DNA of 64,000 bases from an uncultured Actinomycetes bacterium. GTDB taxonomy: Bacteria > Actinomycetota > Actinomycetes > Streptosporangiales > Streptosporangiaceae. The stretch covers positions 132,925-196,924 of the forward strand of contig CAWIGE010000019.1 in the NCBI GenBank assembly GCA_963835425.1, given 5' to 3'. The notes beneath the pieces were generated by a model. That model ran no database searches, was not told the origin of the DNA, and was given only the letters and a program-made list of their open reading frames with translations. The position numbers and the translations under genes are program-made. This document shows positions 1 through 64,000 of this stretch, piece by piece. Position 1 is the stretch's first letter; each line of letters opens with the position of its first letter.

Positions 1-87
1 CTGTGTTCGGTACTGAGTATTCAGGATTGACTATTCAATGTCAACTACCGAGCCGAATCTGAGCCGGGCTGGCTGTTGGACCGGGGG

Positions 88-1221
88 TCAAGTAGGGCCG
101 CCAGGTTCGGGGCCGGACGGGCTGATGGGCGCGGTGACCGGGCAGAGCATGAAGGCGACGGCGAGCAGCACACCGGTGATGGACAGGCCGCGCAGGACGC
201 CGACGTGGTCGGCGAGGAAGCCGATGGCCGGCGGTCCGGCCAGGAAGGCCAGGTAACCGATCGAGGCGGCGGTGCTCACCCGGCCGGGCGCGTACCGGGG
301 ATCGTCGGCGGCGGCGCTGATGCCGGCCGGGAACCCCAGCGACGTCCCGAGCCCCATCAGCAGCGCCGCAGCCAGCGCGGCCGCCAGCACCGCGCCGGCC
401 GCCAGGACCCCGTCGGCCGCCAGCGCCCCGCCCGCCTCGAGCAGGAAGAGGCCGGCCAGGGCGGTGGCGGCGCAGACCCGCAGCACTCGGACCCGGCCGT
501 AGCGGTCGATGAAGGCGGGGCCGAACCAGCGGCCGGTGGTCATGGCGGCCAGGAAGACGGCGAACGTGAGGGTGCCGAGGACGGCCGCCGTGTGGTAGCC
601 GCCGATGACCGCGAGGCTGAGCCAGTCGTTGCTGGTTCCCTCCGTGAAGGCCATGCATAGCACGAACAGGCCGATGAGCAGGGTCCGCGGCTCGGTCCAC
701 GCGGCGAGGGGGCTGCGCCTGGCCGCCGTCCCGTCCCGCCGCGTCGCGGCGCGGGCGTGCGGGAGGAAGCGGCGGGCCGCGATGGGCACCACGACCGCGA
801 CCGCGAGCGCGGCCGCGAGCAGGTGCACGGTGACCGGCACGCCGAGGGCGACCATGACCGCCCCGATACCGGCCCCGGCCACCGTTCCGACGCTCCACCC
901 GGCGTGGAACCTGGACATGATCGCCCGGCTCAGCCTCTGCTCGACCGCGGCGCCCTGCACGTTCATCGCCACATCCCAGGTGCCGCTGCTGAAGCCGAAC
1001 AGGAACAGCCCGGCCGCCACCGGCGGGATGCCATACCGGTAGCCGACCCCGACGGTGGCCATGCCGGCTGCCGCGACCAGCGACATCACGACGACCGTGC
1101 GGGAATCCCCCAGCCAGGTGATGACCAGCCCGGACAGCGGCGTGGCGATGGTCGAGCCGACCGCCGTGCACAGCAGGATCAGCCCGAGCACGCCGGGGGA
1201 GACCCGCAGCCCGTCGCGCAC
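88..1221 (-). CDS. MFS transporter; true 5' end lies upstream of 1221
   Basis: The 377-aa ORF is rich in transmembrane (TM) segments and MFS-like. The same frame stays open upstream (..AKQAVYIAFIANGFIFASWAARIPQV, which looks like MFS TM1) past 1440 with no ATG/GTG/TTG. The start is therefore unresolved. Confidence 0.8.
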   Translation of the reverse strand: MRDGLRVSPGVLGLILLCTAVGSTIATPLSGLVITWLGDSRTVVVMSLVAAAGMATVGVGYRYGIPPVAAGLFLFGFSSGTWDVAMNVQGAAVEQRLSRAIMSRFHAGWSVGTVAGAGIGAVMVALGVPVTVHLLAAALAVAVVVPIAARRFLPHARAATRRDGTAARRSPLAAWTEPRTLLIGLFVLCMAFTEGTSNDWLSLAVIGGYHTAAVLGTLTFAVFLAAMTTGRWFGPAFIDRYGRVRVLRVCAATALAGLFLLEAGGALAADGVLAAGAVLAAALAAALLMGLGTSLGFPAGISAAADDPRYAPGRVSTAASIGYLAFLAGPPAIGFLADHVGVLRGLSITGVLLAVAFMLCPVTAPISPSGPEPGGPT

Positions 1222-1523
1222 CTGCGGGATGCGGGCGGCCCAGCTGGCGAAGATGAACCCGTTGGCGATGAAGGCGATGTAGACGGCCTGCTTGGCGCTG
1301 CGGATCTGTGCTTCATCAGTGCCGCGCGCCTCGGGCCGGCCCCGGCGGTCACGAATCGCGGCTCCCCGGCCTGCCGGACTCGGTGCCTGCCCCCAGGTGC
1401 ATGCGGCAAGTCTTTCACAGGGCCCCGGGCCCCGATCTCTTCCGCCCGGGCCACCCCACGCTGGACCAGCCGGGCGCGGTCATGCTCTGATTTGACTCGT
1501 CGGGCGGGCCGGGAAGGTAGACA

Positions 1524-4001
1524 GTGGCGATCGATCCGGGAACCACCAGCGGGACTGTTCCGAGCCGGGCGCAGGTGGTGATCGTCGGCGGCGGGGTGAC
1601 CGGCTGCAGCATCGCCTACCACCTCGCCCACCTCGGCTGGACCGACGTGGTGCTGCTCGAGCAGCACCGGCTGACCGCCGGGACCACCTGGCACGCCGCC
1701 GGGCTGATCACCTCGGCCGGCATGACCGACGAGACCGCGCTGTTCTTCAGCCGGTACTCGCGGGACCTGTACGCCGGGCTGGAGGCCGAGACCGGGCACT
1801 CCACCGGGTTCCGCGCGGTCGGGCACCTCTCGCTGGCCACCACCCGCGAGCGGCAGGACGCGCTGCGCCGCGAGGCGGCCTGGATGCACGGGTTCGGCGT
1901 CGAGGACACCGAGATCTCAGCGGCCGAGGTCGCCGCCATGTGGCCGCTGGCCCGCACCGACGACGTGCTCTCGGCGTTCTACGTCGCCGACGAGGGGCGG
2001 GCCGACCCGGTGGGCGTGGCCACCTCGCTGGCCAAGGGCGCCCGGCAGCTCGGCGCGGCCGTCATCGAGGGCGTGGCCGCGACCGGCGTGCAGACCCGCC
2101 GGCGGCGGGTCAGCGCCGTGCTGACCGAGGCCGGCCCGATCGAGACCGAGGTCGTGGTGAACGCGGCCGGCATGTGGGCGCGGCAGTTCGGCGCGCTGGC
2201 CGGGGTCGCCGTGCCGCTGCAGGCGGCCGAGCACTACTACCTCCTCACCGACACCGTGCCCGGCATGGACGCCGACCTGCCGGTGATCGAGGACCCGGAC
2301 AACTACGGCTACTACCGGCCCGAGGGCGACGGGATGCTGGTCGGCCTGTTCGAGCCGGTGGCCGCGCCCTGGTCGCTGGACGGGGTGCCGCGGGGCTTCT
2401 CGTTCGGCAAACTGCCGCCCGACTGGGAGCGGATGGAGCCGTTCCTCGGCCCGGCCATGAACCGGATACCGTCGCTGGCCGACATCGGGGTGCGGACGTT
2501 CTTCTGCGGCCCGGAGTCGTTCACCGCCGACGTCCGGCCGCTGCTCGGGCCCGCGCCCGAGCTGGACGGCTACTTCGTCGCGGCGGGCCTGAACTCGCTG
2601 GGCATCCTGTCCGGCGGCGGGGTAGGCAGCATGATCGCGCACTGGATCGTGGACGGGGTGCCGCCGGTTGACGCGACCGCCGTGGCCATCGACCGGACCG
2701 CGGCCTACGAGACCTCCCGCCGGTTCCGGGCCGAGCGCACGGTCGAGCAGCTCGGGGTGCTGTTCGGCGACGCGGTCTGGCCGTCCTGGCAGCCGTCGTC
2801 CGCGCGCAACGTGCGCCGGTCGGTGCTGCACGACCGCCTGGCCGCGGCGGGCGCCCACTTCGGCGTCTCGGCCGGCTGGGAGTACGCCGAGTGGTTCGCC
2901 GACGGCGAGGCGCCGGTGCCCCGCCTGGACTACCGGCGGCCCGCCCCGCACGCGATCGTCGGGCGCGAGCACGCGGCCGTCCGCGAGGCGGTGGGCGTGA
3001 TCGACATGAGCCTGATGGCCAAGCTGATCGTGCAGGGGCCGGACGCGGCCACCGTGCTCAGCCGGCTGTCGGCCAACGACGTGCTGCTCGCAACGGGCAG
3101 GCTCGTCTACACCCAGTGGCTTAACGAAGCGGGCGGGATCATCGCCGACGTCACGGTGACCTGGCTGGAGGACGAGAAGTTCCTGGTCATCGCCAGCGAC
3201 ATCATCCACCGCCGGATCGAGCCCCTGATCCGGCGGGCCACACGGGACGGCGAGGTCGTCACCGTCACCGACGTCACCTCGGGCACCACGCTGCTGACCG
3301 TGCAGGGCCCGGCGTCGCGCGAGCTGATCGGCCGGCTGACCGACGCCGACCTGTCCAACGACGCGTTCGGGTACCTGACCGCGCGGCACATCCACGTCGG
3401 CTACGCGCCGGTGCTCGCCATCCGGGTCACCTACGTCGGCGAGCTCGGCTGGGAGCTGCACGTGCCCGCCGAGTACGCGGCCGGGGTGTACGACGACCTG
3501 GTGACGGCCGGCGGCGGCCTCGGCTTCCTGCCGGTCGGCCTGCAGGCCATGTCGAGCCTGCGGCTGGAGAAGGGCTACCGCGACATGGGGGTGGACATCG
3601 ACAACACCGACAGCCCCATCGAGGCGGGGCTCGGGTTCGCCGTCGCGTGGGACAAGCCCGGCGGGTTCATCGGCCGCGACGCGCTGCTCAAGTCGCGCGA
3701 GCTGGGCCCGCCCCGCCACCGCGTCGTCAGCCTGATCGTCGATGACCCGGCAGCCGACCTGTTCGGCAACGAGCCCGTGTTCGCCGATGGCGCGTGGGCC
3801 GGGTACGTCCGCGCCGCCGCCTACGGCTACACCGTCGGCGGACCGGTCGGGCTGGCCCAGGTCGCCTGCGGCGACGGCGTCACCGGCCAGTGGCTGAAGG
3901 AGGGCGACTTCCGGGTGCGCACCCCGGAGGGGGAGATCCCCGCCCGGCTCCAGATCGCGCCGCCGTACGACCCGCAACGGCTGCGCATCCTGGACCGCTG
4001 A
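1524..4001 (+). CDS. FAD-dependent oxidoreductase fused to a GcvT aminomethyltransferase-like domain (dimethylglycine/sarcosine dehydrogenase family)
   Basis: 825 aa. N-terminal dinucleotide-binding motif VVIVGGGVTGCSIAYHLA (DAO domain). The C-terminal half has the GcvT-like folate-binding pattern (..TYVGELGWELHVP..). Confidence 0.9.
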   Translation: MAIDPGTTSGTVPSRAQVVIVGGGVTGCSIAYHLAHLGWTDVVLLEQHRLTAGTTWHAAGLITSAGMTDETALFFSRYSRDLYAGLEAETGHSTGFRAVGHLSLATTRERQDALRREAAWMHGFGVEDTEISAAEVAAMWPLARTDDVLSAFYVADEGRADPVGVATSLAKGARQLGAAVIEGVAATGVQTRRRRVSAVLTEAGPIETEVVVNAAGMWARQFGALAGVAVPLQAAEHYYLLTDTVPGMDADLPVIEDPDNYGYYRPEGDGMLVGLFEPVAAPWSLDGVPRGFSFGKLPPDWERMEPFLGPAMNRIPSLADIGVRTFFCGPESFTADVRPLLGPAPELDGYFVAAGLNSLGILSGGGVGSMIAHWIVDGVPPVDATAVAIDRTAAYETSRRFRAERTVEQLGVLFGDAVWPSWQPSSARNVRRSVLHDRLAAAGAHFGVSAGWEYAEWFADGEAPVPRLDYRRPAPHAIVGREHAAVREAVGVIDMSLMAKLIVQGPDAATVLSRLSANDVLLATGRLVYTQWLNEAGGIIADVTVTWLEDEKFLVIASDIIHRRIEPLIRRATRDGEVVTVTDVTSGTTLLTVQGPASRELIGRLTDADLSNDAFGYLTARHIHVGYAPVLAIRVTYVGELGWELHVPAEYAAGVYDDLVTAGGGLGFLPVGLQAMSSLRLEKGYRDMGVDIDNTDSPIEAGLGFAVAWDKPGGFIGRDALLKSRELGPPRHRVVSLIVDDPAADLFGNEPVFADGAWAGYVRAAAYGYTVGGPVGLAQVACGDGVTGQWLKEGDFRVRTPEGEIPARLQIAPPYDPQRLRILDR

Positions 4002-4020
4002 CGGGCGGGTGGCGGTCTGC

Positions 4021-5019
4021 ATGAGCCAGGTACCGACCGTGCGGGGCCCGGTCAGCAGCGCCGAACTGGGCCCGACCTACATGCACGAGCACATCTTCAC
4101 GCTCACCGCCGACGTGCAGCAGAACTACCCGCAGGAGTGGGGGAGCGAGGAGGCGCGCGTCGCCGACGCGGCCGGCAAGCTGCGGGCGCTCGCCGCCCAG
4201 GGGATCGCCACCATCGTCGATCCCACCGTGGTCGGGCTCGGCCGGTACATCCCGCGGATCCAGCGGGTCGCGGAGCAGGTGCCCGGGCTGAACATCATCG
4301 TCGCCACCGGCGTCTACACCTACGACAGCGTCCCCTTCTTCTTCCGGCACCGCGGCCCGGCCCTGAACGAGGCGCTGGGGACCGAGGTGCCGGACCCGAT
4401 GGTGGACATGTTCGTCGCCGACATCGCCGAGGGGATCACGGGCACCGGCGTGCGTGCGGGCGTGCTCAAGTGCGCCATCGAGGCGGGCGGTATGACGCCG
4501 GGGGCCGAGCGGGTCATGCGGGCCGTCGCCGCCGCCCACCACCGGACCGGCGCGCCGGTCATGGTGCACACCCATCCCGGGTCCAGGACCGGGCTGGAGG
4601 TCAAGCGGGTGCTCTGCGACTCCGGGGGAGTGGAACCCCGCCGGGTGCTGCTCGCCCACAGCGGCGACACGACCGACTGCGACCACCTGGCCGAGCTGGC
4701 CGACGCCGGCTTCACGCTGGGGCTGGACCGGTTCGGGCTCAACACCGAGACGACGTTCGAGGCCCGGGCGGACACGCTGGTGGAGATGTGCCGCCGCGGG
4801 TATGCGGGGAGCATGGTGCTGTCGCAGGACGCGTCGTGCTACATCGACTGGATCGACCCAGCGGTCCTGCCCTTCCTGGCGCAATGGCACTACCTGCACA
4901 TCGGCGACGAAGTCCTGCCCTACGCGCGCGAGCGCGGCGTCACCGAGGACGAGATCACCACGATGCTGGTTGCGAACCCGCGCCGTTTCTTCGAGACCGC
5001 GGCCAGCGGGGGAGGCTGA
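4021..5019 (+). CDS. Phosphotriesterase-related protein (PTE/amidohydrolase family)
   Basis: N-terminus ..LGPTYMHEHIF.. carries the HxH metal motif, and the length is typical of the PTE family. ATG at 4021; the ORF track starts at an alternative GTG at 4009. Confidence 0.85.
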   Translation: MSQVPTVRGPVSSAELGPTYMHEHIFTLTADVQQNYPQEWGSEEARVADAAGKLRALAAQGIATIVDPTVVGLGRYIPRIQRVAEQVPGLNIIVATGVYTYDSVPFFFRHRGPALNEALGTEVPDPMVDMFVADIAEGITGTGVRAGVLKCAIEAGGMTPGAERVMRAVAAAHHRTGAPVMVHTHPGSRTGLEVKRVLCDSGGVEPRRVLLAHSGDTTDCDHLAELADAGFTLGLDRFGLNTETTFEARADTLVEMCRRGYAGSMVLSQDASCYIDWIDPAVLPFLAQWHYLHIGDEVLPYARERGVTEDEITTMLVANPRRFFETAASGGG

Positions 5020-5026
5020 CCGGCCG

Positions 5027-6577
5027 GTGATGAACGGGAGCGCGACAGGCGGCGGCGAGGGTGCCGGGGTGGTCTTCCCGGCGTCGGTGGACGGGCGGCG
5101 GAGCACGTCGGCGCTGGGCCGCGCGGTGGTCGCCGACGCGCTCCGCCCGGTGGACCCGGCCGGGGCGCTCGGCGCCGAGCACGAGACCAACTGGCGCTCG
5201 GGGTACCTCGTGCACTTCCGGCGGCTCATCGAGGCGGGCCTGGCCTCGAAGCAGGCCTGGCTGGAGATCGCCCGCGGCGGGCTGGACTCGCTGCACACCC
5301 GGATGCGGGTCGCCGGGCCCGGCGGGGACGAGGCCGGCCTGGGCTCCCTGCTGACCGCGCCCGCGCGGCACCGGTTCGTCACCGCCACCGTGCACGGCAC
5401 CGGCGAGGCGGAGCGCGAGTTCGCGCTGCCCTACCACGGCGACCGGCTGCGGGGGGACGCGCTGGCCCGCAAGCTGGCCGCCTGGGTGACCGCCGGGATC
5501 ATCGAGCCGACCTGCGCCGACGCGATCCGGGAGGTCGCTGCCCACCCGGAGTGGCTCCGCCTGCCCGGCCAGACGGTGGCGGTGCTCGGCGCGGGCGCCG
5601 AGATCGGCCCCCTGCCCGTCCTGCTCGGCTGGGGGGCCCAGGTGGCGGGGGTCGACCTGCCGCGGCCCGCCCTGTGGGACCGCGTGCTGCGGACCGCGCA
5701 GGGCAGCGGGGGGACGCTGCTGGTGCCGGTCGCGGCGCCGGCCGGCCCGGATGCGCCCGGCGGGCCGGACGCGGGGACCGCCGGGGGCGCGCCGGGCGCG
5801 GGCGGGGAGACCCTGCAGGAGCGCAGCGGACTCGATCTGGCCGGCGACGTCCCGGCCGCCGCGGACTGGCTCGCGGGCCTGGAGGGCCCGCTGGTGCTGG
5901 GCAACTACGTCTACGCCGAAGGCGCGGCGAACGTGCGGGTCTCCGTCGCCGTCGACGCGCTCACCGTGCGCCTCCAGGCCGCACGGGACGACCTGGCGCT
6001 GGCCTTCCTGGCCACCCCGACCGACGTGTTCGCGGTGAGCGCCGACGCGGTCGCGCAGTCGGTCAGCGCCTACGCGTCCCGCTCCCGCGGCGCGAAGCTG
6101 GCCGGCCGGCCGCTGCGGACGCTGTCGGGCGGACGGCTGCTGCGCCGCGCCTACCTGCCGGGCGCCGACCCCGGCATCAACGACAGCCTGGTCGCCCAGC
6201 AGGGCCCGAACTACGCGCTGGCCAAACGGCTGCAGCGGTGGCGGGCCTCGCTCGCCCGCGACGGCGGGGCCACGGTCTCGCTGAACGTCGCCCCGCCGAC
6301 GCGCACCAAGTCGGTGGTGCAGAACCGGGTGCTCGCCGCGGCGTACGCGGGCGCGCACCGGTTCGGCGTGGAGGTCTTCGAGCCCGCCACGACCAGGGTG
6401 CTCATGGCCGCGCTGCTCGTGCACGACCTGCACACCGGCGGCGGCCCGGCGCACGCTCATCCGTGGCAGGACGAGGCGTATGCGGCCGCGCCCGGCGGGC
6501 TGTGGCGTATCGCGTACGCGCCGAGGAGCGCGCTCGGGCTCGCCGCCCTGCTCGGCTACGGGGCGGCCCGGGCCTGA
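5027..6577 (+). CDS. Conserved hypothetical protein with a Rossmann-like glycine-rich segment
   Basis: Long ORF in the coding frame with a GTG/ATG pair at 5027/5030, 7-10 nt after the upstream TGA stop (5017-5019). Contains VAVLGAGAEIGPLPVLLGWGAQVAGVDL. No family recognised. Confidence 0.5.
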   Translation: MMNGSATGGGEGAGVVFPASVDGRRSTSALGRAVVADALRPVDPAGALGAEHETNWRSGYLVHFRRLIEAGLASKQAWLEIARGGLDSLHTRMRVAGPGGDEAGLGSLLTAPARHRFVTATVHGTGEAEREFALPYHGDRLRGDALARKLAAWVTAGIIEPTCADAIREVAAHPEWLRLPGQTVAVLGAGAEIGPLPVLLGWGAQVAGVDLPRPALWDRVLRTAQGSGGTLLVPVAAPAGPDAPGGPDAGTAGGAPGAGGETLQERSGLDLAGDVPAAADWLAGLEGPLVLGNYVYAEGAANVRVSVAVDALTVRLQAARDDLALAFLATPTDVFAVSADAVAQSVSAYASRSRGAKLAGRPLRTLSGGRLLRRAYLPGADPGINDSLVAQQGPNYALAKRLQRWRASLARDGGATVSLNVAPPTRTKSVVQNRVLAAAYAGAHRFGVEVFEPATTRVLMAALLVHDLHTGGGPAHAHPWQDEAYAAAPGGLWRIAYAPRSALGLAALLGYGAARA

Positions 6578-6706
6578 CCGTCCCGGCGGGCGGTCGCCGG
6601 TCATGGGTCCTGGCGCGTCCAGCAGTGCACCGAAGGCGCTGCTGCCTGCGGGCTCAGCTTGCGGGGCCGGACTCGCGGCCCGATTCCCGCGGTCCGCGCA
6701 CGGTGA

Positions 6707-7348
6707 TCAGCACCAGTCCGGCGGCGAGCACCAGGCAAGCGCAGATCGCGCCGCCCGGTCGTGCGGCGGCCGGGTCGGCCAGACCCATGGCGTGGTCGAA
6801 CCGTGGGCCAGCGCCCCTTCGGTGATCAGCAGGTAGGCCATCGGCCCGGTCCAGCCGAACGCGCCGCCGAGGGTGACCGCAGCCAGCAGGCCGATGCCGG
6901 CCATGCCGCCGAGGTTGCGGAGCAGGGCGAGGGTCCCGCCCGGCATCCCGCCCGCCGCGGCCCCGGCGGCCAGCGCGCCGAACGCGACGGCGGTGAGAGC
7001 CACGGCCGCGCCGAGCCGCAGCCAGGGCAGCCACCGGCCGGTGGCCCGTTCCGGCTCCCCGAACGGGCCGTAGGTGGTGACCGCGATGACCGCGGCCGCC
7101 CCGGTCTCGATCGTCAGCGGGATGAACTGCCGGGCGGCGGCGCCGCCGGCGATGTTCCAGTGCCAGTGCAGCGCGGCCCACAGCAGCGCGCCGAGCCCGG
7201 CCAGCAGCGCCAGCGCCATCGGTACCCGGCGGCTGACCAGGTAGAGCCGCGCCAGCCGCCATCCGGCGGCCGCCCGGTCTCGCCGGGTCCCGGCCGCCGG
7301 AGGCGGGACGCTTCCCGGGACCGGCCGGTGCAGGCCTGCGGTGGTCAT
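6707..7348 (-). CDS. Integral membrane protein, last gene of the sigma/ABC operon
   Basis: MTTAGLHRP.. starts at an ATG overlapping the upstream stop (ATGA at 7345-7348). Several hydrophobic helices. It is the C-terminal part of track ORF 6707..8524. Confidence 0.6.
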   Translation of the reverse strand: MTTAGLHRPVPGSVPPPAAGTRRDRAAAGWRLARLYLVSRRVPMALALLAGLGALLWAALHWHWNIAGGAAARQFIPLTIETGAAAVIAVTTYGPFGEPERATGRWLPWLRLGAAVALTAVAFGALAAGAAAGGMPGGTLALLRNLGGMAGIGLLAAVTLGGAFGWTGPMAYLLITEGALAHGSTTPWVWPTRPPHDRAARSALAWCSPPDWC

Positions 7349-8880
7349 GGCAGTTCCTTCAGGGTGAGCCGGCCGGCCCGCAGCGCGGCCAGATGAGCGG
7401 CGAGCCAGGCGTGCCGGGCCGCGGCCGGCAGGGTGGCGAGCCGCCGGGCGGCTGCGTAGACGGGCCCGGTCGCCGGTCCCGGTGGGGGTCCTGGTCCGTT
7501 CTTGGTGGTGGCCATCAGCCCGGGCTGCGCGGCGAATGGTATCCCGGCACCTCGCAGCAGGGCTGCCTGCACGGCCTGCTGCACCGGGCTGCCGGAGCCG
7601 TTGCCCGCGCCCACGAAGGCCTGGGCGAACCCCAGCCGTATCTGGTCGGCAAACTGTTTCGTGGCCACGGGCCCATCGCAAAAGCCGCACGGTCCCGGCA
7701 TGTTGAACGAGCCGAGCGACATGCGGAGCACCTGCGGGTGGCCGCCAAGCGTTATCGCCTGCGGTCCGCCTGCACTGCTGGGGTATGCCGCGGCGACCTG
7801 GGTGGCACGCACTGGCGTGCCGGGCAGGCCGGCCACCTCGGCGAGCGCCGGCGCCAGCGCGGCGTTCACGTCGGGCAGCCATCGGCGGTAGGCCGGGTTC
7901 AGGCACACCGGGACCCGGGCGGCGCGGCCGCAGGCGGGAGTGTACGTAATCGGCGCATCGTTCGCGGCGTCGTGCAGGGCGGGGATGGCCATTCCGTGAG
8001 CTGACAGCCGGGCGTTGCTGGCCAGCCCGACGGCGATCCCCGCCGACGCCATGCCGGCGACCGTGACGGCAGCGGCGGCGCGGCGCAGCCACGGGCCGCC
8101 GGCCCGGGCGGGCAGGCCGGTCAGGCCCAGCGCCGCGACGGCGATCCCGGCCAGGAACATGATCCGGGCGATCGGCAGGTCCGGGAGCCAGGGGTAGAAG
8201 ATCCCGGAATCGGTCTGGTCGAAGTTGCCGTTGGAGTTGGTCGGCAGGATCAGCGCCCACCCGCTGGTGTGGCTGAATCCGGTCTGCGACGACAGCGCCA
8301 TCGCCAGGAACCCGCCGAACGCGGCCACCGGCGCGGCGAACCGGCTCGGCCAGCAGGCGCCGATGGCGAAGCCTACGGCGCTGAACGCGGTAACCGCCGT
8401 GGCGCCGACAGCGACCCACCACCATGGCGGCGTGCCCCCGACGCCCTGGTGGGCGTACATCGCGAACATGACGCCCACGAAGACCAGGTAGGCGGCCACC
8501 GCCCAGATCGCGGTCGCAGTCCACGTGGCGAGCTGGGTCGCCCAGCGCGGCCGGGCGGTCGCGGTCACTAGGTCAGCCAGGCCGCGGCGGCCGTCCCGCG
8601 ACCCCATCCAGGCCGCCACGCCCGCCACGAACGGCCCGAAGTCAACGATCGTGTGCCCCTGGCCCATATTCCAGTACGTCCGCAGCACATACAGCTGCGC
8701 TGTGCCGGTGCTGGCCCGGTACGAGTCGAACCAGAACAGCGCGGCGATCAGCGGCAGGATCCATGGCATCGCGTTGCGGCGCAGTTCCACGCGCAGCAGC
8801 CGTGCGGCGCCCTGCGGGACCGGGCTGGTGGCGCGTGGTGCCCGGCGCCGCACCGGGGCGGCGGTGGCGGCGGTCATCAC
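7345..8880 (-). CDS. ABC-transporter-associated permease-like membrane protein with a large extracytoplasmic domain
   Basis: 511 aa. The N-terminal half has multiple TM helices and the C-terminal half is soluble. The GTGATGA overlap with the upstream ATPase stop indicates translational coupling. Confidence 0.6.
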   Translation of the reverse strand: MMTAATAAPVRRRAPRATSPVPQGAARLLRVELRRNAMPWILPLIAALFWFDSYRASTGTAQLYVLRTYWNMGQGHTIVDFGPFVAGVAAWMGSRDGRRGLADLVTATARPRWATQLATWTATAIWAVAAYLVFVGVMFAMYAHQGVGGTPPWWWVAVGATAVTAFSAVGFAIGACWPSRFAAPVAAFGGFLAMALSSQTGFSHTSGWALILPTNSNGNFDQTDSGIFYPWLPDLPIARIMFLAGIAVAALGLTGLPARAGGPWLRRAAAAVTVAGMASAGIAVGLASNARLSAHGMAIPALHDAANDAPITYTPACGRAARVPVCLNPAYRRWLPDVNAALAPALAEVAGLPGTPVRATQVAAAYPSSAGGPQAITLGGHPQVLRMSLGSFNMPGPCGFCDGPVATKQFADQIRLGFAQAFVGAGNGSGSPVQQAVQAALLRGAGIPFAAQPGLMATTKNGPGPPPGPATGPVYAAARRLATLPAAARHAWLAAHLAALRAGRLTLKELP

Positions 8881-9638
8881 GCAACCGCCGTGGTGGACCG
8901 GGCCGCCGCGAGCGCCGCGCTGTAGCCGCGCTCCAGCGGCGCGTCGCCTGCCGCGCCTGTGCCCTCGCCCCGGGCGATCAGCTCGTCCGGCGTGCCATGG
9001 AACACGATCCTCCCGGCGTCCATCAGCGCGACCTCGGTACAGGCGGCGCCCACGTCCTCGACCAGGTGGGTGGAGACGATCACGGTGGCCCGCTGGCCGA
9101 GGTCGCGCAGCAGGGCGCGGAACGCCACCCGCTGCTCAGGGTCCAGCCCGGCGGTCGGCTCGTCCAGCAGCAGCAGCTCCGGGCCGTTCACGATCGCCTG
9201 CGCGATCCCGGCCCGGCGCAGCATCCCGCCCGACAGGGTGCGCAGCTTGGCACGGGCCTTGTCGCCGAGGCCCACGTGTTCGATCGCGGCCGCCACCGCC
9301 CGCGGCACCTGTGTGGGGGGCATGTCCTTGAGCAGCGCGAAGTACTCGACGAACTCCGAGGCCGTAAAGCCCGGGTAGTAGCCGAGGTTCTGCGGCAGGT
9401 ACCCGAGCCGCCGCCGGATCTCGCGCCGCGGGCCGTAGGAGCCGGGATCGCGGCCGAGCAGCCGCAGCCGGCCCGAGGTCGGCGGCAGCACGGTGGCCAT
9501 CATCCGCAGCAGCGACGTCTTGCCTGCCCCGTTCGGGCCCAGCAGCCCGAACACCCCCGTGCCGGCCTGCAGGCTTACCCCGGCCACGGCCTGGGTCCGG
9601 CCGAACCGCCGGGTCAGGTCGGTCATGTCGACGTTCAT
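8877..9638 (-). CDS. ABC transporter ATP-binding protein
   Basis: Walker A GLLGPNGAGKTS, signature LSGGMLRR and Walker B LLLLDEPTAGLD. The ATG at 9638 overlaps the upstream stop (ATGA). Confidence 0.9.
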   Translation of the reverse strand: MNVDMTDLTRRFGRTQAVAGVSLQAGTGVFGLLGPNGAGKTSLLRMMATVLPPTSGRLRLLGRDPGSYGPRREIRRRLGYLPQNLGYYPGFTASEFVEYFALLKDMPPTQVPRAVAAAIEHVGLGDKARAKLRTLSGGMLRRAGIAQAIVNGPELLLLDEPTAGLDPEQRVAFRALLRDLGQRATVIVSTHLVEDVGAACTEVALMDAGRIVFHGTPDELIARGEGTGAAGDAPLERGYSAALAAARSTTAVA

Positions 9639-10372
9639 GATGTTCCTCTCGGGATCCGGGTCGCGTACATCACGACCGCGCCGCAGCAGGCGGCGAAGGC
9701 CAGGTAGGGAAGGATCAGGGCCGAATTGGTGACCGCCGTTGTGAACTGCCCGCTGGAGGCGGCGCCGGACAGCACCGTGATCACCCAGCCGGCCACCCCC
9801 GCGGCCACGCCCATGATCGCCGACCGGGTCACCGTGGCGACGGCCAGCGCCAGCGCGCAGACCGCGGTCATCGGGATCAGCCAGCCGAACGTGAGCGCGG
9901 CCGCGGTCCCCGATACGGCCGACGCGGCCAGCCCCAGCGCCGCGTTCAGGCCGAACACCGCCAGCGCCCGGACCAGCAGCACCATCCGGTCGCTCACCGC
10001 CATGCTCCGCGACAGCTCCCAGGCCGGATCGATGCCCGGCCCGTAGGCATACGCGATACCCGCCGCCGCGACCGCCGGCGCGAGCAGCGCCACGTACGGC
10101 GTCCCGGTCGCCAGGGTGGCGCCGGCCCCGGCGAACAGCACCACCACGGTGGCGATGACCCATGCGAGCAGCAGCGACGGCGTGGCCACCAGCGCCCGGG
10201 CCAGGCCCGGTGAGCGCAGCAGCCGCCCGGCCAGGCGCTCCACCCGGCCCGGGTCGCGGCGCCACACCTGCGCGGCCACCCCGGTCCACACCCGGCCCAG
10301 GTCAACGTCGGCCGGGACCGTGTCCCACGGCGCCGCTGCGCCGGGCGGCCGGGCCGCATCCATGTCGCTCAT
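9635..10372 (-). CDS. Putative anti-sigma factor / multi-pass membrane protein
   Basis: MSDMDAARPP.. starts at an ATG overlapping the sigma-factor stop (ATGA at 10369-10372). A cytoplasmic N-terminus is followed by several TM helices. The call rests on position directly downstream of the ECF sigma gene. Confidence 0.55.
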   Translation of the reverse strand: MSDMDAARPPGAAAPWDTVPADVDLGRVWTGVAAQVWRRDPGRVERLAGRLLRSPGLARALVATPSLLLAWVIATVVVLFAGAGATLATGTPYVALLAPAVAAAGIAYAYGPGIDPAWELSRSMAVSDRMVLLVRALAVFGLNAALGLAASAVSGTAAALTFGWLIPMTAVCALALAVATVTRSAIMGVAAGVAGWVITVLSGAASSGQFTTAVTNSALILPYLAFAACCGAVVMYATRIPRGTS

Positions 10373-10923
10373 CGCGACCCTCCCTCCGCCGGCGCGCCTC
10401 CGCGCAGCGCCGCCCGCAGCAGCCGCCGGGCCCGGTGGGCACGGCTTTTCACCGTGCCCGGCGGGACCCCCAGCAGCGCCGCCACCTCCGCCACCGGGCG
10501 GTCCTCCACATACAGGAGCCGCCACACCTCGCGTTCGGGGTCCCCTGGCGGCCCGAGCGCGGCGACCGCGGCCGCCAGGTCCACCCGGGCCAGCGCCACC
10601 TCCGCCGGGTCGGCCGCCTGCCGTGCGCCCGCCGTGACCTCCTCGGGCAGCGCGGCCGCGGCCGGGCCACGGCGGCGCAGGAGCAGCGCGGCCTGCCTGC
10701 GGGCGATGCCCCACAGCCATCCCCCCGCCGCGCCGCCGGGCCGGTAGCCACGCGCGCCACGCCATACCGCGAGGAACGTCTCCTGCAGGACGTCCTCCAC
10801 CTCGGCGGCGGGCAGCATCGCCCGCAGCCGGGCCGCCAGCCACGGCGCGTGCCGGGAGAACAGCTCCCGCAGCGCCGTGTCGTCGCCGGCCGCTACCCGG
10901 GCGACCAGCCCGTCGTCGTCCAT
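10369..10923 (-). CDS. ECF-type RNA polymerase sigma-70 family factor
   Basis: 184 aa. Region 2 (..VEDVLQETFLAVWRGA..) and a region 4 helix-turn-helix (..EVAALLGVPPGTVKSRAHRARRLL..). Confidence 0.9.
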   Translation of the reverse strand: MDDDGLVARVAAGDDTALRELFSRHAPWLAARLRAMLPAAEVEDVLQETFLAVWRGARGYRPGGAAGGWLWGIARRQAALLLRRRGPAAAALPEEVTAGARQAADPAEVALARVDLAAAVAALGPPGDPEREVWRLLYVEDRPVAEVAALLGVPPGTVKSRAHRARRLLRAALRGGAPAEGGSR

Positions 10924-11023
10924 CGCCCTTCTATTGCACTCCAGCGGCGGCCGGTTCGCGCCAGCCGTTATGTATCCCGTGACGCGGCAAGGGCCGGCCG
11001 GGTGAAGCGGTGACGGCGCCGGG

Positions 11024-11260
11024 CTACTGCCGGAGGAGGCTGGCGGCGGCCAGTAACCGGGCGAGCGGGCCGGGAGCCGCGCCGGTGGCGGAGGCAAGCT
11101 CCTCCGCCGTCCGTGCCGTCTCGCCCAGCTGATCGGGCACGCCCAGCAGGGCCATGACCCGGGCCACCTGCGGGGCGATGTACCCGTCGAGCAACCGCGC
11201 CAGCTGGCGGCCCTCATCGTCCACGGCCACCACGGCGTAATGAGACGTTTCCTCTGCCAT
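11024..11260 (-). pseudogene. Fragment resembling the N-terminal dimerisation/winged-helix domain of an O-methyltransferase
   Basis: 78-aa ORF: ..LLDGYIAPQVARVMALLGVPDQLGETARTAEELASATGAAPGPLARLL... No methyltransferase domain follows it. Confidence 0.45.
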
Positions 11261-11715
11261 GAGGCGCCCCTTTCCGGCCGGGTTGGCGAATCGGTCCATC
11301 CTGGCACGGCGGGCCCGGCAACGTCGATCGGGCGTTGACATGCACCGGCCACAGATGAACGCGGGCTGTATAGCGGGCATCTGGCGGGGATTTCGACCTC
11401 CAAATCCACCGCCGCTGACGCATTGGCTTCTCCGGGCTGGCATTATGGGATGTGATGAGTAACGCAAGTTCCCGCCGCTTTCCCGTGACCGTTACGCATC
11501 TCCCGGTCATGCGCTGCCAGATCTGTCACCGCACCGTCGCGTACCGGCCCGGCAAAGCGAGCGAAGTCCTAACCGAGCACTACCGGCGGGCCCACCCCAA
11601 GGCACTCGAACGGCCTTCCCGGTAGGGAAGCCGGCCCCGGGGTTCCCCGGTTCCCGGCCGTCTGCGGCGGCACGGGCGATAGCGCCATGCCTTGCGCTGG
11701 GCCGATATCTGCGAA

Positions 11716-12117
11716 TCAGTTTTCGCGCTTCAGCTTTCGCCAGCCGCCGGCCCGGTTGTTGGCAATGATTTGCCTGAACATGGCGGAGAGGGCGGGCGCA
11801 TTGATGGTTTCGCCCTGGCGGATGGCCACGGTGCGGGCGGTCTTGTTGTCATGGCCGCCGGTGATGATCCCTTCGGGATCGGGAACGATGCCGCCGTCAT
11901 AGAGAAAAACGTTGACGTGGTCCTTGGCAGCCAGCAGCGCGCAGATGTTGCCCTGCAGCACGAAGTACGGCTGGCGGGTGCGCTTGATGGTTTCGGCGAC
12001 CCCGGCACCGGCGCCGTGGACCAGGTCGCGTACCTCGCGGCAGATGGCCTGCTGCCAGGCGGGCAGGGCATCGATATAGGCGTCCACTTGCGGGTCAGCG
12101 GTGTATGTCATGGTCAT
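11716..12117 (-). CDS. DUF1801 (YdhG-like) domain protein
   Basis: 133 aa. ..VDAYIDALPAWQQAICREVRDLV.. and ..HVNVFLYDG.. match the pattern of this family. Confidence 0.8.
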   Translation of the reverse strand: MTMTYTADPQVDAYIDALPAWQQAICREVRDLVHGAGAGVAETIKRTRQPYFVLQGNICALLAAKDHVNVFLYDGGIVPDPEGIITGGHDNKTARTVAIRQGETINAPALSAMFRQIIANNRAGGWRKLKREN

Positions 12118-12161
12118 CCCCCACCCTAGCTGAGGCGGGGCGGACGACGTAGCGTGGCGCC

Positions 12162-12801
12162 GTGACCGCCGATGATCTTCCCCTGCCCACGTTGCTGTCG
12201 CGGCTGCTGATCGCGTTCACCATCGAGTTCGACAACGAGGCCGAGCGCCGGCTGGAGCACCGCACGACGCGGGGCGCGGCGGGCGACGGCGGCCGCGGCC
12301 CCTGGCTGGTGTCGCAGGCGATGTGGGCCAATTTCATGCAGTTCGTCGGCGGGGATGGGGTACCGCTGCACGAGGTTGACGACCTCGCCGGCATCACCAA
12401 CCTGGCCGGCCTGCAGCGGTGGGGCTACATCAGGGTCGGGCCGGACCCCGCGGACGGGCGAGCAGGCGCCGCCGCGCCGCGACTGGATCGTCAGGCCCAC
12501 CCGCGCCGGCCGCCGGGCGCAGGAGATGTGGGAACCGCTGGCGGGCATCATCGAGGACCGCTGGCGCGCCCGGTTCGGCGGCCCGGCGATCACCGCCATG
12601 CGGGACGCGCTGCAGGCACCAGCCAGCCATCTCGGCGCGGGGCTGCCGCGCTACCTGCCGGTCGTGAAGCACGAGATGTTCGCCGACGTCGCGCGCCTCC
12701 GGTCGCGGCCGCCCGCCGGCGGAGGCTCACCGGCCGACCTGTCGGTGCTCCTGTCCCAGGTGCTGCTCGCGTTCACCCGCGGGTGGCCCGACGGCAGCTG
12801 A
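12162..12801 (+). pseudogene. Winged-helix (MarR-like) regulator, frameshifted and probably 3'-truncated
   Basis: The N-terminal frame (..LLSRLLIAFTIEFDNEAE..GLQRWGYIRVGPDPADG) continues sensibly only in another frame (..EQAPPRRDWIVRPTRAGRRAQEMW..LLSQVLLAFT). The junction is at about 12446-12460 in C/G runs. Confidence 0.6.
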
Positions 12802-12864
12802 GCGGCCGATGCCGTTGATCCCGCCGGGCTGGGCTGCGCCGTGCCGCCGGGGCAAGATGGAGCC

Positions 12865-13268
12865 GTGATCGGACGCCTTCACCACGTGATCGTCAACTGT
12901 CCGACCCGGCTGCGCTTGCGGGGTTCTATGCCGAGCTCCTCGGCCTGCCAATCACCTGGCAAGAGGACGACTTTGCCGTCGTCGCCCGGAATGACAAATC
13001 CTCGGGCATCGGGTTCCAGCTGGCGCCCGATTTCCAGCCGCCGCAGTGGCCCGACCCAAGCCGGCCGCAGCAGATCCATTTCGACGTCATGGTCAACGAC
13101 GTCAACGCCGCCGAGCCGCGCGTGCTGGCGCTGGGTGCCCGGCGTCTGACGGGCGGGGACGGCGGCTCACGGGTATATGCGGATCCGGCCGGGCATCCTT
13201 TCTGCCTCATACCCCGTCCGGGCTGGGCGGCGCCCATCGGCGGTGCGCCGGGCAGGGAGTCAACATGA
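12865..13268 (+). pseudogene. VOC/glyoxalase-family protein with a 1-nt frameshift
   Basis: VIGRLHHVIVNCP in frame 1 continues as DPAALAGFYAELLGLPITWQEDDFAVVARNDKSSGIGFQLAPDF..HFDVMVNDV..DPAGHPFCLI in a second frame. One nt is missing at about 12901-12903. The stop overlaps the next gene's start. Confidence 0.75.
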
Positions 13269-14099
13269 CCGACCGGCCAGCGATCCTCATCACCGGCGCC
13301 ACCGACGGCCTGGGCCGGGCCCTGGCCCAGGCGCTCGCCGCCGACGGGGCAACCCTGATCCTGCACGGCCGGGACCAGGGAAGACTCGACCGCATCGCCG
13401 ATGACATCGTCAGTCCCGGCGGGGCGGACCGGCCCCCGCACCGTCCTGGCCGACCTGGCCGACCTGGCCCAGGTGCGCAGGCTCGCCGCCGACGTGCGGC
13501 AGGCAACCGACCGGCTCGACGTGCTCGTGAGCAACGCGGGCATCGGCGGCGGCCAGCCCGACGGGAACGATCGCCGCACCAGCGCCGACGGGTACGAGCT
13601 GCGGTTCGCCGTGAACTACCTCGCCGGGTTCCTGCTCACCCTGGAGCTGCTCCCGCTGCTGCGGGCGTCGGCGCCGGCCCGCATCGTCAACGTCGCCTCC
13701 GTCGGCCAGTTCCCGCTCGATTTCAGCGACCTGATGCTCGAACGCGGCTACAGCGGGATCCGTGCCTACGGCCAGAGCAAGCTCGCCCAGATCATGTCCG
13801 GGTTCGAGCTGGCCGGCCGCGTGCCCGCCGGCGAAGTCACCGTCAACAGCCTGCACCCGTCAACCTACATGCCCACCAAGATCGTCATGGATGAGATCGG
13901 GCACAGCATCGACAGCCTTGACGACGGTGTCGCGGCGACCCGGAGGCTGGTCAGCGACCCCGCCCTCACCCAGGTCACCGGCCGGTTCTACGATCGGGCC
14001 CGCGAGGCACGGGCAAACGCCCAGGCGTACGACGAACGCGCCCGCGCCGAGCTCTGGAACCGCAGCCTGCAGCTCACCGGGCAGACCGAACCGGCCTGA
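13265..14099 (+). pseudogene. Short-chain dehydrogenase/reductase (SDR) with a frameshift in a C5 run
   Basis: The N-terminus ILITGATDGLGRALA (TGxxxGxG) is in one frame. The catalytic part (..NAGIGG.., YGQSKLA = YxxxK) is in another. The junction lies at the C-run 13433-13437. Confidence 0.8.
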
Positions 14100-14184
14100 C
14101 GTTCCCCGGCGGTAGGCCCGCCAAGGTATCTGGAGGGCCGGGGCCGCTCACGCACCAGGACGGCTGGCCGCGGGTCAGCCGGGT

Positions 14185-14451
14185 TCAGCCGCCGCTCTTG
14201 CGGCGGAACGAGCGCCGCTGGCGCGCCGGGCCGTGCGCACCGTGGATCTTCCCGGTGTCCTTGCCCCCGCGGCCGCGGCCGGTGCCCGCCTCCTTGGCAC
14301 GCTTGCGTTCCAGCGCCTCGCGGAACTTGCGCCTCGCCTCGTCCTCGGCATCCGCCCCGTCGCCGGGGCTCATCTTGTCCCCGGGGCCAGCCCCGCTCGT
14401 GGGAGCCGCCTCGCTCTCAGGACCTTCCGGCCCCGACGCCGTGTCAGCCAT
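14185..14451 (-). CDS. Small conserved actinobacterial protein (DUF5302-like)
   Basis: 88 aa and charged: ..KFREALERKRAKE..IHGAHGPARQRRSFRRKSGG. Assigned from recalled family features. Confidence 0.6.
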   Translation of the reverse strand: MADTASGPEGPESEAAPTSGAGPGDKMSPGDGADAEDEARRKFREALERKRAKEAGTGRGRGGKDTGKIHGAHGPARQRRSFRRKSGG

Positions 14452-14549
14452 GCCGGCCTCCTACCGCCTGCGGATAGTCCCAAGCCTCGCACATCCGGCC
14501 GCGCCGGACCGCAGGCCATTCCGGTGTCCCGCGGCCGCCGGGTCCGGGA

Positions 14550-15167
14550 TCAGAACGGGATGAAGGGCAAGCGCGCGCCGGCCGCCTCCGCGCTGACCGT
14601 GGCATCCGGCGGTGCCTCCCGCCGGATCTGCTCGGCGAGTTCGCGGGCGTCAACCTCGTTGTTGGCGCCGACAACCAGGAACTTCCAGCGCTGGATGACC
14701 GTCCGGCCCTCGCTGCGCAGCTTGTCCGCCAGCGCGACCGCCTCATGGCGTGACGGGAACTCGACCCTGGCCTCCCACTGCGCGGCCCCGGCAGCCAGGG
14801 ATTCGGCGGTTTCGGCGTCCTCCAGCCGCTGGTGCTCGGCCTGGCGCTCGGCCTCGGTCCGCGGCAGCGCGACGTCCGGGTCCTCCCACTCCTCCTCGAT
14901 GGGGTGCCAGCGGTGCAGGGCGAACTCGGCCTGGATGCCCTGGCTGGCCAGGACGTCGCGGGCGACCCGCTCGGCGTCCCTGGCCGCGTTCTCGGTGCCC
15001 GCATACAGGAAGACCTGTGAGTCACCCGCGCCGATGGCGACGCTGCGGCCAAGCTGGCGGCGGACGTCTTCTTCCACCTCATGCGCGGAAAAGGACTGCC
15101 GCGCCCGCTCGAGGTGGGCCGGGTCGGTCAGTGAGATCGTCACACGCCAGTCGTTGCTGTCTGCCAC
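14550..15167 (-). CDS. Conserved hypothetical protein
   Basis: 205-aa ORF with good coding character and an acidic repeat-like two-halves organisation. No family recognised. Confidence 0.55.
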   Translation of the reverse strand: MADSNDWRVTISLTDPAHLERARQSFSAHEVEEDVRRQLGRSVAIGAGDSQVFLYAGTENAARDAERVARDVLASQGIQAEFALHRWHPIEEEWEDPDVALPRTEAERQAEHQRLEDAETAESLAAGAAQWEARVEFPSRHEAVALADKLRSEGRTVIQRWKFLVVGANNEVDARELAEQIRREAPPDATVSAEAAGARLPFIPF

Positions 15168-15339
15168 GCCGTGACTCTAGTGCACCTGCCTGTAATTCCA
15201 TAAGGCTCCTCGCCAGATGGCGAGCGACTCCCGGGCCAGCTTAGATTAGGTACGCACGAGTTGATTCTTTTTAGACAATTATCTGGTGACAGCAAGGCAG
15301 CGAGAGCTATCCGCGGGGTAGCGCCGCCCCTGCTACTCT

Positions 15340-16151
15340 GCGCAGACTGCTGAACGGAGCTCGGACGAGAAAGCGCTGCTGCCGTGACGCGATGCGGCGA
15401 CGATTGCTGACGTTGTGGAGCCTGGGCACATGGGCGCGGTGCTGGTTGTTCATGAAACGGGAGACGTCAGAAGGGCAGGGCAGTGCGCGTGCAGCGCCAG
15501 TATTCCGGCACCGCGGGGCGGGTAGAACTGCAGTTGCGGTGTTCTTGTCTACGCTGCGCCGGCGGGCACGCGCTGATTGACGGAACTGTACTGCCAGTCC
15601 TGGACGCTGATCCGCGTGCGCCGCGCGGCCCGCGGCGTCGCACAAGCGAAGTTGGCCGCGCTGACGCGGCGCTGGATACGGGCACCGCGCTGTCACGGCG
15701 ATGAGTGTACGGCGCGGACGGCTGCGCGCTGATGGAGGCCGCAGACGGCTAGTGCTGGCGGTGGCAGCACCGGTGACAGCGCGGCCTGCAGTCGGAAGAC
15801 GCCGCCGGCCGCGGCTGGCAGCGCTACCGGGTGCGGGCGCCAAGGGACACGCCACGACGGCGGGAGAGGCAGCGTCACGCTGGCTGCTGACGCGCACCGC
15901 ACACAGAGCTGGCGACCGCTGCACAGCCGCGCCAGACGCTGCCGCCTGCAGATCGCGGGGACGCGCGACAAGGAGACCAGGCCGGCAGGCAACTGGGCTC
16001 GACGAGCCCAGTCCGCCGGTGGGACCCTGGTACCGCTGGACCACCTGGCCATGCTCGCCTGGCCTCCTCACCATCACCGCCGCCGTCGAGCCACCACCGC
16101 CCCAGCCGATCAGATCCCTCACCGCACGAATCGCCGCCTGTTCAGCCGCTG
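15340..16151 (+). pseudogene. IS701-family DDE transposase remnant (5'-truncated, multiply frameshifted)
   Basis: Family landmarks are scattered over the three frames: LRRLLNGAR, RDAATIADVVEPGHMGAVLVVHETGDV, VQRQYSGTAGRVE, GHALIDxxLxLP, and a C-terminal ..IPHRTNRRLFSR (the typical IPLTxxEIRRL). Confidence 0.6.
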
Positions 16152-16213
16152 ATCTCGAGCCAGCGCGAGACGCCGGCCCGGCTGCGTGGTCGACTGCGGC
16201 GGCGGGAGAGGAC

Positions 16214-17556
16214 CTAGAGGGGGCTGGCGGGGGCGGGCCGGTGCCGGCCAGGGGACCCGCGGGCGCCGCGGTGATGGGCGCGGCGGCGTGGGTCACGTCG
16301 CGAGGGGGCGACACCGGGCAGGTGCGCCCCGGCGCGGCGGTGCGTGACGCCAGCCGGGGTGACCGGCGTGATCCCGCCGCCGAGTCTGGCGGCGATGCTG
16401 GCCGCCGCGGACAGGTCGCGGTGGCCGGTGAACTGGCAGGCCGGGCAGGCCAGCACCCGCCCTGCGGGCTTGGGAATCCGGGACCGGCAGGCCGGGCAGG
16501 TGGAGGAGGTGCCGCGCTCGTCCACCAGAGCCAGGCCGATCCCGGCCACCTCGGCCTTGTCGGCCAGGACGGTGATCAGGTGGCCGATCCGCCAGTCACG
16601 GGTGCGCTGGTTATGCCGCCGCCCCGCGTCCAGGTTCAGCACGCCGCGGGGATCGCCGACGGCCAGGGTGCCGGCCCGCCGCGCCACCGCCCAGCCGATC
16701 ACCGCCGTGGCGGCTTCGTGCTGGGCCTGGCGGACCCGCCGCCGGTGCCGCGCCTCCACCAAGCGCTGGCGGCGCCGGTAGTGCCGCCACCGCCGCGAGC
16801 CCTTCTGCCCGGGCTTGGGCGCGCGGCGAGCGGCCGCCCGGGCACGGGCTTTGCGGTCGGCTAGGTGCATCCGGTGCTCGGCGCGGATCGCCCGCCCCGA
16901 CACCAGCAGCCCTTGGCCATCCGGCCCGGCCACCGCATACGGGTGGATGATCCCCAGATCTACCCCTGCCACCCGGGCGGGGTCCGGTTCCTGCCCGGCT
17001 GGGTAGCAGGCGACCGGCACCTCGGCGGTCACATCGACCCACAGCCGCCCGGCGTCATATAGCAGGGTGACAGACCGGACCAGCTCGGGCGGGTAGGGCA
17101 GATCCCGGTCCAGCCGTACCCACAGCGGCGGGCGGCCGTGGGCCACTGGGATCCGCAGCCGCCGCCCAGTGAGCGTGAACCTGTCGTGGTACCAGCGCAC
17201 CGGCATCAGTGCCCGCCGCCGCCGCGGGAACCGCGCCGACCTACCACCCTCCCGGCGGCGCTGGGCGGCGGCAAACCAGGCGTCGGAATAGCGGCGCAGC
17301 ACCGACCGGGCGCCGGTGGTGTCCAGCTCCCCGAAGGCAGCCGGGCCCGGACGCGGCCAGCTCCCGGCACAGCTCCTGATAGGAGACCAGCGGGCGGTCC
17401 TGCCGGGCCCGCCGCCACGCGTTCAGCTCCAGCACACACGCCCACACATCACCCCCAGAGACCAGCAACCCCAGCAGCCGTCGCCGCTGCCCCCGGGTAA
17501 CACGCAGCCCCGCCCGGGCAGTGGGGTGCACCACCTTCGGCGATCGTGGGCTGCGG
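16214..17556 (-). pseudogene. tnpB: TnpB (IS200/IS605-family RNA-guided nuclease) with one frameshift and no adjacent tnpA
   Basis: RuvC motif and Zn finger are present: ..VAGVDLGI.., ..VDERGTSSTCPACRSRIPKPAGRVLACPACQFTGHRDLSAAASIA... The N-terminal 74 aa (MPRRRSPRSPKVVHPTARAGLRVTRGQRRRL..) are in another frame. Junction at about 17335-17345. Confidence 0.85.
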
Positions 17557-17673
17557 CGCCGTGGCATGCATCCAGCGCACCAGCCGACACCGACAAAACC
17601 ACCCCAGAACACGCTGACATAGCACGCACTAACGATCTTTGGTCGCGAGGTTGTGGACGTTTGGGTCAAGTTT

Positions 17674-19282
17674 TCAGGCGGCGCGGGGCAGGCGGGCCCG
17701 GGTGGCGTAGTCGTTGACGTGGCGGGTGATGGCGGCGAGCGCGGTGCGAAGTTCGGGTGGTGCCTGGGGCTGGTTGGCGGCGGTGAGGGGGACCAGGAGG
17801 CGGTTGTAGATCTTGGTGTAGAAGACGGCGATGCGGATGCCGTCGCTCGGTCAGGGTGTAGCGGTTGGTGTGCGGGAGCCTGCGGATCAGCCCGTTGAGG
17901 CGGAGCCGGCGCAGGTCGTAGGTCATCTGCCCGGGGCTGTAGGCGCTGCCGAGCAGCCCGGCGATCAAGACACGGAGGTTCTTGTTGGTGAAGCCGGTCG
18001 CGGCGAGCAGCGTCTGGCACAAGGCACCGGCCAGGGCCATGACCCGAGGATCGCCGAAGCGTAGCGCCGGGGTCCTCCGCCCCTCCGCGTCCACGGAGGG
18101 GTGCGCGATCCGCTCAAAGGCTGGGCTCGCAAGGACGGTGCCCTGGCCGGCACGTTCGGCATCCAGTATGCGCCGGTTGGCGGCGCGGGCTTTGGCCTGG
18201 AGCTCGTCCAGGTTGGGCAGGCGGGCGTTGCAGCCCAGGTCGCGGGGGGAGTTGACGACGGTCTCGATCCGCATCGCCCGGCCGTCCTTGAGGTACTGCT
18301 TGATCCGGGAGTGCTTGTAGAACACGTTGACCAGGACGCCGCCGTTGTCGCGGCGGTCGATCGCGGTCCGGAACACGCCCCGGGTGTCGCGGCGGACCTT
18401 GCGGGCGAAGATGATCTCGACGTTGTGCGGGCGGCCGATGTCGAGGTTGTCGGCGACCAGCGCCTCGAAGAAGCCACGAACATGGCGCGGGGCATCGAAG
18501 ACAAGGGTGCGGGAGATCTCCACCTGCCGCATCGAGATCTCCCGCCAGTAGCCGGCGTCATGGTCTCGGGTGGTGAACGGCAAGGGCAGCTGGTGCAGCC
18601 ACCGCTGGGCGAACACCTCGATGGTGCCCGGGCCCAGCCGGTCACAGATCACCTGCAGGGCAGCCGGGTCGTCGCAGGCGGCGAACCCGTTGGACAGCGC
18701 GGTGAACCCGAGCCCAGCCTTGTCGGCCTGGCGCTTGACCCACTCGTGCCCGTTGAGCCAGATCTTGGCTGGATACGGGAAGTAGGCGCAGACCTTGATG
18801 AACGCCGCGCCGAAGCCGGCGTCCCACAGGTAGAAGTAGTAGCAGGTCACCCGCCGGTCTGATTTGACGAACGACCACCGCGGCGTCCCGGTGGAGGTCT
18901 TGCCCTCATAAGCGGTCCACACCCGCTGGAACTCCTGGGCCACGCCGATCGCCGCCACCCCGGACCGGCCGGTGGATGCCTGCCGGGCCAGATACGGCGC
19001 CATCACCTCCAGCTTGGCCTCGCCCTTGCCGAACCTGACCCACGGGATGCCGTTGGCGTCGGCGAAGGATGCCACCGACTTGCGGAACCGCTCGCCGAGC
19101 TGCCGGAACAGCACCGGCGAGGGGAAGGGGAAGCCCAGGTGCCCGGAGAGGAATGCCACCACCTGCGCGCTGGTCTGCAGGATCGGCACGTAGGCGTTGA
19201 GATAGATCCGGTCCAGGCACTCAATGTCTAGCGTCACGTGCCCGTCGAGCACGTCGTTCACCGTGATGACCCGCTGCGCCAT
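17674..19282 (-). pseudogene. Conserved actinobacterial protein of unknown function (mobile-element context), frameshifted near the 3' end
   Basis: 538-aa track ORF MAQRVITVNDVLDGHVTLDIECLDRIYLNAYVP... After ..NRYTLT the track frame is low-complexity. A second frame reads DGIRIAVFYTKIYNRLLVPLTAANQP..ITRHVNDYATRARLPRAA*, with the junction at about 17843-17850. Confidence 0.5.
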
Positions 19283-19321
19283 GCCACCAGCGTGCGCTCA
19301 TCGCGGCGCAGCCGCGATCCC

Positions 19322-19415
19322 CTGAGGCCAGGCTCGGACCGATGCCCAGCCACCCGCCACCTGCACCGATCACCCCAGGCCAGCCACACGCTCGGCGGTC
19401 CGAGGCTGGCCTCAG
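19322..19415. repeat. Long inverted repeat (19/20 nt arms, 54-nt spacer) just upstream of the 538-aa gene
   Basis: ctgaggccaggctcggaccg (19322-19341) pairs with cggtccgaggctggcctcag (19396-19415). There is one mismatch. Confidence 0.7.
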
Positions 19416-19503
19416 TAGTACACCGGCATACTCCCAGCCACGACCACCAGCACACCGGCGATGGGTCCAGCCGGGCGCGGTCATCGCCCGCGATGGCGGG
19501 TAG

Positions 19504-20442
19504 GTGGCCCTTATGGCCGATGTGGAAAACGGACCAGGCGAGGCTCAGCAGGCGGCCGGGGACGCCATCCCAGAGCGGGCGCCGGACCTGGCTTCCGGGG
19601 ACGCCATCCCGGAACAGGTAGGCGACCTGGCGGCCGAGGACGCCATCGTGGAACGGGCCGCCGAGTTGGCCACCGAGGTCACCGAGGCAGACAAGGCGGC
19701 CGACCGGCGCCGGCTGACGGCCTCGCTGGCCGCGGCCGCGCGTTCGGGCGCGCGGGTAACCGGCCGCGGGGTACGCGCGGCCCGGCGCGGCATGGGTTCG
19801 GCCCGCCGTGGGATGGGCTCGGCCCGCCAGCGCATGGGCTCAGCCCGGCGGGGCATGGGCTCGGGCGGGGGACGCCTGACCAGGCAGGTCGTCGCCATGG
19901 CCCAGCGGCTGCGGATACGGGACCAGGCGGCGCTGCGCGCGCAGTTCCCGGGGAAGTCCTCCGAGGAGATCGCCGACGCGCTGATCGAGGGGGCGGCGCT
20001 GGCGTCGGCGACGGTCGGCGGGGCGGTGGGGGCGTGGGCGGCGCTGCCGGCCCTGCCCGCCTATCCGGTGGAGGTGGCGACCGAGACGCTGGCCCTGATC
20101 GGAATCGAGATCAAGCTGGTGGCGGAGCTGCATGAGGCGTACGGCACGCCCGCCACCGGCACTCCCGTGGAGCGGATGACCGCCTACGTCGCGGCGTGGG
20201 CGCACCGCCGTGGCGTCTTCATGGTTCCGACCGGGCTGGTCCTGGCCGCCGGATCCCCGCTGGCGCGGCGGCTGCGCTGGCGGCTCGCCAGCCGCATGAG
20301 CAGGAGCGCCTTCTCGCTGGGCCCGCTGCTCACCGGCGCTTTCGCGGGTGCCATGCTCAATCGCCAGGAGACGCGCCGGCTTGGCCATAGTGTCCGCACC
20401 GACCTGCGCCGACAGGTACAACAGGGGGGCGGCACCGGATGA
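19504..20442 (+). CDS. Hypothetical protein with two in-frame tandem-repeat blocks
   Basis: 312-aa ORF. The C-terminal half is a conserved-looking hydrophobic/helical domain. The N-terminal half carries the repeats listed separately. Confidence 0.6.
   Translation: MALMADVENGPGEAQQAAGDAIPERAPDLASGDAIPEQVGDLAAEDAIVERAAELATEVTEADKAADRRRLTASLAAAARSGARVTGRGVRAARRGMGSARRGMGSARQRMGSARRGMGSGGGRLTRQVVAMAQRLRIRDQAALRAQFPGKSSEEIADALIEGAALASATVGGAVGAWAALPALPAYPVEVATETLALIGIEIKLVAELHEAYGTPATGTPVERMTAYVAAWAHRRGVFMVPTGLVLAAGSPLARRLRWRLASRMSRSAFSLGPLLTGAFAGAMLNRQETRRLGHSVRTDLRRQVQQGGGTG
19558..19674 (+). repeat. 39-bp tandem repeat x3 (coding GDAIPERAPDLAS / GDAIPEQVGDLAA / EDAIVERAAELAT)
   Basis: Read directly from the sequence. 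The units are in frame with the 19504 ORF. Confidence 0.9.
19790..19873 (+). repeat. 21-bp tandem repeat x4 (coding ARRGMGS-like units)
   Basis: gcccggcgcggcatgggttcg and three near-identical successive units, all in frame. Confidence 0.9.
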
Positions 20443-20488
20443 GCGAGCTGGCCCGAGGCAGCAGCTCCACCGCGGAAAGGGAGTAGCC

Positions 20489-21556
20489 ATGATCGAGCCG
20501 TATCAGGCGGTAGGCCTGGTCCCCACCATGCGCGGCATCCGTCACCGCGGTGAGATCGAGGTGAACCTGGAGCACATCTCGCACCTGATCAAGGCCGCGT
20601 CGTGGCTGTCCAGCATGGACCTGCCGGTGCGGCTGATAGCCATTCCCGAAGGCGCCCTGCAGGGCTTCAACGACGAGGTCCTCGACCTCGACCACGAGGG
20701 GTTCGCGCGGGAGTGCGCGATCGACATCCCGGGCCCGGAGACTGATTACCTCGGCGGGCTCGCGCGGCAGTGGGACGCTTTCGTGATGGCACAGGCGAAA
20801 GCCCGCCACCCCGAGTTCCCTGGCCGTTTCTTCAACATTGGCTTCATCCTCAGCCCGGAGGGCGAACTCATCCTCCGGCACCACAAGGTGGTGCCGCTGC
20901 TCCCGGTCGAGCACTCGGTGACCCCGCACAACGTCTGGGACAAGTGGATCGAGCTGTACGGCCGCAACCTGGACGCGTTCTACCCGGTCGCCGAAACCGA
21001 AATTGGCCGGCTGGGATTCCTCATGGCCAACGAGGGCTCCTACCCCGAGAACGCGCGCGGCCTGGCAATGAACGGCGCGGAGGTCGTCTACCGCGGGCCC
21101 TACCCGCACCCGAACGCCGCCAACGGCCTGTTCGAGATCCAGAACCGCGCACGGGCACTCGACAACAACTTCTACCTGATCGCCTGCAACGTCGGCACCT
21201 ACTACCTGCACACCGACTCCGATGTGGCGATCGACACCTTCGGCGGCGGGTCGGCCGTGATCGACTACCGTGGGCAGATCGTCGGGCGGCACGATTACAG
21301 CGGCGGGTCCTCCTGGGTCGCCGGGACCGTCGACGTCGAGGCGCTGCGCCGGTTCCGCGCGAACGCGCAGTGGGACAACTGGATGAAGGACCTCACCACC
21401 GAGCAGTACCAGCTCATCTACGAGGAGCCGATCTACCCCAAGAACCTCTATCTCGACCGCGCCCCGTACACCCATGACGGGTACCGCCGTGAGGTCACCG
21501 ACAAGCAGATTGAGCTCCTGCACGAGCGGGATATCTGGGTGCGGCCGGACAAATGA
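20489..21556 (+). CDS. Carbon-nitrogen hydrolase superfamily protein, aliphatic amidase/formamidase-like; the nucleophile Cys appears replaced by Ala
   Basis: 355 aa with a ribosome-binding site (RBS, ggaaagggag) upstream. Alignment from memory to AmiE keeps Glu (IAIPEGAL) and Lys (RHHKVVP). The ..LIICDDGNYPE.. block reads ..FLMANEGSYPE.. here. Confidence 0.8.
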   Translation: MIEPYQAVGLVPTMRGIRHRGEIEVNLEHISHLIKAASWLSSMDLPVRLIAIPEGALQGFNDEVLDLDHEGFARECAIDIPGPETDYLGGLARQWDAFVMAQAKARHPEFPGRFFNIGFILSPEGELILRHHKVVPLLPVEHSVTPHNVWDKWIELYGRNLDAFYPVAETEIGRLGFLMANEGSYPENARGLAMNGAEVVYRGPYPHPNAANGLFEIQNRARALDNNFYLIACNVGTYYLHTDSDVAIDTFGGGSAVIDYRGQIVGRHDYSGGSSWVAGTVDVEALRRFRANAQWDNWMKDLTTEQYQLIYEEPIYPKNLYLDRAPYTHDGYRREVTDKQIELLHERDIWVRPDK

Positions 21557-21630
21557 TGTGACTACGGTCCATCGTGACCGCCTACCGGCCCCGGGCCGGC
21601 CGCCACTGCCCGCACGGGATACTCGGCGCT

Positions 21631-22506
21631 ATGCCTCACAGCGATCCCGTGGACGGTTTCCGCCTCGCCTACGACCGGGAGGGCAGCGGCCCCGCCGTGC
21701 TGCTGCTGCACGGCTGGCCCGGTGACCGGACCGATTACCGGGCCGTGGTGCCGCGGGTCACGGCGGCGGTGGAGGTCATCGTGCCGGATTTGCGGGGGTT
21801 CGGCGAATCGGACCGGCACCCGGCCGCGCCACGCGACCAGTACACCGCGGCCGCGCAGGCGCGCAGCATCATCGCGCTGATCGAGGAGCTCGGGCTCAGC
21901 CTGCCGGTGCTCGCCGGCTATGACATCGGCAGCCGGATCGCCCAGGCCGTGGCCCGCGAGCGACCCGATCTGGCCGGGGCACTGGTGGTGTCGCCGCCGC
22001 TGCCGGGGATCGGCGACCGGATCCTCAGCCCGCGGGCGCAGCAGGAGTTCTGGTACCAGCCGTTCCACCAGCTCAGCCTGTCCACCGAGCTCATCGACGG
22101 CCGGCCGGACCTGGTCCGTGCCTACCTGCGTCATTTCTGGTCGCATTGGTCCGGGCCGGACTTTGAGCCGGGCCACGAGCACCTTGAGCACCTGGTCTCG
22201 ATGTACGGGCGCCCTGGCGCCTTCGCCGCGTCGGTGGCCTGGTACCGGTCGGGGGCGGGCTCGGTCGCCACCTCCGTGGCCGAGCAGGTGCCCGGCCCGG
22301 CGGACCGGATCGCCGTGCCGGCCACCGTGCTCTGGCCAGAGCACGACCCGCTGTTTCCCCGCCAGTGGTCCGACCGGCTCGGCGAGTTCTTCACCGACGT
22401 CAGGCTGATCCACCTCGACGGCGCGGGGCACTTCACCCCGCTGGAGCGCCCGGAGGACTTCGCCGCGGCGGTGACCGCGGCGGCCGTCCCCTCCCGCGAC
22501 CCGTGA
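21631..22506 (+). CDS. Alpha/beta hydrolase (epoxide-hydrolase-like)
   Basis: ..GSGPAVLLLHGWPGDRTDY.. (HGWP motif), a nucleophile-elbow region ..LAGYDIGSRIA.., and the C-terminal His region ..LDGAGHFTPLERPEDF... Confidence 0.85.
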   Translation: MPHSDPVDGFRLAYDREGSGPAVLLLHGWPGDRTDYRAVVPRVTAAVEVIVPDLRGFGESDRHPAAPRDQYTAAAQARSIIALIEELGLSLPVLAGYDIGSRIAQAVARERPDLAGALVVSPPLPGIGDRILSPRAQQEFWYQPFHQLSLSTELIDGRPDLVRAYLRHFWSHWSGPDFEPGHEHLEHLVSMYGRPGAFAASVAWYRSGAGSVATSVAEQVPGPADRIAVPATVLWPEHDPLFPRQWSDRLGEFFTDVRLIHLDGAGHFTPLERPEDFAAAVTAAAVPSRDP

Positions 22507-23656
22507 CCGTGCGGGCGCCCGCGCCTCTGGGCCTGAGCCTGGTCAGGGCGGGCTGGCCGCCGGACGCCCCGGTCAGGGAGCGGGCTGGCCGCCGGGCGGC
22601 CCGGCTCCGGAATCCGCGTCGGCCTGGGAATCCGCGCCTGGCCCGGGAATCCCCGTTGGGCGGCGAATCCGGGCCGGCCCGGGACTCCCCGTTGGCCCGC
22701 GAATGGGCACTGGCCGGGGGATCGCTGCCGCGCCCGGAACCGGCGCCGGAACCGTTCCCCCCGGTGACTTGGGCGGCCGCCAGCCAGCCGTTGGCCCAGG
22801 GCCGGGTGCGGACCAGCCAGTAGCAGCCGCCGCCCAGCGCCACGGCGCACAGCGTCCAGCCCAGCGCGGTGGTCCCGACGCCGATGTACTTCAGCCCGGA
22901 AGCGAAGATCACAAAGGTGATGATCGGCCTGATGTATCGGTCCGGCGCCCGCGAGGACAGGAACGAGCCGATCAGCACGGCCGGCACGCTGCCGAGCACG
23001 ATCGACGCGGTCACGCCGAACTCGACATGGCCGAAGACCAGCGCCCCCAGGGCCGCCGCCGCGGTGAGCGGCACCGCCTGGGTCAGGTCGGTCCCGACCA
23101 GCTGCCCGGCGCTGAGCAGCGGGTACAGGAACAGCATCAGCACGATCATCAGCGAGCCGGAACCCACCGAGGTCAGGCCCACGATCAGCCCGCCGATCAT
23201 GCCGATGGCGATGGTCGGCAGCGGGCGGACCTGCACGTGCTGGATGGTGCCGATCCGCCGCCGGCCGGACCTGCGGTCCAGGACATAGCGGAGCACCATG
23301 GCCGCGGCGCCGACCAGAAGCGCCGTGCCGAGCAGGATCTCCACCTTCTGCTCCGCGGCCGCGGTATTGCCGAGCTCGCGCAGCAGGAAGGAGCCGAAGA
23401 ACGCCATCGGCACCGAGCCGGCCACCATCCAGCCGACCAGGCGCAGGTTCACCGTCCCCTTGAACAGGTGCACGGCCGCGCCGACGGGCCGCATCAGGAC
23501 GGCTGCCACCAGGTCGCTGGAGATCGCGGAGGACGGCTTGATGCCGAACAGCAAGATCAGCATCGGGGTCATCAGGGCGCCCCCGCCGGCGCCGGTGAGC
23601 CCGACAAGCAGCCCCACGACAGCACTGCCGAGGACGATGTAGGGGTTGAGGTGCAT
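22433..23656 (-). CDS. TauE/SafE-family sulfite/anion exporter membrane protein with a long low-complexity C-terminal tail
   Basis: ..LLVGLTGAGGGALMTPMLILLFG.. plus about 8 TM helices. The last ~120 aa are G/R/P/S-rich and overlap the convergent hydrolase gene, so the true stop is uncertain. Confidence 0.75.
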   Translation of the reverse strand: MHLNPYIVLGSAVVGLLVGLTGAGGGALMTPMLILLFGIKPSSAISSDLVAAVLMRPVGAAVHLFKGTVNLRLVGWMVAGSVPMAFFGSFLLRELGNTAAAEQKVEILLGTALLVGAAAMVLRYVLDRRSGRRRIGTIQHVQVRPLPTIAIGMIGGLIVGLTSVGSGSLMIVLMLFLYPLLSAGQLVGTDLTQAVPLTAAAALGALVFGHVEFGVTASIVLGSVPAVLIGSFLSSRAPDRYIRPIITFVIFASGLKYIGVGTTALGWTLCAVALGGGCYWLVRTRPWANGWLAAAQVTGGNGSGAGSGRGSDPPASAHSRANGESRAGPDSPPNGDSRARRGFPGRRGFRSRAARRPARSLTGASGGQPALTRLRPRGAGARTVTGRGRGRPPRSPPRRSPPGAPAG

Positions 23657-23894
23657 CGCCGGCCTTCTCCCTTGCCGCTAGTGACTGCCGCCGCGCCCAG
23701 TCTTCCCTAGTTTTCACGTTTGAAAAGAGGTGTTAGGCCCAGACTTCGCCCGGGTCGGGTCAACGAACGTGGTCCCGTTGTTCTCCTCTGACGCCTTCAC
23801 GTTCATGCTCAAGTTGTGCAGCTCGCTGTCGCTGGCTTCGTCACCGGGGTCACCGCCCTGGTCACCGGCGCCATCACCATCTAGGAGAGGTCCC

Positions 23895-25151
23895 ATGACT
23901 GACACCACCTCCTCACCCGCCGCCCGGTATGGCGTGCACTCCGAAGTCGGTCAGCTGCGCAAGGTGCTGGTCTGCGCCCCGGGACTGGCTCACCAGCGGC
24001 TGACCCCGACGAACTGCGACGACCTGCTGTTCGATGACGTGATATGGGTGCAAAACGCCCGCCGTGACCACTTCGACTTCATGACCAAGATGCGCGAACG
24101 CGGCGTCGAGGTCGTCGAGCTGCACAACCTGCTCACCGAGACCCTCGACGTCCCCGGGGCTAGGGCGTGGCTGCTCGACCGCAAGATCACCGCCAACCAG
24201 GTAGGGCCCGGGCTGGTTGCCGACACCCGCGCCTTCCTGGACAGCCTCGAACCGCGGCAGCTGGCGGAGTACCTGATCGGCGGGCTGTCCACGTCCGACC
24301 TGCCCGACGACTTCCGGCCCGCCTACCTCGCGCTGGCCCGCGAGCACACCGGCGTCCGCGAGTACCTCATGCCGCCGCTGCCCAACACCCTGTTCACCCG
24401 CGACACCACCTGCTGGATCTACGGCGGCGTGACGCTCAACCCGCTGTACTGGCCCGCCCGCCACGACGAGACCCTGCTGATGAAGGCCATCTACACCTTC
24501 CACCCCGGCTTCACCGGCGCCCGCATCTGGTGGGGCGACCCGGAGCAGGACTGGGGCCTGGCCACCCTCGAAGGCGGCGACGTGATGCCGGCCGGTAATG
24601 GCGTGGTGCTGATCGGCATGAGCGAGCGCAGCTCCCGCCAGGCGATCACCCAGGTCGCGGCCGCCCTGTTCGAGCACGGTGCGGCCGAACGGGTCATCGT
24701 GGCCGGGATGCCCAAGCTGCGGGCCGCCATGCACCTGGACACCGTGTTCACCTTCGCCGACCGCGATTGCGTCACTACCTATCCCGACATCGTCAACGGC
24801 ATCCACACCTTCACGCTCAGGCCAGCAGACACGACCACGATTGAGGTCACCGCCGAGAAAGACCCGTTCATCGTCGTGGTGGCCGCCGCCCTGAACCTGC
24901 CACACTTGCGGGTCGTCAGCCTCGACGGCGAGGCCTACGCCGACGAACGGCAGCAGTGGGACAGCGGCAACAATCTCGTCGCGGTCTCACCCGGGGTGGT
25001 GTTCGCCTACGACCGCAACACCCGCACCAACACCCTGCTGCGCAAGGCCGGCATCGAGGTCATCACCATCGTCGGCGCCGAACTCGGCCGCGGCCGCGGC
25101 GGCGGCCACTGCATGACCTGCCCCCTCATCCGCGACCCGGTGGACTTCTAG
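23895..25151 (+). CDS. arcA: Arginine deiminase
   Basis: 418 aa with RBS aggagagg. ..[18 protein letters not shown].., ..[13 protein letters not shown].. and the C-terminal catalytic ..[12 protein letters not shown].. are present. Confidence 0.95.
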
Positions 25152-25188
25152 TTAACCCCGAGGCACCACGGTGAAACCCGCTGGCAGT

Positions 25189-25205
25189 CCCGGCCCGCGG
25201 CCGGG
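25189..25205. terminator. GC hairpin between convergent arcA and the DUF4870 gene (possible bidirectional terminator)
   Basis: cccggcc-cgc-ggccggg gives a perfect 7-bp stem with a 3-nt loop. There is no U-tract. Confidence 0.35.
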
Positions 25206-25718
25206 TTACTTGACCATCGGGAAGCAGATGATCGTCGGGACCCGGAACAGCTGGCCCTGGTTCGACTTGACGGCCCCCAGGATCAGGTACACCAGGTGCG
25301 CGATGCCGAGGGCGACGAACGCCAGCAGCATAAGCAGGATGCCGAATCCGTGGGTGATGACCGCGAGGAGGATGCCGACGATGAAGATCCCTATCGACTC
25401 GATGATGGCGGTAATCCCCATGTTGAGCGCCTGCGCCGCGTGGAACCTGACGTAGCGCGATTCATTCATCTTCACCAGGTAGATCACCAGCGGCGCGATG
25501 ATGCTCGCCACAAAGGCCAGGACGTACGACAGCAGCGCCCAGGTGTGATCATCGGACGGCCCCTTGGGGCCGTAGCCCTGCGGGTTGTAGCCTTGCGGGT
25601 CGCCCTGCTGGCCATAGCTCTGCTGGCCGTAGCCTGGCTGGCTCCCCTGGCCGTAGCCCTGCGGGTTGTCCTGGCCGTAGCCCTGCGGGCTGTCTTGGGG
25701 GTATCCGGGATAGTTCAT
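25206..25718 (-). CDS. DUF4870-like membrane protein with an N-terminal PQGYG-type low-complexity repeat
   Basis: 170 aa. The N-terminus contains several GYG-type (Q/P-rich) repeats, followed by TM helices and ..YVRFHAAQALN... Confidence 0.75.
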   Translation of the reverse strand: MNYPGYPQDSPQGYGQDNPQGYGQGSQPGYGQQSYGQQGDPQGYNPQGYGPKGPSDDHTWALLSYVLAFVASIIAPLVIYLVKMNESRYVRFHAAQALNMGITAIIESIGIFIVGILLAVITHGFGILLMLLAFVALGIAHLVYLILGAVKSNQGQLFRVPTIICFPMVK

Positions 25719-25838
25719 GGGGGCACGTCGCCTTTCCTCGGCCGCGGCGGTCCATCCGCGGAACCACCGGACAGAATGGCGTAGCCCGCTGGCAAGCGCA
25801 AGCGCGCGAGCCGCCGGTATCGGCCGGGACCGGCTGGG

Positions 25839-26441
25839 TCACGTCCGGCGGATGGTGGCCAGCCACGCCTGCGCGGTAGGCGTGCCCAGCCCGGGGTTGA
25901 CCTCGAAGGCATCCGCCACGATGGAGGTGACGGCCCAGCCGTCGCTGAAGGCGGCGCGCAGCTCCTCCTGGCGGACCCGGCGGGGCCCGATGGCGCCGGG
26001 CTGGCGCTCGCTGAAGCACATCAGGTAGCAGGTGCCGCCGGACTCCAGCACCGAGGCCAGGCTGGTGACGTACCGGGCGCGGTCGGCGTCATCGAAGACG
26101 TGGAACAGCCCGCTGTCGATGACCGTGTCGAAGGTCAGGCCGAGGCCGTCCAGGCTGAGCGCGTCGGCGACCTCGAACCAGACGGCGAGGCCCCGCTCGC
26201 CTGCCTTGTGACGCGCCTGCTCGATGGCCCGCGGCGAGATGTCCACCCCCACCACGTCCGCGCCCCGGGCGGCGGCCAGCAGCGCGTGGTCCCCGCTGCC
26301 ACAGCCCGCGTCCAGTACCCGCCCGCGCAGCAGGCCGCCGTCGGCCAGGCGGACGAACGCGGGCTGTGGCCGGCCGATGTCCCAGGGCGCGCGCGAGCCC
26401 GCTTCATATGCCGAGTCCCAGCTCGCCGACGGCGTTGTCAT
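25839..26441 (-). CDS. Class I SAM-dependent methyltransferase
   Basis: Motif I ..VLDAGCGSGDHALLAA.. is followed by ..VVGVDISPRAIEQA... 200 aa. Confidence 0.9.
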   Translation of the reverse strand: MTTPSASWDSAYEAGSRAPWDIGRPQPAFVRLADGGLLRGRVLDAGCGSGDHALLAAARGADVVGVDISPRAIEQARHKAGERGLAVWFEVADALSLDGLGLTFDTVIDSGLFHVFDDADRARYVTSLASVLESGGTCYLMCFSERQPGAIGPRRVRQEELRAAFSDGWAVTSIVADAFEVNPGLGTPTAQAWLATIRRT

Positions 26442-26623
26442 GGTGCCTCCACATCCCGACGGCCACGATTGCTGCCCATGTATCAGCGGCCCGGCCGCCT
26501 GCTCCGATCCACAGAAGCAGATACCCAGCGATCCCGCGACAGCGGGTACCCGGGCGGGCGCAGCACCGCTGGCGGTGCTGCCGGACGCCGGCCAGCTGGG
26601 GAAGGCGCAGGCATGGGGGAAGC

Positions 26624-28351
26624 ATGGACACGGCTGTCGGCAGAGACCGGTTCTGGGAGATGTTCAAGGGACGGGCGGTAGTGGTGTCGGAGCTGCCCGC
26701 CGGGCCCAGCAGGGTCCTGGCCAATGTGGCCAGCGAGCTGGCGGGCCGTGATGACGCCTCGCTCCGCACGAGGGCCGAGTACGAGGCGCTGTTCGATCTG
26801 CTGCTGGCGCACGTCCCGCCCGCTCCGCCCGCGAAGCTGAGGCTGGTCGATAAGTCCGGGCTGCCCACCGCCGCCGCCCGGGCTATAGAGGACTACCTCG
26901 GCGCGTCGCTGGGGAAGCAGGAGTTCTTCGACGCGGACATGTACATGGTTCACGTCACCGGATTCGGCCCCGGACGCGGTGTGCTGACCGAGCCGGTGAG
27001 GCCCGGCCGCGATGCCAGTGTCAACGTGTGGAAGACCGATCCGGCCGACCGCCGGCGCGTTGCCGCTCTGGACGGCGGAGGCGCCCTGTTCAGCTCGCAG
27101 GCCTTCTCGCTGAAGAACACCGGGAACCGCACCCTGCGCGCGCCGAAGCGGTCCTGGCGGGTAATTCTCGATGCCGCGGGGCACGAGAACCGCCTCGCCG
27201 GAATGACCCGGATCAATCTCAAGGCGATGTACAACGACCCTTCACAGATGCGCGAGGCGCTGGCCTGGCGACTGTTCCGCATGGCGGATATCCCGGCACC
27301 GCGGCACACGTATGCGAAGCTGGCCTTTGGCTCCGCCTACCGCGGCCTGTTCTCGGTCATCGAACAGGTCGACAAGAGATTCCTGAAAGACCACTTCGGC
27401 GAGAACCACCAGGGGAACCTTTACAAGACCGCCTGCCGCGACCTCGGGTGCGCGTCTCTCGCCTACCGGTCCGGGCCCGACGGTGATGACTCGGGGCGCC
27501 AGTACTTCATCCCGGGAGCCGCTGAGCACACCTACCGCCTCAAGACAAACAAGAACAACCCCGAGGCCAACACGTACGACGACCTGGCCTGCTTCATCAG
27601 GACGATCAACGGCATCGGGCTGCCGGGCGGCGGGGAGCGCTTCGGCACCGACGCCTTCCGCGAGTCGGTGGATGGCATCATGGACGTCAGCACCTTCCTC
27701 CGCTGGGCGGCCATCAACATGCTGCTCGGCAGCTGGGACAACTATTATGCGACCCCGTCGAATTACTACCTCTACAACTCGGGGCGCAGGGGAGCGGCGG
27801 AGGATTTCGTCGGCTCTCCCTATTTCCACTGGATCCCCTGGGACTACGACAATTGCCTGGGGATCGATTATTCGGGCACGCAGTGGCAGTACGCCGACAT
27901 CCTCAACTGGCCGGGCAAGGTGAACCGCCACACCCCGAACATCCCGCTCGTCCGGAACCTGCTCCGCAACCCCGACTACATCGGGTGCTACCTGGACTAC
28001 GTGGAATACATGCTCGATACCGAGTTCAACCCGAGGGCGTTTGCCGCGCAGATCGGGGCGCGCTCGGAGGATGGCCTGTGGCACCGGGTCCGGCGGGCCG
28101 CCTACCTGGAATCCGATACGCCGTATGAGCGGCCGTTCACCGGCCGGCGGTACAGCAACGACGAGGTCTACCAGAGCGGCTTCCGGCAGCACGAGCTGCG
28201 GCACGGGAAGAAGAGGATGGACGGCATCGTCCACTACGTCCGCATGCGCCATGACAGCGCCCGCGTGCAGCTGAAACGGCTAAGGCGGAGGTACCCGCGC
28301 ACGGCCGACGGCTTTGCCCGGCCGGCGGAGCAGCTGCCGCGGGCGGCCTAG
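26624..28351 (+). CDS. CotH kinase-family protein
   Basis: ..NLKAMYNDPSQMREALAWRLFRMADIPAPRHTYAKL..GLFSVIEQVDKRFLKDHFGEN..GNLYK.. and ..WDNYYATPSNYYLY..WDYDNCLG.. match CotH hallmarks. The start is assumed at ATG 26624 inside track ORF 26366..28351. Confidence 0.8.
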   Translation: MDTAVGRDRFWEMFKGRAVVVSELPAGPSRVLANVASELAGRDDASLRTRAEYEALFDLLLAHVPPAPPAKLRLVDKSGLPTAAARAIEDYLGASLGKQEFFDADMYMVHVTGFGPGRGVLTEPVRPGRDASVNVWKTDPADRRRVAALDGGGALFSSQAFSLKNTGNRTLRAPKRSWRVILDAAGHENRLAGMTRINLKAMYNDPSQMREALAWRLFRMADIPAPRHTYAKLAFGSAYRGLFSVIEQVDKRFLKDHFGENHQGNLYKTACRDLGCASLAYRSGPDGDDSGRQYFIPGAAEHTYRLKTNKNNPEANTYDDLACFIRTINGIGLPGGGERFGTDAFRESVDGIMDVSTFLRWAAINMLLGSWDNYYATPSNYYLYNSGRRGAAEDFVGSPYFHWIPWDYDNCLGIDYSGTQWQYADILNWPGKVNRHTPNIPLVRNLLRNPDYIGCYLDYVEYMLDTEFNPRAFAAQIGARSEDGLWHRVRRAAYLESDTPYERPFTGRRYSNDEVYQSGFRQHELRHGKKRMDGIVHYVRMRHDSARVQLKRLRRRYPRTADGFARPAEQLPRAA

Positions 28352-28354
28352 GTC

Positions 28355-29416
28355 ATGGATGGCGCCCGGCGAGGTCCCGGCGAGGCGGGCAGCGGGGGAG
28401 CCGCCGCGGGCCAGGCGGTCCCCTGGCCCGTTCACGCCCTGTTCCAGCAGCGGGTCGACGGGGACGATGCGCTGCTCAAGCTGGCCGGGCTCCGCTTCGC
28501 CCAGATGGGCGTCGCCGCGGAGGTGTACGCCGAGACGCCGGGCCATCTCGAGTACGTCCTGCAGTTCGTGCCCCCCCATGCGCGCCTGCCCATCGTGCAC
28601 CTGAGCCGGGGCATCAACGTGCTGCACGGGCGGGACCGCGCCGTGGTGCGGGAATTCGCCGACCGCTTCGCCGGCCGCGTCGCTGGCCTGGTGGTCCACG
28701 ACAAGCGTGAGATGGGGGCCAAGACGGACCGTCTGCTGGCCGCGCTGCGCGAGCTGAACGCCCACCTGTGCCAGCGCCCGGGCAGCCCACTGCTTTTCCT
28801 CGAATACGCCGCCGGGCTGGATCGCGGCTGGTTCATCGAGGTGGCGGAGCGGCTCCAGGCCGCCGAACGGGTCAGCTGCTGCATTGACGTCGGCCACATT
28901 GGCCTGAGGCAGGCCACCGCCTGGTTCGAACGCCGCCATCCCGGCCTGAACCTCAAGAAGCTCAGCCCGGTGGACGACCGGGTGCCCGGCCTGGTGGCAG
29001 ACGTCCAGGACGCGGTGGGAAGCGCCTTGCCGCATGTGCTCGAGGTCACCCGGTCGCTTGGCCGGCTCGGCAAGCATGTGCACTTCCACCTGCACGACGG
29101 GCATCCCCTCATCCCGGGCCTCCGGGACCACTTCAGCTTCCTGACGCGGCTGCCGGTTCCCTTCAGTTACGGAGGCCGCAGGTCGTTGAGCACGATGTAC
29201 GGGCCGGGCGGGCTGGCTTCCATCGTGTCGGCGGCCGTCGACGCGTGCCCCCCACAGGGAGTCTCCTTCACGATCGAGGTCCACCAGGTCGAGGGCCGGC
29301 TGCCCCTCGCCGATGCCGCGTGGCTCTTTCCCCACTGGCAGGACACCACCAATGCCGAACGGATGAACCACTGGCTCTCCGTCCTGTCGGAGAACGCCCT
29401 GCTCATATCCGGCTGA
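28355..29416 (+). CDS. Hypothetical protein, possibly a xylose-isomerase-like TIM barrel
   Basis: 353-aa ORF starting 3 nt after the CotH stop. ..LVVHDK.., ..CIDVGH.. and ..HFHLHDG.. resemble metal-ligand strands of AP-endonuclease-2/TIM-barrel proteins. The assignment is weak. Confidence 0.45.
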   Translation: MDGARRGPGEAGSGGAAAGQAVPWPVHALFQQRVDGDDALLKLAGLRFAQMGVAAEVYAETPGHLEYVLQFVPPHARLPIVHLSRGINVLHGRDRAVVREFADRFAGRVAGLVVHDKREMGAKTDRLLAALRELNAHLCQRPGSPLLFLEYAAGLDRGWFIEVAERLQAAERVSCCIDVGHIGLRQATAWFERRHPGLNLKKLSPVDDRVPGLVADVQDAVGSALPHVLEVTRSLGRLGKHVHFHLHDGHPLIPGLRDHFSFLTRLPVPFSYGGRRSLSTMYGPGGLASIVSAAVDACPPQGVSFTIEVHQVEGRLPLADAAWLFPHWQDTTNAERMNHWLSVLSENALLISG

Positions 29417-30221
29417 GCCCGGGGGCCAACCGCGCAGGGCAGGACTCAGCGCATGCGACACGCCACGCCGCGCGTTGCGCGTCATTCCGGGGTTTTGTGC
29501 TAACGCTGAGTTACCATGGGGAAACGTGTACGGATATGCGGTTTCGACGGCTCTGTCGCAATTGCCGGGCTCGACGCTGCGACGTGTCATGCCCGCTAGC
29601 GGCGAGACCAGGCCAGTGCCGCCGCTGCGAGCCATACTCGCGGCGGTAAGTCCGTTTGGTCGAAGGTGGCATGACGTCCCAAGATGACGCCAGCAAGCCC
29701 CAGGCACTCCCGGCCGATCACGCGGGCAGCTTGCTATGCCGCCTTCTGATCGCCCACCCCGAGGTCGTCAACATTGAGATCCTCGGCCAGCTTGATCTGC
29801 CCGAGGGGATCATCTACTCGCTCGGTGTGACGCTGCCGGGCGGCCGGGAGCTGCTCATCGACGTCGGGGACGTCTGATCCCACGAGGCGGCGCCCGCGGG
29901 CGGCCGGGTGCAAGCCAGCATCGAGCAGCGCTTCCCGGCCTCCCAGACGGACACGGGTTAGGGCTGGCACGCGGTCCGCCACCCCGGCGGCCGCGCCGAG
30001 CTGACCCTCGCGGACGAGCGCGCCCTGCAGCGCGGCGACGTGGCGACCCTGATCCCGCCCCACGACGTGCACAACCACGGCCATGTCACCGGCACCGGGC
30101 CCAGCCCCTACTCGCTGATCCTGCTGGGCGACAACATGCTGCTGTTCGAGCGCGAGGAGTACGACCCGGAGCAGGGGGCGTGGCAGCGGCTCGCGCCCGG
30201 CGACCCGGGCCGGTCGAACCG

Positions 30222-30416
30222 CTAGGGGACAGCCGGGCCGGGCGCTAACCGGCCGATGTGCGTGTTCGTGATTGAGGTGAACTGGCAGATCAGCGCCGCA
30301 CTGAGCAGGACGAGCCCGACCGCGATCTCGTTGAAGCGGCGCAGCTCACGGCCGCTGGCGGCAAACAGGAACATGAGCATTGCCGCCACGGTCAGGATGA
30401 GGGCGAGGACGTCCAT
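30222..30416 (-). CDS. Small 2-TM membrane protein downstream of the P450 fusion
   Basis: MDVLALILTVAAMLMFLFAASGRELRRFNEIAVGLVLLSAALICQF.. (64 aa). It starts 15 nt after the upstream stop. Confidence 0.4.
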   Translation of the reverse strand: MDVLALILTVAAMLMFLFAASGRELRRFNEIAVGLVLLSAALICQFTSITNTHIGRLAPGPAVP

Positions 30417-30430
30417 GCGGCTCCCAGGGA

Positions 30431-33400
30431 TCAGACCCAGAGGTCGGGTCGGTAACGTTCGGCCGTCTCCATCTCCTGCAGGTAGGCCTCCGCATGCTCG
30501 CGCGGCAGCGACCCATCTTCGGTGACGACGTCGATGAGCGCGGCACGAACGGCGTCGCGCATCGGCTGCGAGCCGCAGACGTAGACGTAGCCGCCGGCGT
30601 CGAGCAGGCGCCAGACTAGCGCACCCTGCGCCCGGATCCGATCTTGGACGTATTCGCGGGAGCCGGTCGGCTCGCGCGACGTCGCCACGTAAACGTGATT
30701 GAGCACCCCCTCGGCAGCGAACTGCTCGATCTCGTCGCGGTAGATGTAGTCGATGGTGCTTGAGCGGATGCCGTTGAAGAGCGCCGCCTCCGCCAGCGAG
30801 ACACCGGCGCGCTTCAGCGCCACCCGTTCCCACAGGAACGCCCGCATCGGGGCGAAGCCGGTGCCGGCGGAGACGAAGATCATCGGCTTCGTCACGTCCG
30901 CCTGCAGGTGGAACCCATCGGCGCTGTCGTGGAAGACGTTCAGGCGGTCGCCCTCCCGGAGCGTGTGCACGTAGTACGAGCTCATCCCGCGGAAACCGGT
31001 GCCGGTCATGCCCGGCACCGGCGTGGCCTCGAGGCCGACGGTCACGTGGGCGACGCCGTCGCCGTGGATCCGCGGGCTGGAGCTCGTCGAGTAGTAGCGC
31101 GGCCGGAGTGGCTGCGCCACCTGCAGGAACTCGAAGATGTTCAGCGAGCAGGACGGGAACTCGTCCAGTAGCCGGAGCACGTGGTAGCCGCCCGCGTCGA
31201 TCGCCGCGCGCAGCGGCGTATCGGGACCGTCCGGTGCCTGCAGGACATCTCTGATCTCCACCAGCCTCGACCGCTCGGCGGGGTCGGCCGCCTTCTCGAG
31301 CAGGAGGTCGAGCAGCGGCACCGTCGGCCTGCCGGTGATGTCAACGAGGTTGGTGAGCACGTTGCGGATCTGGAGCACGACCCCCTTCGGCGCGGCCCGG
31401 GCGTTCATCGTCTTCGGCACCATGAACAGGCCGTCGGGCGCCGCGCCGAGGTGCTGTGCGAGCCGCTCCACCTGCTCCTCGTCGTTCTTCGGGCAGACCC
31501 CGAGGTGGTCGCCGACCCGGTAGGCGACGCCGGGCGGCAGGCTGACCTCCAGATGCCGCGTCCGCTTCGGCGAATCGGCCGGCAGGAGCTCCCGGCACAC
31601 CAGCACGCGCGCCTCGACCGTGTCCATTCCGACGGCATTGCTGAGGATCGCCGGGGCCAGCAGCACCCGTGACTGCGTGCGGCTCCGGCCGCCCGGTTCT
31701 GGCGGGCCGCCGCGCAGCGACGCGGCCCACCTCCGCGACCCCGACGACATGCGGCGCATGATCGAAGAGGCGCTCCTCTCCGGGGGCGCGGGGGCGGCCG
31801 GGTCCGGCGCGCGGTCGTCAGCAAGGAGTGATCTGTGCATCGCGGTGCTGGAGTCGGCGCCCGTCAGCACGCCCGCGGCCGCCTTCTCGGCGGCGTCGCG
31901 CGCGGCCGCGGCCTCGGTCGGCCGCGCCCCGGACAGCTCGAGGAGCGCGGGCCAGACGCGGGCGTTCCAGTCCGCGTGCAAGCGCTCCCACACGGGCGAG
32001 CCCACGTCACCGTAGGCGAGCTCCGCGACCGGCGTGGCGCCGAGCCCAGACAGTTTCTTGTGCACGTAGCGGGGGAACGCCATGAACGCGTTCCACTGGG
32101 TGTTGCCGAGCCCCCAGACGAGATACCGGCAGTTCCGCCACATCTCGCCGCCGGGTTCCGTGCGCTCCAGCCACGCGCTGAACGCCGCCGCGTTCGTGGG
32201 CGGGTTCGACGTGTAGGTGGAGGTCATGACGACGAGCAGCCAGGGGTGCGTGCGGGCCGGGGACTCCGCGAGCTCGTTCAGCGTGATCGCGTCGCTCACG
32301 TAGCCGTGGAAGTGGCTGCGCTCGGCGAACCGCTCAGCCAGCTCCTTGTTCGCGCCGAAGTTGCTGCCATAGGCGATCACGAGATCCCGGTAGGCGCTCG
32401 TCTCGGGAATCTCCGTCGGCTGTCCCCACTCGGGCGCGGCGGCGGCCACGGCGACCGGGGGAGCGGCGGCAGGAGCGGGAGCGGCCGGGCGGTCACGTAC
32501 CACGGCCGCCCGCGGGCGCCCGTCCTGCTCGCGCGGCAGGCGGATGATCGGAACCGCGGCCGGTTTCGTCGTCACGACCGTGTTCTTCGCCACCGTCGCG
32601 CCCGGCGCGAGACGCAGCCGGTAGTGGCGGAAGACCTCGAACAGGACGACGCGGAGCATCATGAACGTGACCTCTTGCGCCATGCACTGCCGCTTCCCGA
32701 TCGAGAACGGGATGTATGCGTGGCGCGGCCGGTCGACGACCTTGTCCATCGCGAACTGGTCCGGATCGAACCTGTCGGCGTCGGGCCCCCAGTAGCGCGG
32801 GTCGCGCTGCGCGGCGAGCGTCCCGACGAGGATCATGTCGTCCTTCCGGATCCGGTAACCGCCGATCATCCCGTCCTTGAGGCTGCGGCGGATCGTGACC
32901 GGCATCGGCGGATAGATCCGCATCGTCTCCTTGATCACCTGCGTCGTGTAGGTCAGCGCCATCAGGTCGTCGTACTGAAGGTCGTAGTCCGGGTCGCGGC
33001 CGGTGATCCCGTCGATCTCGGCGATCAGCTTCTCCTCGACGTCCGGGTGGGTGCCGATGACATAGGCGAGCCACCCACCCGTGATCGACGGCCCGTTGAA
33101 GCCGTTCGAGAGGTGCATGAGGATCTGGTCGCGCATGGTCTCGTGGTCGAGGAACTCGCCCGTCCCGGGATCCGGCGTGGTCACGAGGCGAGTGAGCAGA
33201 TCCGTCGGCTGCCCGAGCGGGCAGGCGTGCGTGCGCGCGCGCACGAGCGCGTCGGCCGTTCTGAATAGCTCCTTGTTGTGACGGCGGTAGCGCCTCCTCC
33301 GCGCGCGCTTCGCACGCCCGGCGAAGAGCGTGGAGTCTGGGTAGGGATCGGCGACGCGCCGGATGCTCTCCTTCGTGCTCTCCGGAACGGCGACCGCGAA

Positions 33401-34711
33401 CGGGTGCGGCTCGCCGCTGCCGTCGAGCAGGCCGAAGTCGTAGTTGCACGCGCCGCGTCCCGAGACCTCCAGCGTGTAGCGCTCCATCCAGGCGCGCGCG
33501 TCGATCGGCTCGTCGTCGGGGATCGCGGACCACGCGGCGACGAGCTTCCGCGCCTGATCCTTCATCTGCCCGAGCTGCGTCCGCTGGTTCATCGGTGAGT
33601 ACCACGGCAGCATCACGCGGCGGATCTGCTCAGTGTGCTCGCCGTCGCCGATCACCGAGATGCCGCCGCCACGGGAGTTGCTCAGCTGGGCGAAGAAGTT
33701 GACCTCCTCGGCGCGCTTGCCGAACTGCTCCTCGTCCGCCGCCACCTCGTCGAGCAACTCGGGGTCCGAGACCACCACGAGCCGCCACTTCTTCGTCGGC
33801 ACTCCGACCGCGTAGATGTGCCCGAACCGGCGGTAGTAGTCGAGCTGAGTGTCGTTGTCGTTCAGGATGTGGAAGTTCGCGAACCGCTCGCCATTCGGCA
33901 CGAGCCAGCGGATCGCGTAGGGGATCTCGAGCGCGCCGTCGCCGTCGCCCGGCGGGGCCGAGGCCAGTTCCAGCCGTTCCCCGGCGAGGGCGCCGGGTGC
34001 CGCGGTGACCGGCGGTGCCTCCGCGGCGGCGGCCGGCGGCGGTGCCTCCCCGGCCTCGGCGTCGGCGTCGGTGACCTGCTGCAGTTCCTGGCCGATCAGC
34101 CGGAACGTGGCGGAGCCGACCTGGACGGTGTCCCCCTCGGACAGCGCCGCGTCCGTAACGCGCTGCCCATTGACGAAGGTGCCGTGACTGCTGTCCAGGT
34201 CCACGATGCGGTATCCGCCCGCCGTGTTGCGCAGTTCCGCGTGCTGGCGGGAGGCGGTGGGATCGGAGACCACGATGTCGTTCTCCGGCGCCCGGCCGAT
34301 GTGCACCGTCGTGGCGGACCGTGGCCGAGCCGCATCCGGCTCACCGTCCGGCTCCGGCTGCGAGCCGTCTTCGCTGACAGTGCAGGTCAGCACCGGCCCA
34401 TCAGCGGGATTGCCGAGCCGGACCTGGCATTCCGCGTCGATCTCGATCCGGTCTACCTGCTGGCCCCGGGCATAGGTGCCATTGGTGCTGCCGTTGTCCG
34501 CCAGCACCCAGCGGCCGTTCTCCAGCTGGAGCATTGCATGGTGCCAGGACACGCGGATATCGGCGATCGCGATGTCGCACTCTGGATCGCGGCCGATCAC
34601 ATACGAAGGGCGCCGGCAGGCTCCGGTCAGATCCCTGGGTCCGTACCAGAAGCGGCGCGGCCCCCCCCGAAAGGGACTTTCCGTCCACGCGCCAACTCTA
34701 GAGCGATTCAT
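30431..34711 (-). CDS. FHA-FHA-cytochrome P450-FMN/FAD/NADPH reductase fusion (CYP102/P450-BM3-like self-sufficient monooxygenase with two N-terminal FHA domains)
   Basis: Intact 1426 aa. Two FHA cores are present (..IGRDPECDIAI..VSWHHAML..NGSTNGTY.. and ..IGRAPENDIVV..ASRQHAEL..DSSHGTFVNG..). The heme loop is PFSIGKRQCMAQ (Cys codon about 32684-32686). Flavodoxin-like LVIAYGSNFGANKELAE..VVMTSTY. FAD/NADPH motifs RHLEVSLP..GDHLGVCP, RYYSTSSSP and IFVSAGTGFAPMRAF. Confidence 0.9.
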   Translation of the reverse strand: MNRSRVGAWTESPFRGGPRRFWYGPRDLTGACRRPSYVIGRDPECDIAIADIRVSWHHAMLQLENGRWVLADNGSTNGTYARGQQVDRIEIDAECQVRLGNPADGPVLTCTVSEDGSQPEPDGEPDAARPRSATTVHIGRAPENDIVVSDPTASRQHAELRNTAGGYRIVDLDSSHGTFVNGQRVTDAALSEGDTVQVGSATFRLIGQELQQVTDADAEAGEAPPPAAAAEAPPVTAAPGALAGERLELASAPPGDGDGALEIPYAIRWLVPNGERFANFHILNDNDTQLDYYRRFGHIYAVGVPTKKWRLVVVSDPELLDEVAADEEQFGKRAEEVNFFAQLSNSRGGGISVIGDGEHTEQIRRVMLPWYSPMNQRTQLGQMKDQARKLVAAWSAIPDDEPIDARAWMERYTLEVSGRGACNYDFGLLDGSGEPHPFAVAVPESTKESIRRVADPYPDSTLFAGRAKRARRRRYRRHNKELFRTADALVRARTHACPLGQPTDLLTRLVTTPDPGTGEFLDHETMRDQILMHLSNGFNGPSITGGWLAYVIGTHPDVEEKLIAEIDGITGRDPDYDLQYDDLMALTYTTQVIKETMRIYPPMPVTIRRSLKDGMIGGYRIRKDDMILVGTLAAQRDPRYWGPDADRFDPDQFAMDKVVDRPRHAYIPFSIGKRQCMAQEVTFMMLRVVLFEVFRHYRLRLAPGATVAKNTVVTTKPAAVPIIRLPREQDGRPRAAVVRDRPAAPAPAAAPPVAVAAAAPEWGQPTEIPETSAYRDLVIAYGSNFGANKELAERFAERSHFHGYVSDAITLNELAESPARTHPWLLVVMTSTYTSNPPTNAAAFSAWLERTEPGGEMWRNCRYLVWGLGNTQWNAFMAFPRYVHKKLSGLGATPVAELAYGDVGSPVWERLHADWNARVWPALLELSGARPTEAAAARDAAEKAAAGVLTGADSSTAMHRSLLADDRAPDPAAPAPPERSASSIMRRMSSGSRRWAASLRGGPPEPGGRSRTQSRVLLAPAILSNAVGMDTVEARVLVCRELLPADSPKRTRHLEVSLPPGVAYRVGDHLGVCPKNDEEQVERLAQHLGAAPDGLFMVPKTMNARAAPKGVVLQIRNVLTNLVDITGRPTVPLLDLLLEKAADPAERSRLVEIRDVLQAPDGPDTPLRAAIDAGGYHVLRLLDEFPSCSLNIFEFLQVAQPLRPRYYSTSSSPRIHGDGVAHVTVGLEATPVPGMTGTGFRGMSSYYVHTLREGDRLNVFHDSADGFHLQADVTKPMIFVSAGTGFAPMRAFLWERVALKRAGVSLAEAALFNGIRSSTIDYIYRDEIEQFAAEGVLNHVYVATSREPTGSREYVQDRIRAQGALVWRLLDAGGYVYVCGSQPMRDAVRAALIDVVTEDGSLPREHAEAYLQEMETAERYRPDLWV

Positions 34712-34917
34712 GTGAAAGTAAAACAGTTTTTGCTGAACCGTTCAGGGGCTTTCGCCGTCGCGGCGGTGCGCGCCACTGCAGTGCGAGCCAGCGCCGTTCG
34801 CCAGCTCGGCCAGATGGTCACGTTCGGGTCGAATCAGCCGAGGGGAACGGGGCCGCTGTAGGCCGTCACGCTCCGTTTCGCAACGTCCTCGTTGTGTGAA
34901 CCCAGCCCGCAGCGGCC

Positions 34918-35330
34918 ATGCCCGGTCATGTGCCCCGGACTGTCCCCTATATCGGCTCCAAAACCCAGAATGGTTTCGGCACCTTTGGCCAGCCGGACAT
35001 TGCTGCGACGCTGGTGGCGGCGGGCAAAGCGATCAGGGAAGTCTGCTACCAGAAATGGTGGGTGCACCTGCGCCACCGGCCGGAATCCGGCGGCGCGATC
35101 GTCTACCTGCAGAAAACCGGGCAGGGCGGGACCGTCGAGGGCCATGTGAGCGATACGGTTCTCAATTCGCAGGCGGTGCAGGCCAGCTTCAAGGCGAACA
35201 ACAGCTATTTCTGCCCCAAGCCTTCCCCGGAGGCTCGCCCACCCATCCGGTGTATCCGGCCGGGCCTGGCATCCATGCCGGGATCCAGCGCCACCGCGAC
35301 GATCCTCAACCTACATCCCGCTGTGTGAAC
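34918..35330 (+). pseudogene. Partial, diverged second copy of the vanadium-haloperoxidase-like gene (internally deleted)
   Basis: ..PYIGSKTQNGFGTFGQPDIAATLVAAGKAIREVCYQKWWVHLRHRPESGGAIVYLQKTGQGGTVEGHVSDTVLNSQA.. parallels 36549-36790 with scattered substitutions. It then jumps to a GIHAGI-like segment. Confidence 0.6.
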
Positions 35331-35564
35331 TCGGCCCGCAGTGGCCGGCGTACCGTTGCCGGTCCTGCCCGGGTGCCCGCCAGTGGACCCTGGGGCGGCG
35401 ACGGGGTATCACGCTGGCAGGTCATCCTGGTCATACCCGGCCATGTGTCCCGGACTGCTCCGTCATCCGGGCCGATGGACCTCACCGGGCAAGGTCCTTC
35501 ACGGCCAAGGCGTCAGCTTGACCGTGACTCAAGCGAGACTTAATTTGCCCATGCCACTATCCGG

Positions 35565-37215
35565 GTGGGCAAAGACTGGAGCACGACACAGGATCCGGAT
35601 GTAGAAACGATGGCCCGGGCCGGGCCAAGCGACGCTGCCGCCCTCAGGCCCGGACCACCGGATGGAGCCAGGAAGACACTTAACGCGGAGCTGAACCGGC
35701 GACCGGCGGCCGGGTCTGGCGATCCTGGGCATTGCGTACCCGAACGGCAGGGGAGCGACGCCTTCGCCGCCCCTCCGGCCCAAGTCGATAATGGCGACGA
35801 GGCGCGCTACGGCGATAAATCGGGAACCCATACGAAAGATGTGCTGCAATCAAACGTCGGCGTGGTCGATCCCGCTGCCTACCAATCGTTCAAGGCCGCG
35901 CTGAGCAGTGGCGACCCGGCTGACTTCGAGAAGATCGTCGTGGGTGGGTCGCGTACCCTCAATGGGCCGCAGGCGGCCTGGCGTTCTACCTGGACAGCCT
36001 GGATGGCAGCCAGTACGCCGTCCCGCCCGCTCCCGAGCTGGCGAGCGAGGCCTACACGACGGAACTCGTGGAGCTCGACTGGGCCTCACTACTGAGGGAT
36101 GTCGCGTTCACCACCTATCCGGCGAGCAGCTGAGGCCATGCGGGCGGCGGCCGAGTTATCGTCCACGCCGACATACGCGGGCCCACGTGACGCCGCCAAT
36201 CAGGTCACGCCGGGGCTGTTGTTCCGTGGCGGCCTCGCCGGCGAGACGGTTGGGCCTTATGTATCACAGTTCCTGCTCCAGCCGACCGCGCTGGGATCGC
36301 TGCCGATCACCCGGAAGTACATCGGCAACAAGGCCGGTGAAGACTTCATGACGGGGCCCGCCGAGTTCCTGAATGTGCAGAACGGCATCCCCACCGGGAA
36401 GAGCCTTACCCCGGGCACGGCACTTTATCTGCACAACGGGCGCGACCTGGCCGCCTACACGCATGATGACGTCCTGTATCAGGCATATCTCATCGCGTAC
36501 CTCGTGCTGACCCACAATCAACAACGGCACCCCGGCGACCCTGAACCGGGCAACCCCTATATCGGTTCCAGTACCCAGAATGGGTTCGGCACTTTGGGCC
36601 AGCCTGACATTGCTGCGACACTGGTAGCGGTGGCGGGCAAAGCCATCAGAGAAGTGTGGTACCAGAAATGGTGGATGCACCTGCGCCACCGGCCGGAATC
36701 CGGCGGCGCGATCGTCTACCTGCAGAAAACGGGGCAGGGCGGAACCGTCGAGGGCCACGTCAGCGATACAGTTCTCAATTCGCAGGCGGGCAGACCAGCT
36801 TCAAGGCAAACAATAGCTACTTTCTGCCACAAGCCTTCCCCGAAGGTTCGCCAACCCGTCCGGCATATCCGACCGGTCATGGCGCAGTGGCTGGAGCCTG
36901 CATCACGGCACTGAAGTTCTTCTTCGATGGCACCTTCGCAATCGAGAACCCGCTCGTGCCGTCCAGCGACGGAACGGCCACCGCCGCCTGCACTGCCCCG
37001 GCGGGCGAGGCGCCACTGACCGTGAACGGCACAACATCAGCTTCGGTCATGGCATCCATGCCGGGATCCACGGGCGCAGCGATACCGATACGTCGATCCA
37101 GCTGAGCGAGGCGGTGGCGCTGAGCCACCTGCAGGACCACGCTCACACCTACAACGAGCGACTCCGTATCTCGCTCACCAGGGTGGACGGCACCACCGCG
37201 ACCATCACCAACTCC
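35565..37215 (+). pseudogene. Vanadium-dependent haloperoxidase-like (PAP2 superfamily) gene, multiply frameshifted or deleted
   Basis: Family landmarks are spread over three frames: NGDEARY..KDVLQSNVGVVDPAAYQSFKAALSSGDPADFEKIVVGGSRTLNGPQ, GLAFYLDSLDGSQYAVPPAPELASEAYTTELVELDWASLLRDVAFTTY, WYQKWWMHLRHRPE, LPQAFPEGSPTRPAYPTGHGAVAGACITALKFFFDG and GIHAGIHGRSDTDTS..TYNE. Confidence 0.65.
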
Positions 37216-37239
37216 CGAAGCCGGGCCAGGCTCCCTGGC

Positions 37240-37585
37240 TCAGCTTGGCCCATGGCCGCGGGTCGCTGAGTTGGTGCCGCCAGGCTGCGGCTGCGTACTC
37301 GCTGGGTCGCGTCGCCAGGTCAGCGCCACGGTGAAGTTCGCCGTAGTGCTGACAGCAGCGATGAACGCCCCGGCCTCGGCGTGGAGGTCGAGGCCGAACT
37401 CGACGTGCACCTCGTCTGGTACCTCGGCGAGAGAGCGCAACTGCGTGATGACGCCTTCCACCGCAGGCTGGACGCGGCCAACCGCCTCTTCGAAGGTCTG
37501 CCGCGCCCGTTCAACTACTTCGGGCCCCTTCAGGCTGGCGCGTCACCGGGCCCGTGTGATGCCCGGTGACGTTGACCAGCACTGA
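37240..37585 (-). pseudogene. 3' part of a Trypco1-like (CU044_2847-family-like) gene interrupted by the IS; also carries a frameshift
   Basis: ..VLVNVTGHHTGPVTR / ASLKGPEVVERARQTFEEAVGRVQPAVEGVITQLRSLAEVPDEVHVEFGLDLHAEAGAFIAAVSTTANFTVALTW... The family call is from a recalled motif (PDEVxVEFGxKxxAEAGxxIAKxxxEANFxVxLTW). The frame changes at about 37525-37535. Confidence 0.6.
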
Positions 37586-37604
37586 TACGGCAGCTGTAGT
37601 TCGT
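37586..37604. repeat. Terminal inverted repeat of the IS (left end in window coordinates)
   Basis: tacggcagctgtagttcgt. Confidence 0.9.
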
Positions 37605-37609
37605 TGTGA

Positions 37610-38968
37610 TCATGGTGTTGTCTCGGCATAGGCGTTCCAGCGTTGGTGGGCTTGGCGGGCGCGGTGCTGGTGGCGGCGCCGCCAGGTGGACCAGTGCAGC
37701 CGGTGGGGCCGGTCTCGGTGGGGTGGTGGGATGACGGTGTCGCGCAAGAGCCGCAGCAGTTCCGGGATGGTGATCGGGATCAGCCCGGCGTCCGGGTCTG
37801 AGCCGGCGTCGTGCTGGCGCTGCACGGCGACGGCGACGGCGAGGTAGAGGTAGGCGAGCAGGCAGATCGCGGTCCAGCGGTGCCAGGACTTCCAGCGGAT
37901 GACCTGCCCGGCGTCCAGGCCGGTGGCTCTGCTTGGCTGAGCTGGTGATCTTCCTCGATACGCCACCTGGCCGACTGCGATGGCGATCAGCCGGGACAGC
38001 GGGACCGGCCCGGGTGTCCAGCACCGGTAGAAGGACAGCTTGCCGGTATAGCGGTGCCGCCGGACCAGCAGCACGCTGTGCCCGTCCTGGTGCCCGTCGG
38101 GGGTGTCGTCGCTGGTCACCTGGAGCATGGCCCAGTCGTAGTGCCGGGTGCCCTTGGTCCCGGACCCGGTGCGCATCCGGTGCCAGGCGCGGGCGGGAAT
38201 CAGCGGCACAGCTTGGGCCGCGGTCAGGGCGCGGCCCGAGCCGGCGGTGATGGCGTGGTTGGCGCGGACCGCCAGCACATAGCCCATGCCGCGCTGGCGG
38301 ATGCCGCGGCGCAGCTGGCGGCCGCCGTAGACCTCATCACCGGCCACGAAGGCGGCGCGGATCCCCGCGCGCATGCGCGCGGTCCAGCAGGCCGCCGGCC
38401 AGCTGCGGCTTGGTGGCGAACATCACCTCCTCCGGGACCCCGGCCAGCTCGCGGTGCTCCTCATCGCAGCGCAGCGCTTCGGGCAGGTACAGAGCCCGGC
38501 CGATCAGCGCGTGCCCGCGGCGGGTGGCATAGGTCAAGGTGACCGCCACCTGGCACAGCGCGATCCCGCCCACGGTGCCGCTGTACTGGCGGGCCGCGCC
38601 GGCCGCAGTCGGCTGAGGACTTCTCATCGGCGGTCTCATCCACGATCAGCACCGCATCCCCGTCATCGAGATGGCTGACCGCCCAGGCCGCCGCGGCGTC
38701 CAGGATCTGCTGGTCGTCCCAGACCGCCCGCGACAGCAGGTGCTGCAGCCGGTGCGGCCCGCGGTGCCCGGCCGCCTCGGCGATGGTCCAGCAGTTGTGA
38801 TCTTCCAGCTCCATCAGCAGCCCGCTGCACCATCTGGCTGCAGGACTGGCGGGTCTCCCGCCGGGGAAAGCACCCGGCCACCCGCCCGAGCAGATCCGCC
38901 AGCAGCGCCGACCGGGCATCATCAGATAGGGTGGCAGCAGCGGCTGCCGCGTCTTGATTGTGTCTCAC
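37610..38968 (-). pseudogene. IS701-family transposase gene, broken into at least 4 frames
   Basis: The pieces are MRHNQDAAAAAATLSDDARSALLADLLGRVAGCFPRRETRQS, ..LLMELEDHNCWTIAEAAGHRGPHRLQHLLSRAVWDD..AVLIVDETADEK, ..ARQYSGTVGGIALCQVAVTLTYATRRGHALIGRALYLPE..FATKPQLA and ..AFVAGDEVYGG..WHRWTAICLLAYLYLAV. An RWRIEEDHQ segment is readable only in a shifted frame. Confidence 0.8.
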
Positions 38969-39040
38969 AACTCGTCATGATCGCGGCAGCCGCACCTTTA
39001 TGCGGTCATCCTGCTGACCTGCACAAACAACCCGAAGATC

Positions 39041-39059
39041 ACGAACTACAGCTGCCGTA
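39041..39059. repeat. Terminal inverted repeat of the IS (right end in window coordinates)
   Basis: acgaactacagctgccgta is the exact reverse complement of 37586-37604. Confidence 0.9.
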
Positions 39060-39105
39060 ACTGAGCCTCCTGATTCCAGCGGGAATTCGACCAACTGTCC
39101 CATCG
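39060..39105 (-). pseudogene. 5' part of the IS-interrupted Trypco1-like gene
   Basis: The reverse strand reads ATG GGA CAG TTG GTC GAA TTC CCG CTG GAA TCA GGA GGC TCA GT = MGQLVEFPLESGGS. An RBS ggaagggag lies upstream. It joins in frame to 37585 once the IS and one TSD copy are removed. Confidence 0.65.
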
Positions 39106-39276
39106 CCACCACTCCCTTCCAGGCGATTCCCGGGCTCGCTGAGCGAGATCGGTGACCGCCACTTCAGGCCTAGAGAGAAAGAAACTAGCAGCGAGAATGG
39201 TTATAGGTCTGCGCATACCCGCAGGTCACAAGGGGGGAGTGGCGGAGTTGTCAGATGAAGGGCCTGCCCAACCAGA

Positions 39277-40852
39277 GTGGGCGGACGGGATCCGCGGCAG
39301 GAACAGCCAGTGACGGACACACCGCAGGAGAAGCCACCGCCAGAACGCGGCAAGGTCCAGTGGGGCGACATCCTGTCTGAGCTAATGTATTTGCTCCGTT
39401 ACATGCTTGGTATGGGGGTGATGCGGGCATCTGGACGGCCCCGGCACCCGGTCAGCGGCGGCGAGCCTCTTTATGCGCGTGCGGTGCTGGAAAGCGCGAA
39501 GATCGAAGAACGCTACTTCTACGAGCAGGAGATCTCCCGGAACCCGCACAGCAAGATGTTGCGCCGTCCAAAGGGGAAAATAGAACTCACGCTCCCCTAT
39601 GACGGAGATCGGTATTTCACCAGGCAAGCGTACACAGATATCACCCGTCTCTATAACCCCACCTATGGTGATGCCCGCGCGCTTGTCGGACACTTGGCGC
39701 TTACCGGCTACGGGCAGACGAACCTCGGCGGTCTGCTGGACCTAGGCGAGACCTACGGATCCATCCCGCTTAAGGTAGCTGTCCCGGCCGCTTCCGGCCA
39801 GCCTGCTGACTTGATAGCTGATCGCAGCAGCAGCGTCTTCAGCTGCGAGTACGAGCCGAGCACCGATCGGATCAAGGTCAGGCCGGTCACCGTCGAGATC
39901 GACCTGCTCGACCCCGATAGTTCCGGATTTTCTGCCCGTGAGGGTGAGGAGGGGACGGCCGAAGAGATCATGCAGCAGGTCAGCTTCCGGTCCGAACTGC
40001 TGCTCCGCATGAAGGTCTGGCTCCACGCTCCCGGTGCGCCGGATGGGGTCGTACCCGCGGAGGTGAAGAAGGTGACTGTTAGCTGGCCGACCATCACGTC
40101 CCTCAGGTCACTCAGCCTGACGGTGAACGGGGAGGATCACCCGGTCAGGTACAACCCCAAGGATCGCTGCCTCGAGTGGTTCAAGGTCTCGATGACCCTG
40201 AGCCCTGACGCACCTGCCGGAGACATGCAGACCTATACCAGCGGCGTAATGGAGTTGCGGATTCCGGAGCCGGGAGAGCTCTACCAGGAGCGTAACCTGA
40301 CGGGCACGGTAGAGGTGAGGATGGGCAAGCTCCTGTCCGGCATGGAGGCAAGGCTCTACAGCAGCGACCGGGTCTATTCGGCACCGGCCAAGGCTTAAGC
40401 TCCATACTTACATATCCACTGACTTTGACCTGATCCTAGGTGACGCCTTCGCTCGGCGGGAGCTCACGCCATACCAGCACCTCCACTTCGATGAAGTGAT
40501 ACCGAGCGAGATGCGGATAAGCGACATCAAGATCGCGTTGACCAACCGTGGCTTCAGGCTCACGCATGAATGGCTAGATAGTGGCACGGAGGGCCGGTGG
40601 CTGCGGGCGGAGCGGTTCGAGGGCCCAGACCGGATGGTACTCGTTCTCTACATCCAGGGGATATTGCATCAGGCGAGGCGAGATTCACGGATCCCCGGCG
40701 GCATCACCTACCGGAGCAACCTGGATAGCGGCGAGATACGAATCTACGTCCGTGGTCAGCTGAAAAGGAAGAGCCAGCCAGTTATCCATGAGATGAACGC
40801 GCTGCGCAGGGCTCTCCGCGAGCGTTTCGACCACCTCCCGGCTAGACGCTGA
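39277..40852 (+). CDS. Island gene 1: large uncharacterised protein, paralogue of island gene 2 (one apparent frameshift at about 40385-40400 joins track ORFs 39277..40398 and 40496..40852)
   Basis: The second ORF has no RBS, and its frame stays open back to 40382 (..LKLHTYISTDFDLILGDAFARRELTPYQHLHFDEVIPSEM..). The joined protein aligns collinearly with gene 2 (see findings). Lower-GC codon usage. Confidence 0.55.
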
Positions 40853-40876
40853 TGAAGGAAGCTGGAGGGCAGCCTG

Positions 40877-42585
40877 ATGGATGGCACGCCCAAAGAGCGC
40901 GCTCCGCGGGCGCGCTGCTATAAGTGTGGATCATCTCAGATCACCCGCATGTGCCACCATTGCGGGAGAATTGGCTGCAGCGCGCATGTCACGCCAACCC
41001 GCAAGCTCTGGGGCCGGCCGCTTAGCCGGGAACTGCGGGGCCTGGACATGGACAAGAAGGCTGCTTATCACTGCCCCGATTGCGCTCATCTCGGCAGTCC
41101 CGTGCTGACGGTTGGCGTCATAGGGGTGATAGTGGCACTGGCGGGTGCCGTTGTCCTCTGGCTGAGTTTCTGGGCCGGCCTGGCCATGGTTCTGCTGGGC
41201 GCAGCAATAGCGATTGGAAGCTATATCGCAGGCCGCCGCAGAGAGGCAAAGCGAGAGAGATTGCCGCTTCCAGTCCTGCCGAGACTGGAAGAACTCAGCG
41301 TGAGAGAAGAACTCAGTGGCAGGGTCATACTCTGGCCGAGCGGTGATTACGACCAGCCCACACCTGATCCGGTACAGGGTGAACTAACAGCTAATCTGGT
41401 GCTCGGTAAGACCGACCGTCGCCGTCTCGAGGGGTACGTACACAGGCACCGGATGCCACAAGGTAGCGACGTTAAGTTCTGTGCGGGATTCCTGGTTCTC
41501 CAGGGCCAGGTCGGCAGCAGTTTGTCACGCATTTTTCCCGACCTATCTATCCCGCTCGATGGCACGACCTCCGACTATCTGGTGTTTGATGTGGAACGTC
41601 ATCGCGCATCGAGTTCATATCGTATCGACTACACTTATGATCTGATAGCAGGCCGGGAAGTTAAGAAGGTTCCGGTCTGGATCACACCTGCTATTGCCCC
41701 CAGATCCGACAAGCGTGGACTGGAGCTGCAGATTCAGTGGGTTGATATGGGTAACCAGGAGCACAGCTTTCGTTGGAGAACGTTGAGTCACTGGAATTGA
41801 GGGTTCCAGTGGAATGGGGGGATGTTGTAGACTTCAACAAGCCCGTCCTATCGAGCCTCCGGGCAAACGAAGAGGACGGTCAAGCGCGAGGCTCATTGAA
41901 TGGGTACAGTTGCGGCCCAGCGAGCAGGAGAACCAGCGCAAGCGGCTTGATTTTGTTGTACAGTTTGAAGACAAGATCAAAGAGGGAGATGCCATATCTG
42001 GCCGCCTCGATATGGTCTTCAAAGGAGCCATCTCGGGGATCGAGCGGATCCATCTCTACAGTCCCCTTGGGGATCGGCGGATACATTCATCTGCCGCGAA
42101 CGTTACAACCCATGTGATGCTGGACTTCGAGCTCAGCCTGACGAGCACCCGCTATCAAGACGTCAGGTTGGTTCCTGATCGCAGGATGTCGGAAGATCGG
42201 GATAGGGGCGAGGCCAGAGAATTCCCGGCAGTGATACCGAACGACAGATACCGTCATCAGACTCACGAATGCCCTGAGCGAGCAGGGATACTACATAAAG
42301 CGGATCATAGAGAACCCGCGGAGAAGTGGCCCCCGGGCGAATCTGGTCCGTCGTTACTGGGACATCGCGGGTCGGCATTATGCGGGTGTCTACCCAATAG
42401 ATTTCCATATCATCCTGACCGGTGACGAGATTCAACGCGGTGGAATACGCGCACATAGTGGTACGACGAAGGCGTGCGTAACTGTGCAAGGATCATACGC
42501 GAACCCGGATATGCAAAATCGCGTCGAGAGGGCATGGGACAGGCTATACGACCTGATAGTGAGCACGCTGGAGTCACTGTCGTGA
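40877..42585 (+). CDS. Island gene 2: double Zn-ribbon + 2 TM helices + beta-rich region + C-terminal domain shared with gene 1 (three apparent frameshifts at about 41770, 41888 and 42245)
   Basis: RBS ggaggg precedes ATG 40877. CYKCG..MCHHCGRIGC..YHCPDC, then VLTVGVIGVIVALAGAVVLWLSFWAGLAMVLLGAAIAIGSYIAG. A sensible reading continues through frames 41773.. and 41814.., then a third frame to the TGA at 42583-42585 (..IRLTNALSEQGYYIKR..RVERAWDRLYDLIVSTLESLS*). Confidence 0.6.
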
Positions 42586-42738
42586 CCCGCACAGTCCGGG
42601 GCGGCTCGACCGGATCCACCAGATGGCTGGGAAGAACCCGTTGGCGGCCTGGCCGTCGCTGGCAGGCAAAATGACTCCGGCCCGGATCACGTCCCGAGGA
42701 ACACCGCGGTGGCTAGGGCGGCGATGATAGGAGGCTTC

Positions 42739-42963
42739 ATGTCCTGGGAGTGCGCTGAATGCAATGTCAAGGAATCGGCCGGCAGGATGATCGACGCCAT
42801 CTGCCATCATTGTGGCAAGCCGCTGTGCCGTGATGACCGGATTGAGATCGCTGACAATGCCTTCAGCAGTGGTGGGTCAACTGGCCCAACGGCGATCCAC
42901 TGTCGTGCCTGCAGGCGGAAGCATCATGCCAGTGCCGTGGCGCTGGGCGTGGCAGAGCGATGA
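42739..42963 (+). CDS. Island gene 3: small stand-alone Zn-ribbon protein homologous to the N-terminus of gene 2
   Basis: RBS aggagg (42729-42734) sits 4 nt before ATG 42739. The protein reads MSWECAECN..ICHHCGKPLC..IHCRACRRKHH. Its stop overlaps the gene 4 start (ATGA at 42960-42963). Confidence 0.6.
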   Translation: MSWECAECNVKESAGRMIDAICHHCGKPLCRDDRIEIADNAFSSGGSTGPTAIHCRACRRKHHASAVALGVAER

Positions 42964-44247
42964 TCGAAGTGACGCTCCGGCAGGCGGAGCTTCTCGTCGG
43001 CGAGGACGCGGACGTCGTCGTGCAACTCGCGAACACCGGGCCGGGGGCATGCACGCACATCTTTTTCACGCTGACGTTGCCGGGCGAGATCATGCTGCTG
43101 CACGGCCAGGACGAGATAGAGGTGGACCGCCTGGAACCGGGGGAAACTGCCACCCGCACCTTGCGTGTCCGGCCTCTTAGCGCCGCCCGGTGCCGGGTCA
43201 CGAGCACGAACTTCTCGTACCGGGATCGCTACGGGTTGACATGCCGCCGGGACCGTGACTTCCGAGCGGTGCTTGTTACGACGGTGCCCGAGCGGCGCGG
43301 GCCGGAGCCGGGAGCGCGGCCACCCGCCCTGAAGACGACTTTCACCGTCAACCTCGTCACGGCCGAGCTGCCTTACGGTGAGTGGACTTTACTGGAGGGT
43401 CGCATCACCAACTCGGGCGATACGGAGCTGGGGAACGTTGAGCTCAGCATCTCAGGGCCGGTAGCCCCCGGCAAACGGGGGCGCAAGGCCAGGCTCGGTT
43501 CGGTGCGCGCCGGCAGCCGAGGCTTCGTTTGGATTCTTCGTATGCGCAGATGGGGCCGCGGGCACGGTGCCAGTTTACCTCGACCTCTCTTTCGTTGATA
43601 AGGCCAGGCGCTACGCTCGGGCGCTTGTGCGGACGGTGCAGGTCGCCAAGAAGAATCAGCCATCACCTTCGGCGCTGACAGAATCTGTTGTCCTGTTTTT
43701 TGCTGCCAATCCTGTCGATACCGAGGTGTTGCGTACAGGCAAGGAATTCATGGTGATCGAGAGGGCCCTGGAGAGCGGCCGCGGGAAGGCCAGGATAAAG
43801 ATACGCCCTTCGCTTGCCACGCGAGCCAGAGATATTAGCCGAGAGCTACTGCAGGTAAAGCCGTGGATTGTTCATTTCGCGGGCCACGGCGGAGGACTGG
43901 AGGAGAGTTTCGCAGTTGAAGACGAGGATGGTTACGCGCGCGTTGTTCCGACGGGTGGCTTGTCAAGTCTTTTCGAAATAGCCGGGAAAGGTGTTGAGTG
44001 CGTCATTATAAATGCTTGCTCTACCGTGGGACTGGCGCAGGCTCTGTCTCAGCACGTTGATTACGTGATCGCGATGAGCCAGCCTATCTATGATTGGGAT
44101 GCAATCGAATTCAGCAGGGCCTTTTACCAGGCGCTGGCGGCCGACTACTCGATCAGGTCCGCCTTCGACCTAGGCCTTGCGGAGCTGGAGATGTTGTCGG
44201 ACGGTGCGGCCTATGACATTCCAAAAATCCTAGGCCGCCAGGGCTGA
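42960..44247 (+). CDS. Island gene 4: two CARDB-like beta-sandwich repeats + C-terminal minimal CHAT/caspase-like peptidase domain (one apparent frameshift at about 43515-43526)
   Basis: Two repeats follow the pattern V..G....V.V.L.N.G.......L..P.....L.PGE. After ..RLGSVRAGS the sensible frame becomes EASFGFFVCADGAAGTVPVYLDLSFVD.. (track ORF 43567..). The CHAT-like core is VVLFFAANPVDT..WIVHFAGHG (His codon 43885-43887)..VECVIINACS (Cys codon 44017-44019)..YVIAMSQPI.D..AIEFSRAFYQAL. Confidence 0.65.
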
Positions 44248-44308
44248 CCCGGCTGTCCTGCCCGTTGGGTGGCCAAGATCCGCAGCTGTTGCCGCGCAGG
44301 TAGCCGCC

Positions 44309-45826
44309 TCAGGCCGTGATGACGTGGTACTCCGATACGTCCAGGTGACGGGTGGCACGCCGGAACCCGAGCGTGGAGCCGGGCCACAGCGTCGTGTTGC
44401 GCCCGGCGGCGTTGAGGTACCAGCTCACGCAGCCGCCGGTGGCCCACACCGAGGACGCCATCCGCCGCTCGACGCCGGCGCACCAGCGCTCCTGCGCGCC
44501 CCGTCGCGCGTCGAGGGCGGCAGCCCCGGTCCGGTCCAGCGTCGCGAGATAATCCAGGATGTAGTGGAGCTGGGACTCGATGATGTGGACCATCGAGCTG
44601 TGGCCGAGCCCGGTGTTGGGCCCGATGACCAGGCACAGGTTGGGGAAGCGCGGCACGGTGGTGCCCCGCAGCGCCCGCATGTCGCCGTCCCAGGCCTGGG
44701 CCAGGGTCACGCCATCGGCTCCGGTGATGCGCCCGGCAATGGGCATGTCCACCGCGCGGAACCCGGTGGCCAGAATGATCACGTCCACATCGTGGGCGGT
44801 GCCGTCCCCGGCGATCACGGTGTGGCCGTCCACCCTGGCGAGTCCGCCGCCGACCACCTCCACGTTCGGCCGCGTCAGCGCCGGATAGAAGTCGCTGGAC
44901 AGCAGGATCCGCTTGCAGCCCATCACGTAGCGCGGTGTCAGCTTGGCGCGCAGGACGGGGTCGGGCACGGACTTGGCCAGGTGGCGCTCCGCGATGCGCT
45001 GTGCGGCCTTCAGCATCCCCGGCCGTGCGACGAAGGCGGCGAACGCGGGCTCGCGGACCAGATAATTCCCCAGGCGGGCCAGGCGCTGGGCCGGAGGAAG
45101 GTGGCGGTAGACCCACTTTTCCGGCCCGGTGATGACCCGGTCACGGCGCGGCAGCACCCAGGCCGGGGTGCGCTGGAACAGCACCAGGCGGGCCGCCGTG
45201 GGCTGGATCTCGGGCACGATCTGGATCGCGCTTGCCCCGGTGCCGACCACCGCGACCCGCTTGCCGTCGAGACGGGCGCCGTGGTCCCAGCGTGCTGAGT
45301 GGAACACCTCCCCGGGGAAATCCGCGAGCCCGGGAACGTCGGGAAGGCGCGGTTCGGAGAGCGGGCCCGCCGCCGAGATGAGGACGTCGGCGGTCAGGCC
45401 AGTCTGGGCAGCCGGGTTGGCGTGGAGGTCTGGCCCGGCAGGGGAGTCCGTCGGCCCGGTGCGGGCGATTCGCAGCCGCCAGCGCGCCAGGCCGGCGTCC
45501 CAGCGGGCCTCGGTGACTTCCGCCCCGAGCCGCAGATGGCCGCGCAGGCGGTAGCGGTCGGTGATCTCTTCCAGGTAGTCCCAGATCTCTGGCTGCCGGG
45601 AGAAGCTGTGGGTCCAGCCGGGGTTCGGCGCGAACGAGAACGAGTACAGGTGCGACGGGATGTCGCAGGCGCACCCGGGATAGGTGTTGTCCCGCCAGGT
45701 GCCGCCCACCGAGACCGCCCGCTCCAGGATGACGAAGTCGGTCACGCCCGCCTGCCGCAGCCGGACGCCCGCACCGAGCCCGCCGAAGCCAGCGCCGATG
45801 ATGGCGACGCGCACATGTTCAGGCAC
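44309..45826 (-). CDS. Flavin-dependent (Baeyer-Villiger/FMO-type) monooxygenase
   Basis: ..VAIIGAGFGGLGAG.. (FAD-binding), ..GGTWRDNTYPGCACD.., FxGxxxHxxxW-like FPGEVFHSARWDH, and a second Rossmann motif VAVVGTGASAIQ. The start could instead be ATG 45901. Confidence 0.85.
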   Translation of the reverse strand: MPEHVRVAIIGAGFGGLGAGVRLRQAGVTDFVILERAVSVGGTWRDNTYPGCACDIPSHLYSFSFAPNPGWTHSFSRQPEIWDYLEEITDRYRLRGHLRLGAEVTEARWDAGLARWRLRIARTGPTDSPAGPDLHANPAAQTGLTADVLISAAGPLSEPRLPDVPGLADFPGEVFHSARWDHGARLDGKRVAVVGTGASAIQIVPEIQPTAARLVLFQRTPAWVLPRRDRVITGPEKWVYRHLPPAQRLARLGNYLVREPAFAAFVARPGMLKAAQRIAERHLAKSVPDPVLRAKLTPRYVMGCKRILLSSDFYPALTRPNVEVVGGGLARVDGHTVIAGDGTAHDVDVIILATGFRAVDMPIAGRITGADGVTLAQAWDGDMRALRGTTVPRFPNLCLVIGPNTGLGHSSMVHIIESQLHYILDYLATLDRTGAAALDARRGAQERWCAGVERRMASSVWATGGCVSWYLNAAGRNTTLWPGSTLGFRRATRHLDVSEYHVITA

Positions 45827-46008
45827 GGTGTCAGTGTCCTGGATCCAGGGCCCCGGCGGCGAGCCCACGCGGCACCCATGGATGTATCGGGCGGAACCCA
45901 TGGATGTGTAAAGCAAAACCCATCGATGTATCAAGCCATCAAGGTGGCGCTCCTATCCATGTTGGGACGGCCGTGACACGGCATCGGGGAGGCAGGGGGA
46001 GTTCGGCG

Positions 46009-47451
46009 ATGACCTTTGATGACGCCGGGAGCGCTGCGATGCGTGCTGACCTGGTAGATGTCCGGGCCATCCGTGAGCATTTCGTGTTCCCCAAGCTGGG
46101 CCGGGTGGTGACGAACAACGCGGCGAGTACACAGCCGCCGGCCGAGTTGCTGGAGCTGTACGCCTCACTGGGGCCCGGCTATGAGAACGTCCACCGCGGC
46201 CAGTCCAGCGCCTCCCAGGCGATGACCGCGCGGTTTGAGGAGTCCTACGACACCATCGCCCGGTTCATCGGCGCGCCCAGCCGGGCCTGTATCGCCCTGT
46301 ACCGGAACACGACCGAGGCGATCAACGCGGTCATGTACGCGCTGCTGACCGAGTTCCGCGACGGCGACAACGTGGTCACCACGCTGATGGAGCACAACTC
46401 CAACTACGTCCCCTGGTACGGCCTGTGCCGGGAGATCCTGCCGCGCCTGGGGCGGCGGGTCGAATACCGGCTGGCCAGGTTCGACCCGGTGACCGGGGAG
46501 CTGGACCTGGCCCACCTGGCGTCGCTGATCGATGGGCGGACCAAGCTGGTGTGCTGCACCGGGGCGTCGAATTTTTTGGGCACTCGGCCCCCTCTCGATC
46601 AGGTGCGGGCGCTGGCCGGTGCCAGCGGGTACCGCCAGCCGAACGGGGAGCGCCGGTCGTATCTGCTGGTGGATGGGGCGCAGCTGGTCCCCGGGTCGTT
46701 TGTTGATGTGCGGACGCTGGATGTGGATTTTTTGGCGTTCTCGTTCCACAAGCTGCTCGCCCCGTTCGGCGTAGGCGTCCTGTACGCCAAGCAGCATCTG
46801 CTGGAGGGCATGCTGCCGTTCCTGTACGGCGGCGACATGATCGCCGAAGGGCGCGTGCTGCCCGACCTGGTGGAGTACAACGCGCTGCCGTGGAAGTACG
46901 CGGCCGGCACGCCCAACATCCTGGGGGCGATCGTCTCCGGCCAGACGGTGCGCATGCTGATGGACCTGGCGCTGTCCCCCCGGCGGCCGCTCTACTACGG
47001 CACGGGCAAGGTGATCGAGCGCGCGGCTGTGCGGGAGGCGATGGGGCGGGTGGCAGCGTGGAACCGGCAGCTGACCGCCCGCGCGCTCGACGGGCTGGCC
47101 GCCATCCCCGGCATCACCATCTACGGGCCCCGCGACCCGGCGCAGCGTACGTCGCTGGTGGCGTTCAACCTGGCCGGCCGCGACCCGGTAAGCGTGGCCC
47201 AGGCGCTGGACCGGGCCGGGATCGAGGCCCGGGCCGGCTGCCACTGCGCCACCCTGGCCCACCACACGCTCAAACTCGACCCGCCCGCCAGCTGCCGGCT
47301 GAGCTTCTACCTCTACAACACCCCCACCGAGATCGACCGGGCCGTCGCCGCGGTGGCCGCCATCGCCACCGGCCACCACGAACACACGGTCCCGTGGTAC
47401 CGGCGCCTCCGCTGGCCGGCCCTCGTGCCGGTCACGGTGGCACCGGCATGA
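46009..47451 (+). CDS. Class V aminotransferase / cysteine-desulfurase-like PLP enzyme
   Basis: ..NNAASTQPP..NVHRGQSSASQ..YRNTTEAINAV..DFLAFSFHKLLAPFGVGVLY (PLP lysine)..AGCHCA... Start taken at ATG 46009 inside the track ORF. Confidence 0.85.
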   Translation: MTFDDAGSAAMRADLVDVRAIREHFVFPKLGRVVTNNAASTQPPAELLELYASLGPGYENVHRGQSSASQAMTARFEESYDTIARFIGAPSRACIALYRNTTEAINAVMYALLTEFRDGDNVVTTLMEHNSNYVPWYGLCREILPRLGRRVEYRLARFDPVTGELDLAHLASLIDGRTKLVCCTGASNFLGTRPPLDQVRALAGASGYRQPNGERRSYLLVDGAQLVPGSFVDVRTLDVDFLAFSFHKLLAPFGVGVLYAKQHLLEGMLPFLYGGDMIAEGRVLPDLVEYNALPWKYAAGTPNILGAIVSGQTVRMLMDLALSPRRPLYYGTGKVIERAAVREAMGRVAAWNRQLTARALDGLAAIPGITIYGPRDPAQRTSLVAFNLAGRDPVSVAQALDRAGIEARAGCHCATLAHHTLKLDPPASCRLSFYLYNTPTEIDRAVAAVAAIATGHHEHTVPWYRRLRWPALVPVTVAPA

Positions 47452-49054
47452 CCGTGCTGGACGCCGGCAGCAGCACCGCCGAGGGTCGTTCCGTGGTGTG
47501 GTAGATCGCGATGTCGGTGGGGGCCAGGCGCGTCCCGGTTGCGAGCGGCTCGCCGGTGCTGCGGGCGAAGCGCGGGAAGGCGCCGCCGCTGAGCTGGAGC
47601 CGGAGCCGGTGCCCCGCTGCGAAGCGGTATGCGATGGGGCTCATCACGACCGTGGCGCCGGCTTGACTGGGGGAGGCCAGGGAGAGGCGGCGGATGCCGT
47701 CGCAGACGTTCCGGGACTTGCCCTCCGGGTCGACATCGCAGAGACGGGCGAAGACATGGGCGTGCCGGTTGCTGACGTCCAGCTGCAGGTCCACCTGGAC
47801 GGCGCCGAGGATCTCCAGCGACGCAGCGAGCGGCGGACCGGTGAACGTCAGAACGTCGGGACGCGCCTCGAGAGCCGTGTTGACCTGCTGGCCGGACCGG
47901 TGGGAGAGCACCTGCCCGCCGACCGAGGGAGTCGGGTCAACGGGGTCATAACGCAGCGGCGTCGCGGGCGATTCACCCGGGGGATCGGGGCTGAGGCTTC
48001 CGCCACCGTGGAGATACCAGGCCTGGCCCGGTGAGGGCGGCGGCCAGTCCGGCAGGTCCCGCCACTCGCCGCAGCCGCCAACGTGGATGCGCACCGGCAC
48101 CGGGCGCGCAGTGGGCGGGTCGGCGCAGAGATGCCTGCGCAGCCAGCCGAGTGAGTCGCCGAACACCGCGGTGCCGCCCTCGTTCATCATCGAGGTGTGT
48201 GTCCAGGGCCCGATGAGCAGCCTGATCTCTTGCCCGTTCGCGCGAAGCGCATGGTACTGGGCGACGGTCTGGTCGAGCAGGATGTCGTACCAGCCGCCGA
48301 CCAGGGCCGTTGGCACAGTTATCCGGCCGAGGGCCGGGCTGAGGTCGATCTGCTGCCAGTAGGGATCGCCCCGTTCGCTCTGGCTCAGCCAGTTCAGTGA
48401 GTCCGGCAAATGGGCGCCGAAGGCTTTCCGGAAGGCGTCGGTAAGCGGCAGCGTGCGGGTGGTGCGCCGGTACCGGAGCTGGAGCCGCGTGGCGGCGGCC
48501 ATCATCCGGAGCATCCCCCGCTGCCAGTAGGCAGTCCCGATCCCGCCGATCAGGGCGGTCTCGAGCGCGAACACGCCGCCGGGGTAGAAGCCGTCATAGG
48601 GACAGTGCATGCCAACCTGCACCACCATGGCCTTCAGCTCGGGGGGTGCCTCGGCGGCCAGCGCCAGCTGGGTGTAGCCCAGGTAACTCGGGCCGACCAT
48701 GCCGAGCATGCCGTTGAACCAGCCCTGGCGCCGGAGCCAGGCCACGGCCGCCAGGCCGTCCGCGCCCTCGTCATGGCACCAGCGGAACGTGCCCCCCGAG
48801 CCAGCGGTTCCCCGGCAGCTCTGAATGACCACATGGAATCCCTGCTCCGCGAAGGCGACCCCGTACAGCGCGTCCCAGGGGAAACCCCGCCCGTAGGGCG
48901 AGCGGAGCAGGACGGTCGGGCAGGCCTCCGCGGTCACCGGCAGGTAGTGGTCGGTGAGCAGCGTGCTGCCGTCGTCGGCGGGCACCCGCAGCGCGGGCTC
49001 CCACGCGACCTTGAACCGGCCCCGGGGCAGCTGGCGCGCGAGGCGCCGCATCAT
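47432..49054 (-). CDS. CocE/NonD-family (S15 X-Pro dipeptidyl-peptidase-like) hydrolase
   Basis: ..VLLLRSPYGRG..GFHVVIQSCRGTAGSGG.., nucleophile region ..MVGPSYLGY.., and a C-terminal beta-sandwich. Start taken at ATG 49054. Confidence 0.85.
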   Translation of the reverse strand: MMRRLARQLPRGRFKVAWEPALRVPADDGSTLLTDHYLPVTAEACPTVLLRSPYGRGFPWDALYGVAFAEQGFHVVIQSCRGTAGSGGTFRWCHDEGADGLAAVAWLRRQGWFNGMLGMVGPSYLGYTQLALAAEAPPELKAMVVQVGMHCPYDGFYPGGVFALETALIGGIGTAYWQRGMLRMMAAATRLQLRYRRTTRTLPLTDAFRKAFGAHLPDSLNWLSQSERGDPYWQQIDLSPALGRITVPTALVGGWYDILLDQTVAQYHALRANGQEIRLLIGPWTHTSMMNEGGTAVFGDSLGWLRRHLCADPPTARPVPVRIHVGGCGEWRDLPDWPPPSPGQAWYLHGGGSLSPDPPGESPATPLRYDPVDPTPSVGGQVLSHRSGQQVNTALEARPDVLTFTGPPLAASLEILGAVQVDLQLDVSNRHAHVFARLCDVDPEGKSRNVCDGIRRLSLASPSQAGATVVMSPIAYRFAAGHRLRLQLSGGAFPRFARSTGEPLATGTRLAPTDIAIYHTTERPSAVLLPASSTVMPVPP

Positions 49055-49250
49055 GGTGACGTGCCGGGGCAGCGGCCGCGCCGATACCGGGGCCTCGCCG
49101 CCTCTTGAGGTTCCCTCGGTGGTGGGATGCAACGCGCCTCGACCTCCTGGATCGCCCGTCCGCAGCCGGGCCGCCAGCATTTGGCGTATGATGTACGTTG
49201 TTTCTTGGGACGAGAATACTACATACGACGCACGTTGAAAGTCGGGGCCC

Positions 49251-50063
49251 GTGACGAGTCAAGCCGCCCAGCCGTCGCCCGCCCGGAACCCGCGAACGGA
49301 CGAAGGTGCCTGGGCGCACGTGCCAATATGGGACCTGCCCGAGCGCGGAACCCGGGGTCCGAAGCCACGCTACGACCGTGCCGCCATCGCCGCCGCCGCG
49401 ATCCGGATCGCCGACGCGGAGGGCGCGGACGCCCTCACCATGCGCCGGGTCGCCGGCGCGCTGGGCATCGCCACCATGTCGCTGTACAACTACGTGCCGG
49501 CCAAGGACCACCTGGTCCAGCTCATGTGCGACCAGCTCGCGGGCGAGTACACCTACCCCGCCGCGGCACCGCCCGACAAGCGCTCGGCGATCGCCGGACT
49601 GGCCAGGCAGGCCCGCGATATCGCGCGGCGCCACCCGTGGCTGCCCGCGCTGCTCCACCGGCCCCCTCCGCCGGGCCCGAACGGCCTGCGCTACCTGGAT
49701 TACTTCCTCGGGCTGCTGGTCGGCTCCGGGCTCGACACCGGGGCGAAGATGGAGGTTATTTCGCTGATCAGCGGCTTTGCCACCATGTACGGCGGCATGC
49801 AGGCGGCACTGGCCAGCGAGCGGGCGGGCACCGGATCCAGCGCGGAGGACCAAGCCGCGGCCCCGGTCCAGGCGCTCGCCCGGGCGGCGGCCAGCGGCCA
49901 GTACCCGAACCTTGCCGCCGCGCTCGCCGCGGCCGGGCCCGCCCGCGGCGAGGACGACGTCTTCGAATCCTGCATCACGCATCTGATCGACGTGGCCAGG
50001 CCGGATGACCTGCGAGGCGCCGCACCAGAGGTGGCTGAGCCATCTCGCCCGGTCCGGCGGTGA
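49251..50063 (+). CDS. TetR/AcrR-family transcriptional regulator
   Basis: Helix-turn-helix ..IAAAAIRIADAEGADALTMRRVAGALGIATMSLYNYVPAKDHL... It is divergent from the hydrolase gene. Confidence 0.9.
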   Translation: MTSQAAQPSPARNPRTDEGAWAHVPIWDLPERGTRGPKPRYDRAAIAAAAIRIADAEGADALTMRRVAGALGIATMSLYNYVPAKDHLVQLMCDQLAGEYTYPAAAPPDKRSAIAGLARQARDIARRHPWLPALLHRPPPPGPNGLRYLDYFLGLLVGSGLDTGAKMEVISLISGFATMYGGMQAALASERAGTGSSAEDQAAAPVQALARAAASGQYPNLAAALAAAGPARGEDDVFESCITHLIDVARPDDLRGAAPEVAEPSRPVRR

Positions 50064-50069
50064 AGGCGG

Positions 50070-50315
50070 TCAGCTAAGGCTGTCCACCTGATGGACGTCG
50101 CCGCACGGCACTCCCAGCGCGGCGTGGTGCTGGCGGATGGCGTCCTCGTCCGGGCCGTCCAGCAGGCAGTACACCTTGCCCCCGGCGTTGTGCTACAGCT
50201 CGATCTGGCGCACGCCGAACTGATCGGCCCTGGCGTTGCGGGTGTCATCGGCGATCTGCGCGATGGCCTCGGCGGGCAGCTTCAGATCCTCGTGAAAGTC
50301 CATGAATCGTGCCAT
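50070..50315 (-). pseudogene. DUF4242 (SCO4226-like) small protein with an in-frame TAG
   Basis: MARFMDFHEDLKLPAEAIAQIADDTRNARADQFGVRQIEL-TAG(50193-50195)-HNAGGKVYCLLDGPDEDAIRQHHAALGVPCGDVHQVDSLS*. Both halves are in the same frame. Confidence 0.7.
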
Positions 50316-50329
50316 GACAAGCTCCTTCG

Positions 50330-50585
50330 TTCGATGTGGTGATGGTTTCGGCGGCACCGCTTGCCTGCCCGCGGGGTCGGCGGCGAAGAACAGCGCGGTG
50401 CCCGGGAGCGGGTCAGCGAAGTTCTCCCAGCCCAGAGTGTTGAACGCCCGCACATAACTGGCCTGCGGGGCGGCGGCCACGACCGCCGCCCGGCTGTTGA
50501 CCTCCGGCTCACCCATGCGGTTCGAGGCGTCGATCACCACCTTGCCGGCCAGCGCCGCGCCGTTCGCGGCGGCGGCCGGCGGCAG
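50330..50585 (-). pseudogene. Remnant resembling the middle of an NADPH-dependent F420-reductase-like (NAD(P)-binding) protein
   Basis: ..LAGKVVIDASNRMGEP....SYVRAFNTLGWENFADP..GTALFFAADP.. has no N-terminal Rossmann part and no proper C-terminus. Confidence 0.4.
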
Positions 50586-50588
50586 AGG

Positions 50589-50972
50589 TCACGTTTCCGG
50601 CCGCGTCCGGGCCAGGCTGGCCAGCGTGATGACGAGCGCCGTCAGGATCGACGCGTGATAGATGAGGTCGGGCAGGTCCTGGCGGCCGGACGCGATGATG
50701 GCCAGGCCCACCATGGTGCCGAACGTGGCGAAGGCGGCCGTGCCCACGGCCGCGCCCCAGGCGTGCGCGCGCTGGGTGAGGACCGCCCAGCTGCCGGCCG
50801 CCAGCACGGCAGCGATCACCAGTTCCGGGATCGCGGCCTGGGTGAAGCCCGTGCCGAAGTGGATGGCCGAGGCGACCGCGAAGGTGGCGGCTTCGGCCAC
50901 CATCGCCAGCCCGATCCTCCTGCTGGGCGTGCGGCGCCGGGTGGCCAGCCGCGCCTGTGATGTCGAGGTCAT
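50589..50972 (-). CDS. Small 4-TM membrane protein
   Basis: 127 aa with four hydrophobic helices. Confidence 0.55.
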   Translation of the reverse strand: MTSTSQARLATRRRTPSRRIGLAMVAEAATFAVASAIHFGTGFTQAAIPELVIAAVLAAGSWAVLTQRAHAWGAAVGTAAFATFGTMVGLAIIASGRQDLPDLIYHASILTALVITLASLARTRPET

Positions 50973-51180
50973 GGTTTCTCCCGGTGAGTCGGTCTGATGG
51001 TTCGCCCCCGACGTTAGGGACCGGCACCGGGGGGTGTCGTCGGGCCGGCGGAGGCTTTCGCCCTGCCCCGGAGGGCGGACGGCTGCCCGGCGCGGCGCGG
51101 CCGGCTACCACCGGGGGAGTAGCCGCCGCTGCATCCCGCAGCCGACGGCGGATGGGCGGCGCTGACCTACGCTCGTGTTT

Positions 51181-52352
51181 ATGAGCGCGGTGAACGGCAA
51201 CACCGAGCGGGCACCGGCCCGCCGGACGAGCCCGATCGCCGATGGCGCTCTGGCGGCGGTGCTGGCCGTCGTGCTGTCGGTGGGCACCTACTTCGCCGCA
51301 TGGCATCAGCACGGCCATCGGGCCGTCGACGCCGGGGCCATCGCCCTGGTCATCGCGTCGGCCGGGGCGCTGGCGCTGAGGCGGCGGTATCCGGTGGCGA
51401 TTCTGGCCCTGGTGTTCGGGACGACCCTGATCTACTTCGTGCTCGGATACGCCAGCGGGCCGATCTGGCTGGCCCTGATCATCGCCTACTACACCGCCAC
51501 CGCCTGCGGTCACCGGCTGGCCGCCGTCATCGCGGCGGTGGCCGGGTTCGCCGTCTTCCCCTGGCTGGGCTACCTGCTCCGGAACGGGCCGGCGCCATCG
51601 CTGGCCGGGCTGGCCGCGCTGGCCGCCTGGCTGGTGGTGGTACTGGGCGCGGGCGAGGCCGTGCGCATCCGGCGGGAGCGGGCCGCCGCGGCAACCCGGA
51701 TCCGGGAAGAGGAGGAGCGCCGGCAGGCCAGCGAGGAACGGCTGCGGATGGCCCGGGAACTCCACGATTCCCTGGGCCACTACCTGTCTTTGATCAGCGT
51801 GCAGTCGGGAGTGGCCCTGAACCTCAACCAGGAGCTGCCCGAGCAGGTCCGGGCGTCCCTGACCACGGTCAAGCAGGCCAGCAAGGAGGCCCTCACCGAG
51901 CTCCGCTCGGTGCTGGACATCCTGCGCCAGGACGGCGAGCGCGCCCCCCGCTCCCCGACCGCCACCCTGGCCCGGCTCGGCGACCTGGTATCCCAGGCGG
52001 CCGCGCCCGGGCTGGAGGTGCGGGCGGAGACCGAGGGCAGCGTCCGGCCACTGCCGTTCGGGGTCGACGTCGCGGCCTACCGGATCGTGCAGGAGGCACT
52101 GACGAACGTGGCGCGCCACGCCGGGCCGGCCACCGCCACCGTGCGCGTCGTCTACGGCGAGGACGACGTCACCGTGCAGGTAGACGACGACGGAGGTGGG
52201 CGGCCCGGCGCCGCTCAGCAGCCGATGAGCGGCAACGGAATCGCCGGCATGCGGGAACGCGTGGCCGCCCTCGGCGGCGAGTTTGACGCCGGCTCCGCCC
52301 GGAAGGCGGTTTCCGGGTCCGGGCCCGGTTTCCGCTGGGCGGTGCCGGATGA
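51181..52352 (+). pseudogene. Sensor histidine kinase (NarX/DesK-type HisKA_3) with a frameshift about 20 codons before the stop
   Basis: TM-rich N-terminus, H-box ..MARELHDSLGHYLSLI.., and ATPase ..EALTNVARHA..GNGIAGMRERVAALGGEF... The canonical tail RPEGGFRVRARFPLGGAG* (its TGA overlaps the regulator ATG) is only readable after a 1-nt shift at about 52288-52296. Confidence 0.8.
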
Positions 52353-53014
52353 TCCGGGTCGTGCTGGCCGACGATCAGGTCCTGGTCCGGGCCGGGTTCC
52401 GCGCCCTGCTCGACGCGCAGGACGACATCGAGGTGGTGGGCGAGGCCGGCGACGGGGAGCAGGCCGTGGGCCTGGCCACCGAGCTCACCCCCGACGTTGT
52501 GCTGATGGACATCCGGATGCCGGGCACCGACGGCCTGGCCGCCACCCGGCGGATCTCCGCCGACGGGGACCTGGCCGGTGTCCGGGTGGTGATCCTCACC
52601 ACGTTCGAGCTCGACGAGTACGTGTTCGAGGCCATCCGGTCCGGGGCCAGCGGGTTCCTGGTCAAGGACACCGAGCCGGATGAGCTGGTGCAGGCGGTCC
52701 GGGTGGTGGCCGGCGGTGACGCCCTGCTGTCTCCCAGCGTCACCCGCCGGCTGATCGGGGAGTTCGCGGCACGGGCCAAGGAGCCGCACGACGTCGGCGG
52801 CCTTCACGAGCTGACCGACCGGGAACAGGAGGTGCTGGCGCTCGTCGCGGACGGGCTGTCGAATCACGAGATCGCCAGGCGCCTGTACGTCAGCCCCGCC
52901 ACGGCCAAGACCCACGTCAGCCGGGCCATGATCAAGCTCCGGGCCAGGGACCGGGCCCAGCTCGTGGTCATCGCCTACGAGTCGGGCCTGGTGCGGCCCG
53001 GCTGGCGCGCCTGA
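52349..53014 (+). CDS. NarL/LuxR-family response regulator
   Basis: Receiver ..IRVVLADDQ..VVLMDIRMPGTDG.. and LuxR HTH ..LTDREQEVLALVADGLSNHEIARRLYVSPATAKTHV... Confidence 0.9.
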   Translation: MIRVVLADDQVLVRAGFRALLDAQDDIEVVGEAGDGEQAVGLATELTPDVVLMDIRMPGTDGLAATRRISADGDLAGVRVVILTTFELDEYVFEAIRSGASGFLVKDTEPDELVQAVRVVAGGDALLSPSVTRRLIGEFAARAKEPHDVGGLHELTDREQEVLALVADGLSNHEIARRLYVSPATAKTHVSRAMIKLRARDRAQLVVIAYESGLVRPGWRA

Positions 53015-53056
53015 GGCGCTGCCAGCCGGGCGTTGACGCCGGTCGCGCGCGGGGCG

Positions 53057-53856
53057 TCAGACGCGGGCGGTGTCCTTGCGGAACCGCCAGATCGCGCCGG
53101 CGGTGAAGATGGCCAGCCAGGCGACGGCGTTGACCACCCACCACACGTCCATCGCCCCGCCGGTCAGCGGCCAGTGCACCAGCTGGTTGACGCCATACAG
53201 GGGAGTGAACTTGGCCAGCACCTGCAGGGCGTGCGGGTACTGGCTCAGCGGGACGAACAGGCCGCCGCCGAACGCCAGCAGGATCATGATGAAGCCCATG
53301 AACTGCATGACGTTCTCGGTCGGCAGCAGGTAGCCCAGGAACAGCCCGAAGGGCGCGAACACCAGCGCGCCGATCCACACGCACAGCGCGGTGACGATCC
53401 ACAGGTACCCCAGCATGGACGGCTTGTGGGTGGCGAACCCGACGATGTAGACGGCGAGCACCGAGACGAACCCGAGCACCATCGAGGTGAGCATCTTGGT
53501 CACCACGTAGGCCAGCGGGGACAGCGGGGTCAGCCGGCAGCTGCCTGGTCCAGCCCTGCGCCCGCTCGATGGAGATCATCGCCCCGCCGCTCGTGGTCGC
53601 CAGGACCGCAGCCGTACAGCGCCATGCTGATCAGGATGAAGGCGGAGACGTTGCCCTTCCCCGCCGACTCGTTCGCGTACGCGGCGTTGAGCCCGAACAG
53701 CAGGAAGAAGATCGAGGGAGTCACCAGGGCGAAGATCACTGTGCGCCGGTTGCGGAGCAGGCGGCGGATTTCCAGCTTCAGCACCGTGAAGCTGAACCCG
53801 CCCATCGGCGGGACCGGCCGGCTGCTGAGCTCGGCCGCGGTTGCGGTGGTGGTCAC
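53057..53856 (-). pseudogene. ABC-2 type permease split over three frames
   Basis: ..FTVLKLEIRRLLRNRRTVIFALVTPSIFFLLFG..ILISMALYG / AVLATTSGGAMISIERAQGWTRQL / RLTPLSPLAYVVTKMLTSMVLGF... The shifts are at about 53607-53613 and 53533-53542. A GTGA overlap links it to the ATPase stop. Confidence 0.7.
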
Positions 53857-54807
53857 CGGTTCCCTCCAGTGGTGTCGTCGTCGCCGGTGAGGGCGAGGAA
53901 CGCCTCCTCCAGCCCGCGCGAGGCGATCTCCAGGTCGTGCGCGCTGGTCTCGGTCAGCAGGTAGCGGGCGACCTTGTCGGCGTCGCCGGAGTGGATGAGC
54001 ACGGTCTCGCCCCGGATCTCGATGCTGTCCGCGCCGGGCACGGCGCGCAGCGCCTGCTCGGTGGCGCCGGGCAGCGTGGCCCGCACGGTCCGGCCGGAGG
54101 CCAGGCTCTTCACCTGCGCGCTGGTGCCGTCGGCGACGATCTCGCCCTTGCGGATGAGCACGATCCGGTCGGCGTAGGCGTCGGCCTCCTCCAGGTAGTG
54201 CGTGGCGAACAGCACCGTGCGGCCCCGGTCGGCGTCGTGGCGGATCGAGCCCCAGAACTCGCGGCGGCCCTCTACGTCCATGCCGGTGGTCGGCTCGTCC
54301 AGGACGAGCAGCTCCGGGTCGGACAGCAGCGCCATCGCGAACCGCAGCCGCTGCTGCTCGCCGCCGGAGCACTTGTCCACCCGCCGGTCGGCGATCTCGG
54401 CGATGCCGGCCCGCCGCAGCGCCGCGGGCACGTCCGCATTGTGCGCGAACAGGCTGGCCGTGTAGAGCGCGGTCTCACCGACGGTGAGGTCCTTGAGCAG
54501 CCCCCCGGTCTGCATGACCGCGGAGACCAGCCCCCGCCGGATGGCCTGCTGGGGCGTCATGCCCAGCACCGACGACCTCACCGCCGCTGGGCGTGGACAG
54601 CCCCAGGATCATGTCGATGGTCGAGGTCTTGCCCGCGCCGTTAGGGCCGAGGAACGCCACCACCTCGCCCTGCTCCACGGTCAGGTTGACGTGCCGCACG
54701 GCCTGGACATGACCGAAATTCTTGCTGAGGTCCTGCAGCAAGACCGCGGGCGGCGATCCGTTATCCGCCCGCGGACCGGGCGCCCGTACGGGGTCAGTTG
54801 TTGTCAT
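53853..54807 (-). pseudogene. ABC transporter ATP-binding protein with one frameshift
   Basis: The Walker A part (..FLGPNGAGKTSTIDMILGLSTPSGGEV) is in one frame. The rest (RSSVLGMTPQQ..CSGGEQQRLRFAMAL..LLVLDEPTTGMD) is in another. Junction at about 54572-54582. Confidence 0.8.
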
Positions 54808-55064
54808 GTGACCAGCGTGGCCGAGGCCCCGCAGATACTCCACTGAAGTTCGGCGCGTGTTGCCCATGACAAATGTCATGACCGGTGGCGCGGGCCGTCC
54901 GCCCGGGCCAGGCGCCCGGGGGTTACCTATCCTATTTACCAATAAATGGTATGCCTGACGTAAAGACTGATTCGGGCGACATAACGGATGTGCCCGGCCG
55001 GCCTGGCTGCCACGCATAAGGCGGTTGTGGCTCATGAGCAAGTCCCTGGCCACGGCCCTAATAA

Positions 55065-57188
55065 TTGTTTGTGGCGAATGCCACAATTAATGCTGTGGGA
55101 GGGAAAGCCCGGCGTTTGTGGCCGCTGGCCGCAATCACCGTGGTCCTGGCCGTCGCTGGCATATTGGTGTGGGCGGTCTGGCGGTCGCCGCATCGCGGCG
55201 ACCTGTTGACGTTCGGCGGTTTCGTCGTCGCCGTGATCGCGCCGGTGGCGAGCCTGATCGTCTACCTGACCAAGCTCAGGCGCACCGGCGATACGGGCCT
55301 GGGCCGACCACTCAGCGAGCTGGCCGACTCCCTCGCGGCAGCGGTGATGGAGCAGTGGACCCGGGCGGCGCTGGAGCGGCGGCTGCTGCAGCCGGAGCCG
55401 ATTCCGGTGCGCTGGGTGAGGTCGGCCAGGCCGCTCGCCGGGCCGGTGTCGGCCGCGGTCGGGTCGCGGCAGTTCCCGCCGCTGCCGGGGCTCCCGGCGG
55501 CAGCGGCGGGCAGGCTCCGGGGCGGGCAGCTGCAGGACCTGCACGCCGTCTACGGGGGCCTGGGATCCGGCCGGCTGGTGATCATCGGGGGCCCCGGGTC
55601 CGGCAAGAGCGGCGCCGCCGTGCTGCTGATCCTGGCCGCGCTGAACTACCGGGCGCAGATGACCGAGGAGGAGCGGCGGCTGGTGCCGGTGCCCGTGCTG
55701 GTCACCGTGCACGGGTGGGATCCCGGCACCGAGCGGGTCGGGCACTGGCTCGCCGGGCGGCTCCAGCAGGCCTACCCGCTGTTCGCGGGCAAGGGCGGAC
55801 TGGAGGCGGCAACCGAGCTGGTGCGGACGTCCAGGATCGCGGCGATCCTGGACGGGCTCGATGAGATCCCGGAAGAGCTCCGGCCGCCCGCGCTGCGGGC
55901 GCTCAGCGACCAGGCGGACTTCCGGGTCGTCGTCCTGAGCCGGAGCGATGAGATGGCGGCCGCCGCCAGCCAGGAGTTCCTGCAGGCGGCCGTCGTCCTC
56001 GAACTGCAGGACGTGGGTCCCAAGGTGGCCGCGGATTACCTGACGCGCGTCCAGCGTCACCCGGCGCCTGCCGGGTGGGATGAGCTGACCGGCCGCCTCC
56101 GCCGCGCACCCGGCAGCCCGATCGCCGGGGCACTCAGCCTGCCGCTGACCCTGACCCTGGTCCGGGACACCTACCGCGGCGGCGACGATGTTGGCGAGCT
56201 GCTCGATTTCTGCGATGCCGGCGATCACGGCGCTTCACGGGAGAGCATCGAGGACTATCTGCTCGACCGGGTTCTGCCCGCCGCCTATGCGCCGCGCCCG
56301 GGAGAACCACCGCCCCGGTATGGGCTGCCTGCGGCCCGCCTTGCCCTTGGCCACGTGGCCGCGAGGATGAACCGGGACGGCACCCGGGACCTGGCCTGGT
56401 GGCGGATTCCCGCATGGGCCTCGGTCGCGCCGCGCGTCGTGGCGACCGCTCTTGTGTTCGGGCTGTTGTTCTGGCTCGGAGGCGGGCCCAAGCTGGGGCT
56501 GGTGGCCGTGCCCGTGGCCGCGCTCGGCTACCTGGCCGGGCTCAGGGACAAATCCCCCCGGCGGATGGCGCCCCTGCGGTGGCGTCAGCTGTTCAGCCGC
56601 TCGTCCCTTGCGGTCGGGCTCCAGTTCGCGGTGGTGGGCGGGCTCTTCGGCGCGCTCGTGTTCGGGCTCGCATCCGGGCTCACGGCCGGCCGCACCGTCG
56701 GGCTCGTGGCCGCGGTCGCGACCGGGCTGGCGGGCACGCTCGCGGCCGGCCTCTCCCGGCCGGCCGTGGACGATGCGAGTCCCCTCACCCCGCCCGCTGC
56801 CTGGCATCGTGACCAGGCGTTCGGGCTCATCGTGGGCGTCGTGTTCGGCATCAGCGTCGGTCTCGGCCTCGGTTTCATCCTCGGGACCAGGCACGTGCTG
56901 GGGCTCGTGCCGGGACTCGGGTACGGGCTTCTGTTCGGAGTCGTGTTCGGGCTGGTGTGGGGGCTCTCGTTCCCCCTGACCTGGACGGCCTCGCTGGCGT
57001 TTGCTCAGCTCACCCTGCGCTGGCATACCCCCGCCCGCCTCCTGCATTTCCTGGAAGACGCCCGGCAGCGCGATGTGCTGCGCACCGTCGGGCCCATCTA
57101 CCAGTTCCGGCACGCCCGGCTGCAGGATCGCCTCGCCGGGCAGGCCGGGCCCAATGAGCCGGCCGCCCGTCATGCGTTGCGGATGTAA
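55065..57188 (+). CDS. Membrane-anchored NACHT/STAND P-loop NTPase
   Basis: 707 aa with two N-terminal TM helices. Walker A IIGGPGSGKSGAAVLL (about 55588-55611) and Walker B AAILDGLDE. A helical region is followed by about 6 C-terminal TM helices. The start codon (TTG 55065 or GTG 55071) is uncertain. Confidence 0.8.
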   Translation: MFVANATINAVGGKARRLWPLAAITVVLAVAGILVWAVWRSPHRGDLLTFGGFVVAVIAPVASLIVYLTKLRRTGDTGLGRPLSELADSLAAAVMEQWTRAALERRLLQPEPIPVRWVRSARPLAGPVSAAVGSRQFPPLPGLPAAAAGRLRGGQLQDLHAVYGGLGSGRLVIIGGPGSGKSGAAVLLILAALNYRAQMTEEERRLVPVPVLVTVHGWDPGTERVGHWLAGRLQQAYPLFAGKGGLEAATELVRTSRIAAILDGLDEIPEELRPPALRALSDQADFRVVVLSRSDEMAAAASQEFLQAAVVLELQDVGPKVAADYLTRVQRHPAPAGWDELTGRLRRAPGSPIAGALSLPLTLTLVRDTYRGGDDVGELLDFCDAGDHGASRESIEDYLLDRVLPAAYAPRPGEPPPRYGLPAARLALGHVAARMNRDGTRDLAWWRIPAWASVAPRVVATALVFGLLFWLGGGPKLGLVAVPVAALGYLAGLRDKSPRRMAPLRWRQLFSRSSLAVGLQFAVVGGLFGALVFGLASGLTAGRTVGLVAAVATGLAGTLAAGLSRPAVDDASPLTPPAAWHRDQAFGLIVGVVFGISVGLGLGFILGTRHVLGLVPGLGYGLLFGVVFGLVWGLSFPLTWTASLAFAQLTLRWHTPARLLHFLEDARQRDVLRTVGPIYQFRHARLQDRLAGQAGPNEPAARHALRM

Positions 57189-57221
57189 TTCGTCGGTGCG
57201 CCGGCCCGGCCGCCGTTGCCG

Positions 57222-57797
57222 TCATCTGGCCAGGGCGGGAACCAGGGACCTCGCCGCGAAGGCGATGCGCGCGGTGCTGGCCACCATGGCCCCCACCATC
57301 ACCCAGGTCATGGGCGCGCTGGTGAACGTCACGCCGGTGATGAGCACCGCGTCGAGCGTGGCGATGCCGATGCATCCCGCGACTCCCGCCCGGGCGGCCA
57401 GCCGGTAGCGCGTGGTCAGTGCGGCGGCGGCGAGCAGCGCGATGATGGTGATGAGCGCCACGCCGACCAGGATGCGCACCGAGAGCGGGACGGCCCAGGC
57501 CGGCGCCCGGTCGGTGATCAGCGCCACGGCCCAGCAGGCACCGACCAGCGGCCCGATCCCGAGCAGCCTGCGGGCGGCGCGGCGGGAGGGGTTCACGCGG
57601 GCAAACTCGGCCACGATCGCCTGCGGGTCGCCGAATTCGGCCACCGCGGACTCGGCGGCGAGATCGGGGGCCAGTCCCTGCCGGAGATAGGACCGGTGGG
57701 TCTCGGTCAGGCCGTCGGCCAGCTCCTCGACTATCGGGGCGGGCAGCCGGGCGGCCAGGACCGCCAGGTAGCTGCTGATCAGGCGGGGCTCGGACAT
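57222..57797 (-). CDS. PadR-associated membrane protein
   Basis: 191 aa. The N-terminal soluble helix bundle ..YLAVLAARLP..IVEELADGL.. is followed by TM helices. It overlaps the PadR gene 3' end. Confidence 0.6.
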   Translation of the reverse strand: MSEPRLISSYLAVLAARLPAPIVEELADGLTETHRSYLRQGLAPDLAAESAVAEFGDPQAIVAEFARVNPSRRAARRLLGIGPLVGACWAVALITDRAPAWAVPLSVRILVGVALITIIALLAAAALTTRYRLAARAGVAGCIGIATLDAVLITGVTFTSAPMTWVMVGAMVASTARIAFAARSLVPALAR

Positions 57798-58117
57798 GGC
57801 CTGCCCTCGAGTGCTGCGCTCACCGTGGCCGAGAAGTCCAGCCAGTCCGCCCGCTTGCCGGTCAGCGCCCGGGTTCCCGCCGCGGTCAGCTTGTACTCAC
57901 GCCGCCGCCGGCCGCCCACCACCGACCACGACCCGGCGATCAGCCCGGCCTGCTCCAGCCGCCGCAGCGCCGGGTAGATCGTCCCGGTGGGCAGATCCAG
58001 CCGCCCTCCAGTGCTCTGCCGCAGGGACTCGATCACGGCGTAACCGTGCCGCGGCCCGTCCTCGAGGGCGGCCAGCAGCACGGCGTCCAGATGGCCCTTC
58101 AGCTCCTCGGCTCGCAT
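57779..58117 (-). CDS. PadR-family transcriptional regulator
   Basis: ..LLAALEDGPRHGYAVIESL..LPTGTIYPALRRLEQAGLI..REYKLTAAG... Confidence 0.9.
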   Translation of the reverse strand: MRAEELKGHLDAVLLAALEDGPRHGYAVIESLRQSTGGRLDLPTGTIYPALRRLEQAGLIAGSWSVVGGRRRREYKLTAAGTRALTGKRADWLDFSATVSAALEGRPCPSPA

Positions 58118-58212
58118 ACGTAGTAATCCTACATTATGGGTTCCGGCCAGGCAATCCGCCGGGTAGAGTGGCCTAATAGGTAGTAACGCTATATATGAGG
58201 GGGTGAGCGGGG

Positions 58213-58701
58213 ATGGCCCGCACGCTGAGCCTCATCGTCCGCAATCTCGTGTTCACCGTCGTGGTGCCGGGGCTGGGGGGAGTCTGGGCTCCCTGGTGGA
58301 TCATGACGCGCCATGGAGGCACCGCCGCGCCGGTCGCGTGGGAGGCGGTTCCGGTCATCGCGGGCGGGGCGGCCCTGTACCTGTGGTGTGTCTGGAACTT
58401 CGCGTCCGTGGGGCATGGCACTCCCGGCCTCTGGGACGCACCGAGGCGCGTTGTCGCGGCCGGGCCCTACCGCTGGGTGCGCAACCCGATCTACATCGCC
58501 GCGCTGCTGGTTGTCCTGGGGGAGGCGTGGCTGTTCATGTCGCTGCCGGTGCTGGCGTACGCGGGCGCCATGGCGGTCTTCTTCCACCTGTTCGTCACCG
58601 GCTACGAAGAGCGGAGGCTCGGCCGCCACTTCGGCGACAGCTATCTGGAGTACCGGCGCCGGGTCCCGCGCTGGATCCCCCGCCCGCCGCGCCACGCGTA
58701 A
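58213..58701 (+). CDS. Isoprenylcysteine carboxyl / phospholipid methyltransferase-family membrane protein
   Basis: ..GPYRWVRNPIYIAALLVVLGEA.. and ..EERRLGRHFGDSYLEYRRRVPRWIP.. are characteristic of the family. Confidence 0.8.
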   Translation: MARTLSLIVRNLVFTVVVPGLGGVWAPWWIMTRHGGTAAPVAWEAVPVIAGGAALYLWCVWNFASVGHGTPGLWDAPRRVVAAGPYRWVRNPIYIAALLVVLGEAWLFMSLPVLAYAGAMAVFFHLFVTGYEERRLGRHFGDSYLEYRRRVPRWIPRPPRHA

Positions 58702-58767
58702 GACCTGGCGGCCTGCGCGTCACACCGGGACAAGCAGGCCGGACGCTACCAACAGGAAGGTGAGCAG

Positions 58768-59240
58768 ATGAGCATCGATGCGAAATCAGCCACCCGGCCG
58801 ATGAGCGCTGCGGTGCCGGCCAGCCTGACCAGGGTACGGCGGGGCAGCCTGGCGGTCTTGTGCTGGTCGTCGCGGAGTACCTCATCGGCATGTATGTCAA
58901 CTTGTTCGTCACGATCCCCCCGGCCGACCATGACCACAGCGTCCGCACCGCGATCGCGAACGGGCCGGCCATCCTGGCCACTCACGCCGTTATCGGGCTG
59001 CTGCTGGGGCTGGCGGCCCTGGGCGTGCTCGTGCAGGCCATCATGGCCCGCCACCCGGGCGCCATCGCCGCGTCGGCGGTAGGCCTGTTCGCGCTGGCCT
59101 TTGCCTCCGTAGCGGGGGCCAGCTTCACCAGCAGCGGCCACCCTGCCGACTCGATGGCCATGTCGGTCTTCACCGGCGTCGGGCTGCTGTGTTACGCGGC
59201 CAACCTGTACCTGCTGCCACCGCCCGGCCGCCGCGGGTAG
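58768..59240 (+). pseudogene. Small multi-TM membrane protein, probably frameshifted near 58858
   Basis: Track ORF 58860.. begins mid-helix (VLVVAEYLIGMYVNLFV). The ATG ORF at 58768 (MSIDAKSATRPMSAAVPASLTRVRRGSLAVL) abuts it in another frame. Alternatively it is an intact 126-aa protein starting at GTG 58860. Confidence 0.45.
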
Positions 59241-59378
59241 GCACAGCCCCCCCGCTGACCACCCGGCCCGGTACGGCCGGGCTCACCGCGCGGGCCCGCG
59301 CCGGCCTAGCGGTGGCGAAGGATCCGTGGCATAACGGCTAGATGTGACGGAGCCAGGACGGGTGGAATCGAGGAGCCG

Positions 59379-59900
59379 ATGAATGCGTCCCTGCTGGCCG
59401 TGCTCAGCGACGCCGAGCGGCTGCTGGCCGCCGAGACCGGGCGGGCCGAGCTCGCCGCGCTTGACGAGGACGCGGCTATCGACCTGGAAACCCGGATCAG
59501 GCGCGCCCGGAACAAGTACGTCGGCCAGTACCGCCGGGCCGCCAGCGCCGCCGTGGCCGAGCACGGCGGGCGCGGCAAGGCGCGGCCGGAGAACAGGCGG
59601 GCCGCCATGAAGGCCGAGGCGTTCGAAGAGGCCTTGTCCCGGGTGAGCCGGCGGGTCGCGGCCCTGGCCCGGCAGGCAGCAGCGGAGCTGCGGGCGGAAC
59701 GGCTTGCGGCAGCCAGGGCGGCGAGGCAGGGCCGCGGGCCCAATGCCGGGGCGGCCCTGCCCGCCGCCGGGCAGCCGGCCCCCGCGGTCACCGGTGAGCC
59801 CACCGGCGACCGCGCCCTGCGCTCGCCCGCCAGCGCGAAGCGGCGGGCGAGCACCCGCGCCATGGGCGCCCGCCAGCAGGCGAAGCGGGACAGCCGCTGA
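59379..59900 (+). CDS. Hypothetical Ala/Arg-rich protein
   Basis: 173-aa ORF with an ATG start. The N-terminal 90 aa have a non-random helical pattern. No family recognised. Confidence 0.45.
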   Translation: MNASLLAVLSDAERLLAAETGRAELAALDEDAAIDLETRIRRARNKYVGQYRRAASAAVAEHGGRGKARPENRRAAMKAEAFEEALSRVSRRVAALARQAAAELRAERLAAARAARQGRGPNAGAALPAAGQPAPAVTGEPTGDRALRSPASAKRRASTRAMGARQQAKRDSR

Positions 59901-60208
59901 GCACCGGCCGGGCCAGCGCGGCGTTTGTCATGGTTGCGCCAACCATGAGCTTCATATGTGCTGGTTGGTAACCAGGCGCGCAGATCGCTGAGTATGAGCC
60001 GTTGACGGCCGCATCGGCCCCGTAGTCGGCTGCGCGCCGATCGTCCAGGTATGGCCTCGGCTGTCCGGGCGCTGGCGGGGATGGTGCGCGAGCCAGCAGC
60101 TTCCGGTCTGCTCGGCTTCGCGACGGCGGGCCTGCCCGGGTGCAGAAGGCCTCCCGTGGGCCAGTAGTGGGGGTGGTTCGTGGTGGCCGGTCGGTACAGG
60201 GTTGAGCC

Positions 60209-60946
60209 ATGAGGCTGGGTACGCAGCCCAGCCAGCGGCTCACCCTCGTGGTGGCGTGCACGGCTCAGGTCATGATGGTGCTGGATGTCCGCGCTGCGTA
60301 CCGGCCTGTCCTGGCTTTTCTTCTGCATTCCGTACTTTGCCGTGGCCCAGCTCAGCAAGTGGGTCGAGCGGTGGCTGCCGGTGGCATCGGCCGTCGGGTG
60401 GGGGTGCTTCATCGCCGCCGCGGGCGTGCTTGGCATGAGCCAGCTGACGACGGCGACGCCGTTTGCCTGGCCGGCCGCCTGCTACGTCCTGGTGGGGGTG
60501 GGCTTTGCCCTGATGGTCCCGGCGGGTTCGTCCGCGGCGATGGCCGAGGTTCCGGGGGGATCGTCGGGGATCGGGTCAGGCCTGTTCAACGCCTGCCGCC
60601 AGATCGGCACCGCCACCGGGCTGGCCATACTGGGATCCGTCGGCGCCGGCGTGACCCTGGCCGACTGGCACCACCAGGCCGGATCCCTCCCCCGGGCCGA
60701 GCAGCAGCGGGCAGCCCAGATCGGGCCGACGTCGCGGGTGGTCAGGTCCACAACGCCGCCGCGTCGGCAGGCCAGCACACGCTCGACCTGGCGGTGGCCT
60801 CCTTTCTCCGGGGTTTCGAGCTCGCCCTGGTCTTGGCGGGCGCGATCCTGGCCGCCGCTGGGGTCGTGGGCTTCCTGGGCCTGCGGCACCTCCAGAGCCC
60901 TGCTTCCCAGCAGCGCCAAAGGACCGATGTGAGCACGAGCAGGTGA
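60209..60946 (+). pseudogene. DHA2/EmrB-like MFS transporter remnant (internal deletion plus frameshifts)
   Basis: TM1-like ..LTLVVACTAQVMMVLDV is directly followed in other frames by late-TM segments (..VGVGFALMVPAGSSAAMAEVPGGSSGIGSGLFNACRQIGTATGLAILGSVGAG..) and a C-terminal TM. Confidence 0.6.
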
Positions 60947-61464
60947 AATGCGATGACTCATGCGGTGCACGGGTCCTCGCTGCCCCGCGGGCCGGAATGT
61001 CCGGATCGCGCCGCCTGCCTGGCGGCGCTAGGAACTGCCGGGCCGGTCAGGCCGGCGGTGCCCGTGGTCACCGGAGCGACCGGGCCCAAGCGGGCTTCCG
61101 GGGCAGTCAATGCCTGCCGGGCGGCACCGGCGAGGTAGGGGCGACGATCGAGGTGGCGTGCCGGCCGGGACTGTCGCGGGCATGGCCGTAGCGCCGCATC
61201 GTGCGCGGGCCGGCATGGAAGGCGGCTGGCCCTGGAACCAGGTTGAGCACCCAGCGGTCATCACGAATTAGAGATCTTTGTTAACTTTCCCGGCAAATGC
61301 AGGGATTTCCCCGTTGCTCGGCTGGTCTGCCCCGTCCAGGCTCAACTTAGCCCGGGGGCGGAGTTTTGGCACGCCGCGACCAGCCGCGCCGGCGCGAGCG
61401 GCCCGGGGCGGGCACGCTCCCGGCTGGTTCCACAGAGCGGCCACGCAGGTTACGGGAGGATGGC

Positions 61465-62205
61465 ATGCGACCACAGTTCAAGATCTTGGTTATCACGGGA
61501 GCGATGCTCACGGCGGGCCTGGGCGCAGCGGTGCCCGCGAGCGCCGCCACGGCGGCACCGGTGATGGACACGTCGGTTTTCGCCTGCAGCGGCAGTTCCT
61601 GCGAGGTGGGCCCCGGCAACGTGGGCGTGCCGTTCGCGGCCGGGCTGAACGTGATCGGCGACGGGATACCGAAGTCGGTGGAGAAGTTCTACGGGGACGA
61701 CTTCACCATGAAGATCACCAGCGGCAGCCTGCCGCCGGGCCTGCAGCTGTCGCTGCCCAGCAGCGAATGGACGGTTACCGGCACGCCCACCAAGGCCGGA
61801 ACCTATCCATTCACCGTCCAGTTCGCCCCCACCCAGGACGCGCCCGAGGCGGGGCCCCCGGGGACCCAGCAGCTCACCATCACCATCGGCACCGGCACCG
61901 CCGACCGGCTCGACCTGACCGGGGCCATCTGGTCACCTCACTCGGTCAACAAGACGCTGCAGATCCAGGGGTTCGACGCCAACTTCGGCGCCACCTACAC
62001 CGTGTTCGTGACCGCCAACGGCACCAAGCTCGGGACCTTTACCGAAAGCAGCGCCTGGCAGGACGGTGGCATCCAGAACAACCTCAGGGTGCCGCCCGGC
62101 CCGACGACCTTCACGTCCTTCACCAACCCGGGGTCGATCACCGTCAAAGACAGCCTGGGCGGGTCTGCCACGATCCCAGTCACCGTGAACCTCAAGTATT
62201 CATAG
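61465..62205 (+). CDS. Secreted protein with a putative Ig-like (He_PIG-type) domain
   Basis: RBS gggagga. Signal peptide MRPQFKILVITGAMLTAGLGAAVPASAATA, then ..GSLPPGLQLSLPSSEWTVTGTPTKAGTYPFTVQ... Confidence 0.7.
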   Translation: MRPQFKILVITGAMLTAGLGAAVPASAATAAPVMDTSVFACSGSSCEVGPGNVGVPFAAGLNVIGDGIPKSVEKFYGDDFTMKITSGSLPPGLQLSLPSSEWTVTGTPTKAGTYPFTVQFAPTQDAPEAGPPGTQQLTITIGTGTADRLDLTGAIWSPHSVNKTLQIQGFDANFGATYTVFVTANGTKLGTFTESSAWQDGGIQNNLRVPPGPTTFTSFTNPGSITVKDSLGGSATIPVTVNLKYS

Positions 62206-63244
62206 GCACAGGCACCGGATCCCTTCTGCCCACGGGGGATGGGCCCACTGGACGTCTGGCCGTGACCCGGAGAACGCGGGCCACGGCCAGATCCGTGGAA
62301 GACCCTCCATCCCGCGGCTACCTCCGTTACGGAAACCAAGCATCTCCGCAGAGATGGCACTGCGCACGCGGTGACATATCGCTTAATACACGGGTGATCC
62401 GTGTCGCTTCCGCGTTGTTGCGGGCCGGGCTGGGACGGTGCTGAGCATGCGAGGCTGGCCGCAGCGCAGGGGCGGATGGTGCTGATCTACAGATGTGCGA
62501 TGGCTGGCCACCCTTACCCATTCGTCCCCTCACAGGCGAGGGTGACGTCATCGAGGCGACCGAGGGAGAGGGCTGGCGGCTGGAGCAGCTCGCCTACGAC
62601 GGGACGCAAGCAGAACACGGCCCGCGTCACCGATGCCCTCCAGGGCGGCAAGATCGCCGAGGCCCAGGTATACGACCTGCTCATGGTCGCCGACGCGATC
62701 CCGCGGGAGCCCGTCAGCATCATCTCGAACAGCTGAGAAGACTTCGCCACCGCCCTCAGCGTCCCCTGGACCAGATCACCCGAATCCTGGACCGAGTAGA
62801 AAACGCGGTCATGCGCCTAGAGTCGTCCAGCGGCGTGGTGCCCGCCTTCTGAATTCGGACCGGGCCCGCCCGACAGATCGTTATCAAGACAGCCCGTAAG
62901 CGGCGGCGGCCGATTCGGAGGTCAGGCCGGGACCCGGTTACGCCCACATCACCACCAAGCCCTGGAAGCAGGGCCGGAGCACTTGCCCACATCCTCCCTG
63001 CCGACTCGCGCGCCGAGTCGGCGTTTCGGTGACGGCTCTGAGCGTGTGCAGATCGGTTGGTGAGCGGCGCCGAGCTGGCTAAGGTGTTCACCGCGGCGGG
63101 CGCGCAGGCGGTGTGGATAGCCGACGGTGAGCTGGGCAGGCTGGGACAGTCGCCACCCAAGCGTCCCGCGCGCTGACCCGCAACCCAATGCACCGGACGG
63201 GGAACCGATCGTCGCGGCGAACCGTCCAAGTTCCTGTGTTGGGC

Positions 63245-63667
63245 ATGATGCGATGGCTGGCCCGGCAGGCCCGGTGGCTTTTGCCTGCGGTCGGCATCGT
63301 CCTTGTGAGCGCGTCGTGCGGCGTGCGTTCGGCCGCGATGGCCTCCCCGAAGCCGTCAGCGTCGGCCGTGCTTGTCTTCGGCGTGGTGGAAGCCAGCCCG
63401 GGATGTTCGGTCGAACGGCAGCTGCATCCGTGCGGGGTCCTCCTACTGGGTCATGTCCGGGTCGAGGCCCGGCGCCTGCCCGCCGAGACGACCGCGAGCA
63501 CCCGTACCCGCGCGGATGGTCACTACTCCTTCCGGCTCGGACGGGGGCGATATGTGCTCGTCGCGGTGTGGAGGCAGGGCCTCGTACGCTGCTCGCCGGT
63601 CCTGGTCTCGGTGACGTCGTTGGCGCCTGTGCGCGCCAACATCCATTGCGGTAGCGGCATCCGCTGA
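63245..63667 (+). CDS. Putative lipoprotein with a carboxypeptidase-regulatory-like beta-sandwich
   Basis: MMRWLARQARWLLPAVGIVLVSASCG (lipobox), then ..RTRADGHYSFRLGRGRYVLVA... Confidence 0.55.
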   Translation: MMRWLARQARWLLPAVGIVLVSASCGVRSAAMASPKPSASAVLVFGVVEASPGCSVERQLHPCGVLLLGHVRVEARRLPAETTASTRTRADGHYSFRLGRGRYVLVAVWRQGLVRCSPVLVSVTSLAPVRANIHCGSGIR

Positions 63668-63776
63668 CGCAGACCGTAGTTCGGCGTCGCCTCGGGCGGC
63701 TACCTAGGGGTACTCGTAGCGGTGGGTGCAATCCAGAAGCCGGGCCCGGCCCGGGGCGACGCTTGTCAGGCGCCGG

Positions 63777-64000
63777 GTGGTGGCATCCTGGCGACTCCGA
63801 CGGTTCCCGGCGATCCCGCTGGCGGTGGCCGGGATAGTCCCGGTGATCGCGGGAATGGTGTGGCTCTCGCGGATTACGCCCGGCACGCCGTACCTGCCCG
63901 GCGTGCTGGGGCCGATGATCTTGTTCGGGGCGGGGATGGGGCTGGCGATGGTGCCGCTGACCACCGCCGCGCTGGCCGGGTCCGGCCGGAGGATTCGGGC
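63777..64000 (+). CDS. Partial MFS (DHA2-like) transporter segment running off the window end
   Basis: ..FPAIPLAVAGIVPVIAGMVWLSRITPGTPYLPGVLGPMILFGAGMGLAMVPLTTAALAG.. has the typical late-TM pattern. The upstream part is not readable in the same frame. Confidence 0.55.
   Translation, partial: MVASWRLRRFPAIPLAVAGIVPVIAGMVWLSRITPGTPYLPGVLGPMILFGAGMGLAMVPLTTAALAGSGRRIR

Follow-up and report, generated by a model that had tools for sequence, protein, structure and literature searches.

A conserved four-gene actinobacterial cassette ending in a predicted Ig-Ig-CHAT cysteine protease, and its possible link to the toxin Pepco

The licensing of death effectors by proteases is becoming recognized as a main principle of bacterial immunity, in parallel to caspase-gasdermin signaling in animals. 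SAVED-CHAT, from a type III-B CRISPR/CBASS hybrid of Haliangium ochraceum (PDB entry 8tl0), is activated by filament formation and is encoded together with a cyclic-oligonucleotide synthase, Cas10 and PCaspase. Mutation of its residues H375/C422 abolishes function, and the active-site configuration of the type III-E Craspase is near-identical (Steens et al., bioRxiv 10.1101/2023.06.23.546230). In Craspase, where gRAMP is combined with TPR-CHAT/Csx29, the CHAT protease is gated by its partner complex and cleaves a dedicated substrate, Csx30. CHAT domains fused to EAD1, TIR, WD40, TPR or FGE domains are found in cyanobacterial and actinobacterial conflict proteins. Pepco is reported to be a pre-formed β-barrel toxin that associates with both serine and cysteine proteases and is activated when the associated protease removes its charged, proline-rich C-terminal tail (Evans et al. 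2025, bioRxiv 10.1101/2025.11.14.688446). In Pepco (Trypco1/Trypco2)-protease modules, the Pepco gene has a protease gene as its neighbor (Kaur et al. 2020, eLife e52696; Evans et al. 2025). So far, Pepco has been characterized only with the trypsin-type protease Avs4.

The gene under study, gene D, occupies positions 42960-44247 of the plus strand in a 64,000-nucleotide stretch of actinobacterial DNA, here called the window. Its ATG overlaps the stop codon of the preceding gene C (ATGA). As assembled, it is divided into two open reading frames, 42960-43598 and 43567-44247. Deletion of a single base at position 43507 joins them into a gene for a protein of 428 aa. The extra base is a G in the context ggtgcGcgcc and was located by comparison with the intact orthologous locus L001, which is 96.6% identical and served as reference for the frameshifts of Pepco and of genes A-D. 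The first-pass annotation, made from the letters of the window, had placed a frameshift at about 43515-43526; the extra base lies 8 nt upstream of that interval. The repaired reading frame contains ...LGSVPPAAEASFGFF..., and no conserved position of the family is altered. A programmed +1 frameshift was rejected, since the reading frame is unbroken in about 40 homologues.

Gene D is predicted to encode a CHAT cysteine protease with a His-Cys dyad. The C-terminal part of the repaired protein (aa 242-428, positions 43684-44247, plus strand) was assigned to a short caspase-like CHAT domain of clan CD by Pfam, by a profile match to 8tl0 and by Foldseek. The comparison with Pfam CHAT (PF12770), which had been set as a test beforehand, gave 28.7 bits against a gathering threshold of 24 (E 1.2e-6), and the same family was found in the precomputed annotation of 51 of the 52 D homologues listed. 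The PADLOC models SAVED_CHAT and chat matched D at about 1e-6, the SAVED_CHAT match being to the CHAT part alone. With the profile of the D family, 8tl0 was matched in the PDB at an E value of 8e-29 over the CHAT part only; TPR-CHAT was not among the sequence matches of this profile in the PDB. An AlphaFold2 model of D had a pLDDT of 83.8, with residues 242-428 modeled as alternating β and α elements at a pLDDT of mostly 84-96. The best Foldseek match of this model was again 8tl0 (E 1.7e-13). The predicted catalytic residues are encoded by the His codon at 43885-43887 and the Cys codon at 44017-44019. They lie, in this order and each behind a hydrophobic β-strand, in the motifs WIVHFAGHG and CVIINAC, which are accompanied by VLFFAANP, YVIAM and AIEFSRAFYQAL. 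All of these motifs, as listed in the first-pass annotation, were found at the coordinates given there, and they fall in invariant or near-invariant columns of a 32-member family alignment (33-85% identity to its first sequence). The claim of an intact dyad also held, since H309 (HFAGHG) and C353 (NAC) are present and invariant in all 32 sequences. In the sequence-profile alignment, the two residues align with H355/C402 of the 8tl0 seqres, which correspond to the native H375/C422.

The N-terminal half of D had been described as two CARDB-like β-sandwich repeats, and the model agrees with this description in showing two all-β domains at residues 1-108 and 128-229. Repeat 1 (aa 1-108, positions 42960-43283, plus strand) is CARDB/TRAP-β-like, was modeled with strands from residue 3 to 108 and holds an invariant NFSY motif (N84 F85 S86 Y87). 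Repeat 2 (aa 128-229, positions 43341-43647, plus strand), which contains the 1-nt insertion at 43507, was defined from the modeled strands 128-229 and from a comparison by hhalign, which found it homologous to repeat 1 with a probability of 96.8% (E 2.6e-10). The match to CARDB (PF07705), restricted to repeat 1, was barely above its cut-off (22.8 versus 22.7 bits). NPCBM_assoc (23.1 versus 24.4) and TRAP_beta (17.9 versus 22.4) competed with it from below their cut-offs, and the CARDB matches that precomputed Pfam annotation gives for D homologues were flagged as faint. Foldseek also matched D to tandem-sandwich proteins, including transglutaminase C-terminal barrels and RbmA.

The Ig-Ig-CHAT architecture is that of a real family. 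The D profile matched 33,831 cluster representatives, and among the best 150 of these there were about 60 full-length Ig-Ig-CHAT clusters (405-450 aa, clustered at 50% identity). About 40 intact full-length homologues of D have lengths of 418-434 aa. All 12 genome hits with the Ig-Ig-CHAT architecture belong to the Actinomycetota, and they include the isolate Trebonia kvetii. A tblastn search of D against plasmids yielded matches to the CHAT domain only, and against phages it yielded none. In a word-indexed search for other effectors fused to the D repeats, using the N-terminal Ig part only, a single fragment was returned. The suggestion that the architecture had not been described stood as far as it could be tested: none of the papers searched combined "CHAT domain" with "CARDB", no NCBIfam model matched D when all open reading frames of the window were searched, and the public names of the homologues are only "CHAT domain", "hypothetical protein" and "uncharacterized repeat protein".

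By both profile and fold, SAVED-CHAT is the closest solved structure to D. The two proteins share the same short CHAT domain with an aligned dyad, and both combine a protease with a non-catalytic N-terminal module and act on a specific partner, which for D is a proposed one. The N terminus of SAVED-CHAT is SAVED, whereas that of D consists of two Ig-like β-sandwiches, and the locus of D contains none of the SAVED-CHAT partners cyclic-oligonucleotide synthase, Cas10 and PCaspase. Neither a cyclase nor Cas10 was found in the 19 cassette loci. Relative to Craspase, the D locus lacks TPR repeats, gRAMP, a CRISPR array and homologues of Csx30/Csx31. Membership in all three of the SAVED-CHAT, Craspase and gasdermin systems was rejected because the defining partners are missing: there is no SAVED domain and no source of cyclic oligonucleotides in the locus; D has no TPR match, and its neighbors A, B and C gave no family match; and no gasdermin was found by Pfam or PADLOC among the operon proteins or the listed families of flanking open reading frames. 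The CHAT domains of the EAD1-, TIR-, WD40-, TPR- and FGE-fused conflict proteins are 29-42% identical to that of D, and their partner domains differ from the Ig repeats of D.

In all 19 loci examined, 17 of which are distinct (L004 and L009 duplicate the genes of L003 and L002), the genes are arranged A-B-C-D with D at the end, and the flanking genes vary. A-B-C-D is a conserved, unstudied four-gene actinobacterial cassette. Gene C (42739-42963, plus strand), present in all 19 loci, encodes a 74-aa zinc-ribbon protein (CxxC...CHHCG...C...HCxxC) that shows kinship, by HMM cross-hits, with the zinc ribbon at the N terminus of B and gave only weak zinc-finger matches in Pfam. Gene B (40877-42585, plus strand; 569 aa in L001) was traced by HMM fragments and indels against L001. 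It is laid out as a zinc ribbon, a hydrophobic stretch (aa 68-121) long enough for two predicted transmembrane helices, and finally a body that is a paralogue of A (82% probability by hhalign, E 1e-5 across 308 columns). Three 1-nt indels relative to L001, at about 41752, 41888 and 42246, break the window copy of B into four open reading frames. Gene A (39277-40852, plus strand), traced in the same way, is soluble and paralogous to the body of B; in the window, a 1-nt insertion at about 40363 leaves it as two open reading frames, 39277-40398 and 40496-40852. Both A and B contain long, variable, acidic, low-complexity inserts; no cleavage motif common to the two was identified.

A, B and C are three upstream components outside any described family. 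None of the 223 homologues of A carries a Pfam domain, the intact A, B and C proteins gave nothing beyond weak zinc-finger noise against PADLOC and Pfam at E values up to 1, no NCBIfam family matched them among the window open reading frames, and the A and B profiles had no significant match to PDB sequences. An AlphaFold2 model of gene A (pLDDT 76) gave low-TM matches only against viral structures (BFVD). Its best Foldseek matches were the mu-homology domains of AP-2 mu2, AP-3 mu3, delta-COP, FCHo and SGIP1 (E 5e-9 to 1e-7, TM normalized by target 0.45-0.52). The mu-homology double sandwiches of eukaryotic clathrin and COPI adaptors bind short peptide motifs. The A model and the mu-homology domains are both elongated all-β double sandwiches; they differ in that A lacks sequence similarity to them (7-13% identity, no Pfam hit), superposes with an rmsd of about 8 Å, and has an extra C-terminal α/β domain and an N-terminal helix. 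The modeled resemblance amounts to no more than a moderate structural match. If it were to reflect true homology, A would be a bacterial relative of a hallmark domain of eukaryotic vesicle adaptors.

The cassette was found at different chromosomal sites with unrelated flanks, which consist of metabolic genes and do not form a defense island. Clustering of the flanking open reading frames from 17 loci revealed no further conserved neighbor, and apart from the CHAT domain no component of the operon matched the PADLOC defense models. The GC content of the island is 0.55-0.65, lower than the roughly 0.70 of its flanks. For all five genes (Pepco and A-D), a comparison of the window with L001 gave dN/dS values of 0.13-0.35, so these genes evolved under purifying selection. 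The dS of the cassette is below that of the flanking genes, which suggests recent transfer. The cassette is disrupted by insertions in the window and, independently of it and of each other, in L010 and L018, as would fit a costly or toxic system.

Next to gene A and divergent from it, the window carries a Pepco/Trypco1 gene on the minus strand. The term Pepco was reportedly coined by Nicastro et al. in 2023. The 3′ part of the gene (about codon 14 to the stop, positions 37240-37585) was identified by Pfam and by comparison with L001, contains one further frameshift near 37540 and matched Trypco1 (PF19493) with an E value of 3e-22 over profile positions 27-98 only. The 5′ fragment (MGQLVEFPLESGG; 39060-39103, minus strand), recognized in the minus-strand translation against L001, is severed from it by an IS element at 37586-39059 on the minus strand. 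This element, delimited by the synteny break against L001 and by DDE_5 matches, carries an IS701-like DDE_5 transposase that is broken across three frames. It has perfect 19-bp inverted repeats (TACGGCAGCTGTAGTTCGT) at its ends and is flanked by a 5-bp duplication, ACTGA. L001 does not contain the element, which in the window divides the Pepco gene. In the Pepco proteins of these cassette loci, the conserved body closes with ALTWRR, and the remaining 13-26 aa form a variable tail with many Pro, Ser, Thr and charged residues. The conserved Ile of serine-protease-partnered Pepco is not evident, and RR stands at the boundary of body and tail.

In the clade to which the window belongs, a divergent Pepco gene lies upstream of A, as seen in the window itself, in L001-L004 and in L008 and L009; D identities among these loci span 45-96%. 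Pepco is missing from 11 of the 17 distinct loci, and therefore the core cassette must function without it. In L005-L007, the precomputed Pfam annotation contained no Trypco, EACC1, MBL or gasdermin. These were likewise unseen among the best 25 of 38 families in the flanks of L010-L019 (Pfam, 117 open reading frames), and a Jackhmmer search for Pepco across 53 loci found no hidden copy. Pepco was also not found beside CHAT-only relatives in one FGE-CHAT and one TPR-CHAT context. Like the known Pepco modules, the window is actinobacterial, has a Trypco1 gene adjoining an operon that ends in a protease and combines a conserved Pepco body with a variable proline- and charge-rich tail. In the characterized pair, trypsin-like Avs4 is encoded directly alongside, whereas here the CHAT enzyme lies three genes off on the other strand. 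None of the putative sensors (A, B, C, Ig repeats) appears in the list given by Evans et al. (FGE, TM-STAND and peptidoglycan-binding), and most D-family cassettes are without Pepco, unlike the Pepco-protease modules.

We consider it an even chance that A, B and C sense a trigger and activate D, and that D trims Pepco to a pore that kills the cell. D would be the cytoplasmic output protease of the cassette, and A, its membrane-anchored paralogue B and the zinc-ribbon protein C would form the sensing or scaffolding part. Upon a trigger, most likely phage infection, A, B and C may recruit or oligomerize D through its Ig domains and thereby switch on the CHAT domain. Pre-assembled Pepco barrels would then lose their C-terminal tail, rich in proline and charged residues, to cleavage by D, probably directly behind the conserved LTWRR, and the trimmed Pepco would form a membrane pore, leading to death of the infected cell. 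The domain identities, the conservation of the dyad, the gene order and the link to Pepco in one clade come directly from the sequence analysis, and activation of Pepco by proteolytic loss of its tail has been shown elsewhere for a trypsin-type partner; we infer what A, B and C do, what sets them off, that D cleaves Pepco and where it cuts. Pepco is the likeliest substrate of D, ahead of the "gene 1/2" products proposed by the first-pass annotation. The position of Pepco on the opposite strand and three genes from D speaks against this model, as published cases encode Pepco beside the protease. A cassette of this kind would offer a compact CHAT cysteine-protease partner of Pepco. It would also show how a caspase-like enzyme is activated without an NTPase, TPR or SAVED sensor, and what role Ig-like domains play in the cytoplasm.

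In a second reading, which we hold tentatively, A-B-C-D is an undescribed self-contained immune or cell-death system with mu-homology-like A/B and C as the sensor, to which one clade added Pepco. A would be soluble, B anchored by its zinc ribbon and transmembrane hairpin, and C a free zinc ribbon, and together they would switch on D as an Ig-tethered minimal caspase-like protease. An alternative with a self-contained cassette and Pepco as a late add-on, in which D itself is the effector on host or phage proteins or has A and/or B as its true substrates, appears rather unlikely. Cleavage by D could then release or activate membrane-anchored B, with Pepco as a secondary output or a mere neighbor. 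The 11 of 17 distinct loci with neither Pepco nor another known protease-activated effector nearby favor this alternative, as do the two predicted transmembrane helices of B and the low-complexity inserts of A and B, which could be cleavable linkers. Protection by a caspase-like protease without an associated effector has, moreover, been reported (Evans et al.). However, the pairing with Pepco is kept across lineages in which D is only 45-59% identical, Pepco is known solely as a protease-licensed toxin, and A and B yielded no common cleavage motif. Finally, a housekeeping or developmental proteolysis module of filamentous actinomycetes, such as one for membrane-associated signaling or for programmed cell death as cells differentiate, would agree with the metabolic neighbors outside any defense island, the lack of PADLOC matches for A, B and C and the confinement of the family to developmentally complex, Streptosporangiales-like Actinomycetota, but it is improbable in view of the varied chromosomal sites with unrelated flanks, a GC content below that of the host flanks, the low dS suggestive of recent transfer, the IS or insertion disruptions in three independent loci and the link to a pore toxin, which together are hallmarks of mobile conflict systems.

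As assembled, the system in this genome is probably not functional, because the IS element interrupts Pepco, and frameshifts occur in Pepco as well as in A, B and D. The cassette and Pepco contain six frameshifts (one each in Pepco, A and D and three in B), and the IS transposase contains two more. There is about an even chance that all of these frameshifts arose as consensus errors in a long-read metagenome assembly, in which case only the IS element would be real and D would be intact. Consistent with such errors, deletion of one base restores the 428-aa frame of D with all conserved positions kept. Six frameshifts stand against just 79 substitutions in Pepco and A-D relative to L001, at a dN/dS of 0.13-0.35; so little neutral drift would not be expected to bring so many indels. 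With its perfect inverted repeats and its target duplication the IS element looks recent, but its transposase is broken over three frames. L001, the closest relative, comes from an assembly whose contig names appear to be Flye-style, and it has frameshifts of its own in gene A (in an A-run) and in an FMO gene, and many of the related loci derive from an MFD-labeled MAG set. On the other side, the frameshifts are clustered in the stretch of about 7 kb from Pepco and the IS element through A, B and D, whereas large flanking genes of 1426, 826, 582, 541 and 515 aa are unbroken. Most of the indels lie outside homopolymers, and the IS insertion shows that inactivating events did strike the locus. 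When JGI metagenomes were scanned for the exact sequence of the D frameshift site, with or without the extra base, nothing matched, so there was no independent copy to decide between artifact and mutation.

Because it is disrupted, the window copy is of little use for experiments. An intact copy of the cassette is present in the cultured Trebonia kvetii 15TR583 (locus L019), and together with the Pepco-linked sequences of L003 and L008 it makes the hypothesis directly testable.

The region of gene D (42960-44247, plus strand), the CHAT protease gene, contained two ORFs, 42960-43598 and 43567-44247, which overlap and lie one frame apart. The closest relative of D was P0001 on contig L001, whose DNA is 96.6% identical to and syntenic with window positions 39060-45852. 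Alignment to L001 revealed a single surplus G at 43507. The first-pass annotation had proposed a frameshift separating the repeats from the CHAT domain at about 43515-43526; the frameshift exists, but the surplus base lies 8 nt upstream of that range. Deletion of the base at 43507 yielded a protein of 428 aa with 15 differences from P0001, all at variable positions, and with no changes in the 27 invariant or the 47 near-invariant columns of the family. When 5.8 billion proteins were searched, about 40 homologues came back that measured 418-434 aa, spanned 96-100% of the fusion and shared 34-96% identity with it. Because each of these full-length homologues is encoded in a single frame, D is regarded as a genuine protein meant as one chain. 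The full-length architecture was present in about 60 of the best 150 representatives of an exhaustive profile search against 1.84 billion cluster representatives, and the CHAT part of the profile alone matched 33,831.

The repaired fusion scored 28.7 bits against Pfam CHAT (PF12770; gathering score 24) and barely passed the CARDB threshold (22.8 versus 22.7). Matches to NPCBM_assoc and TRAP_beta remained under their cut-offs, the PADLOC models SAVED_CHAT and chat matched at about 1e-6, and no NCBIfam model matched. In the AlphaFold2 model of D, for which 32 sequences served as input and the mean pLDDT was 83.8, two beta-sandwiches (residues 1-108 and 128-229) and an alpha/beta domain (residues 242-428) are joined by linkers of low confidence. 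By hhalign, one sandwich is a homologous repeat of the other (probability 96.8%, E 2.6e-10). The best Foldseek match in the PDB was the activated SAVED-CHAT filament 8tl0 (E 1.7e-13), followed by tandem beta-sandwich proteins, and the family profile matched the 8tl0 sequence at E 8e-29. In the profile alignment, the GHG histidine and the NAC cysteine of the family aligned with H355 and C402 of the 8tl0 seqres, which correspond to native H375 and C422 (construct numbering offset 20); SAVED-CHAT loses its catalytic activity when both residues are mutated (H375A/C422A; bioRxiv 10.1101/2023.06.23.546230). H309 and C353 were invariant across the D family, and the predicted three-dimensional geometry of the dyad rests on this alignment and the fold similarity. 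Pfam, the 8tl0 profile and the AlphaFold2 model thus bear out the earlier interpretation as a short CHAT-like peptidase with a His-Cys dyad and two beta-sandwich repeats, and all motifs were found where they had been placed, including the His codon at 43885-43887 and the Cys codon at 44017-44019. D is probably cytoplasmic, since its N terminus opens on a beta-strand and carries neither a signal peptide nor a hydrophobic stretch.

CHAT-only relatives of D were found in cyanobacteria, Longimicrobium, Chloroflexota and others, with fusion partners including FGE, TPR, TIR, EAD1 and WD40, in agreement with the short CHAT pattern that the first-pass annotation ascribed to cyanobacterial and actinobacterial conflict-system proteins. 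The claim that the Ig-Ig-CHAT architecture is undescribed held within the literature searched, where no description was found. One more distant short-CHAT relative (P0049, locus L054) is fused to an FGE-sulfatase domain; its gene lies upstream of a DUF4384 gene and a gene for a 1009-aa protein with WD40/beta-propeller family matches and a weak Peptidase_C14 match. This locus may be another multi-protease conflict locus.

D was the final gene of one cassette, A-B-C-D, in all 19 loci examined. These comprised the window, seven contigs from an exact-protein look-up and 12 full-length loci from a GTDB genome scan, and represent 17 distinct loci, as the pairs L002/L009 and L003/L004 share genes. 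In the window, A, B and C occupy 39277-40852, 40877-42585 and 42739-42963 (all plus strand), and the C stop overlaps the D start in ATGA. Across loci, the products of A, B and C measure about 480-580, about 570-740 and 74-79 aa, respectively. Searches of A and B against Pfam, PADLOC and NCBIfam returned nothing, even at E up to 1, and searches against PDB sequences gave no significant match. hhalign identified A and B as paralogues (probability 82%, E 1e-5, 308 columns). B, unlike A, carries an N-terminal zinc ribbon and a hydrophobic segment whose length (about 53 residues) would accommodate two TM helices, and most members of B have a C-terminal helical extension. C is similar to the zinc ribbon of B, with HMM cross-hits both ways. 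From the paralogy, the added elements of B and the likeness of C, the operon is predicted to code for a membrane-anchored B and a split soluble counterpart formed by A plus C.

An AlphaFold2 model of gene A, calculated for P0053 from L003 with 38 sequences (pLDDT 76), was mainly beta. Its best PDB matches were the mu-homology domains of AP-2 (mu2), AP-3 (mu3), AP-4, delta-COP, FCHo, SGIP1 and Syp1 (E 5e-9 to 6e-6, TM per target 0.30-0.52, rmsd 7.5-24 A). Sequence similarity to these eukaryotic adaptor domains was undetectable. The modeled resemblance is a lead that may point to a peptide-binding scaffold and falls short of established homology.

Divergently oriented upstream of A, the window and contigs L001-L004, L008 and L009 carry a small gene matching Trypco1 (PF19493; E 3e-22 in the window, 1.6e-25 in L003). 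Identity of D among these loci ranged from 45% to 96%. Trypco1 and Trypco2 were defined as peptidase-co-occurring domains of conflict systems (Kaur et al. 2020, eLife e52696). The family, renamed Pepco, is reported to form pre-assembled beta-barrels that become membrane-permeabilising toxins once an associated serine or cysteine protease, in the assayed example the trypsin-type Avs4, cuts off their C-terminal tail, which is charged and rich in proline (Evans et al., bioRxiv 10.1101/2025.11.14.688446). In the Pepco proteins of our loci, a body that is conserved up to a terminal ALTWRR gives way to divergent tails of 13-26 residues in which Pro, Ser, Thr and charged residues abound; the RR boundary is accordingly a concrete candidate for the cleavage site. 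Of the 17 distinct loci, 11 lacked Pepco. The 117 ORFs flanking L010-L019 were scanned with Pfam, and the 25 families listed, of 38 matched, included no further effector known to be activated by a protease; the precomputed annotation of L005-L007 showed none either, and no further conserved cassette neighbours were found. Therefore, A-B-C-D is the core system, and Pepco is a putative output used by one clade.

D is a CHAT protease with a conserved dyad, fixed partners A, B and C and, in the clade of the window, linkage to Pepco; its peptidase activity is predicted. SAVED-CHAT is switched on when a non-catalytic domain drives oligomerisation. For the present cassette, A, B and C would detect a trigger and engage D via its Ig repeats, and D would then trim the Pepco tail at the membrane where B anchors. 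Because most cassettes lack Pepco, the main alternative is that the direct targets of D are host or phage proteins, or else A and B. The cassette is best filed in the protease-plus-latent-effector class, its new features being the N-terminal module on a CHAT protease and three uncharacterised partner families, Pepco-linked in one clade.

All 12 full-length genome matches were from Actinomycetota, including MFD-labelled MAGs, Streptosporangiaceae MAGs and the isolate Trebonia kvetii 15TR583 (L019), in which A, B, C and D are all intact. No full-length copies of D were found on plasmid or phage records. The cassette is surrounded by unrelated metabolic genes and has a GC content of 0.55-0.65, compared with about 0.70 in the flanks. 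Between the window and L001, dS was 0.03-0.09 for the cassette genes (39277-44247) and 0.12-0.35 for flanking chromosomal genes (44309-47451 and 53040-54630), which suggests recent cassette exchange between lineages. Together, the surroundings, low GC and low dS point to horizontal mobility.

Since the window copy is disrupted as assembled, its use lies in pointing to the family, of which intact, testable copies exist, notably in T. kvetii. A complete IS element of 1474 bp (37586-39059; DDE_5/IS701-like transposase), with perfect 19-bp inverted repeats (TACGGCAGCTGTAGTTCGT) and a 5-bp target duplication (ACTGA), sits at about codon 14 of Pepco and is missing from L001. This insertion is certainly real. 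Compared with L001, Pepco has one frameshift beyond the insertion, A one near 40363, B three near 41752, 41888 and 42246, and D the one described. One reading is real decay, consistent with the genuine IS insertion and with the packing of the lesions into about 7 kb, with unbroken genes of 515-1426 aa in the neighbourhood. We give an even chance to the reading that the frameshifts are assembly errors. In favour of assembly errors, dN/dS for Pepco and A-D was 0.13-0.35, with only 79 substitutions versus 6 frameshifts, and all conserved D residues are intact; the transposase frame is broken into three pieces even though the perfect ends of the IS make it look recent; and related contigs bear names typical of long-read assemblies. 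An exact-pattern scan of JGI metagenomes found no independent copy of the D frameshift site. L001 carries its own frameshifts, at about 2560 in gene A (an A4/A5 run; window 39569) and at about 8422 in an FMO-like gene (window 45434; annotated in two pieces of 332 + 131 aa); lesions of this kind therefore occur outside the assembly of the window as well.

In two other MAGs, gene A is interrupted by an insertion of about 4 kb (L010, ~1552-5699) and gene B by one of about 2 kb (L018, ~5771-7929); with the window IS, the system shows three independent disruptions. Upstream of Pepco, 34896-37266 has a lower GC content (0.64-0.66) and aligns to L001 only in part. Its ORFs (34896-35543, 35565-36095, 35908-36351, 36096-36911 and 36817-37266) had no Pfam match, and the last two, which overlap in different frames, may be another frameshifted gene. 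A 1426-aa ORF (30431-34711, minus strand) encodes a self-sufficient P450, made up of cytochrome P450, flavodoxin and FAD/NAD reductase domains, that is fused to phosphopeptide-binding domains in the form of two N-terminal FHA domains, an arrangement that looks unusual.
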